DNA from: Myxococcales bacterium
GTDB lineage: Bacteria; Myxococcota_A; UBA9042; JAGQJP01
Assembly (NCBI GenBank): GCA_020430585.1
Contig: JAGQJP010000665.1
Location: 1-34,998, forward strand
Length of the DNA: 34,998 nt
Direction: 5' to 3'
Below the pieces are notes generated by a model, which saw only the letters and a list, made by a program, of their open reading frames with translations, was not told where the DNA came from and searched no databases. The number at the start of each line of letters is the position of its first letter. Position 1 is the first letter of the stretch. Positions 1-34,998 of this stretch are shown piece after piece. The position numbers and the translations under genes were made by a program.

Positions 1-713
1 ACCTCGGCGCCGCGACGCTGGGCGACGCGTGCGAGCTCGTAGCCCATCCGCCCCGTCGAGCGATTGGTCAAGAGCCGCACGGGGTCGATCGCCTCCCAGG
101 TCGGTCCCGCGCTGATCAAGACCCGTACGCCCGCGAGGGGCTTGGGCTCCAGCATCGCGCAGAGGCGCTCGAAAATCGCCGTCGGCTCGGCTAGGCGCCC
201 GGGACCGACCGCGCCACACGCCAACTCACCGGCGCTCGGCTCGACGATCGTCACCCCGGCGACGCGTCGCAGGCGCTCGAGGTTCTGCTGCACGATCGGA
301 TTCTGCCACATCCCCGTGTTCATCGCGGGCGCGAGCGCCACGGGAGCCGTCGCCGCCAATAGCATCGTCGTCAGCTCGTCGTCGGCGATCCCGTGGGCCA
401 TCTTACCGATCACGTTCGCCGTCGCCGGAACCACGGCAACGAGATCGCACGTTTGCCCCAGATCGAGGTGGGCGTAGGCGCGGCCCCCTTCGCCGACGCT
501 TTCGTCGGTCAATGTCGGGCGACCCGTGAGCGCCTCGAAGAGCAGCGGACCGATGAAGCGTTGAGCCGAGCGGCTCATCACCACATCGACCTCGAAATCG
601 GCTTTGATCAGCAGTCGCGCCAGCTCGCACGCCTTGTACGCCGCGACGCCGCCGCAGACCGCCAGCGTCACGCGCCGCCTATCGCTCGTCGATTGCCCGT
701 TTTGCTCTGCCAT
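1..713 (-). CDS. coaBC: Bifunctional phosphopantothenoylcysteine decarboxylase / phosphopantothenate-cysteine ligase. Only the N-terminal part is present; the gene runs off the left edge.
   Basis: ATG is the reverse complement of 711-713. My translation is MAEQNGQSTSDRRRVTLAVCGGVAAYKACELARLLIKADFEVDVVMS..., which carries the flavoprotein N-terminal G-G-x-A-A-Y-K motif. The frame stays open to position 1 (ending ...GYELARVAQRRGAEV). It is absent from the ORF track because it is truncated. Confidence 0.85.
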   Translation of the reverse strand, partial: MAEQNGQSTSDRRRVTLAVCGGVAAYKACELARLLIKADFEVDVVMSRSAQRFIGPLLFEALTGRPTLTDESVGEGGRAYAHLDLGQTCDLVAVVPATANVIGKMAHGIADDELTTMLLAATAPVALAPAMNTGMWQNPIVQQNLERLRRVAGVTIVEPSAGELACGAVGPGRLAEPTAIFERLCAMLEPKPLAGVRVLISAGPTWEAIDPVRLLTNRSTGRMGYELARVAQRRGAE

Positions 714-724
714 CTCGCTCGAAT

Positions 725-1651
725 TCAGCCTTTGAAGCGCCGTGCGACTTCGTGCACCATCGGTAGGTTCAAACGGTTGTAGATCCCGCGGCGGAAATGC
801 TGCTTGTACTCGTCGCCGACAAAGGTGACGAAGCCGTTGTCCTCCTTGCGGTCGGAGAATCCGAGCTTCAGGTCGCGACGAATCTCCATCGAGCGACCGA
901 TCGTCAGCTCGCCGCGTGCGTCGACGAGCACGGTCGCCGACTCTTCGAAGTCGATCAACATCGAGTAGATCGCGTTCATCGCCAGCTCGCCGCACTCGAC
1001 GTAATCCTCGTGGGTCAAGGGCCAGCTCGAGCGAACGGCGATCGTCGTGATCGTCCGCTGCCAGCGCTCGAGATTCTGCAGGAAGACGAAGCCGCGAAAG
1101 AGCCGTTTGTTCAGCCCCATCGAGAAGAGCGTCCGCACCAGGTGCTGCGCCAGGAACTCCTGGTTCTCGGTCATGTCTTGCTTGGCGACCTTCTTGGCGA
1201 CGTCCTCGACCTTGCTGAAGAGCTTCTGGTCGTACCGCAGCTCCCAATACAGGTGCTTGAGGAAACGCGTCGGCCAGCTCTCGACGATCTTGAACGGCAC
1301 GAAGTAGTTGTGAGCGATGATGTCCGCGGCCAGGTGACTCAAGTAGCCGAGCATGAAGGCGCGCTGCCTGAGCGTCTCGGCGTGGTGGAAGATGTCGAAG
1401 GCGACCTTCCAGTTGTGGCAGTGCTTGGCAAAGGTCGCGCGGTTCTTGCCGATGATCACGTCGGCGTAAATACAGCCGTAGAGATAGTCGAAGGGGAAGG
1501 CCTGCAAGAGGGCGCGCATGTGCGCCGGCAGCAAGCTGAGGTTTTTCAGCACCTGATGCCCGAAATCGAGGTGTGCGTACGGTCCCCAGGCCCACGCATC
1601 CGAGGGCCAGAGTCCGACGACCAAGAATAACAACACGATTGCGGCGCTCAT
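725..1651 (-). CDS. Secreted zinc-dependent phospholipase C-like protein (PLC / S1-P1 nuclease fold)
   Basis: 308-aa ORF with an ATG start. The signal peptide MSAAIVLLFLVVGLWPSDAWA is followed by WGPYAHLDFGH, so the mature N-terminus would be Trp, as in zinc PLCs where Trp1 ligates zinc. His-rich motifs follow (HCHNW, HLAADIIAHNY). Confidence 0.65.
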   Translation of the reverse strand: MSAAIVLLFLVVGLWPSDAWAWGPYAHLDFGHQVLKNLSLLPAHMRALLQAFPFDYLYGCIYADVIIGKNRATFAKHCHNWKVAFDIFHHAETLRQRAFMLGYLSHLAADIIAHNYFVPFKIVESWPTRFLKHLYWELRYDQKLFSKVEDVAKKVAKQDMTENQEFLAQHLVRTLFSMGLNKRLFRGFVFLQNLERWQRTITTIAVRSSWPLTHEDYVECGELAMNAIYSMLIDFEESATVLVDARGELTIGRSMEIRRDLKLGFSDRKEDNGFVTFVGDEYKQHFRRGIYNRLNLPMVHEVARRFKG

Positions 1652-1692
1652 CGCCTACAGTGTTCCCGTTTTCGCGCCGAATGTCAACGCGC

Positions 1693-2868
1693 TCAGGTCA
1701 TTTCGCTGGAATCGATCGACGGCGCGGGCTCGTCGCGATCGAAGAGGCTGCCCGTGCGCGGCCCGACCACGCTCGCCGTCGTCGGGCGCCCGTCGGCGGC
1801 GACCGGCTCGTCGAGATCGACGCCCGAGATGATCGAGGGGATGCGGGTCATCGTGCGCCACTCGTCGAGGCCGTCGTGGATGCGCCCCTCGTCGAGCATA
1901 TGGCAGGAGACGAAGTGACCCCCGCCAGCGTCGGTGAGCTCCGGGCTCTCGGTCTTGCAGCGCTTGTTGGCGTGGCGACAGCGCGTGTGGAAGCGACAGC
2001 CCGACGGCGGGTTGGAGGGAGACGGCACGTCGCCCTCGAGGACGATCCGTTTGCGCCGCGCCTCGATCTTGGGATTGGCCACGGGCACCGCGCTGATCAG
2101 CGCCTGAGAGTATGGATGAAGCGGCTCCTCGAAGATCGCGTCGACGGGGGCGATCTCGACGATCCGCCCGAGATACATCACCGCCACGCGGTTGGAGATG
2201 TGCTTGACGGCGCTCAGATCGTGGGCGATGAAGAGATAGGTCAGCTCGAACTTCTCTTGCAGGTCACAGAGCAGGTTCATGATCTGCGCCTGGATCGAAA
2301 CGTCGAGGGCGCTGATCGGCTCGTCGGCGACGATGAACTTCGGATTCAGCGCGAGGGCCCGGGCGATCCCGATCCGCTGGCGCTGACCGCCAGAGAACTC
2401 GTGGGCATAGCGCAAGATGAAGGTCGGGTCGAGGCCGACGACGTTCATCAGCCATTTCACCCGCTCTTCGATCTCCACCTTGGGACAGATGTGGTGCGTC
2501 ACCAGCGGCTCGGCGATGATCGAGCCGATCGTCATCCGCGGGTTGAGCGAGGAGTAGGGATCTTGGAAGATGATCTGCAGATCCCGCCGATGGGGACGCA
2601 TCTGGCGGTTGCTCAGCTTGCAGAGATCCTGGCCTTTGTAGAGCACCTCGCCGCTGGTCGGCCGGTGCAGCTGCAGGATACAGCGCCCGGTCGTGCTCTT
2701 CCCGCATCCCGACTCACCAACGAGCCCGAGGGTCTCGGAGGGAAAGATATCGAAGCTGACGCCATCGACGGCCTTGGTCACATGGGCGAGCCGTCGCACG
2801 ATCACGCCCTGGTACTGCCGAAAGTGCATCGTCAGATCGCTCACCCGAATCAGCGGCTCACGGCTCAT
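1693..2868 (-). CDS. oppF: Oligopeptide/dipeptide ABC transporter ATP-binding protein (OppF-type) with a ~65-aa C-terminal extension
   Basis: Walker [11 protein letters not shown], signature FSGGQRQR, Walker [13 protein letters not shown], and an Opp C-terminal Cys-rich region ([10 protein letters not shown]). I prefer ATG at 2868 to the track's GTG at 2871 because AAGGAG lies 4 nt upstream of the ATG. Confidence 0.85.
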
Positions 2869-2886
2869 CACACTCCTTGTTGGGCC

Positions 2887-4101
2887 TCATCGCCCCCCCT
2901 CGATCGTCGGCGCCTGCTCGAGCCAACAGGCGACCTTGTGGGTCGGCGAGGGGTAGCGCAGCGGGGGAAACTCCGCGCGACACCTGTCGAAGGCGAACTC
3001 GCAGCGCGGCGCGAAGGGACAGCCCGGCGGCTTCCGCGTCAGATCCGGCGGCAGCCCGGGGATCGCGTAGAGCCGCCGATTCGCCGAGTCGAGGGTCGGA
3101 ATCGAGCGCAGCAGGGCCAGGGTGTAGGGATGCTGCGGCGACTCGAAGATCTCATCGCAAGGCGCAGACTCCATCACGCGCCCGGCGTACATCACCAGGA
3201 CGTGATCGGCGATCCCCGCGACGACCCCGAGATCGTGGGTGATCATCACCACGGCGGTGTTGAATTGGTCGCGCAGCTCGCGGATCAGCTCGAGGATCTG
3301 GGCCTGAATCGTCACGTCCAGCGCCGTTGTCGGCTCATCGGCGATCAGCAGCTGGGGATCGCAGAGCAACGCCATCGCGATCATCACGCGCTGCCGCATC
3401 CCACCCGAGAGCTGATGTGGATACGTCTCCATCACCTTGTCGGGGTCGGGAATTCCGACCTTCTTGAGCATCTCTTGCGAGCGACTGCGGGCGTCCGCCT
3501 TGGTCATCTTGCGGTGCAGGCGCAGGACCTCGGTCAGCTGGGTCTGAACGCGCAGGAACGGGTTCAGCGAGGTCATCGGATCCTGGAAGATCATCGCGAT
3601 CCGATCGCCGCGGATCGCGCGCATCCCCTTCTCGGAGAGCGTGACCAGATCGACGCCCGGCGGCGTCGTCTCGAGGGTCTCGGCCGCGACGGGGTAGTCG
3701 ACGGTCTCGCGAGCGGCGTTCGGCAGGCCCGGGAGCTTTCCATGGTAGAGCACCTTGCCGCCGACGATGCGAGCAGGCGGCATCGGAAGCAGCTTGAGCA
3801 CCGACAGGCAGGTGACGCTCTTGCCGCTCCCGCTTTCACCGACGATCCCCAACGATTGGCCCTCGCGGAGCTGGAAATAGAGGTGGTCGACCGCCTGGAC
3901 CTCGCCATTATCCGTGAAGAAGCTGGTCTGCAAGTCGGCAACCGTCAGAATCGGACGCGTGCGCATCTCCTGCGGCTTCTGTGCGCCCTCCTCGGGCGTC
4001 GACGCGACGCTGCTCGACGCTGCCGCCTCCAAGCTGGCATTGCGCTCGTCGGCAACCGCATCGTCGAGTCGACCCGTTTCTTCTTGCGGTGCGTCGGCCA
4101 T
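2887..4101 (-). CDS. oppD: Oligopeptide/dipeptide ABC transporter ATP-binding protein (OppD-type)
   Basis: Walker [11 protein letters not shown], signature LSGGMRQR, Walker [13 protein letters not shown]. The track ORF 2887-4491 is over-extended. The real start is ATG at 4099-4101 (MADAPQEE...), which forms an ATGA overlap with the oppC stop at 4101-4103. Confidence 0.85.
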
Positions 4102-5546
4102 CAGCTCTTCTTCACCTGCGGATCGAGGGCATCGCGGATTCCGTCGCCCAGAAAATTGAAACAGAACAAGGTCAAGCCGAGGACGATGCTCGGCCAGATG
4201 ATCAGCCAGGGGAAGTCCTGCATCACCTTCGCCCCGTCGTTGATCAGCGTACCCCAACTCGGCATCGGGTCCTGCACGCCGAGGCCGAGGAAGCTCAAGA
4301 AAGCCTCCTCGAGGATCACCGCGGGGATCATCAACGTCGAGTAGATGATCACGGGTCCGACGGTGTTGCGCAGGATGTGGCTGAAGATGATCCGCCGCAC
4401 GGGGACCCCGATCGCCCGCGCCGCCTCGACGTACTCTTCGTTTTTGATCGAGATCACCTGCCCGCGGATCACCCGCGACATCGTCAGCCACTGCACGGCG
4501 CCGAGCGCGATGAAGAGGTTGTAGATCGAGCGCCCGAAGAGCACCATCAACAGGATCACGATGAACATGAACGGTAGCCCGTAGAGCACATCGACGAAAC
4601 GCATCATCAGATTGTCGACGCGGCCGCCGAAATAGCCTGCGACCGATCCGTAGGTCACGCCGATCAGAAAACTGACGAGCGTCGCGAGAAAACCGACCAT
4701 CAGCGAGATGCGGCTACCATAGATCAAGCGCGTCAGCAGGCAGCGACCGTCGGCATCGGTGCCGAGGTGGAACGTACGCAACTTCGGCGCTCCGGGAAAC
4801 TCGGCGCGGCTGATCTTGAGGTCGTGGTTCGCGTCGAAATCGCGCACCAACTTCTCCGAGTCGAGGCGCATGAAGCGCGCGTACTCGACGACCTCCTGGA
4901 ACGTCAGGAAGCCGGAGTGGTCGCGATCGATGGCGTTGAACAGGCGCATGCCGACGAGCGCCGGATTCCCTTGAAACTTCGGGTTGTGGATCGGTCGCTC
5001 GGTCAACAAGCTCGGAAATTCATGGGGATAGATCCGCCCGTCGGGCGTGGTCTTGAGCGCCGCCGCGTTCGCCGGGTTGGCCCCCTTCGCCGAGTCGAAT
5101 TTGTTGAAGAGCACCAGGAAGAAGGTCTCGTAGGTCTCGTTGAGGGCCTTGATCTCGGGACAGACGATCTTCTTGCTCGTCCGTCGCCGCCCGCCCTTGA
5201 CGCTGACCTGCTCGTGATGGCACTCGATCACGCCGCTGCGATCGAGGTCGACGAGGTCGAAGACGTTCTTGTCCCCATCGTAGAGCGGATAGGTCTCGGA
5301 GATGTCGCGCGTCCCGGGCGGTAGGAGCTTGAGCTGCGAATGGATCTCTTCGTAGGAATATCCCGTGACGTAGCGGGCGAGCCAGTCGGCGCTCAGGGCG
5401 ACACAGACCATGAATCCGATCACGACCGCGCCGAGCATCGCCAGCTTGTTGCGTCGTAGGCGACGGAGGGCGTCTTGGGCCAGACTGCTGCCCTTGACGC
5501 GCGTATCGGGTGCGACCTCGTGGCTTTTGGGCTCACGTTTTGTCAT
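4101..5546 (-). CDS. oppC: Oligopeptide ABC transporter permease (OppC-type) with a ~200-aa insertion after TM1 that carries EF-hand loops
   Basis: 481 aa. The C-terminal half is a typical OppC/DppC core (LGTDADGRCLLTRLIYGSRISL, EAARAIGVP, FLGDGIRDALDP). Residues ~61-270 are extra and contain DRDHSGFLTFQE and DANHDLKISRAE. Confidence 0.85.
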   Translation of the reverse strand: MTKREPKSHEVAPDTRVKGSSLAQDALRRLRRNKLAMLGAVVIGFMVCVALSADWLARYVTGYSYEEIHSQLKLLPPGTRDISETYPLYDGDKNVFDLVDLDRSGVIECHHEQVSVKGGRRRTSKKIVCPEIKALNETYETFFLVLFNKFDSAKGANPANAAALKTTPDGRIYPHEFPSLLTERPIHNPKFQGNPALVGMRLFNAIDRDHSGFLTFQEVVEYARFMRLDSEKLVRDFDANHDLKISRAEFPGAPKLRTFHLGTDADGRCLLTRLIYGSRISLMVGFLATLVSFLIGVTYGSVAGYFGGRVDNLMMRFVDVLYGLPFMFIVILLMVLFGRSIYNLFIALGAVQWLTMSRVIRGQVISIKNEEYVEAARAIGVPVRRIIFSHILRNTVGPVIIYSTLMIPAVILEEAFLSFLGLGVQDPMPSWGTLINDGAKVMQDFPWLIIWPSIVLGLTLFCFNFLGDGIRDALDPQVKKS

Positions 5547-6576
5547 AGCTCACCCGTGGGTCGAGGAGTGTGTAGAGCACGTCGACCACCAGATTCATCA
5601 CCACCAACAGACACGAATAGAGCACGATCACGCCCATCACCATCGGATAGTCGCGGTTGAAGGCGCTCGTGACGAAGTACTTGCTGACCCCGGGGATCTT
5701 GAAGATCGTCTCGACGACGATCGAGCCAGTCAGAATCGCCGCCGTCGCCGGGCCGAGAAAGGTCGTCGCGGGAATCAATGCCCCCTTGAGAGCGTGGCGC
5801 CAGACGATCGTCCACTGCGAGAGCCCTTTGGCCCGGGCGGTGCGGATGTAATCCTGCCGCACGATCTCGAGCATCCCCCCGCGGGAGAGGCGGGCGAAGT
5901 AGGCCGCATAATAGACCCCGAGCGTGAAGGCGGGGAGCACCTTCTTCTGCAGCGCCGCCCACTTGAGGTTGGCGTAGATCCACTCGAAGCGGTAGTCACC
6001 GACCAGGGAGAGGACGATCGAGCCACTCGGCATCGGTTTCTGGGACTTCTCGCTGAGGACGCGAAAGACCCCCTCCCAGCCGATGTAGTCGTCGAGCCAG
6101 CCCCACTGGAAGACCACGATATAGATCAGCAGTGGCGCCAGCGCGATCGCCGGGATCGAGACACCGAGCATCGAGATCGACATCACGCCGTGATCGACGG
6201 CGGAGTTCTGCTTCATCCCGGCGATCAGGCCCGCCGGGACACCGAGCAGAATCGCGAGCAACATCGAGTAGAACCCGAGCTCGACGGAGTTCGGGAAGGT
6301 CTCGAGGATCAGCTCCCGCACCGTCTGGTTCGGCCGGTCGTAGGAGAAGCCGAAGTCACCGACGAGGTACTTCTTCATTTCGCTGACGTATTGTTGGTAG
6401 AGCGGCTTGTCGAATCCGTAGCGCTCGCGGAGCTTGGCCTCGACCTCTTTGGGCAGACGGCGGTCCTGATCGAAGGGTCCCCCTGGCGCGAAGCGCATCA
6501 GGAAGAAGCTGATCGACATGATGCAGAACAACACGACCAGCGACGAGATCAGGCGTTTGACCAGGAATTGCAGCAC
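5533..6576 (-). CDS. oppB: Oligopeptide ABC transporter permease (OppB-type)
   Basis: GTG start giving (M)LQFLVKRLISSLVVLFCIMSISFFLMRFAPGGPF, the classic OppB/DppB N-terminus. Contains the RTARAKGLS EAA-loop motif. It overlaps the oppC start by 14 nt. Confidence 0.85.
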   Translation of the reverse strand: MLQFLVKRLISSLVVLFCIMSISFFLMRFAPGGPFDQDRRLPKEVEAKLRERYGFDKPLYQQYVSEMKKYLVGDFGFSYDRPNQTVRELILETFPNSVELGFYSMLLAILLGVPAGLIAGMKQNSAVDHGVMSISMLGVSIPAIALAPLLIYIVVFQWGWLDDYIGWEGVFRVLSEKSQKPMPSGSIVLSLVGDYRFEWIYANLKWAALQKKVLPAFTLGVYYAAYFARLSRGGMLEIVRQDYIRTARAKGLSQWTIVWRHALKGALIPATTFLGPATAAILTGSIVVETIFKIPGVSKYFVTSAFNRDYPMVMGVIVLYSCLLVVMNLVVDVLYTLLDPRVSYDKT

Positions 6577-6609
6577 GGTTCGGGACGCGTCTCCTGCGAC
6601 GAGGGTCGC

Positions 6610-8319
6610 CTATTGTCGGCTCTTCCAATCGGGATCGAAGTACATGTACTTCACCAGATGATAGTCCATATAGTGGCTGCCGAACCCCTTCACATAGGGC
6701 TTGAGCATGTAGACCTTGGTGTAGTGGTAGATCGGCAACAGCGGCGCGTCGCGGTTGAGTATCTTTTCCGCCTTGTAGATCAAAGCGTTACGCTTCTTTT
6801 GGTCACCTTCGGCCATGATCTGGCGAAGCAGCTCGTCGTAGGCCGGATTCTTGTACTTCGCGTAGTTGTTCTGGCTCTCGGAATGGAAGACCTGCAGGAA
6901 GGCCAGGGGATCGGGGTAGTCGGCGCACCAGCTGCCCCGCGCCCAGTGGTAGTCCCCTTGGTGCAGCTTGGCCAGGAGGCTCTTCCACTCCATCTTCTGC
7001 ATCGAGGTCTCGACGCCGAGGTGCTTGTGCAGCTGCTGCTTGATGAAGGTCGCGATCTTCACGTGACCCTCGTAGGAGTTGAAGATCAGGTCCAGCTTGT
7101 CGATCTTCACGCCCGAACGGCGCAAGAGCTCTTTGGCTTTGCCCGGATCGAAGTAATCGCCCTTCGGGCTCTTGTACCCGATGGTCGTCTTGAACATGTG
7201 CGGGACGAGATTCGATGCGGGAAGCTGGCCGCCCTGCAACAGGTTCGTCACGAGCTCGTCTTTGTTGACTGCCATGTTGATCGCGCGACGCACGTCGACG
7301 TTGTCGAAGGGCTTCCGCGACGTGTTGAAGACGTAGTAGTAGACGCACATGTAGGGATCGATGTGAAAATCGGGCCGCCCCTGCGCTTTGAGCTTGGGCA
7401 TCATCTCGATCGGCACGAGCGCAGGAATGTAGTGCGCCGTCCCGAGATTGTACATCTCGAAGGCTTGGCTCTCGTGCTCGGAATGAATGTACTCGTAGCT
7501 CTTGATCCGCACCGACTTGGCATTCCAGTAGTAGGGATTCTTCTCGAGGACGATCTTGTCGCGGTGCTTGTAGTACGTCATCTTGTAGGCACCGTTGACG
7601 ACGATGTTCTCGGGCCGCGTCCAGAGCGCCTTGTGCTTCTCCACCGCCTCGTGTGGCACGGGGGCGTAGGCGACGTTGACGACGAGGTCGGGAAAGAAGG
7701 GTGTCGGGTTCTTCAACCGCACTTCGAGCGTGAAGTCGTCGATCACCTTGACCCCGACGCTCGACCACTCTTTGTTCGTACCCTTCTTGTAGGCGTGGGC
7801 GCCCTCGATGAACTGCCAGAGCAGCTCGGCGTTCTCGGAGATGAAGCTCGGCGAGAGAGCGCGCTTCCACGAGTACTCGAAGTCCTTCGCGGTTACCGTG
7901 CGACCGTTGGACCACTTGGCGTTCTTGCGTAGATAGAAGGTGTAGGTCTTGCCGTCGGGCGAGACCTTGAAGCGCTCGGCGACGCCGGGAACGGGCGGGC
8001 CCGTCTTGACGTCCGCGGCCAACAGGCCCTCGAACATCTGCATCGCCACCTCGTGACCCGCGGTTTCGGCGATCTTGTTCGGGTCGAGGTAGCGCGGACC
8101 GCCGCCAACCCAGCGAAAGACACCGTCTTTCGGCGGCCCCTCCTTGGCCAGGTCGTGTATCGACGTGCGGTTCGTCCGACCCGGCCGGGGCGCGCCTTTC
8201 TTGTCCACCGTCGTGCCCGGCGTGGAGCTCGATGACGACGTCTTGTCCTTGCAGCCTCCGAGCCAAAGCCCGAAGAGCAACAGAGCGGCGACCCAGCGGC
8301 CGCGCGAAGGAAGCTTCAT
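6610..8319 (-). CDS. oppA: ABC transporter substrate-binding lipoprotein, family 5 (OppA/MppA-like)
   Basis: 569 aa with an ATG start. Lipobox LWLGGC, then a Ser/Thr/Pro linker, then a family-5 SBP body (YLDPNK..., WSNG..VTAKDF, AYNPY-like motifs). It is first in the operon order oppA-B-C-D-F. Confidence 0.8.
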   Translation of the reverse strand: MKLPSRGRWVAALLLFGLWLGGCKDKTSSSSSTPGTTVDKKGAPRPGRTNRTSIHDLAKEGPPKDGVFRWVGGGPRYLDPNKIAETAGHEVAMQMFEGLLAADVKTGPPVPGVAERFKVSPDGKTYTFYLRKNAKWSNGRTVTAKDFEYSWKRALSPSFISENAELLWQFIEGAHAYKKGTNKEWSSVGVKVIDDFTLEVRLKNPTPFFPDLVVNVAYAPVPHEAVEKHKALWTRPENIVVNGAYKMTYYKHRDKIVLEKNPYYWNAKSVRIKSYEYIHSEHESQAFEMYNLGTAHYIPALVPIEMMPKLKAQGRPDFHIDPYMCVYYYVFNTSRKPFDNVDVRRAINMAVNKDELVTNLLQGGQLPASNLVPHMFKTTIGYKSPKGDYFDPGKAKELLRRSGVKIDKLDLIFNSYEGHVKIATFIKQQLHKHLGVETSMQKMEWKSLLAKLHQGDYHWARGSWCADYPDPLAFLQVFHSESQNNYAKYKNPAYDELLRQIMAEGDQKKRNALIYKAEKILNRDAPLLPIYHYTKVYMLKPYVKGFGSHYMDYHLVKYMYFDPDWKSRQ

Positions 8320-8364
8320 GGTTTCGTCCCCGTACCTGCGCTCGAAAGTCGAAATATCTCGCCC

Positions 8365-8393
8365 ATTTCAGTGAATCTGGCGAGACGAGTCAA
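8365..8393 (-). promoter_or_regulatory. Candidate sigma-70-type promoter for the opp operon
   Basis: The minus strand reads TTGACT, a 17-nt spacer, then TGAAAT, about 45 nt upstream of the oppA ATG. Pattern match only. Confidence 0.3.
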
Positions 8394-8473
8394 ACGCTAT
8401 TTTGATTCCTCATTCATCCCGTGGAGATAGAAAAAGAGGTGGGTTCGGACCGGGTTGGACCCCGAATCGGCGT

Positions 8474-11200
8474 TCAGCGACCCTTTCGCTTGCCGCGGCG
8501 CGTCTGACCCTTCTTTTTGCCCTTCTTACGCTTCGGCTTGGCCTTCGTCGTCGCTTTGCGCCGCTTCTTCTTCGAGGTGGAGCGCTTGGTGCCCGCCTTC
8601 TTCCGACCTCTGGTACGTCCCGCTTTCGTCTTGCGCCCAGCGGGACGCTTTTTTCCCCGACGCTTCGTGCGCACGCCCTTGGTACGTCGGCTACGTCGGC
8701 GTCGTTTGCCGCGCTTTCGCTTCTTCTTCTTCGGGAAGAGCTTGCGAATCTCGTCGCGGGTCTTCTTCTCGAAGCGAATCGGCTGATCGTCGCCCGCTCT
8801 CGGTTTCATGTAGCTGCCGAGCTCGGCGGGCAGACGTTGGGGCACTTCGAAGCTCTCGCGTCCCTTCTCGTCGGCTCCTGCGTATAGATAGCGATAGACC
8901 GCATAGCTGGCGAGGACTTTCTTGGTGTATCCGTTCGCCTGGGTGTAGGGAATCTCTTCGATCCACTCGTCCGTCGCGAGCTGCTTGCGCTGGCGCCACC
9001 AGCGGCGCGAGGCGCCCGGTCCAGCGTTGTACGCCGCGAGCACCATCGCCTTGTTGCCCTTGAAGTTCGAGAGCAACTCGCGCAGAAAGCGCGCGCCGAT
9101 CGCGATGTTGAACTCGGGCACCTTGAGCAGCTTCTCGCTCGGCGAACGGATCTTGATCACCTGCTCGGCCAGGGAGCGGGCGGAGGCGACCAAGAGCTGC
9201 ATCAGGCCGATCGCATCGGCGTAGGAGACGACGTCCTCGCGAAACCCGCTCTCGTGCCGAATCACCGCCAGGATCAACCACGGGCTGATCCGATTCAGCT
9301 TGGCGTGTTTCTCGACGAATTCCCAGAAGCCGCGGGGATAGGCGAGCTCCCACATCTCGGTGAAGCGCGACTCGGGGTAGTGATCGAAGCGACCGATCCA
9401 CTTGAGGATCCGATGGGCGCGCCAGAAATCGCCCTTCTTCAGATAGAGCGACGAGATCAACAGCTGCCCTGACTGCGGCAATCGCCCCTGTTGAAAACGA
9501 AAGCTCAGATCGCGCATCGCCCAATCCGTCAAACCGAGGCGCAAGAGCGCGACGGCGGTGTCGAGCTCGGCGTGACGCTTGATCCGAAAGCGCCGTATCC
9601 TCGTCAGACCGTCGGTCCCGGCGAGGTGCACGGACGCGGGGTTGCGCAACCCAGCGAGCTTCGCCGGCTCGATCTCGCGCACGCGGTTGTACGCCTGATT
9701 CGAGTAGTAGGTCAGCGGATAGTGCTTGACGATGTGAAGATAGACGGCGATCGAGTCCGCCTGTCGTCCGAGGCGGCCCAGGCAGCGGGCCTTCCAATAG
9801 TACGCCCGCTCGGCCCATCGACTGCGGGACGCGGTAAAATCGTTGGGGTACCCGCGGATCAAGTCGTCGAGCTGGCGAATCGACTCGTCGTACTTGCCCG
9901 CGAGGTAGAGATTCCAGGCCAGCGCCCAGTACGCGTTTCGCCGCACCTCTCCGCGTGGCGCGAAGGTCAGCAGCTGCCGGAGCGCCTCTCGCTCGCGCGC
10001 CTCGTCACCTGCGTCCTTGTGGATCCGTGAGGCGAAGTAGAGCGCCCGGGCCCGCAGGGCGATCGGGGCACTCTTGCGCTCGACCGTCTCCGCCAGGCGC
10101 GACAGAGCGAGCTTCTTCTCCCCGAGCTTGGAGAGCGTGCGGGCGAGGCCGTAGTTGATCTGAGCGCGAAGCCGCTCGAACCCGCTCTCGGCGAGCTTCG
10201 CGATCGCGCGTTTGTAGAGGCCAACCGCCTGCTGGCGCGAGCTCGAGCGACGTCGGGCCAGCTCCGCCTCGGCGAAGAGCAGCACCGCGCGATACTTCGC
10301 CGCCCGATAGCGGCGACGCAGATTCTTCAGCACTTTGGTGACGTCGCCGCGATTGGTGCGCGACAGCTTCTTGAGCAACAGCTCGACCTGCTCACTCAAT
10401 CCGGGCGCGACCTTCAGCTGACGCAGGTAAATCTCGGCCTTATCGGCAAAGCTCGACTTGTTGTGTCGCCGCCAGAGCCGCAGCAAGATCTTCGCCGCCT
10501 CGCGGCTCTGTCCCTGTTTGACCAGGTACTCGCCGAGCAGGTACATCGCCCGCGCCTTGTCGCTTCGGCTGAAGGCCGCACCGAGCGCGGTCTTGAGCGT
10601 CGCTACCGCACGAGCGTTACGACCACGCTTGAGGAGGAGCTCGGCGCGAGTCAGCAGAGCGCTGACGCCGTCGTAGCTGTCTGGCGAGACCCGCCCGTAA
10701 TAGTCGAGGGCGCGGTCGAGATCGCCCGCCTTGCGATAGGCGTTGGCGAGGATCATCGCGGCATACGATGCCAGCGGCGCGTACGACAACGATTCGACGA
10801 AGAGCGGCAGCGCCCGTCGCATCTGGCCGCTCTTGTGCAGTGCGTGGGCCAACAGGAACTTCAGCGGTAGCGCATCTCGATCACGCGAGTGGCTCTGCAG
10901 ATACGCCTCGATGAGCTTGACGACCTCTCCGTGGCGCCCGCGCTGAACCGCCTCGCCCAACGAGCGCAGCTCGCGGTGCACGCGCCAGTAGGGCCGCAGG
11001 TCGTAGGGCTTCTCGGCGGCAGCCACCAACTGCGTCGCCCCAAAGGTGAAGCAGAGGCAGAGCAGCGCGACGGTGCAGCGCGATGCATAGTTGACACCCG
11101 CCAACAGAGCGTTCAGACTACCTACGCCATGGAAACGCCAGCCGCCCAGAGCGCTCGAACCCAGGTTCTTCGCGCGGTTTTGATGACGATGCGACCACAT
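8474..11200 (-). CDS. slt: Soluble lytic murein transglycosylase (Slt70-like) with N-terminal TPR-like superhelical repeats and an 85-aa polybasic C-terminal tail
   Basis: SLT catalytic region ILAVIRHESGFRE...AIGLMQLL...AAYNAGPG, preceded by a long alpha-helical repeat region. The last 85 aa are 53 K/R with no acidic residue. The start is uncertain: ATG at 11200 overlaps the divergent gene's start, and an in-frame TTG at 11104 would give M-AGVNYASRCTVALLCLCFTFGATQLVAAA, a cleaner signal peptide. Confidence 0.8.
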   Translation of the reverse strand: MWSHRHQNRAKNLGSSALGGWRFHGVGSLNALLAGVNYASRCTVALLCLCFTFGATQLVAAAEKPYDLRPYWRVHRELRSLGEAVQRGRHGEVVKLIEAYLQSHSRDRDALPLKFLLAHALHKSGQMRRALPLFVESLSYAPLASYAAMILANAYRKAGDLDRALDYYGRVSPDSYDGVSALLTRAELLLKRGRNARAVATLKTALGAAFSRSDKARAMYLLGEYLVKQGQSREAAKILLRLWRRHNKSSFADKAEIYLRQLKVAPGLSEQVELLLKKLSRTNRGDVTKVLKNLRRRYRAAKYRAVLLFAEAELARRRSSSRQQAVGLYKRAIAKLAESGFERLRAQINYGLARTLSKLGEKKLALSRLAETVERKSAPIALRARALYFASRIHKDAGDEAREREALRQLLTFAPRGEVRRNAYWALAWNLYLAGKYDESIRQLDDLIRGYPNDFTASRSRWAERAYYWKARCLGRLGRQADSIAVYLHIVKHYPLTYYSNQAYNRVREIEPAKLAGLRNPASVHLAGTDGLTRIRRFRIKRHAELDTAVALLRLGLTDWAMRDLSFRFQQGRLPQSGQLLISSLYLKKGDFWRAHRILKWIGRFDHYPESRFTEMWELAYPRGFWEFVEKHAKLNRISPWLILAVIRHESGFREDVVSYADAIGLMQLLVASARSLAEQVIKIRSPSEKLLKVPEFNIAIGARFLRELLSNFKGNKAMVLAAYNAGPGASRRWWRQRKQLATDEWIEEIPYTQANGYTKKVLASYAVYRYLYAGADEKGRESFEVPQRLPAELGSYMKPRAGDDQPIRFEKKTRDEIRKLFPKKKKRKRGKRRRRSRRTKGVRTKRRGKKRPAGRKTKAGRTRGRKKAGTKRSTSKKKRRKATTKAKPKRKKGKKKGQTRRGKRKGR

Positions 11201-12040
11201 CAGTGGGTCAAGAACCTCTTCGTGTTGGCACCGTTGATCTTCGCCCAGAAGCTGAGCGACCCGCGTCGGGTCACGCTCGCCTTCTCGGCAACGCTGCTCT
11301 TCTCACTCGTCTCGAGCGCCGTGTACGTCTTCAACGACCTACTCGATCGGGAGGCCGATCGTCAACACCCGGTCAAGCGCTTCCGCCCGCTGGCCTCGGG
11401 AGCGCTCAGTCCTCGCGCGGGGATCGTGTTGATCGCCGCCCTCGTTTTTTTTGCCGTCAGCGGCGGGATCTGGGTCAATCCATTGTTCCTCGGCGTCGCC
11501 GCGACGTATGGGCTGCTGAACGTCGCCTACAGCGCGCGCTTGAAACACATCCCCTTCGTCGACGTGACGGTGATCGCCGTCGGGTTCATCTGTCGCGTGA
11601 TCGCGGGCGCGGTGGCGATCGACGTGGCGATTTCGAAGTGGCTGCTGATCTGTACCTTCCTCCTCGCGATCTTCCTTGGGCTGGGTAAACGGCGGCACGA
11701 GCTGGCCCAGCTCTCGGAGAACGCGCAGCGCTCGCGCCAGGTCTTGGAACGCTACTCCCTTCGAGCCCTCGACGTCGCGATGCCGATCGTCGGCCTGTTG
11801 ACCTGGATCGCCTACGTTCTCTATACTGTGGCTGCGGAAACCGCTCTGAAGTTCGGCACCCGACGCCTGATCGTCTCGGCACCGCTGATCGTCATCGCGC
11901 TGTTCCGCTTTCTCCAGCTTGCACGGCGCTCGCGGGTGAAGGACAGCCCAACGGACGCGATGCTCCGCGATCCGATCGTCGTCGGCTCGGCCCTGCTCTG
12001 GGGCGCGACGGTGATCGCGGTAATTTACCACGTCCTCTAG
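11183..12040 (+). CDS. UbiA-family prenyltransferase, decaprenyl-phosphate phosphoribosyltransferase (DPPR synthase)-like
   Basis: MTMRPHQWVKNLFVLAPLIFA N-terminus, the NDLLDREADRQHPVKRFRPLASG motif (NDxxDxxxD followed by HPxKRxRPxAxG), and multiple TM helices. ATG at 11183 or 11189. The upstream part of track ORF 10889-12040 is antisense to slt and has no family-like sequence. Confidence 0.7.
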   Translation: MTMRPHQWVKNLFVLAPLIFAQKLSDPRRVTLAFSATLLFSLVSSAVYVFNDLLDREADRQHPVKRFRPLASGALSPRAGIVLIAALVFFAVSGGIWVNPLFLGVAATYGLLNVAYSARLKHIPFVDVTVIAVGFICRVIAGAVAIDVAISKWLLICTFLLAIFLGLGKRRHELAQLSENAQRSRQVLERYSLRALDVAMPIVGLLTWIAYVLYTVAAETALKFGTRRLIVSAPLIVIALFRFLQLARRSRVKDSPTDAMLRDPIVVGSALLWGATVIAVIYHVL

Positions 12041-12049
12041 GATTCGACG

Positions 12050-12475
12050 ATGCAGAAATCGGCGGTCGCCATCGCCCTCGCCCTCGCCCTCGTCTCGCTC
12101 GTCGCCTGCAGCGCGACGCGCAGGAAGCAGAGCCTCTTACCCCCAGGGGCGATCGACCGCAAGCAGCTGGTCGCGATGGTCGACGTCTTCCCGGGCCAGC
12201 GCTGGTTCCGGGCGCGCTACAACCCCGTGATCTGCAAGTGTCCCCATACCGAGATCGAGGTCGGCCGTCGCTGGGTGCGGGTCAGCCTCGACCCGGAAGA
12301 TCGCGAGCGCGATGCAGTGCGCGCCTACTTGAAGCGCGCCGAGACCGATCGCCGCGGCGGTCTGGTCCGCACGTACCGTGTCTTCGGGAAACTCGACTCC
12401 GAGCTGCGCCACTGTGGCAGCCGCCTCTACCTGACACTGATCCTCAGTCGCTTCGAGCTTCCGTCGACGCCTTGA
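12050..12475 (+). CDS. Hypothetical lipoprotein
   Basis: 141 aa with an ATG start, 9 nt after the UbiA stop. Signal peptide plus lipobox (LVSLVAC). I recognise no family. Its 3' end overlaps the convergent gene by 32 nt. Confidence 0.5.
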   Translation: MQKSAVAIALALALVSLVACSATRRKQSLLPPGAIDRKQLVAMVDVFPGQRWFRARYNPVICKCPHTEIEVGRRWVRVSLDPEDRERDAVRAYLKRAETDRRGGLVRTYRVFGKLDSELRHCGSRLYLTLILSRFELPSTP

Positions 12476-13469
12476 GCGCCGCCGCCTGACGTCGCTTGAT
12501 ATCTCTCGAGACAAGAGGCAGGCAGGTCAGGCCGAGGGCGATCCGGAAGAAGAGCTGCACCACGATGAACGAGGTCGAGAAGGCGTCGACGACGGGATCC
12601 GTCAACGCCCGCGTGTGTTGTGCCGTTTCGAGCACGACGAAGCTGGAAAAGAGCACGCGCATCACGACCTGGCCCGTACCGAGCCCCGAGACCGAGATCG
12701 GCAGCACGTTGATCAAGGTCAGGATCGGGACGAAGACCAAAAGAACGTGCAGCGGGATGAGGATCCCGAATAGCGGCAGGACGAGCCAATTGCTGAGGAT
12801 GTAGACGCCGATCAGAGCGAGACGGACCGCTCCGATCGCGGCGTAGTCGACGAGCGAGGCGACGCGAAAGCCGTTGAAGACGCGCCACGAGCGGAGGCGC
12901 CCCAATACGAAGAAGTCGAACCCCCCGTTCCAATAGATCAGGCTGCCGACGAAGGCGCCGATGATCGCGACGTTCATCAACCGAATCCAGAGCGTCCCGC
13001 CCTCGAGCGAGACGAAATAGGTGCCGCCGAGGGAGAGGAGGTTGAGGATCGCCAGATCGAGGACGCTGATCCAGAGCATCGTGCCGAGGCCTTCGACAAC
13101 GGGAACCTCGCGGCGCACCTTCATCATCAACGCGATGCTGCCAGCGGCGGCGTTGTAGTTGAGGATGTTGAGCAGGTACGAGGCGGCCTTGACGGGCAGG
13201 AGATCGCCCATCGACGTCGGGTGGTGAAAGCGAGAGAAGGCGAGCTTGAGCGAGAAGGTGTCGATCAGGTAGGTCACCGCGATGGTGAGCACGCTGTAGA
13301 GCACCAACAGACCGACGTCGACGCGGCGCACCGTGGCCCAAACGCGAGAAAGGTCGGTGGTGTGGACGAGGTAGCCGACGAGCGCGGCGGTCACGACCCA
13401 GGGCAAGAGCTGCATCGCCACACCGCGAACGGTACGTTTGATCGGTTGCTTTTCGGGCGTCGGCTCCAT
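12444..13469 (-). CDS. Integral membrane protein, lysylphosphatidylglycerol-synthase TM-region / flippase-like family (UPF0104-like)
   Basis: The track ORF 12444-13835 is over-extended. The start is ATG at 13467-13469 (MEPTPEKQPIKRTVRGVAMQLLPWVVTAALVGYL...). It encodes 341 aa with about 8 hydrophobic helices and a pattern resembling PF03706-type proteins (assigned from memory, moderate confidence). Confidence 0.6.
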   Translation of the reverse strand: MEPTPEKQPIKRTVRGVAMQLLPWVVTAALVGYLVHTTDLSRVWATVRRVDVGLLVLYSVLTIAVTYLIDTFSLKLAFSRFHHPTSMGDLLPVKAASYLLNILNYNAAAGSIALMMKVRREVPVVEGLGTMLWISVLDLAILNLLSLGGTYFVSLEGGTLWIRLMNVAIIGAFVGSLIYWNGGFDFFVLGRLRSWRVFNGFRVASLVDYAAIGAVRLALIGVYILSNWLVLPLFGILIPLHVLLVFVPILTLINVLPISVSGLGTGQVVMRVLFSSFVVLETAQHTRALTDPVVDAFSTSFIVVQLFFRIALGLTCLPLVSRDIKRRQAAALKASTEARSD

Positions 13470-13572
13470 CCCACCTCGCGTCGGACTTCTGTTGTAGCAC
13501 CGAGATGGAAAAAACGGCAAGCCGAACAGAACGGTCCGGTTCGGCGGACGGCGTTGTGGTACCGTCGAAGCG

Positions 13573-14940
13573 ATGGGCGCGAAAACGATCACGAGCTTCG
13601 ACCCCTCCCGAGAGCTGGCCCTCGAGATCCTCGAACGGGTCGAGCGCCAGGGGGCGTTTGCCTCGCACGAGCTGAACCATGCCTTCGCAGCGGTTGCGAC
13701 GCTGGCCGTCGACGTGCGTCCACGACGCGCGTTCACGAGCGAGCTGGTGTACGGAACGCTCGCTCGACGAGGCCGCATCGATTGGTCCCTGGCGCGGGCG
13801 GTGGCACGAGGGCTCGACTCGGTGCAACCGCGCACGCTGACACTGTTGCGCCTGGCGGTCTACGAGCTGCTCTTCCTCGGCGATGTCCCCGAGCACGCGT
13901 CGGTGCACACGGCGGTCGAGCTCGCACGCCGTCGAATCCACCCATCGCAAGCGAAGTTCGTCAACGCCGTGCTGCGCACGGTGCTCCGACGACTCACCGA
14001 AGAGCCCGACGAGCTCGCGGCCCGCACCTCGCACCCCCAATGGATCGTCGATCTCTACCGCCGGCTCCTCCCGGAGGATGAGCTCGTCGCCGCGCTGGAG
14101 GCGAACAACGACCGCCCGCCCCTGACGATCCGCGCCCGTGGCGCTCGCGCCGAGCTCGCAGCGGAGCTCGCCAGCCTGGGATTCACGCTCCACGACGGCC
14201 GCCTCGCCCCGAACGCGCTGATCGTCGAAAACCCCGAAGGCCTCTTCGAGACCCAGCTGTTCCTCACGGGAGCGTTCGTCGCCCAAGACGAAGCGGCACA
14301 GCTGGTCGGCGAGCTCGCCGCCCCGCGCACAGGCGAGCTGGTCGTCGAGATCGGCGCAGGCCTCGGCGGCAAGACGACGCACCTCGCCGAGCTGAGCGGT
14401 GGCGGTGCGCGCATCCTGGCGCTGGACACCCACGCGGGGCGACTTCGCAGGCTGGAGGAGCGCGCAGCGGCGTTGGGATTGAGGGCGATCGAGACTCGAC
14501 GACAAGACGCCACCGCACCGCTCGAAAGCTGGAGCGATCCGCTCGCGGCGAGCGTGGACTGTGTCGTGATCGACGCCCCCTGCAGCGGCCTCGGGGTCTT
14601 GCGGCGACAGCCGGAGATCCGCTGGCGCCGCGACCGCGAGGCGATCGCGATCTACGCCGCACGCCAGCGACAGATGATCGAGCGCGCGGGCGAGCTGTTG
14701 CGCCCAGGCGGACGGCTGATCTACGCGGTCTGTACCGTCACCGACGAAGAGGGACCTCGGCGGATTCGCGAGGCGATCGACAGCGGCCGATTCGAGCGCC
14801 TGCCGACGGCTGAGCTCGTCAACACGGCTGGATCGAGACTGCCCAGCGAAATCGTCACCGCCGAGGGCGATCTACGGACCTGGCCACATCGCGACCGCGT
14901 CGACGGCTTCTTCATCTCCCGCCTGCGCGCAACACACTAG
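13573..14940 (+). CDS. rsmB: 16S rRNA (cytosine967-C5)-methyltransferase
   Basis: 455 aa. N-terminal NusB-like domain (SRELALEILERVERQGAFASH), a SAM-binding motif (VVEIGAGLGGKTTHLA), and the catalytic motifs DAPCSGLGVLRRQPEIRWRR and YAVCT. Confidence 0.85.
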   Translation: MGAKTITSFDPSRELALEILERVERQGAFASHELNHAFAAVATLAVDVRPRRAFTSELVYGTLARRGRIDWSLARAVARGLDSVQPRTLTLLRLAVYELLFLGDVPEHASVHTAVELARRRIHPSQAKFVNAVLRTVLRRLTEEPDELAARTSHPQWIVDLYRRLLPEDELVAALEANNDRPPLTIRARGARAELAAELASLGFTLHDGRLAPNALIVENPEGLFETQLFLTGAFVAQDEAAQLVGELAAPRTGELVVEIGAGLGGKTTHLAELSGGGARILALDTHAGRLRRLEERAAALGLRAIETRRQDATAPLESWSDPLAASVDCVVIDAPCSGLGVLRRQPEIRWRRDREAIAIYAARQRQMIERAGELLRPGGRLIYAVCTVTDEEGPRRIREAIDSGRFERLPTAELVNTAGSRLPSEIVTAEGDLRTWPHRDRVDGFFISRLRATH

Positions 14941-14993
14941 CGAAGCGCCGACGACATCGAATCGGAGACCGAACCTCGACCCGAGCGCCTCGA

Positions 14994-15485
14994 CTAAGAC
15001 TGGATCTCGTAGCGCGCCTCTTCGGCCGCCTTGAAGTCGCGCAGCCGCTGATGCAGCGCAGCGTCGGAGAGCCCGAGGATCTGCGCCGCCAGGATCGCCG
15101 CGTTCCGCGCCCCCGACTTGCCCACTCCCATCGTCGCGACCGGAACGCCACCGGGCATCTGCACCATCGAGAAGAGGGAGTCGAAACCCTGCAGCGGTGA
15201 ACCGGGAAGGGGCACGGCGATCACGGGGATCACGACCTCGGCGGCGACGACGCCGGCCAGATGCGCGGACATCCCCGCTCCAGCGATCACGACCCGCACG
15301 CCGCGCTCACTCAAGGTCGCGAGGTATTGGCGCAACTTGTTGGGTGAGCGGTGCGCCGAGAGCACCTGCACGTCGTAGGAGACGGAAAACTGATCGAGGA
15401 CTTTCGTCGCCTCCCCCATGAGCGGGAGGTCACTCGTAGAACCCATGATGATCGAGACGTCGAATCGCGTTTGTGAGTCGGTCAT
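14994..15485 (-). CDS. purE: N5-carboxyaminoimidazole ribonucleotide mutase
   Basis: IIMGSTSDLPLM...SAHRSP...IAGAGMSAHLAGVVAA...VIAVP...MPGGVPVATMGVG are canonical PurE motifs. The start is ATG at 15485, or GTG at 15488. Confidence 0.9.
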   Translation of the reverse strand: MTDSQTRFDVSIIMGSTSDLPLMGEATKVLDQFSVSYDVQVLSAHRSPNKLRQYLATLSERGVRVVIAGAGMSAHLAGVVAAEVVIPVIAVPLPGSPLQGFDSLFSMVQMPGGVPVATMGVGKSGARNAAILAAQILGLSDAALHQRLRDFKAAEEARYEIQS

Positions 15486-15536
15486 CACCCACCTCCTGTT
15501 GACCGGAGGATACGTGGAGCCGACCGAGATGGCAAG

Positions 15537-16163
15537 CTAGCCGTTGGCGGCTTTGGCGGTGATCGTTTCGTCCTCGATGCTGGCGCGGGTGCGAACGATC
15601 CCGGCCTCGAAGGCGAAGTCCCAGAGCTTCTCGCGCAGTGCGCGACGGCCGCGGAAGAGCCTCGACATCACGGTGCCGATCGGAGAGCCGATGATGTCGG
15701 CGATCTCGCGATAGGAGAAGCCCTCGAGATCCGAGAGGATCACCACGGTACGAAACTCGACGGGGAGCTCGTCGAGGGCGCGCTGCACGTCGTCGGAGAG
15801 CGACTGGTGTGTCATCCGATGCTCGGGGTTGGCGCGCCACTCCGCCGAGGCGCGACAGACGAACGTATCGCCCTGGGCGATGCGCTCCTCTTCGAGCAGC
15901 GAACGCTCCTTGACGCGGCGGCGATAGCTGTTGATGAAGGTGTTGGTGAGGATCTTGAACAGCCACGCCCGGCAGTTCGTTCCCTGCTTGAACTGGTGAA
16001 AGTACGCGTACGCTTTGAGGTAGGTGTCCTGCGTCAGGTCTTCGGCGTCGCGCTCGCTCTTGGTCAGGCGCAGCGCTGTCGCGTACAACTCGTTGAGGTG
16101 GCCGAGCGTCAGCGTCTCGAATATTTTCCGCTTTCCGCCGCGGAACGAATCGGACTGTGTCAT
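15537..16163 (-). CDS. ECF (group IV) RNA polymerase sigma factor; no cognate anti-sigma gene is adjacent
   Basis: 208 aa with an ATG start preceded by ACGAGG. Region 2 reads [17 protein letters not shown]...[17 protein letters not shown]. Region 4 reads [41 protein letters not shown]. The downstream gene is purE, 48 nt away. Confidence 0.85.
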
Positions 16164-16186
16164 ACTAGCCTCGTCAGCTGGCTTTA

Positions 16187-16205
16187 GGAGGGGTATCTAC
16201 CCTCC
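16187..16205. promoter_or_regulatory. Near-perfect inverted repeat GGAGGGGTA-tc-TACCCTCC in the 5' leader of the ECF sigma gene
   Basis: I read it directly: 8 bp can pair, with one bulged G, 22-40 nt upstream of the ATG at 16163. It could be an operator or a leader hairpin. Confidence 0.25.
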
Positions 16206-16234
16206 GCTGTCGTCTACCGTTGGCAAAATCCATA

Positions 16235-16250
16235 TCAAAGGTCGTGCCAA
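16235..16250 (-). promoter_or_regulatory. Weak sigma-54-like -24/-12 element upstream of the ECF sigma gene
   Basis: The minus strand reads TTGGCACGACCTTTGAT, i.e. TGGCAC then N5 then TTGA (consensus TGGCAC-N5-TTGC). The GG is conserved, but the -12 GC is GA. It lies about 75 nt upstream of the ATG. Confidence 0.2.
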
Positions 16251-16310
16251 CTTGTAACCGACCGAAACAGAACGAGAACCATTGATCCGGTCGGCACCGT
16301 TGTGGCCCCT

Positions 16311-16361
16311 GAGGCACGACGCTGTGTGATTTCGGCGACAAATCGCCGGGGTCGCTGCCTC
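16311..16361. other. Nested stem-loop element in the AT-richer intergenic region
   Basis: The outer stem GAGGCACGAC (16311-16320) pairs with GTCG-c-TGCCTC (16351-16361): 10 bp with one bulge. The inner hairpin is CGGCGA-caaa-TCGCCG (16333-16348). The strand of any transcript is unknown. Confidence 0.3.
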
Positions 16362-16520
16362 TAACGTGTGTACGAACGAGTCCATTTTTCGGTTTACATC
16401 GACCGCCCGAAGGGTGATTTTATTGACGGAAATCCAGGGCGCCGCAACGATCGACATCCTTGAAATATTTCGGGTTGTGTGATAGTTTAGAAGATAACTA
16501 CGTGTAAAATTGGGCAGTTT

Positions 16521-16595
16521 ATGGATATGAATCGCCCCAACACAGTCGTCGAGTCGCCCGCACACGGTCGGGGCACAATAGCGGGTAGTCGGTAG
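16521..16595 (+). CDS. Candidate 24-codon upstream ORF abutting the FHA gene start (TAG then ATG)
   Basis: ATG at 16521 translates to MDMNRPNTVVESPAHGRGTIAGSR, with a TAG stop at 16593-16595 directly followed by ATG at 16596. There is no clear Shine-Dalgarno, so it may be chance. Confidence 0.12.
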   Translation: MDMNRPNTVVESPAHGRGTIAGSR

Positions 16596-18590
16596 ATGGA
16601 ACTAAAGCTGCACATTCAAGACGACGAAGGGCGAACCACGATCGTCCCGATCATCCGCGAAGAGATCTCCATCGGCCGCAAAGAGGGCAACACGATTCGG
16701 CTCACCGAGCAAAACGTGTCGCGGACCCACGCACGCCTCTTGAAGTCCAACGGACACATCTACATCGAAGACGCCGGCAGCTCCTACGGCACGCGGCTCA
16801 ATGGCGTGCAGATCCAGGGGCGCACACCCGTCTCCCTCGGCGACCAGATCCAGATCGGCGATTACCTGCTGGCGGTGCACACCGAGGACGAAGAGGCGGC
16901 GCGGGCCGTCGCGCGAGCGCAGCAGCAGCAGAAGCCGCAAGGCGCCCCGGTTCCCGTATTGCCGGGCAACCCCGTCGCCCCGTCTCCGCAGGCGCGACCC
17001 CGCGGGTTCGACGACCGAGGCGGCGGCGGGACAGCGATCGTCCAGCTCGACCTCTCGCAGGTCGACACCGATACGTCGGCGGCGCGGGCTCTCGAAGCGC
17101 ATGAGCAGCCGCGGCTCGTCGGACTCAACAGCGGGTTCGAGGGGCGCGAGATCCTGATCACCCGCTCCGAGTTCATCATCGGCCGGACCGACGACAACGA
17201 CGCGATGGTCGACCATCGCTCGATCTCCCGAAACCACGCGAAGTTCGCACTCGAGGGCGGCACCTTCCAGGTCTACGACCTACGCAGCTCGAACGGGATC
17301 AAGGTCAACGGCGAGCGCTACGGAAAAGTCGCCGTCCGCCCTGGGGACATCGTCGAGTTGGGCCACGTCAAGATGCGCTTCGTCGGCCCGGGCGAGAAGT
17401 TCGTCTATCGCGCCGAGGACTACCGCGAGAGCTCGACGTCGATCGACGAGCCGGGACAATCGTCGAGCAAGAAGTACATCTTCTTCGTCGCGGGCCTGGC
17501 GATCGTCGCCGTCGGCCTGATCGCGATCTTCATCTGGCTGCGAATGCCGGTCGAGGTGAAGAAGAACGAGTCCAACGAGCGCGTCAAGAGGGTCACCAAA
17601 GAGAAGACGCCGACGCCCAAGCCCGATCCGAAAAACCTGACGCCCAAGCCGACGCCCAAGCCCGATCCGACCAACCTGACGCCCAAGCCGACGCCCAAGC
17701 CCGATCCGACCAAGCTGACGCCCAAGCCGACGCCCAAGCCCGATCCGACCAACCTGACGCCCAAACCGACGCCCAAGCCCGATCCGACGTTGAAACAGCC
17801 CGACCCGAACCAGATGGCGAAGGTGACGGCGCTATTGCAACAGGCGAAGCGGCTGCGCCAAGAGCTCAAGCCCGCCGAAGCGAAGACGAAGGTGCAAGAG
17901 GCCCTCAAGCTGGCGCCGGATCACGCCGACGGGAAGACACTGCTCGGCGACCTCGACAAAGACATCGAGGTGATGAAAGAGCTGAAGCAGATTCAGAAGC
18001 TCTCCAAGCAGCAGCGATACCGCCAGGCCTGGAAGAAGGTGAACGAGAAGCTCGCCACGCTGTCGCCGTCGAGCCCGTACCTGGCCAAGTTCAGCGAAGC
18101 GAAGATCTCGATCCGCGAAGAGTACATCGGCGACCTCGTCTCTCGGGCGAAGAAAGCGGCGCAGAAGAACAAGCACGACGCGGTGATTCGACTGTGCAAG
18201 GACATCTTGTCCGAAAGCCCGGACAATCAGACCGCCAAGACGTTGCTCGCGAAGGCCAAAAAAGAGAAGAAAGCGGCGTTCGAAAAGCAACAGGCCGAAA
18301 AGAAAAAGAAAGGCGACAGCAAGCAACGGGGGGCCAAAGCCGCCGAGCTCTACAAGAAGGGCAAGATGGCGATGATCAACGGCAAATTCGGTGATGCCCT
18401 CAAGCTCTACCAGGAGTGCCTGAAAGCGAATCCCGGCTTTGCGAGCGCCCACAAACAGCTCGGAATCATCTACGGTAGCCGCGGTAACAAGGCCGCCGCA
18501 CTGAAGCACTACAAGACCTACCTCAGGTTGCGCCCGAACGCCAAGGACGCCGACGCCGTCAAGCTCGTAATCCGCAAGATGGGCGGTTGA
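16596..18590 (+). CDS. Dual-FHA-domain, single-pass membrane protein with a Pro/Lys/Thr tandem-repeat linker and a C-terminal helical/TPR domain
   Basis: 664 aa. The preceding in-frame codon is a stop, so no start upstream of ATG 16596 is possible. FHA1 covers residues ~1-95 (GR...SRTHARL...SYGTRLNG). FHA2 covers ~180-265 (IGRTDDND...SRNHAKF...SSNGIKVNG). The TM segment is YIFFVAGLAIVAVGLIAIFIWL. Then come ~4.5 copies of TPKPDPTNLTPKP, a K/E/A-rich helical region, and a TPR-like end (GDALKLYQECLKANPGFASAHKQLGIIY). Confidence 0.85.
   Translation: MELKLHIQDDEGRTTIVPIIREEISIGRKEGNTIRLTEQNVSRTHARLLKSNGHIYIEDAGSSYGTRLNGVQIQGRTPVSLGDQIQIGDYLLAVHTEDEEAARAVARAQQQQKPQGAPVPVLPGNPVAPSPQARPRGFDDRGGGGTAIVQLDLSQVDTDTSAARALEAHEQPRLVGLNSGFEGREILITRSEFIIGRTDDNDAMVDHRSISRNHAKFALEGGTFQVYDLRSSNGIKVNGERYGKVAVRPGDIVELGHVKMRFVGPGEKFVYRAEDYRESSTSIDEPGQSSSKKYIFFVAGLAIVAVGLIAIFIWLRMPVEVKKNESNERVKRVTKEKTPTPKPDPKNLTPKPTPKPDPTNLTPKPTPKPDPTKLTPKPTPKPDPTNLTPKPTPKPDPTLKQPDPNQMAKVTALLQQAKRLRQELKPAEAKTKVQEALKLAPDHADGKTLLGDLDKDIEVMKELKQIQKLSKQQRYRQAWKKVNEKLATLSPSSPYLAKFSEAKISIREEYIGDLVSRAKKAAQKNKHDAVIRLCKDILSESPDNQTAKTLLAKAKKEKKAAFEKQQAEKKKKGDSKQRGAKAAELYKKGKMAMINGKFGDALKLYQECLKANPGFASAHKQLGIIYGSRGNKAAALKHYKTYLRLRPNAKDADAVKLVIRKMGG
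17613..17788 (+). repeat. 39-bp in-frame tandem repeat, about 4.5 copies (units start at 17613, 17652, 17691, 17730, 17769)
   Basis: The unit is acgcccaagcccgatccgaNcaaSctgacgcccaagccg, with only 1-3 substitutions between copies. It encodes TPKPDP(K/T)(N/K)LTPKP. Confidence 0.85.
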
Positions 18591-18595
18591 GGCCG

Positions 18596-19216
18596 ATGGC
18601 CCAGCGCGCCGAGTTTCCCCACATCGCAGCAGCCGTATTGGCGGGTGGCGAGTCCAAGCGCCTCGGGCGCGACAAGGCGCTCTTACCGTGGGGGCGCGGA
18701 ACGCTGCTCGAGCACGTCGTTGCGATTCTGCGCCCGCTCTTCGACGAGCTCGTCGTCGTCTCCCGCGATCGCGAGCGCCTGGCGCACCTCGACGTACCCG
18801 TCGTGACCGATCGGCTGCGCGGTGCTCATGCCCTCGCGGGAATTCACGCTGCGTTGAGCGAAGCACCGAGAGAGCTGGTCTTCGTCTGCGCCTGCGATCT
18901 ACCACTGCTCAGCGCCGACGCGGTCCGCCTCGTCTGCCGCCACGCCGCCCCGCAGACCGTGGTCGTGCCGCGCATCGGTGGGCGACTCGAGCCACTCTTC
19001 GCGCTCTATCCGCGAACGCTGGCGAGCGAAGCCGAGCAGCTGGCGCGCGCCGAAAACTACCGCCTGCGCGATCTCGTCACCCGCGGTTCCATGCACGAGC
19101 TCGACGATACGCAGTTCCGCGATGCAGGCATCCCGCTCGACGTGTTCGCCAACATCAACACGATCGAGGATCTCGAGGCCGTCCGCTCGCGCCACCTCGC
19201 CGCCTCGCACGGGTAG
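18596..19216 (+). CDS. mobA: Molybdenum cofactor guanylyltransferase
   Basis: AAVLAGGESKRLGRDKALLPWGRGTLLEHV is the N-terminal NTP-binding motif, and CACDLPLL is also present. ATG at 18596 is preferred to the track's TTG at 18587. It lies 5 nt after the FHA gene stop. Confidence 0.8.
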   Translation: MAQRAEFPHIAAAVLAGGESKRLGRDKALLPWGRGTLLEHVVAILRPLFDELVVVSRDRERLAHLDVPVVTDRLRGAHALAGIHAALSEAPRELVFVCACDLPLLSADAVRLVCRHAAPQTVVVPRIGGRLEPLFALYPRTLASEAEQLARAENYRLRDLVTRGSMHELDDTQFRDAGIPLDVFANINTIEDLEAVRSRHLAASHG

Positions 19217-19222
19217 CGCGCG

Positions 19223-20188
19223 GTGACGGCGGCCAACCTCGGATGGTTTGCGCTGCGGCGCATCAGCTGGGCGCTCGTCGCGATCGCGCTCTTGGCGACG
19301 TTGGTCTTTTTGGTTCTTCGCGTCTTCACCCCTGGGGATCCGGCGATCAACATCCTCGGTGAGAACGCGAGCGAGGCCGATCTGCGGGCCTTTCGCCAGC
19401 GCTATCAGCTCGATCGCCCGCTGAGCGATCAGTATCGACACTTCGTCAGCAACCTGGCCCACGGCTCCCTCGGTCACTCGTACGAAGTCTTGCACCGCAA
19501 ATACCCCGTAACCGCGGTGATCGCCGAACAGTTCCCCTGGACGATGGAGCTGGCGTTGGCTTCGATGTTCATCGCCTTCTTGATCGCCGTGCCCCTCGGC
19601 CTGATCTCGGCGCTCCGCCAGTACAGCTGGGTCGACAACAGCGCGACGCTGCTGGCCTTCCTCGGCGTGGCGATCCCGAACTTCTGGCTGGGGCCGATGC
19701 TGATCGTCCTGTTCACGATCAAACTACACTGGCTGCCGAACCCGGCGGGAGACGTCGTCCGCTTCACGTCGCTGATCCTCCCCGCGTTTGTCCTCGGCAC
19801 CGCGCTCTCGGCCAAACTGATGCGGATGGTCCGCTCGAGCACCCTCGAAGTGCTGGACGAGGATTTCGTCCGAACCGCCCGAGCGAAGGGCGCCTCGTCG
19901 AGGCGCGTTCTCTTCCGCCATGTGCTGCGCAACGCGATGATCCCCGTGGTGACCGTGATGGGGATGCAATTCGGCGCGCTGCTCGGCGGAGCGATCGTCA
20001 CCGAGAAGGTCTTCGCACGGCCCGGCCTCGGCACGCTGCTGCTGCACGCGATCGAGAAGCGAGACTTCAACGTCGTGCAGGGTTGCGCGGTGACGATTCT
20101 GCTCTGCTACATCGTCGTCAACACCGTCGTCGACCTGCTCTACGCCGCGATCGACCCGCGAATTCGGGTCGCCGGAGATGGGCGATGA
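19223..20188 (+). CDS. ABC transporter permease, DppB/OppB family
   Basis: 321 aa with a GTG start, 6 nt after the mobA stop. N-terminus LRRISWALVAIALLATLVFLVLRVFTPGDP, and the RTARAKGAS EAA-loop motif. Confidence 0.85.
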   Translation: MTAANLGWFALRRISWALVAIALLATLVFLVLRVFTPGDPAINILGENASEADLRAFRQRYQLDRPLSDQYRHFVSNLAHGSLGHSYEVLHRKYPVTAVIAEQFPWTMELALASMFIAFLIAVPLGLISALRQYSWVDNSATLLAFLGVAIPNFWLGPMLIVLFTIKLHWLPNPAGDVVRFTSLILPAFVLGTALSAKLMRMVRSSTLEVLDEDFVRTARAKGASSRRVLFRHVLRNAMIPVVTVMGMQFGALLGGAIVTEKVFARPGLGTLLLHAIEKRDFNVVQGCAVTILLCYIVVNTVVDLLYAAIDPRIRVAGDGR

Positions 20189-21041
20189 GACGCCGAGACG
20201 AGGGGAGGGCGCGATGATCCGACGGCTCCTGGTGAGCACGAGCGCGGCGATCTTGCTCGCGATCGTGCTCCTGGCGTTGACGGCCTCATGGATTGCCCCC
20301 TACACGCCGCGGGATCGCGACGAGACCGCGCTGCTCGATCAGCCGTCGGCGACACACTGGCTCGGGACGGACGAGAACGGTCGAGACATCCTCAGCCTGA
20401 TCATCTATGGCAGCCGCGTCACGGTCACCGTCGGGCTCGGCACGGTCGCGCTCTGCCTCGCCGTAGGCACGCTCCTCGGCCTGATCGCGGGCTACAGTCG
20501 GGGCCTCGTCGACGAGCTGTTGATGCGCGCCACCGAGGTCGTGCTCTCCTTTCCCGGGATCTTGCTCGCGATTCTGATCGTCTTCGTCGTGCAATCGCCA
20601 GGCACGCTGACGGTGATCCTCGCCCTCTCGGTCACGGGCTGGGCGGGGTATGCCCGCCTCGTCCGCGGGCAGGTGCTCCAGGCCCGAGAGCTCGAGTTCA
20701 TCCGCGCCTCCGAGGCGCTCGGCGCGCGACCCGCGAGGATCTTGCTGCGTCACGTTCTGCCGACCATCCTCGGGCCGATCATCGTCCAGGCGACCTTCGG
20801 CGTCGCGGGGGCGATCCTCGCCGAAGCGAGCCTGAGCTTCCTCGGCCTCGGTCCGAGCGAGGCGACGAGCTGGGGCGCGATGCTCGATCAGGGCGCGGTG
20901 CTCTTCATCAAGAGCCCCTACCTCGCCATCGTCCCGGGCCTGGCGATCTTCAGCGTCGTACTGGCGATCAATTTCCTCGGCGATCGCCTGCGCGACGCCT
21001 TCGACCCGACGCAGAGGCACGATGCATCTTCGGCTCACTGA
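20178..21041 (+). CDS. ABC transporter permease, DppC/OppC family
   Basis: 287 aa. Contains HWLGTDENGRDILSLIIYGSRVT, RASEALGARP, and the C-terminal FLGDRLRDAFDP. The start is ATG at 20178, overlapping the upstream stop by 11 nt, or ATG at 20214. Confidence 0.85.
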   Translation: MGDETPRRGEGAMIRRLLVSTSAAILLAIVLLALTASWIAPYTPRDRDETALLDQPSATHWLGTDENGRDILSLIIYGSRVTVTVGLGTVALCLAVGTLLGLIAGYSRGLVDELLMRATEVVLSFPGILLAILIVFVVQSPGTLTVILALSVTGWAGYARLVRGQVLQARELEFIRASEALGARPARILLRHVLPTILGPIIVQATFGVAGAILAEASLSFLGLGPSEATSWGAMLDQGAVLFIKSPYLAIVPGLAIFSVVLAINFLGDRLRDAFDPTQRHDASSAH

Positions 21042-22134
21042 TCGAACGGAGAGACGCCGCGCCCTCGGGCGCCTCCTGATCGCTGGCTTCGACGGCCTCA
21101 GCCCCTCGGCGGAGTGGAGGGCGATGCAGGCGCGCTGGAACCTCGGCGGCTACATACTGTTCCGTCGCAACATCGACTCCGTAGAGCAGGTCGCCGAGCT
21201 CAACGCCGAGCTGCGGGCCCCTGCAGGGGCCGGCGCAGCGACGATCGCCAGCGTCGACCAGGAGGGTGGCCGAGTGCGCCGCCTACGCGAGGGTGTGACG
21301 CCGATTCCGCCGATGCTCGAGCTCGGCCGGCACGGCACAGAGGCCTGCGAACGCGTCGGAGAGCTCGTCGCTCGCGAGCTCTCCGCCTTGGGCTTCACCC
21401 TCAACTTCGCCCCCGTCCTCGACGTCTTCACCGAGCCGCGAAACACGGTCATCGGCGATCGAGCCTTCTCGACGTCGCCCCAAGAGGCGACAACACTCGC
21501 CCTCGCCTTCGCCAGGGGGCAACATCGCGGGGGCATCGCGACCTGCGGCAAGCACTTTCCGGGCCACGGTGACACGCTGCTCGATAGCCACGTCGCGCTG
21601 CCCCGCGTGAGCCACCCCCTCGAGCGCTTGCGACAGCTCGAATGGCTCCCCTTTCGCGCTGCGAGCGAGGCGGCGCTACCGCTGCTGATGACGGCGCACG
21701 TGATCGTCGAGTCCCTCGACCCGATGTGGCCGGCGACGCTGAGTGAGACCGTGTTGGCATACCTGCGCGACGAGATCGGCTTCGACGGGCTGCTGATCAC
21801 CGACGATCTCGAGATGGACGCCGTGGCGAAGAACTACGACTGGCCGACGACCGTCCGCCGCGCACTGTTCGCTGGCGTCGACCTCTTTTTGGTCTGTCAT
21901 TCGCTCGACAAGCAGCTCGAGCTCCTCGACGAGCTCGAGCGGCAGGTTGTTCACGACATCGCCGCCCGACGGCGGGTCGAACGATCTCTGGAGCGCGTCT
22001 CCCGGTTCCACGAGCGCTTCGCCACGGCACCGTTCCACGTCGATCGCGCGGCGCTGCGACGCGTCGTCGGTAGCCCGAGCCACCTCGCAGTGCTGCAGGC
22101 CCTCGGCTTCGATCAGGGGATCGGATCGGTCTGA
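21022..22134 (+). CDS. nagZ: Beta-N-acetylhexosaminidase, glycoside hydrolase family 3 (NagZ), cytoplasmic
   Basis: 370 aa with no signal peptide. Contains LIAGFDG...GGYILFRRN, SVDQEGGRVRRL, NFAPVLDV, and KHFPGHGDTLLDSHVALP, which is the NagZ D-x-H catalytic loop. It overlaps the permease gene by 20 nt. Confidence 0.85.
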   Translation: MHLRLTDRTERRRALGRLLIAGFDGLSPSAEWRAMQARWNLGGYILFRRNIDSVEQVAELNAELRAPAGAGAATIASVDQEGGRVRRLREGVTPIPPMLELGRHGTEACERVGELVARELSALGFTLNFAPVLDVFTEPRNTVIGDRAFSTSPQEATTLALAFARGQHRGGIATCGKHFPGHGDTLLDSHVALPRVSHPLERLRQLEWLPFRAASEAALPLLMTAHVIVESLDPMWPATLSETVLAYLRDEIGFDGLLITDDLEMDAVAKNYDWPTTVRRALFAGVDLFLVCHSLDKQLELLDELERQVVHDIAARRRVERSLERVSRFHERFATAPFHVDRAALRRVVGSPSHLAVLQALGFDQGIGSV

Positions 22135-22634
22135 AGATTCGCCTCGCAGAGCTGGTCGACACAGCTCGAGCCGCTCTCACAATCATCGCTCGTGGTGCAG
22201 AGATCGACGACGCAGAGCGTGTCGATGCACGTCCCGTTGGTGCAAGCGTTCTCTGGACAACGGAAGGGGTCGATGTTGTCGACGACGTTCAGCTCACCGA
22301 CGACCTGGGTTCGATGTCCCGCGCGATCCTCGACCGTGAGAGAGACCTGAAACGTGCCGACGAGGTCGAAGGTATGGCTCGCGGTCTGCGTGCTCGTCAC
22401 CAGCGCCGGGGTTCCGTCTCCAAAGATGAAGGTGTAGGTCAGCTGTCCGTCGGGCTCGGCGTCTCGTGAGCGCGAGGCGTCGAAGCTCACAGGCTCGCCG
22501 CGCTTGACGATCAGCGGGTGGGAGAGCGCTGCTCGCGGCGGATCGTCGCTCGCCGAGCTCCCTCCACCACCACCACACGATGTCGAAAGGAGCAACACCA
22601 GAGCCAAAAAGCAAACCCAACCGCGATCCATCAT
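22113..22634 (-). CDS. Lipoprotein with one PKD-like Ig domain and a C-terminal 8-Cys module
   Basis: The start is ATG at 22632-22634 (MMDRGWVCFLALVLLLSTSCGGGGG; lipobox LSTSC), forming an ATGA overlap with the upstream stop. The PKD signature is VSFDASRS...LTYTFIFGDGT...HTF...GTFQVSLTVED. The tail reads CPENACTNGTCIDTLCVVDLCTTSDDCESGSSCVDQLC. Confidence 0.7.
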   Translation of the reverse strand: MMDRGWVCFLALVLLLSTSCGGGGGSSASDDPPRAALSHPLIVKRGEPVSFDASRSRDAEPDGQLTYTFIFGDGTPALVTSTQTASHTFDLVGTFQVSLTVEDRAGHRTQVVGELNVVDNIDPFRCPENACTNGTCIDTLCVVDLCTTSDDCESGSSCVDQLCEANLQTDPIP

Positions 22635-24742
22635 CGTTTCGCCGCCAACGCCGTTTCGGCAAATAGTATCAAAACAACCGCCAGAATTGCAAACGGCCAC
22701 AGATTCAGCCGCTGCTTCGGTTGACCCGGGGGCGTCCGCGCCAACGTCGTGCCGCGCGACGAGCTGCCGAGGCGCAGGCGCTTCTTGACCTCGGAAAGCT
22801 CGGCGGGCCGCAGATCCGAATCGGAGTGGCCGAGGGTGACGACGAAGCGACTGACGAGTCGACGACGCGAGCCGCTCAGCGACTGCTCGACCAGATAGAC
22901 GCCAGGTAGCGCTGTGTCGCGATAGACCAGACGCCGCGAGCGGCCCCAGTGGGAGGAGGAAAATTGCTTGACTCGACCATTCGGCGCATGGACGACGACG
23001 GACTCGACGTTCTTGTCGATCTCGATCGGGTACTCCGAATGTACGCGAACCGAGGTTGGCGGCGGGACACGGGTCCCACCACCGAGGACGCGCGCGATCT
23101 GGTGCACGAAGGGCAAGAACCCGGACTGAATCGCAAAGTCGCTCCAGTCGCGGTCGATCGTCGTCGTGAAGAAGAAGACACGACCCGCCTTGACGCGACG
23201 TTCGACGAGCGCGGGAGAGCCGTTGTCGAACGAGAGCAGCACCTTCGCGTCGCCGAGCCGACGCTCGAGCAGCAGAAACTGCGAGGTGTGCCCGGCGAGC
23301 AGGCGACGTCCGGGAGAAAAGGCGCGGAAGAGCGGGTGTCGCGAGTCGACTTTGCCGAAGAGCAAGGCCCGCAGCTTCGCCTCGGGCGAGCGGGGATCGA
23401 CGACGATCTTCACGCCGCGAACGGTGTAAGGCAGAAGCTCGCGAAAGACCGAATTGTAGTCGGGCGTGACGTTGGAGCCCGAGGTGATCAGCAATCCGCC
23501 GCCCTTCTCGACGAAACCCACGACGCGCCGCACGACGGACCGCGGCAGCGCCGCTACGTTGAGCAAGAACATGGCGTCCACGTCGGTCAGCGATTGCGTC
23601 GCCAGCTCGTCTGGTCGAATGGTCTGGAGCCGCACCTTGGTCCGCGCGTCGGCACGCGGTTGGAGCGCCAGGGAGACGAAGTAGCTCTCGTCCAGGTAAG
23701 GCACCGTGCGCGGCGCTCCGTTGACCAGCAGAACCGAGATCGACCGATTCTGCCGAACCAGAAACGGATACTCGTTGTCGAAGGCGAGCGCATCCGCGGG
23801 AATTCGGGCGTATCCCACGCGATCTCCCTTGCTCTCGACTTTGATCAAGAAGCGCTTCTGCGCCGCCTTCCCCGGCGCCAGGGGCTGATCGAGGTAGCCC
23901 TTGACCGTACGCCCCTCGATCTCGATCTCGATCGGCTTGAAGAACGCCCGCTTGGTGTAGTTGGCGATCGTGACGACGACGTTGAAGTGCTGGGGCGACA
24001 CGTCGGGGGCTGGCTCGACGGCGACCGTGCGAATCGCCAGGTTTTCACGAGAAGAGGTGGGAGCGATCGACTCGAATCGCACGATGGGGGCGGCCCCGAG
24101 ACCCCACGGTGCCTCGACCCCGCTCCAGACGTGGCGCGAATGGTCGCTCAGAACGACGATCTCGCGCTGTAGATGAGCTGGCGCCTTGCTCAAGATGCTG
24201 TCCGCCAAGCGTAGCGCACCGAGCATGTCGGTCTCCTTCGTCGAAAGCACGACGCTCGCGAGAGACTCACGCAAGCGGCTGACGTCGTAGGTCAAACGCC
24301 CGATTGGCGCCGACGCGGGGCGCGAGGCGAAGACCAGCGCCACCATCTCGTCTCCGCGGGTCCGGCGAAGCAGCTCCTGCAGCCGTTCGCGCGCCCGCTC
24401 GAGGTTACTCGTCGTTCCATCCGTCGCCGCCATGCTCCAGGAGTTGTCGAAGACGTAGACCGTCGCCGACGAGGTCATCCCGCCGAAGCTGGTCAACCGG
24501 TCGGTGTGGGTGAAGGGCTTGGCGAGGGCGATCGCCAGAATGACCAACAAAGCGATGCGCGCCAACAGGACGAGCAGCTGCCGTAGCTTCATTCGGCGGA
24601 TCAGGTTCTTGCGGCTACGCAGGATGAACTCGATCGCGGCGAAGCGCTTGCGCTCGGCGCGGCGTCGGTTGAAGAGGTGGATCGCCACCGGAATCGCCGC
24701 CGCCAGTGCACCCCAGAGGTAGAGTGGTAGCTCGAAGCTCAT
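22631..24742 (-). CDS. BatA_N double-transmembrane plus von Willebrand factor A domain membrane protein (BatA-like), 703 aa
   Basis: The track ORF 22631-25444 is over-extended. The start is ATG at 24740-24742, an ATGA overlap with the DUF58 stop. The N-terminus MSFELPLYLWGALAAAIPVAIHLFNRRR...LLVLLARIALLVILAIALAKP matches the aerotolerance-regulator N-terminal pattern. The vWA MIDAS motif DNSWS lies at 24434-24448. There is a C-terminal TM segment LNLWPFAILAVVLILFAETALAA. Confidence 0.75.
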   Translation of the reverse strand: MSFELPLYLWGALAAAIPVAIHLFNRRRAERKRFAAIEFILRSRKNLIRRMKLRQLLVLLARIALLVILAIALAKPFTHTDRLTSFGGMTSSATVYVFDNSWSMAATDGTTSNLERARERLQELLRRTRGDEMVALVFASRPASAPIGRLTYDVSRLRESLASVVLSTKETDMLGALRLADSILSKAPAHLQREIVVLSDHSRHVWSGVEAPWGLGAAPIVRFESIAPTSSRENLAIRTVAVEPAPDVSPQHFNVVVTIANYTKRAFFKPIEIEIEGRTVKGYLDQPLAPGKAAQKRFLIKVESKGDRVGYARIPADALAFDNEYPFLVRQNRSISVLLVNGAPRTVPYLDESYFVSLALQPRADARTKVRLQTIRPDELATQSLTDVDAMFLLNVAALPRSVVRRVVGFVEKGGGLLITSGSNVTPDYNSVFRELLPYTVRGVKIVVDPRSPEAKLRALLFGKVDSRHPLFRAFSPGRRLLAGHTSQFLLLERRLGDAKVLLSFDNGSPALVERRVKAGRVFFFTTTIDRDWSDFAIQSGFLPFVHQIARVLGGGTRVPPPTSVRVHSEYPIEIDKNVESVVVHAPNGRVKQFSSSHWGRSRRLVYRDTALPGVYLVEQSLSGSRRRLVSRFVVTLGHSDSDLRPAELSEVKKRLRLGSSSRGTTLARTPPGQPKQRLNLWPFAILAVVLILFAETALAAKR

Positions 24743-25641
24743 CCGCCGCCTCGACCGGTGAGGAAGCGGTTGACGACGACCTCGACGGGCACCGCGCAGT
24801 CGACGAGCTGATAGCTGATGTCGTTCTCCAGGCAGCGGTGCTTGGTCTCGGAGAGGAAGCGCCCGAGCTCCTGAAGATAGGCGTCGCGGATCATCCGCGG
24901 CTCGGCGAGCACGCGCTGCGCGCTCTCCATCCCCTCGAAGCGCGTCACCTTGTGGAACGGGAAGGTCAGCTCGTCGGGGTCGAGCACGTGAAACAGCGTG
25001 ACCGAGAGGCGACGAGCCCGCAGTCGGCGCAGCAGCTGAAAGACGCTGTCGGCGTCGTCGAAGAGATCGCTGAGCACGAACGCCACTTCGCGGCGGCGCG
25101 CCAGCTCGCTCAGGCGCTCCAGCCCGGCGGCCACTCCGACCGTTCCCTGAGGCTCGACCTCTTCGAGCGCCGTGCAGAGGGGATACAGATGGGAAAACGC
25201 TGCCCGCGGCGGCACGTAGGTCTGTGTCTCGGCGCCGTGGACGATCAACCCGACGGCGTCGGCCTGCACCAGAAAGAGATACGAGAGGGCCGCCGTCAGA
25301 TACCCAGCGGTCTCGTACTTGGTGCGCGCGCCCGAGCCATACCGCATCGACTCCGAGGCGTCGATCACGAAGTAGACCTTGAGGTTGCTCTCCTTCTCGA
25401 ACTGCTTGATGTAGTACTTGTCGGACTTCGCGGCGGCCTTCCAATCGATGTGTCGGATCTCGTCGCCGGGTGTGTACTCTTTGTGCTCCGCGAATTCGAT
25501 CGACGCGCCGCGGTGCGGGCTGCGGTGAATCCCCGACAGACGTCCCTCCATCGGCCGTCGAGCCTTGTATCCGACGCGTCCGAGACGAGAGAAGAGCTTC
25601 GAGTCGAGGTATTTCGGTTGATCCGGCACGCGCGCCTCCAC
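24739..25641 (-). CDS. DUF58 family protein (partner of MoxR ATPases)
   Basis: HRSPHRGASIEFAEHKEYTPGDEIRHIDWKAAAKSDKYYIKQF and VYFVIDASESMRYGS are typical DUF58 motifs. The start is uncertain: in-frame GTG at 25641 (7 nt after the MoxR stop), GTG at 25629, or the track's TTG at 25680, which would overlap moxR. Confidence 0.75.
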   Translation of the reverse strand: MEARVPDQPKYLDSKLFSRLGRVGYKARRPMEGRLSGIHRSPHRGASIEFAEHKEYTPGDEIRHIDWKAAAKSDKYYIKQFEKESNLKVYFVIDASESMRYGSGARTKYETAGYLTAALSYLFLVQADAVGLIVHGAETQTYVPPRAAFSHLYPLCTALEEVEPQGTVGVAAGLERLSELARRREVAFVLSDLFDDADSVFQLLRRLRARRLSVTLFHVLDPDELTFPFHKVTRFEGMESAQRVLAEPRMIRDAYLQELGRFLSETKHRCLENDISYQLVDCAVPVEVVVNRFLTGRGGG

Positions 25642-25648
25642 GAGACCG

Positions 25649-26674
25649 CTAGGGTCCGACGGTCTCGAGCAGCCGCTCAACGATCTGCCCCGCGCTGACG
25701 CGGTCCGCCTCGGCGTGGAAGTTGGTGACGATGCGGTGGCTCAGCACATAGGGCGCCAGACGCGAAACCTCGCTCGTCGAGACGGCGACCTGACCGTGCA
25801 AGAGCGACATCGCCTTGGCCCCGAGAATCAGATATTGCGACGCCCGTGGACCCGCGCCCCAGCTCACGTACTCGCGGACGAAATCGGGAGCCGACGGCTC
25901 GTTGGGCCGCGTGGCGCGCACCAAGCGCACGGCATAGGCGAGGACGTGGTCGGCGACGGGCACACGCAGCACTAGCTGCTGCATCCGCAAGATCCGCTCG
26001 GGGGTGATCACCTTCTCGAGCATCTCGGCGACGCCACCCGTGTTGCGGCGGACGATCTCCATCTCCTCTTCCAGCGAGGGGTAGAGCACCTGAATCGAGA
26101 ACATGAAACGATCGAGCTGCGCCTCGGGGAGCGGGTAGGTCCCCTCCTGTTCGATCGGATTCTGCGTCGCGAAGACGAGAAACGGCGGCTCGAGCTGGTA
26201 GGTCGTCCCGCCCGCCGAGACTTGCAACTCCTGCATCGCCTGCAAGAGGGCCGCCTGCGTCTTCGGCGGTGTGCGGTTGATCTCGTCGGCGAGGAGGATG
26301 TTGGAGAAGATCGGCCCCTTGAGAAACTTGAAAACGCGCCGACCGGTTGCGCGGTCTTCCTCGAGGATGTCCGTCCCCGTGATGTCCGAGGGCATCAGGT
26401 CGGGGGTGAACTGGATCCGGTTGAACCGCAGACTCAGCGCCTCCGAGAGCGTGCTGATCAACATCGTCTTCGCCAACCCGGGCACGCCGATAAAGAGGCA
26501 GTGACCCTTGGCGAAGAGGCTGGTCAAGAGGATCTCGACCACCGTCCCTTGACCGATGATCCGCTTGGAGATTTCGTGCTGGATGCGCTCGCGGCAACTG
26601 CGGAGCTCTTCAATTTCGGACAGCTCGGCATCGGTGGGCGCCAACGCCGCCTGCTGACCTACTTGCGTCGTCAT
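25649..26674 (-). CDS. moxR: MoxR-family AAA+ ATPase
   Basis: Walker A GVPGLAKT, Walker B ILLADEINRTPPKTQAALLQAMQE, and FLVFATQNPIEQEGTYPLPEAQLDRF. The start is ATG at 26672-26674 (MTTQVGQQ...), an ATGA overlap with the upstream stop. The track start at 26716 is an alternative. Confidence 0.9.
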   Translation of the reverse strand: MTTQVGQQAALAPTDAELSEIEELRSCRERIQHEISKRIIGQGTVVEILLTSLFAKGHCLFIGVPGLAKTMLISTLSEALSLRFNRIQFTPDLMPSDITGTDILEEDRATGRRVFKFLKGPIFSNILLADEINRTPPKTQAALLQAMQELQVSAGGTTYQLEPPFLVFATQNPIEQEGTYPLPEAQLDRFMFSIQVLYPSLEEEMEIVRRNTGGVAEMLEKVITPERILRMQQLVLRVPVADHVLAYAVRLVRATRPNEPSAPDFVREYVSWGAGPRASQYLILGAKAMSLLHGQVAVSTSEVSRLAPYVLSHRIVTNFHAEADRVSAGQIVERLLETVGP

Positions 26675-28395
26675 TTCACGTCCTGTTCGCGGCTGAGGAT
26701 CTTCATCTTCTGCCAACTGCTCTTGGCCAACCGCTCGTCACCCTTCAACTGGTAAACCTTGAATAACATACGATGAATGTCGATATCAAACGGATTGATC
26801 CGCTCGGCGCGCAGCAGATGCTGCAACGCGAGATCGTAGGCTTTGGTTTCGAAGAAGGCGCGTCCGAGATAGAAATTGACCAGGAAATAGTCCGGGTAAT
26901 AGCGCGTCACAGCGCGCAGCGTGTCGATCGCCTTCTGGGAGAGGCCGAGCTCGAGATAGGCATGCGCCAGTTTCGCCTGCACCATCGGTTTGACGTCGCC
27001 GATCAACCCCGTCGCCTTGCGATACTCTTTCACCGCCGCACGATAGCGACGGCGAGCGCGCAGCAGGTCACCGAGGTAGACGAAGCGACGCGCCTCTTTT
27101 TCCTTGATCATCCCGAGCTCGGCGCGCCGCTGATCGTTCGCCTTGCCCTTGAAGAGCTTGCCGACGGGCACGAGGCCAGGATAGCTGCGCAACGACTGAG
27201 CCCCGAGCCAGCGGCGCCACTCGCGGTTGAACTCGCTGAAGGAGAGCGAGAGCACCTGCTTGATCGCCTGCTTGTCGCTCAACCCTGTGGTCATCGCGTC
27301 TAGCAGACGGCGCACGAGCGGGGCACCGCCCTTCTCGTACATCTGTTGCACCGCGGTGAAGACCTCGGCGAACGCGAGCGCCGTCTCCGCCTGGCTCGGC
27401 AGCTTGGCCATCGAGGGGCTCATCTTCGCGAAGCTGATCAGCTTGCGTCCCTTGAGGGCCTGCGCGAGCAGGTGCTCGTGGATCAGCGAAAGACGCGCCG
27501 CCTTCTCTTCTCGCCAGCGGTTCTCGAAGAACTTGGCCAGCCCTTCGTGGAGCCAAACCGGCACGCTGTTGTGGGTCTTGCGCGTGATCACGAAGTGGAT
27601 GTACTCGTGGGCCAGGGTGTCGAGCCAGTTGTAGCCCCAGACCAGCGCTCGCGGCGAGACGATCATCATCCGGTTGAATTTGCAGATCGCGATCGTACCG
27701 CTAGTGGTGATCTCGGCCAGGGTCAGCGGTGTGACGCGGGCGAGCTGTTCGGTCGAGGGGTAGATCTCGACGATCACGGGCCCCGTTGGGCGATAGTCGA
27801 AGATCCCGCCGAGCTTCTGCCAGGCGAGATCGAGGGCGAGCCCGGCCCCCTCGAGGAGCACCTCGTCGAGCCCCGGCTGATAGCGAATGACGAAGTGACC
27901 CTTGGGGCTTCGATAGGATTTGAACTGGCGGGTCATCTCGAGCGCGCCCTTCGCCATCGTGTGGTAGTAGCGCACGAGGCTCAACCGTTGGCGCGTCGCG
28001 TCGAGTCCCTCGAAGATCGTCACCGCCGCCCTGTATTCCCCGCGCAAGAAGGCGAGAATCCCGCGCAATGTCTTGACCTGGGGGTCGTCGGGAAAGGCGC
28101 GGGTCAAGGGCGCGAGCTTCTCCTCGGCGACCTCGATCTGCCAGCTGCGAAAGCGATTGAGGATCTCGACGATCGCCGACGACTGGGGCGCAGCGCGAAG
28201 CGTCGTCGGGAGCAGGAACACGCTCCAGAGCACGACGACGCCGACCAACCACCGCGCCGAGCGCGTCGCCGATGCGATGGCAGCGCGTGCGCTAGGTCTA
28301 CCCGCCCGCGCTCGCTGGTCGCTGGCGTAGGTCACGCCCGCGCTCGGTCGCGATCGCCCGCGGTCGTCTCGTTGCTCGGCAGAGGTTCGGTTCAT
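26671..28395 (-). CDS. Membrane-anchored or secreted protein with a gluzincin-type HExxH...E motif (Peptidase_MA-like) and C-terminal TPR repeats
   Basis: 574 aa. The ATG at 28393-28395 forms an ATGA overlap with the upstream stop. An Arg-rich N-terminus is followed by the hydrophobic segment WLVGVVVLWSVFLLPTTLRAAP. The motif HEYIHFVITRKTHNSVPVWLHEGLAKFF spans 27544-27609. The C-terminal ~150 aa are TPR-like (AVKEYRKATGLIGD..., AIDTLRAVTRYYPDY..., ALQHLLRAERINPFD). Confidence 0.7.
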   Translation of the reverse strand: MNRTSAEQRDDRGRSRPSAGVTYASDQRARAGRPSARAAIASATRSARWLVGVVVLWSVFLLPTTLRAAPQSSAIVEILNRFRSWQIEVAEEKLAPLTRAFPDDPQVKTLRGILAFLRGEYRAAVTIFEGLDATRQRLSLVRYYHTMAKGALEMTRQFKSYRSPKGHFVIRYQPGLDEVLLEGAGLALDLAWQKLGGIFDYRPTGPVIVEIYPSTEQLARVTPLTLAEITTSGTIAICKFNRMMIVSPRALVWGYNWLDTLAHEYIHFVITRKTHNSVPVWLHEGLAKFFENRWREEKAARLSLIHEHLLAQALKGRKLISFAKMSPSMAKLPSQAETALAFAEVFTAVQQMYEKGGAPLVRRLLDAMTTGLSDKQAIKQVLSLSFSEFNREWRRWLGAQSLRSYPGLVPVGKLFKGKANDQRRAELGMIKEKEARRFVYLGDLLRARRRYRAAVKEYRKATGLIGDVKPMVQAKLAHAYLELGLSQKAIDTLRAVTRYYPDYFLVNFYLGRAFFETKAYDLALQHLLRAERINPFDIDIHRMLFKVYQLKGDERLAKSSWQKMKILSREQDVK

Positions 28396-31300
28396 TGTAC
28401 GTTTCGTCGTAAAATCGCTTCGTAATACTGTTTGAGGAGCTGCTCGTAGCGCTTGGGCACGTTTCCGCGCTCGCGGTACGCCCGCAGCACCTCTTCGGTG
28501 AACTGCTTGGGCGGCTTGTGGTCGTCGGCCGTCGGAATCCGGACACGGTCGGTGTCGGGACGAATCGAGCCGATCTGCTGTCGCGGTGACTGCTTGAAGG
28601 TCTTTTCGAGATTCTGCTGCAAGCGCTGCAAGCGCTCGATCGCGCTCTTCTCGTGGAACTCCGCCTGCAGCGGGCTGCTCTCGCCAAGTCGCCGCCCGGC
28701 CCGCTCCATCGAGCGCCGCACGTCCTGCATCAGCTCGCGCACTTCGCGGCTGATGATCGGATAGTCTTTGCTCAACTTGCGCAGCTCGTCATAGGTCTTC
28801 TCCAGCTTCTGCGAGAGATTGCTCTGGCGCTTCGAGAGCCGCTGTAGGCGCCGCTTCTCCGGCTCTCCGAGCAGCTTGCGCTGCCCCTTGAGCATCTGGC
28901 GGATCTCATCGGAGATCTCCTGGGCCAGGGGCAACGAGCGTTCGAGCTGTTTCTTGGCGAGCTTGAGCGGTCGTTGCCGCTTGTTCGTATCGCGCAGTGA
29001 GCGAAACGTGAGCTGCGTCTCGAGCTCGCGGCGCAATTTCTTGATCCCCTGTCGCGTCTCTTCGGCGAGCTTGAACGCCTCTTTGACGTCGAACTGCTTG
29101 AGCACGTCCCGCAGGTGCTGCGCGCGCCGCTTGAGATTCTGTAGCGCCTGGCGATCGAGGGAGTGCAGCGGCTTGCCGCGAATCCGCCCGAGCTTGTGCT
29201 CGAGTTGCCTCACCTTGGCGAGTTGTTTCTTGAGGAACTTGTCCATCTGCTTGCGCATCAGACGCTGCAGCTTCTTGTTGTACGCCTCGGAGATCTTCGA
29301 GGTCTTGCTCTGAATCCGACGCTGTTCGCGCTCGAGCCGCTCGAGCTTGCGCGTCATCTTCTTCACACCTTGATACGCGGCGGAGAACTTCTCGTTCTGA
29401 AAGCGACGTAGGTCGCGGTTCATCGATGCGCGCAGGTTCTGCAGCTCGTTCTGCAGATTGTTCGCCATGTTCAGCGCCTCATCGTACTTGCCCTTGGCCA
29501 AGAGCTCCTTCATTCGGCGCAGGCGGTCCTTCATCTTGCTCAAGCTGGTCATGTTCTTGCCGTGCTTGAAGGCGCTCCGATTGAAGCGCTCGTCGGGCAG
29601 CACGGTCGTCGGCGCCGCGAGCTGCTTCATGATCTGTTGCAGCTTCGTCTCGAGTGCGGCGATCTTGCGCTTCACCTCGGCTGCCAGCTTCGCGTTGGGC
29701 TTGTTCTTGAGCTGATTCATCAGCTCCATCAGGCGATTTTGGTCGCTGAGCAGGTCCTTGACGCTGCTGAGCACGTTCTCCTGCTTCTGTCGACCGATCA
29801 GGTTCTGGACGAAGGGGATGTGCTTCTCGAGCGCCCCGATCTGGGACTCGTTGATCCGGAAGAGCGACGTCAAATCCGAGAGATTGCGCTGCCCGCCGTG
29901 GTGCAACAGCATCGACTTGAGCTGCCGCGTCTCGTCGGCGTTGAGCTTCTCGATCGAGGCGAGAATCGCGCCATAGTCCTGCACGACCTCGAGACGAGTC
30001 AGCGGATCCTTTTGCAAATCGCGGCGAAGGGCTCGCAGCTTCTCCTCGAGGTCGCTGCTCGCCTTGGAGATCGCGCTCTGAGCACGAAACAGAAGGTCGT
30101 AGCGTTGGAGCGCCCGCTCGTCGATCGGGCTCTCGAGGCGATCGCCGAGCAAGCGGATCATCGCCTCGACGAGCTTCACCTGCCGACGGAGCAGCTGTTT
30201 GTGTTTTCGCTGAGGCGAAAAGATTCGGATCAGGATCGCCGAGCTCCGCGTCTTTTTGTGCCCCTGGACCTCATCGTTGTCCAGCACTTCGAGCCAGCAC
30301 TGGAGCTGATCGCCTCGCGTCAGATCGAGCTTGGCCAGCTCGAGCTCTTCGTTCTGCGAGCGATAGAGCTTCTGCGACGACGAGAACGACTTGAGTCGGA
30401 GGCGCTTCTCCTTGTTGCGCGGCGTGCAGACCAGATCGATGCGGCTGAGTCCGAAGTCGTCGCTGGTGACGAAGCGCAGCGGCAGCCGATCGGTCGGGTT
30501 GAGCTCGATCTCTGGCGGCATGTTCACCCACTCGACCTCGGGGGGCAGATCACGCTCGGCCTCGATCGTGCGCCACGATGTCTCATCGGTGCGCGACCCG
30601 CGATGCTCGATACGGAAGCGGAAACGCTCGGGCCCATCGACGACGAGAGAGCCGCGTGCCAGCCCGCTGCGCGGGTCCAAGCGCAGGTCGATCGGCTTGT
30701 TCGCCACTCCTTTGCGCAAAAGCACGATCCGATCGGCGGGAAATAGCGGCCGTGTCTCGAAGCGAACGCGAGTACCGCGCAACGCCGTAATGTCGCCGCG
30801 GGTTCCGCGAATCGTCTTCGGGGCGAGCCCGGTATAGGCGGGATAGATGTACCGTAGCGTCAGATCGCCGACGACGACCTCGCTCTTGCGCGTGATCACG
30901 AGCCGCGGCGGCACACCGTAACGGCGGCTGTCGACGAGCTCACGAAAGCCGAGGAGAAACTGGCTCGGCAACGCGGCGATGGCGACGGCACAGGAGAGCA
31001 ACATGATGCCGGCGATCCGATAGTTCTGCGTGGCCCGCCCATCGGCGAGGATTCGACGCACGTCGAGGGCCGCGCAGTGCCGCGCGGTGCGGCGGTAGAG
31101 CTCGGCCAAGAGAGCCGACGAGAAGCCACGTCGACTCGAGACACCCGCCGTGAAATCGACCGAGCTCGAGAGATCGTTGCGCAACGCCGGGTGCCGTCGT
31201 TCGAGATAGCTCGCGACCGTCACCAGAGAGCGAAAGCGGAAGAACGGCACGACGAGGATCGCGATCACGGTGCCAGCGACCATCACCGCGGCGGCGATCG

Positions 31301-31478
31301 CGACGACGATCCGAAAGAGCGCCACGTTCTGCACGACCCCAGCGCCGAAGACCGCTACGGCCATGAGCGGAATCGCCAACACGATCCAGGCCGAAAGCGC
31401 CGTGCCGAGTTGGCGCCACGCGATCGTGTAGCGTGCACGCGTAAGAAAGGCCATGATGGAGCGTTGATCGTTCGTCAT
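28392..31478 (-). CDS. Large polytopic membrane protein with a beta-rich middle region and a ~600-aa K/R/Q/E/L-rich helical (coiled-coil-like) C-terminal region; DUF4175-like by architecture
   Basis: 1028 aa, with ATG at 31476-31478. The N-terminus has 3-4 hydrophobic helices (LSAWIVLAIPLMAVAVFGAGV, FRIVVAIAAAVMVAGTVIAILVV, IAGIMLLSCAVAIAAL). The C-terminus ends PKRYEQLLKQYYEAILRR. The family name is a recollection-based guess; the CDS itself is solid. Confidence 0.6.
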   Translation of the reverse strand: MTNDQRSIMAFLTRARYTIAWRQLGTALSAWIVLAIPLMAVAVFGAGVVQNVALFRIVVAIAAAVMVAGTVIAILVVPFFRFRSLVTVASYLERRHPALRNDLSSSVDFTAGVSSRRGFSSALLAELYRRTARHCAALDVRRILADGRATQNYRIAGIMLLSCAVAIAALPSQFLLGFRELVDSRRYGVPPRLVITRKSEVVVGDLTLRYIYPAYTGLAPKTIRGTRGDITALRGTRVRFETRPLFPADRIVLLRKGVANKPIDLRLDPRSGLARGSLVVDGPERFRFRIEHRGSRTDETSWRTIEAERDLPPEVEWVNMPPEIELNPTDRLPLRFVTSDDFGLSRIDLVCTPRNKEKRLRLKSFSSSQKLYRSQNEELELAKLDLTRGDQLQCWLEVLDNDEVQGHKKTRSSAILIRIFSPQRKHKQLLRRQVKLVEAMIRLLGDRLESPIDERALQRYDLLFRAQSAISKASSDLEEKLRALRRDLQKDPLTRLEVVQDYGAILASIEKLNADETRQLKSMLLHHGGQRNLSDLTSLFRINESQIGALEKHIPFVQNLIGRQKQENVLSSVKDLLSDQNRLMELMNQLKNKPNAKLAAEVKRKIAALETKLQQIMKQLAAPTTVLPDERFNRSAFKHGKNMTSLSKMKDRLRRMKELLAKGKYDEALNMANNLQNELQNLRASMNRDLRRFQNEKFSAAYQGVKKMTRKLERLEREQRRIQSKTSKISEAYNKKLQRLMRKQMDKFLKKQLAKVRQLEHKLGRIRGKPLHSLDRQALQNLKRRAQHLRDVLKQFDVKEAFKLAEETRQGIKKLRRELETQLTFRSLRDTNKRQRPLKLAKKQLERSLPLAQEISDEIRQMLKGQRKLLGEPEKRRLQRLSKRQSNLSQKLEKTYDELRKLSKDYPIISREVRELMQDVRRSMERAGRRLGESSPLQAEFHEKSAIERLQRLQQNLEKTFKQSPRQQIGSIRPDTDRVRIPTADDHKPPKQFTEEVLRAYRERGNVPKRYEQLLKQYYEAILRRNVQ

Positions 31479-31537
31479 AAGAGTTGGCGGGGTGCGTCGC
31501 TAACCGTCTTCGTGAATCCCTTGCGGTACAAGCGTCG

Positions 31538-31546
31538 ATTGTAGCA
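31538..31546 (-). promoter_or_regulatory. Candidate extended -10 promoter (TGCTACAAT) for the MoxR-module operon
   Basis: The minus strand reads TGcTACAAT about 55 nt upstream of the ATG at 31478. There is no convincing -35. Pattern match only. Confidence 0.2.
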
Positions 31547-31603
31547 GAAATATTCCCCCGACGCCCGGCCTTTCGACAGCTCGCGGTCCTCGATGTCGAA
31601 CGA

Positions 31604-31632
31604 TTTACTTTTGACCCGAGCTCCTCTATGAT
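31604..31632 (+). promoter_or_regulatory. Candidate sigma-70-type promoter for the second ECF sigma gene
   Basis: TTTACT, a 17-nt spacer, then TATGAT, about 65 nt upstream of position 31699. Pattern match only. Confidence 0.2.
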
Positions 31633-31698
31633 TTCATCTCGATTCGACCGCTGCACCATCGGTAATCGGTCCAAATAATTTTTGAATTTTCGCCCCGT

Positions 31699-32316
31699 TT
31701 GTTCGTCGTACAAGCAAGTGGTTGGAGCGCCGGGTTGGAGTTCGACGACCGACAACTCGTAAGACGCTGTCAGCAAGGTGATCGCGAGGCGTTTCGCCTG
31801 TTGGTCGAGCGTTACCAGCGGAAAGTGTACCGCTTGGCCTTCGGGATGGTGCAGAACCCCGATGACGCGATGGACATCGTCCAGGAAGCGTTCATCAAGG
31901 TGCATCGGTACATCGACAATTTCCAGGGGAACTCGAGCTTTCAGACCTGGTTGTATCGGATCGCCTCGAACATCTGCATCGACCACTTGCGACGTGGCGG
32001 ACGCCGCGCCGCCGTCGAATACGACGACGAGCTGCGCCACGAAAGCGACGACGATCCCTCCGACGGAGCGATCCAAACGCGGACCGAATCGCCGGAACGG
32101 ACGCTCGGGCGTAAGGAATTGAACGGAAAAATCCTAGAGGCAATCGAGGGTTTGAGCAAGAAACATCGACAAGTGATTCTCCTTCGAGAGATCGAGGGGC
32201 TATCATATGAAGAGATCTCGGAGGCGCTCCAGATCAACAAAGGTACTGTGATGTCTCGACTGCACCACGCACGGTTGCAGTTGAAGAAGAAATTGCAATC
32301 GTACCTTTCGAACTGA
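31699..32316 (+). CDS. ECF (RpoE-like) RNA polymerase sigma factor
   Basis: LVRRCQQGDREAFRLLVERYQRKVYRLAFGMVQNPDDAMDIVQEAFIKVHRYI...FQTWLYRIASNICIDHLRR covers region 2. HRQVILLREIEGLSYEEISEALQINKGTVMSRLHHAR covers region 4. The start is uncertain: TTG at 31699, or a downstream in-frame TTG giving M-EFDDRQLV. Confidence 0.85.
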   Translation: MFVVQASGWSAGLEFDDRQLVRRCQQGDREAFRLLVERYQRKVYRLAFGMVQNPDDAMDIVQEAFIKVHRYIDNFQGNSSFQTWLYRIASNICIDHLRRGGRRAAVEYDDELRHESDDDPSDGAIQTRTESPERTLGRKELNGKILEAIEGLSKKHRQVILLREIEGLSYEEISEALQINKGTVMSRLHHARLQLKKKLQSYLSN

Positions 32317-32326
32317 GGCGATCGCG

Positions 32327-32926
32327 ATGGACGAACGACGAAGAAAAGAGCTTGAGCGGCTATACGATGGGGAGCTCTCTCCCGCGCGGGCACGACGCGT
32401 GCGCGAAGAGCTCGAACGCGATCCGGCGATGCGGGCCGAGTACGATGAGATCTGCTCGCTGAGCCAGATGCTGCGCGAACCCTTCGACGAGCACGAAGAG
32501 TCGGTCTCGTTCGACGGGCTCTGGAACCGAATCGAGCGGGGGATCGAAAAAGAGCAACCCCTGCCCTGGACGACGCGCGTGGCGATCGCGATTCGCGAAC
32601 ACTTCGCGCTCTATCGAGGTGCTTGGGTAGCCAGCCTGGCGACGGCGTGCGCGCTGTTGATTCTGCTGCTGCCCGCCGTACTGAAGAAGCCGACCGAGCA
32701 GGGTGGCGCGCGCGAGTCTGCGCCGATCTCCAACGAGATGCGCGTCGAGACCTGGGAGGTCGAGAAGGGTGACGTGATCGTCAAGTACCCGAAGTCCAAA
32801 GACCAGCCCGCGGTGATCTACCACCTCGTCGACGACGACGAGTCGGATCGCAACGAGAAACCCAAACCTGAATCGCGAAAGACCAAGTCGCCCACGAGTA
32901 AGCCCAAGAACGACAAGCCCCTATGA
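32327..32926 (+). CDS. Single-pass anti-sigma factor (putative cognate of the upstream ECF sigma)
   Basis: It begins 10 nt after the sigma stop. The N-terminal helical segment LERLYDGELSPARARRVREELERDPAMRAEYDEI resembles anti-sigma N-domains. One TM segment (AWVASLATACALLILLLPAVL) is followed by a short charged periplasmic tail. Confidence 0.6.
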   Translation: MDERRRKELERLYDGELSPARARRVREELERDPAMRAEYDEICSLSQMLREPFDEHEESVSFDGLWNRIERGIEKEQPLPWTTRVAIAIREHFALYRGAWVASLATACALLILLLPAVLKKPTEQGGARESAPISNEMRVETWEVEKGDVIVKYPKSKDQPAVIYHLVDDDESDRNEKPKPESRKTKSPTSKPKNDKPL

Positions 32927-33363
32927 AGTTGATTGCGCTCTGCGCGTTGTTCGCGACGATAACGACCGCAACCGAAGCCGCGCCGCAGGATACAACGACG
33001 GCGTCCTTCGAGGTGCGGGTGATCGCCGCGGCGCGCGAGCGTAGACCGACTCGAGACCCCGATATTTCGCCGAGAATGGCGCGTCAGCTCGGGCGAACAT
33101 TTAGCAAGTTCAACAGTTTCAAGCTCGTCAAGCTCGTCACCTTCCGCGCGGCCGCCAATGTCAAGAGCCCGATGGCGCTCCCGGGATTCGAACATCCCCT
33201 GCAGTTGACCTACCTCGGGATGAAAAAGAACTTCATTCGCATCTATCTCGAGCTCCTCGGGCTGCGCACCCAGGTTCGCGTGCACAACGGCGGGACCTTC
33301 TTCCATGCGACCCAGCGACGTCGGTCGCTGACGATCATCGCGGTCACCTCTCGCGTGCCCTGA
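32923..33363 (+). CDS. Small secreted hypothetical protein
   Basis: 146 aa. It forms an ATGA overlap with the anti-sigma stop. The signal peptide is MKLIALCALFATITTATEAAP. I recognise no family. Confidence 0.5.
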   Translation: MKLIALCALFATITTATEAAPQDTTTASFEVRVIAAARERRPTRDPDISPRMARQLGRTFSKFNSFKLVKLVTFRAAANVKSPMALPGFEHPLQLTYLGMKKNFIRIYLELLGLRTQVRVHNGGTFFHATQRRRSLTIIAVTSRVP

Positions 33364-33384
33364 CAGCGCTCAGGAAAACCGCGG

Positions 33385-33414
33385 TTGCCAAGCGCTTGAC
33401 GTATCCTCTATAAT
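33385..33414 (+). promoter_or_regulatory. Candidate sigma-70-type promoter with a perfect -10
   Basis: TTGCCA (33385-33390), an 18-nt spacer, then TATAAT (33409-33414), 65 nt upstream of the ATG at 33479. Confidence 0.4.
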
Positions 33415-33478
33415 CTAGCAAATTCCAGGCTTGGGCCATTTGTACAACCACAATCGGAAAATCCAAGAAGTGGACGAC

Positions 33479-34612
33479 ATGACAGGCAAGAAATTATTGA
33501 GCTACGCCGTTTTTACCGCCGTATTGTTGGCGGGCATTGCTCCGGCCTTCGGGCAGGCCTGCACGGACAAAGAGAAGGCGAAAACCCACTATCGTCAAGG
33601 GTACGAGCTGTTCACGCAGGAGAAGTACAAGGAGGCGATCGAACAGTTCACGATGGCGCAGAAGTTCTGTCCCGCTCCGCCAAACTTGTACAACATCGCG
33701 AAGAGCCACGAGAAGCTGGCGAACTTCGAAGAGGCGATCAAGTTCTACAAGGGCTACCTCGAGTCCTATCGCAAGAAGAACAACAAGCTCCCGCCGGACT
33801 TCAAGAGCATCAACGAGACGATCAAAACGATGCAGGACAAGCTCACCGAGTCGTTTCCGTTGCTCGTCGTCCGCAGCACGCCGAAGGGCGCGACCGTCTA
33901 TCTCAACAACAAGGACACCGTCCGCGGCACGACGCCGTTTCAGACGAACCTGCGGCCGGGTACGCATACGCTCTATCTCGAGTTGCCAGGCTACGAGCCG
34001 TTCAAGACCGAGTTCACGCTCGAGAAGAAGAAGAACCTGACCCTCGAGTTTCAGCTGACCAAGAGCCAGCGTGTCGGCTACTTGACGATCAACGTCAACG
34101 TGCGCGGCGCGAAGATCTACGTCGACGGCAAGGTGATCGGGATCTCGCCCTACCGCGACAAGATCCTCGTCAACGAAGGCAAGCACCAGATCGTCGTCGA
34201 GCAGGGCGACAAGTACACCAAAGCGGAAGACATCGTCAACGTGCGCAAGGGTGACAACATCACGCGGGGCTACAGGCTCAAGCTGATCAGCCCGCCGATC
34301 AGCTGGCGCGGTGCGGTTGGTTGGACCTTCATCGGTGTCGGGCTCGCGGGGATCGGAACCGGAATCTTGTTCAAGTTCCTCGCGGACAAGAAATTCAAGG
34401 ACACGAGTAGCTTCAAGCTGCGAAAGAACCTGTCGATCACTGGCTACGCCCTCGGGAGCATCTTGATCGGCGCAGGAATCGGCCTCGTCGTCTGGGAGTA
34501 TACTCGCGCCGCAGTCGACGAGAAGGATTTGGTGTACATACCGCGCCTGCAGCTGATCCCCACCAGAGGCGGAACGGTTGGTGTGGGTGCGAGCTGGGGT
34601 TGGACATTCTGA
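33479..34612 (+). CDS. PEGA-domain envelope protein (signal peptide, TPR-like helix pair, two PEGA domains, two C-terminal hydrophobic helices)
   Basis: ATG at 33479 (MTGKKLLSYAVFTAVLLAGIAPAFGQ) is preferred to the track's TTG at 33431. The PEGA-like repeats are LLVVRSTPKGATVYLNNK..RGTTPF...LRPGTHTLYLELPGYEPF and LTINVNVRGAKIYVDGKVIGISPY...GKHQIVVEQ. The hydrophobic helices are GWTFIGVGLAGIGTGILF and GYALGSILIGAGIGLVVW. Confidence 0.75.
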   Translation: MTGKKLLSYAVFTAVLLAGIAPAFGQACTDKEKAKTHYRQGYELFTQEKYKEAIEQFTMAQKFCPAPPNLYNIAKSHEKLANFEEAIKFYKGYLESYRKKNNKLPPDFKSINETIKTMQDKLTESFPLLVVRSTPKGATVYLNNKDTVRGTTPFQTNLRPGTHTLYLELPGYEPFKTEFTLEKKKNLTLEFQLTKSQRVGYLTINVNVRGAKIYVDGKVIGISPYRDKILVNEGKHQIVVEQGDKYTKAEDIVNVRKGDNITRGYRLKLISPPISWRGAVGWTFIGVGLAGIGTGILFKFLADKKFKDTSSFKLRKNLSITGYALGSILIGAGIGLVVWEYTRAAVDEKDLVYIPRLQLIPTRGGTVGVGASWGWTF

Positions 34613-34645
34613 GAACGCGCCGTCAGCGAATAGGAGATCGGCAAC

Positions 34646-34998
34646 ATGCGTAGACGTATATTCTTTCTCGTGATCGGTTCTCTGCTGCTCGCCGCGGCCG
34701 GCTGCGCCGTCGGGATCGAGCCGCCGGACCCGACGGGGATGGTCAAGATTACAGGTGGGGACTTCCGCTTCGGCGAAACCCAGACCTGCTTCAACAACGA
34801 CAGCAACAACTGCAACGACAGCCAACCGTGGCCGGGCGTCACGGTTCACGTCAAGGACTTCTATCTCGACAAGACCGAGGTGACGAACTTCCAATACGAA
34901 TACTGCGTCGCCAAAGGCCAGTGTCCCAAGCAGGACACCTTCGGTACGGGCGGTAGCACGAGCGAGCCGACGCTCTTCCCTTACTACGAAGAGAAGAA
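34646..34998 (+). CDS. Formylglycine-generating-enzyme (SUMF1/FGE) family lipoprotein, N-terminal part; runs off the right edge
   Basis: AGGAGA lies 8 nt upstream of the ATG at 34646. The signal peptide and lipobox read MRRRIFFLVIGSLLLAAAGC. The sequence then reads MVKITGGDFRFGE...VHVKDFYLDKTEVTNFQYEYCVAKGQC, which is typical of the FGE-sulfatase domain start. Confidence 0.7.
   Translation, partial: MRRRIFFLVIGSLLLAAAGCAVGIEPPDPTGMVKITGGDFRFGETQTCFNNDSNNCNDSQPWPGVTVHVKDFYLDKTEVTNFQYEYCVAKGQCPKQDTFGTGGSTSEPTLFPYYEEK

Follow-up and report, generated by a model that had tools for sequence, protein, structure and literature searches.

The MoxR ATPases of several systems cooperate with von Willebrand factor A (vWA) proteins, and in RavA-ViaA, CbbQ-CbbO and NorQ-NorD the vWA protein serves as adaptor between the ATPase and its substrate. 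For MRP-type MoxR proteins combined with DUF58 and BatA/vWA proteins, we know of no substrate or mechanism. Such combinations are present in many phyla, and in several bacteria they influence virulence, the tolerance of stress or the integrity of the envelope. One of them, the operon RL3499-RL3502 of Rhizobium leguminosarum, was reportedly described by Vanderlinde et al. in 2011 and is said to encode a MoxR and a DUF58 protein in addition to two transmembrane proteins. According to PMC3893208, the MRP MoxR RL3499 plays an important role in membrane integrity and cell morphology; a peptidase partner is not mentioned there, and the operon is compared here by its description only.

MRP MoxRs typically share operons with DUF58, vWA and TPR proteins (PMC11834572). 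The Bat operons of Bacteroides, Riemerella, Leptospira and Borrelia have the composition MoxR-DUF58-BatA-BatB-BatC-BatD-BatE. In Riemerella anatipestifer, batA and moxR mutants showed altered survival under oxidative or heat stress (PMC11834572). Complete deletion of the bat genes in Leptospira biflexa caused no detectable phenotype, including under oxidative stress (PMC3557215), which speaks against a firm assignment of a role even to the core module.

In this study, we analyzed a locus of six genes within a stretch of 34,998 nucleotides from a Myxococcales bacterium (contig JAGQJP010000665.1; hereafter the window). A characterized counterpart was not found in the searchable literature, in agreement with what an earlier note on this DNA had claimed. 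With moderate confidence, we explain the locus as the Myxococcota form of a MoxR(MRP)-DUF58-BatA/vWA ('Bat-like') inner-membrane system, which would consist of two coupled sub-modules and have a role in the cell envelope.

Gene content and comparison with Bat-like loci

The earlier note had described six co-directional genes, and the minus-strand open reading frames at 22113-31478 agree with it (Table 1). The four overlaps that it listed (28392-28395, 26671-26674, 24739-24742 and 22631-22634) all read ATGA on the minus strand, and the distance from the MoxR stop codon to the GTG at 25641 is indeed 7 nt. An alternative G4 start codon, GTG at 25629, is preceded by GGAGG 5 nt upstream and gives a protein of 296 aa and a gap of 19 nt; it may be the true start. 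No terminator-like or sigma-70-like promoter sites were detected on the minus strand within the 22113-31478 block. Judged from the sequence, G1-G5 appear to form a real, tightly packed operon. Pfam searches recovered all six predicted families, i.e. DUF4175, Peptidase_MA_2 with TPR, AAA_3, DUF58, BatA_N with VWA, and PKD.

Table 1. Genes of the locus and features of its divergent neighborhood in the window
Feature	Position	Strand	Basis
G1, 1028-aa DUF4175 inner-membrane protein	28392..31478	(-)	Pfam, AF2 model
G2, 574-aa predicted secreted gluzincin (Peptidase_MA_2), helical-repeat and TPR domains on its flanks	26671..28395	(-)	Pfam, AF2
G3, 341-aa MoxR (MRP-type) AAA+ ATPase, cytoplasmic	25649..26674	(-)	Pfam
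G4, DUF58 protein, ~300 aa, cytoplasmic vWA-like adaptor, DxSxS MIDAS motif	24739..25641	(-)	Pfam
G5, 703-aa protein with BatA_N double-TM hairpin, periplasmic vWA, GATase1-like region and C-terminal TM helix	22631..24742	(-)	Pfam, NCBIfam
G6, 173-aa probable lipoprotein, PKD domain and 8-Cys tail	22113..22634	(-)	PKD_4 55 bits
Intergenic region shared with ECF sigma gene	31479..31698	divergent	ECF-type promoter dyad
ECF sigma factor, single-TM candidate anti-sigma, small protein, PEGA/TPR protein	31699..34612	(+)	Pfam

The locus shares with the Bat operons its MRP-type MoxR (AAA_3), its DUF58 protein and a BatA_N double-TM protein whose vWA domain carries a MIDAS motif. In both, the DUF58 gene directly follows moxR (gap here 7-19 nt), TPR repeats are encoded in the operon, the location is the inner membrane, and the vWA domain is periplasmic (predicted here, demonstrated for the BatA-type protein BB0173). 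However, the single BatA-type gene found here is twice as long (703 aa) and codes for an additional GATase1-like region and a C-terminal TM helix. The BatB model NF047506 reached only 38.6 bits compared to a cut-off of 350, BatD had no Pfam match at E<=0.01 among the six proteins, and separate BatC or BatE proteins were not found among them, TPR repeats being present only in fusion with the G2 peptidase and without an SH3 domain. The claimed absence of the BatB/C/D/E set is thereby confirmed. Further differences are the added giant DUF4175 protein, the fusion of the TPR repeats to a gluzincin with an intact active site, and the position of moxR, which is the third gene both in this locus and in 42 colinear ones but the first in the canonical operon (PMC11834572).

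Another comparable arrangement, DUF4159-MoxR-DUF58-BatA/vWA-DUF4175-like, is located on a megaplasmid of Gemmatirosa kalamazoonensis (NZ_CP007129, 735-747 kb). This uncharacterized locus resembles the one in the window by its MoxR, DUF58, long BatA_N/vWA (683 aa) and large DUF4175-like membrane proteins, all encoded in one co-directional block. It differs in that the DUF4175-like gene is last instead of first and scores 26.0 compared to the Pfam cut-off of 27.3, in that a DUF4159 protein is present, and in that the peptidase/TPR gene is absent. A DUF4175-like gene adjoins DUF58/BatA in Gemmatirosa, where MoxR is present as well, and also in a single metagenome contig. Across Gemmatirosa, L088 and L091, such genes are found beside DUF58-BatA or DUF4159 in other gene orders.

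The partners of the MoxR-DUF58-vWA core had been called non-canonical. This was borne out for the gluzincin fusion and the order of the genes, but not for DUF4175, which occurs beside DUF58-BatA elsewhere, or for the TPR repeats, which are canonical Bat partners. The new element of the locus is the fused protease, and the DUF4175 partner is not wholly non-canonical. With an apparently active-site-intact periplasmic zinc protease, the Myxococcota version would add a biochemically readable partner, and a large scaffold with recognizable domains comes with it. Both allow testable hypotheses on contacts, the cleaved substrate and the membrane side of the parts, an opening that is lacking in the classical Bat operons.

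Predicted structure and topology of the proteins

G1 matched Pfam DUF4175 (PF13779) with 68.1 bits (cut-off 27.3) over residues 12-968, corresponding to model positions 6-751 of 825; with regard to the TIGR02302 equivalog, G1 had no NCBIfam match at E<=0.01. Its layout comprises three TM helices with, on the cytoplasmic side, a helical insert of ~60-80 aa; in the periplasm, two Ig/FnIII-like domains are followed by the helical region, and a motif at the C-terminus is conserved. The predicted periplasmic share amounts to ~850 residues. An N-in/C-out topology was predicted for 21 of 26 family members. The AF2 models of G1 and G2 are monomers, and that of G1 had a mean pLDDT of 76.6 and a pTM of only 0.42. 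In Foldseek searches the beta region matched tandem Ig/FnIII domains, although these matches were generic (TM 0.3-0.4); DUF4175 was its sole Pfam match at E<=5, with no match to BatD. Four Asp residues of the Ig-like domains (D310, D340, D341 and D400) are invariant. The helical region of ~530-540 aa measures 522-609 aa across all family members, while its sequence and charge diverge.

Alphaproteobacterial TIGR02302/DUF4175 proteins belong to the same Pfam family as G1 and also have N-terminal TM helices. One of their genes, RSP_0730, is among the binding sites of CenR, which acts in cell division and envelope functions (PMC9275681), and deletion of a TIGR02302 gene in Azorhizobium reportedly leads to exopolysaccharide overproduction, as stated in the title of a paper from 2016 that PMC6842974 cites. 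The inspected alphaproteobacterial-type genes follow lysA and are not located beside MoxR genes, whereas the context of G1 is peptidase/MoxR; this observation speaks against the explanation given above. The N-terminus of AdvA, an essential division protein of Acinetobacter, is annotated as DUF4175, and its likeness to G1 is limited to the N-terminal membrane part.

G2 matched Peptidase_MA_2 (PF13485) with 53.6 bits (cut-off 32.4) as well as TPR models, and at least 584 species genomes contain relatives. Among the 34 aligned homologues, H263, E264, H267 and E284 of the HExxH...E signature are invariant and a signal peptide is predicted throughout, which fits the claim of a periplasm-facing metalloprotease-like TPR protein. 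The AF2 model (mean pLDDT 89.7) shows a gluzincin fold, and in Foldseek searches its catalytic core resembled LTA4 hydrolase (M1). G2 is therefore predicted to be a secreted zinc gluzincin with an intact active site, competent for catalysis. With M1 gluzincins such as leukotriene A4 hydrolase (MA clan), it shares the HExxH and downstream Glu zinc ligands and the thermolysin-like catalytic fold. In contrast to these enzymes, the Glu follows 16 residues past the motif, the M1 N-terminal beta domain is absent, the core is placed between TPR/helical repeats, and secretion into the periplasm is predicted; G2 is a member of the uncharacterized Peptidase_MA_2 family and reached only 17.4 bits with Peptidase_M1.

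The predicted family assignments also hold for the remaining core proteins. G3 matched AAA_3 with 202.6 bits and also AAA_lid_2; the Walker A motif is kept in 51 of 52 homologues, and D and E of Walker B are invariant (52/52). G4 matched DUF58 (159.9 bits) and VWA_2, and D, S and S of its DxSxS motif are conserved in 50/50 homologues. For G5, matches were obtained to BatA (PF07584; 56.3 bits) and VWA_2 (50.5 bits) in Pfam and to the double-TM domain TIGR02226 (65.4 bits) in NCBIfam, together with weak GH42M/GATase1-like signals. The MIDAS motif DNSWS (residues 99-103) is mostly conserved in homologues. TM helices of G5 are predicted at residues 3-21, 56-74 and 683-701; the BatA_N loop of 34 aa is basic (13 K/R) and faces the cytoplasm, and the vWA domain between TM2 and TM3 is predicted to be periplasmic. 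The same location was determined experimentally for the vWA domain of the inner-membrane protein BB0173 (PMC5700661). Therefore, a cytoplasmic MoxR cannot touch the vWA domain directly, and the proposal that the AAA+ protein remodels a membrane vWA protein had to be abandoned in this form. According to the topology predictions, MoxR could reach no more than two cytoplasmic segments, namely the basic 34-residue BatA_N loop in G5 and the insert in G1. This corrects a common assumption, because the vWA domain of BatA-type proteins lies out of reach of the ATPase.

Conservation of gene order and modularity

For comparison, 83 related loci were used. All 80 loci shown belong to Myxococcota or unclassified delta/proteobacterial MAGs. 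G1 is directly upstream of G2 in 69 of 72 loci, with a possible 4-nt overlap in 43 of 65, and MoxR-DUF58-BatA/vWA follow colinearly after G1-G2 in 42 of 63. This five-gene block spans Myxococcales, Polyangia, Bradymonadia, Haliangiales and Anaeromyxobacteraceae at G2 identities of only 35-45%. For these five genes the arrangement goes beyond chance, because it recurs across deeply diverged genomes, and the locus seems to be chromosomal and vertically inherited. All G4-G5 gaps are 20 nt or shorter. The gene after G5 differs from locus to locus, and a homologue of G6, which has a lipobox-like LSTSC followed by a Gly-rich linker and eight Cys in its C-terminal tail, turned up just once among 61 testable loci. 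The conserved unit hence consists of five genes, and G6 is a lineage-specific accessory. Of the three flanking genes expected to be syntenic with the core, those for the DUF4175 protein and the peptidase are, while the PKD gene is not.

The block is nevertheless modular. The MoxR triad was not located within 10 kb of G1-G2 in 17 of 63 loci and was rearranged in 4, and the G2-G3 junction is the loosest (median gap 24 nt, overlap in 11/50). The sub-modules could therefore act independently, and the fixed stoichiometry of one machine inferred in the earlier note is not established. It is thus possible, if less probable than a coupled system, that the locus houses two independent systems with unrelated functions, G1-G2 being a periplasmic scaffold and protease and G3-G5 a generic Bat-like module, with ancestral Myxococcota synteny as the reason for their adjacency. 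MoxR-DUF58-BatA modules without peptidase in other phyla and the solitary DUF4175 genes after lysA in alphaproteobacterial-type contigs also fit such a separation. On the other hand, colinearity is kept across classes in spite of the low protein identity, and G2 and G3 overlap by ATGA in the window. Moreover, DUF4175-like genes stand beside DUF58/BatA/DUF4159 genes in other lineages, and the differing gene orders there argue for function and not for inertia.

Functional interpretation and neighboring genes

In the Bat-like system with two coupled sub-modules that we prefer, sub-module A (G1-G2) would combine the DUF4175 scaffold, anchored by three TM helices and carrying two Ig-like domains and then a helical strut of conserved length (~530 residues) in the periplasm, with the TPR-containing zinc gluzincin. 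Sub-module B (G3-G5) would contain the cytoplasmic hexameric MoxR ATPase, the DUF58 adaptor and the BatA-type protein with its periplasmic vWA/MIDAS domain, and the two sub-modules would be translationally coupled. DUF58 could tether MoxR to the conserved, basic BatA_N hairpin loop of G5 and/or to the likewise conserved helical insert of G1, and ATP hydrolysis might then lead to assembly or a conformational change of the membrane partners. The G5 MIDAS would bind an acidic ligand, plausibly an invariant Asp in the G1 Ig-like domains, and G1 would position the G2 protease, with the TPR docked on G1, to process or clear an envelope substrate. The physiological role is likely envelope maintenance or quality control and not aerotolerance as such. 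That the system is envelope-spanning, as had been suggested, is unproven, because no conserved outer-membrane component was found.

A bolder version, which we consider unlikely, combines all five proteins to one ATP-regulated periplasmic proteolytic machine. Here, a MoxR/DUF58 signal, relayed by the BatA_N hairpin and by the membrane domain of the DUF4175 protein, would gate the zinc protease on the ~530-residue helical 'ruler' across the periplasm, and the G5 MIDAS would clamp an invariant Asp of the G1 Ig-like domains in a manner comparable to integrin I domain-ICAM. If true, this would make the MoxR-MRP/Bat family mechanistically accessible for the first time and represent a new coupling of cytoplasmic ATP to periplasmic proteolysis.

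The two-sub-module Bat-like system is also preferred over an ECF-sigma signalling module, in which G2 held by G1 would act as site-1 protease cutting the single-pass anti-sigma factor encoded nearby and thereby freeing the divergently encoded ECF sigma factor under envelope stress. We regard this as quite improbable, although an ECF gene is located divergently beside G1 in 40 of 70 loci together with a candidate anti-sigma gene (zf-HC2 in L002 and L003). The shared intergenic region contains an ECF-type dyad, TGAAT (31513-31517) N15 CGTC (31533-31536), on the plus strand, and such a dyad occurs on the ECF-directed strand in 38 of 41 loci compared to at most 10 in shuffles, as for an autoregulatory promoter; on the G1-directed strand of these 41 loci it was not found. 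Furthermore, 30 of the 70 loci, including most Bradymonadales, keep G1-G5 without an ECF neighbor, the obligate neighbor of G2 is G1 and not the anti-sigma gene, and the anti-sigma candidate of the window has no Pfam support.

Most Myxococcota are aerobes, and a dedicated aerotolerance function is therefore unlikely. The name of the Bacteroides Bat operon would suggest a system for aerotolerance or oxidative stress, and the BatA_N domain, the MoxR-DUF58 pairing and the stress survival of the R. anatipestifer mutants would agree with it. Such a system is very improbable, however, in view of the missing BatB and BatD, the sole TPR element being fused to the peptidase, the lack of an oxidative-stress phenotype in L. 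biflexa, and the six proteins, in which Pfam detected no redox domain.

An anti-phage or conflict system akin to the MoxR-vWA-beta-propeller ternary systems (Kaur et al. 2020) is extremely unlikely despite a weak bpMoxR match of G3 (34.6 bits) and the bpX2-?-bpMoxR and CHAT-nSTAND1 genes after G1-G2 in L017 and L037, since the AAA_3 score of G3 is far higher, Pfam found no beta-propeller/bpX domains in the locus, a cytoplasmic effector is lacking, none of the six proteins matches any PADLOC model, and the flanks are conserved housekeeping genes with a vertical inheritance pattern.

The neighbors at 31699-34612 are given as context only, and membership in the system is not claimed for them. The same divergent cluster, with an additional FGE-sulfatase gene, is present in L001-L003.

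Gene block and conservation of its order

Six minus-strand ORFs of the window form the block under study and encode a DUF4175 protein (G1), a peptidase/TPR protein (G2), a MoxR AAA+ ATPase (G3), a DUF58 protein (G4), a BatA_N/vWA protein (G5) and a PKD lipoprotein (G6). Coordinates and lengths matched those of the earlier note, which had read the block as a possible six-gene envelope machine, and a Pfam search recovered all families predicted there. ATGA was present on the coding strand at all four junctions concerned (28392-28395, 26671-26674, 24739-24742 and 22631-22634), and the MoxR stop is separated by 7 nt from the GTG at 25641. For the DUF58 gene, two GTG codons in the same frame, 12 nt apart, could serve as the start. 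Since a GGAGG Shine-Dalgarno sequence lies 5 nt upstream of the downstream GTG (25629), this may be the real start, which would widen the distance from the MoxR gene from 7 nt to 19 nt. No terminator-like or sigma-70-like sites were found on the minus strand within the block. The operon ends at G6, as this gene runs 22 nt into a GH3 (NagZ-like) gene that converges on it.

Features of the window and of comparison loci from other genomes or metagenomes (L numbers)
Feature	Position	Strand	Match or basis
G1, DUF4175 protein	window 28392-31478	-	DUF4175, 68.1 bits, residues 12-968 (Pfam)
G2, peptidase/TPR protein	window 26671-28395	-	Peptidase_MA_2, 53.6 bits, and TPR (Pfam)
G3, MoxR AAA+	window 25649-26674	-	AAA_3, 202.6 bits, and AAA_lid_2 (Pfam)
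G4, DUF58 protein	window 24739-25641	-	DUF58, 159.9 bits (Pfam)
Two in-frame GTG starts of G4	window 25629-25641	-	
G5, BatA_N/vWA protein	window 22631-24742	-	BatA, 56.3 bits, and VWA_2, 50.5 bits (Pfam); in addition TIGR02226 double-TM domain (NCBIfam)
G6, PKD lipoprotein	window 22113-22634	-	PKD (Pfam)
ECF-type promoter dyad TGAAT-N15-CGTC	window 31513-31536	+	conserved motif
Part of the divergent cluster	window 33431-34612	+	
GH3 (NagZ-like) gene	window 21022-22134	+	
Slt-type lytic transglycosylase with TPRs	window 8474-11200	-	
OppC-type ABC permease	window 4101-5546	-	
G1-G2 followed by bpX2/bpMoxR genes	L037 11421-19401; L017 11600-15718		
DUF4159, DUF4175 and TPR-only genes	L091 7750-13239		DUF4175, 59.8 bits
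Alphaproteobacterial-type DUF4175/TIGR02302 gene with lysA	L085 6682-10529; L086 182-4035; L087 6700-11000		

More than 1,500 relatives of G2 were obtained at E<=1e-5, most with 40-45% identity across about 85% of its length, and at least 584 genomes encode such a relative according to a pattern scan with one genome per species. The labels of 80 returned loci were Myxococcales, Polyangia, Bradymonadia/Bradymonadales, Haliangiales, Kofleriaceae and Anaeromyxobacteraceae, the remainder being unclassified 'delta/proteobacterial' MAGs. For gene-order counts, the window proteins were run by tblastn against 83 loci. G1 was located immediately 5' of G2 in 69 of 72 testable loci, the other three being partial G1 matches. 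G3-G4-G5 followed G2 colinearly in 42/63 loci, were close by but reordered in 4/63, and were not within the flank in 17/63. Precomputed Pfam calls for three neighbourhoods agreed with this picture. From the proposed six-gene unit, G1 to G5 were thus conserved but G6 was not, being found again in one of 61 loci, the closest relative L001. A conserved sixth gene was rejected, as the gene 3' of G5 differs among loci and is often convergent.

For the junction estimates, each downstream gene was given whichever candidate start lay closest to the stop of the gene before it, so that all figures are upper bounds on coupling. On this basis, a 4-nt overlap is possible at the G1-G2 junction in 43/65 loci and at G4-G5 in 25/46 loci, with every gap at the latter <=20 nt; at G2-G3 an overlap was obtained in only 11/50 loci (median gap 24 nt). 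Locus comparison and junction estimates together define a conserved unit of five genes, consisting of the tight sub-modules G1-G2 and G3-G4-G5, which are usually, not always, joined. The main rival reading, that both sub-modules are functionally independent, is favoured by the 17/63 loci in which they are decoupled and by the loose junction between G2 and G3, and has the deeply conserved colinearity against it. A defence-system reading was dismissed because no PADLOC model matched any of the six proteins.

One clade (L037, L017) does not have the MoxR-DUF58-BatA genes after G1-G2. There bpX2, an unknown gene and bpMoxR come next 3', so a different MoxR system fills the same slot. The bpX2/bpMoxR genes are those of a MoxR-vWA-beta-propeller ternary conflict system, and in L037 a gene for a CHAT-nSTAND1 protein is located 3' of them.

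Predicted properties of the five conserved proteins

The Walker A motif of G3 was kept in 51/52 homologues, and D and E of Walker B were invariant. G4 is predicted to be soluble, with DxSxS in 50/50 homologues. In G5, TM helices at residues 3-21 and 56-74 enclose a 34-residue loop with 13 K/R; past the second helix, a 608-residue region that includes the vWA domain as well as a weak signal of GATase1-like type precedes a C-terminal TM helix. The MIDAS motif is mostly kept (D in 44/44, S in 40/44, S in 38/44 homologues). This predicted topology is that of the BatA-type protein BB0173 of Borrelia, an inner membrane protein whose vWA domain was experimentally shown to be periplasmic (PMC5700661). 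By TM prediction and this analogy, the vWA domain of G5 and the cytoplasmic MoxR ATPase lie on opposite sides of the membrane, so that the remodelling of the vWA protein by the ATPase, as proposed earlier, could not act directly on this domain.

For G2, H263, E264 and H267 (HExxH) as well as E284 were invariant across 34 aligned homologues, all 34 of which start with a signal peptide. AlphaFold modelled G2 with confidence (mean pLDDT 89.7, pTM 0.85): helical repeats make up the N-terminal region, an alpha/beta catalytic core spans ~159-400, and TPRs occupy the C-terminal part (419-573). TPR proteins aside, the Foldseek match was yeast LTA4 hydrolase, an M1 gluzincin; a PDB sequence search with the G2 profile returned TPR proteins only. 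The invariant HExxH...E, the signal peptides and the gluzincin-like fold thus point to a secreted, probably active zinc peptidase. Among the loci examined, the fused gluzincin-TPR protein occurred in Myxococcota-type loci only.

In G1, three hydrophobic segments are common to 21/26 family members, in which the N-terminal flank is K/R-rich, the first loop short and K/R-poor, and the second loop 70-90 residues long with 6-16 K/R. This distribution implies a predicted N-in/C-out orientation with ~850 residues in the periplasm. The G1 model (mean pLDDT 76.6, pTM 0.42) contains two beta-sandwich domains at 199-411 (pLDDT ~85-90), after which come a helical stretch of ~540 residues and a conserved motif at the C-terminus. 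Foldseek matched the beta region to tandem Ig/FnIII modules, e.g. ICAM-1, ICAM-5, VCAM-1 and CbhA FnIII, with TM-scores of 0.3-0.4, which are low and thus indicate a fold class and no specific relative. D310, D340, D341 and D400 of these domains are invariant in the family alignment. The helical region (residues 421-960) measures 522-609 aa throughout the family (homologues in alignment A2), and its net charge varies between species from -67 to +85 (+57 in the window). Because of constant length and varying charge, a role as spacer or strut would fit it better than sequence-specific binding; since a basic character is no family feature, binding of anionic envelope polymers was rejected. A PDB sequence search with the G1 profile gave spurious helical matches only. 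Word-indexed homologue searches yielded 7 proteins with G1 alone and 21 with a 26-sequence profile, a small number probably due to coiled-coil composition.

Relation to known MoxR systems and proposed mechanism

Judged by sequence, the five-gene system is a widely conserved, new form of the known MoxR-MRP/Bat type; the observation of the earlier note was hence confirmed, its interpretation in part. MoxRs of the MRP group usually head operons that also encode DUF58, vWA and TPR proteins, and stress and virulence defects are the phenotypes in Riemerella (both PMC11834572). Deletion of the complete bat set in Leptospira had no detectable phenotype (PMC3557215), and RL3499 of R. leguminosarum is described as important for membrane integrity and morphology (PMC3893208). 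Regarding DUF4175/TIGR02302, CenR binding sites in Rhodobacter include this family (PMC9275681), the Acinetobacter division protein AdvA has it as its N-terminal domain (PMC7481262), and a TIGR02302 deletion in Azorhizobium is connected with exopolysaccharide overproduction in the title of a 2016 paper that PMC6842974 cites. Our literature search found no paper on the Myxococcota cluster or on the DUF4175-peptidase pair.

Outside Myxococcota, a Gemmatirosa kalamazoonensis megaplasmid carries DUF4159-MoxR-DUF58-BatA/vWA-DUF4175-like in one block; tblastn of G1 and G5 against plasmids gave Gemmatirosa and Planctomyces matches only. The metagenomic contig L088 encodes DUF58-BatA/vWA-GATase1_like and then a G1-like 1197-aa protein, and L091, another such contig, has DUF4159, DUF4175 and a 512-aa TPR-only protein in a row. 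The latter was rejected as a G2 homologue (hhalign probability 6.6%, without peptidase domain). In other lineages, DUF4175-like genes adjoin DUF58/BatA in different gene orders, which also speaks against functional independence of the two sub-modules. In contrast, lysA (diaminopimelate decarboxylase) was found directly 5' of three alphaproteobacterial-type DUF4175/TIGR02302 genes with no MoxR nearby, overlapping by 4 nt in two of the three loci. These loci lend no support to an alphaproteobacterial MoxR operon with DUF4175 as its last gene. DUF4175-like genes thus adjoin the MoxR/DUF58/BatA/DUF4159 set in several lineages and are not universal partners. The lysA adjacency hints at a peptidoglycan or envelope link of the family.

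In other MoxR systems, the vWA partner works as an adaptor and uses its MIDAS site to hold an acidic residue of the client. In the present system, the DUF58 protein G4 is the vWA-like protein of the cytoplasm. According to predicted topology, the membrane partners expose only two surfaces to the cytoplasm, the conserved BatA_N loop of G5 (residues 22-55) and the helical insert of G1 (residues 78-157). Domain content, conservation, predicted topology and intact catalytic motifs are results of the analysis; all protein contacts and a physiological role in envelope maintenance are inferred, and the proposal is as follows. MoxR/DUF58 would work on these two surfaces as handles, and this action would control assembly or conformation of the periplasmic parts. 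The G5 MIDAS would bind an acidic ligand, possibly an invariant Asp of the Ig-like domains of G1, and G1 would position the TPR-bearing protease G2 toward an envelope substrate. With G2, the MoxR-MRP/Bat problem gains a partner with a testable, predicted enzymatic activity.

Divergent sigma factor genes and remaining genes of the window

Genes for an ECF sigma factor, a single-TM candidate anti-sigma factor, a small protein and a PEGA/TPR protein are located 5' and divergent to G1, and an ECF gene takes this position in 40/70 loci. A dyad TGAAT-N14-18-CGTC was present on the sigma-directed strand in 38/41 G1/ECF intergenic regions from loci L001-L083 (shuffles <=10) and was not found on their G1-directed strand. 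The sigma factor therefore appears to control its own gene, with no sign that the operon belongs to its regulon, so that ECF-sigma control of the operon was rejected. In the window, the distance from the dyad to the start codon is ~165 nt for the sigma gene, which lies 3' of it, and only ~35 nt for G1; thus the G1 promoter must overlap the sigma promoter or 5' UTR. The divergent cluster common to the window and L001-L003 comprises genes for the ECF sigma factor, an anti-sigma factor or candidate (zf-HC2 in L002 and L003), the small protein and a PEGA(/TPR) protein. In L001-L003 it also has a gene for an FGE-sulfatase-domain protein, and a Ser/Thr kinase gene is located just past it in L001 and L002.

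Elsewhere, the window contains chromosomal genes with housekeeping and envelope functions, among them peptide ABC transporter parts, RsmB, a second ECF sigma factor, the GH3 hydrolase, further ABC permeases, a MobA-like transferase and an FHA/TPR protein. With its GH3, Slt-type transglycosylase and peptide ABC genes, this neighbourhood seems to be rich in genes for peptidoglycan turnover. A GH3 homologue is also convergent just 3' of G5 in about a dozen other loci. In the OppC-type permease, residues ~201-250 form a calcium-binding EF-hand insert, which separates the N-terminal TM domain from the permease core.
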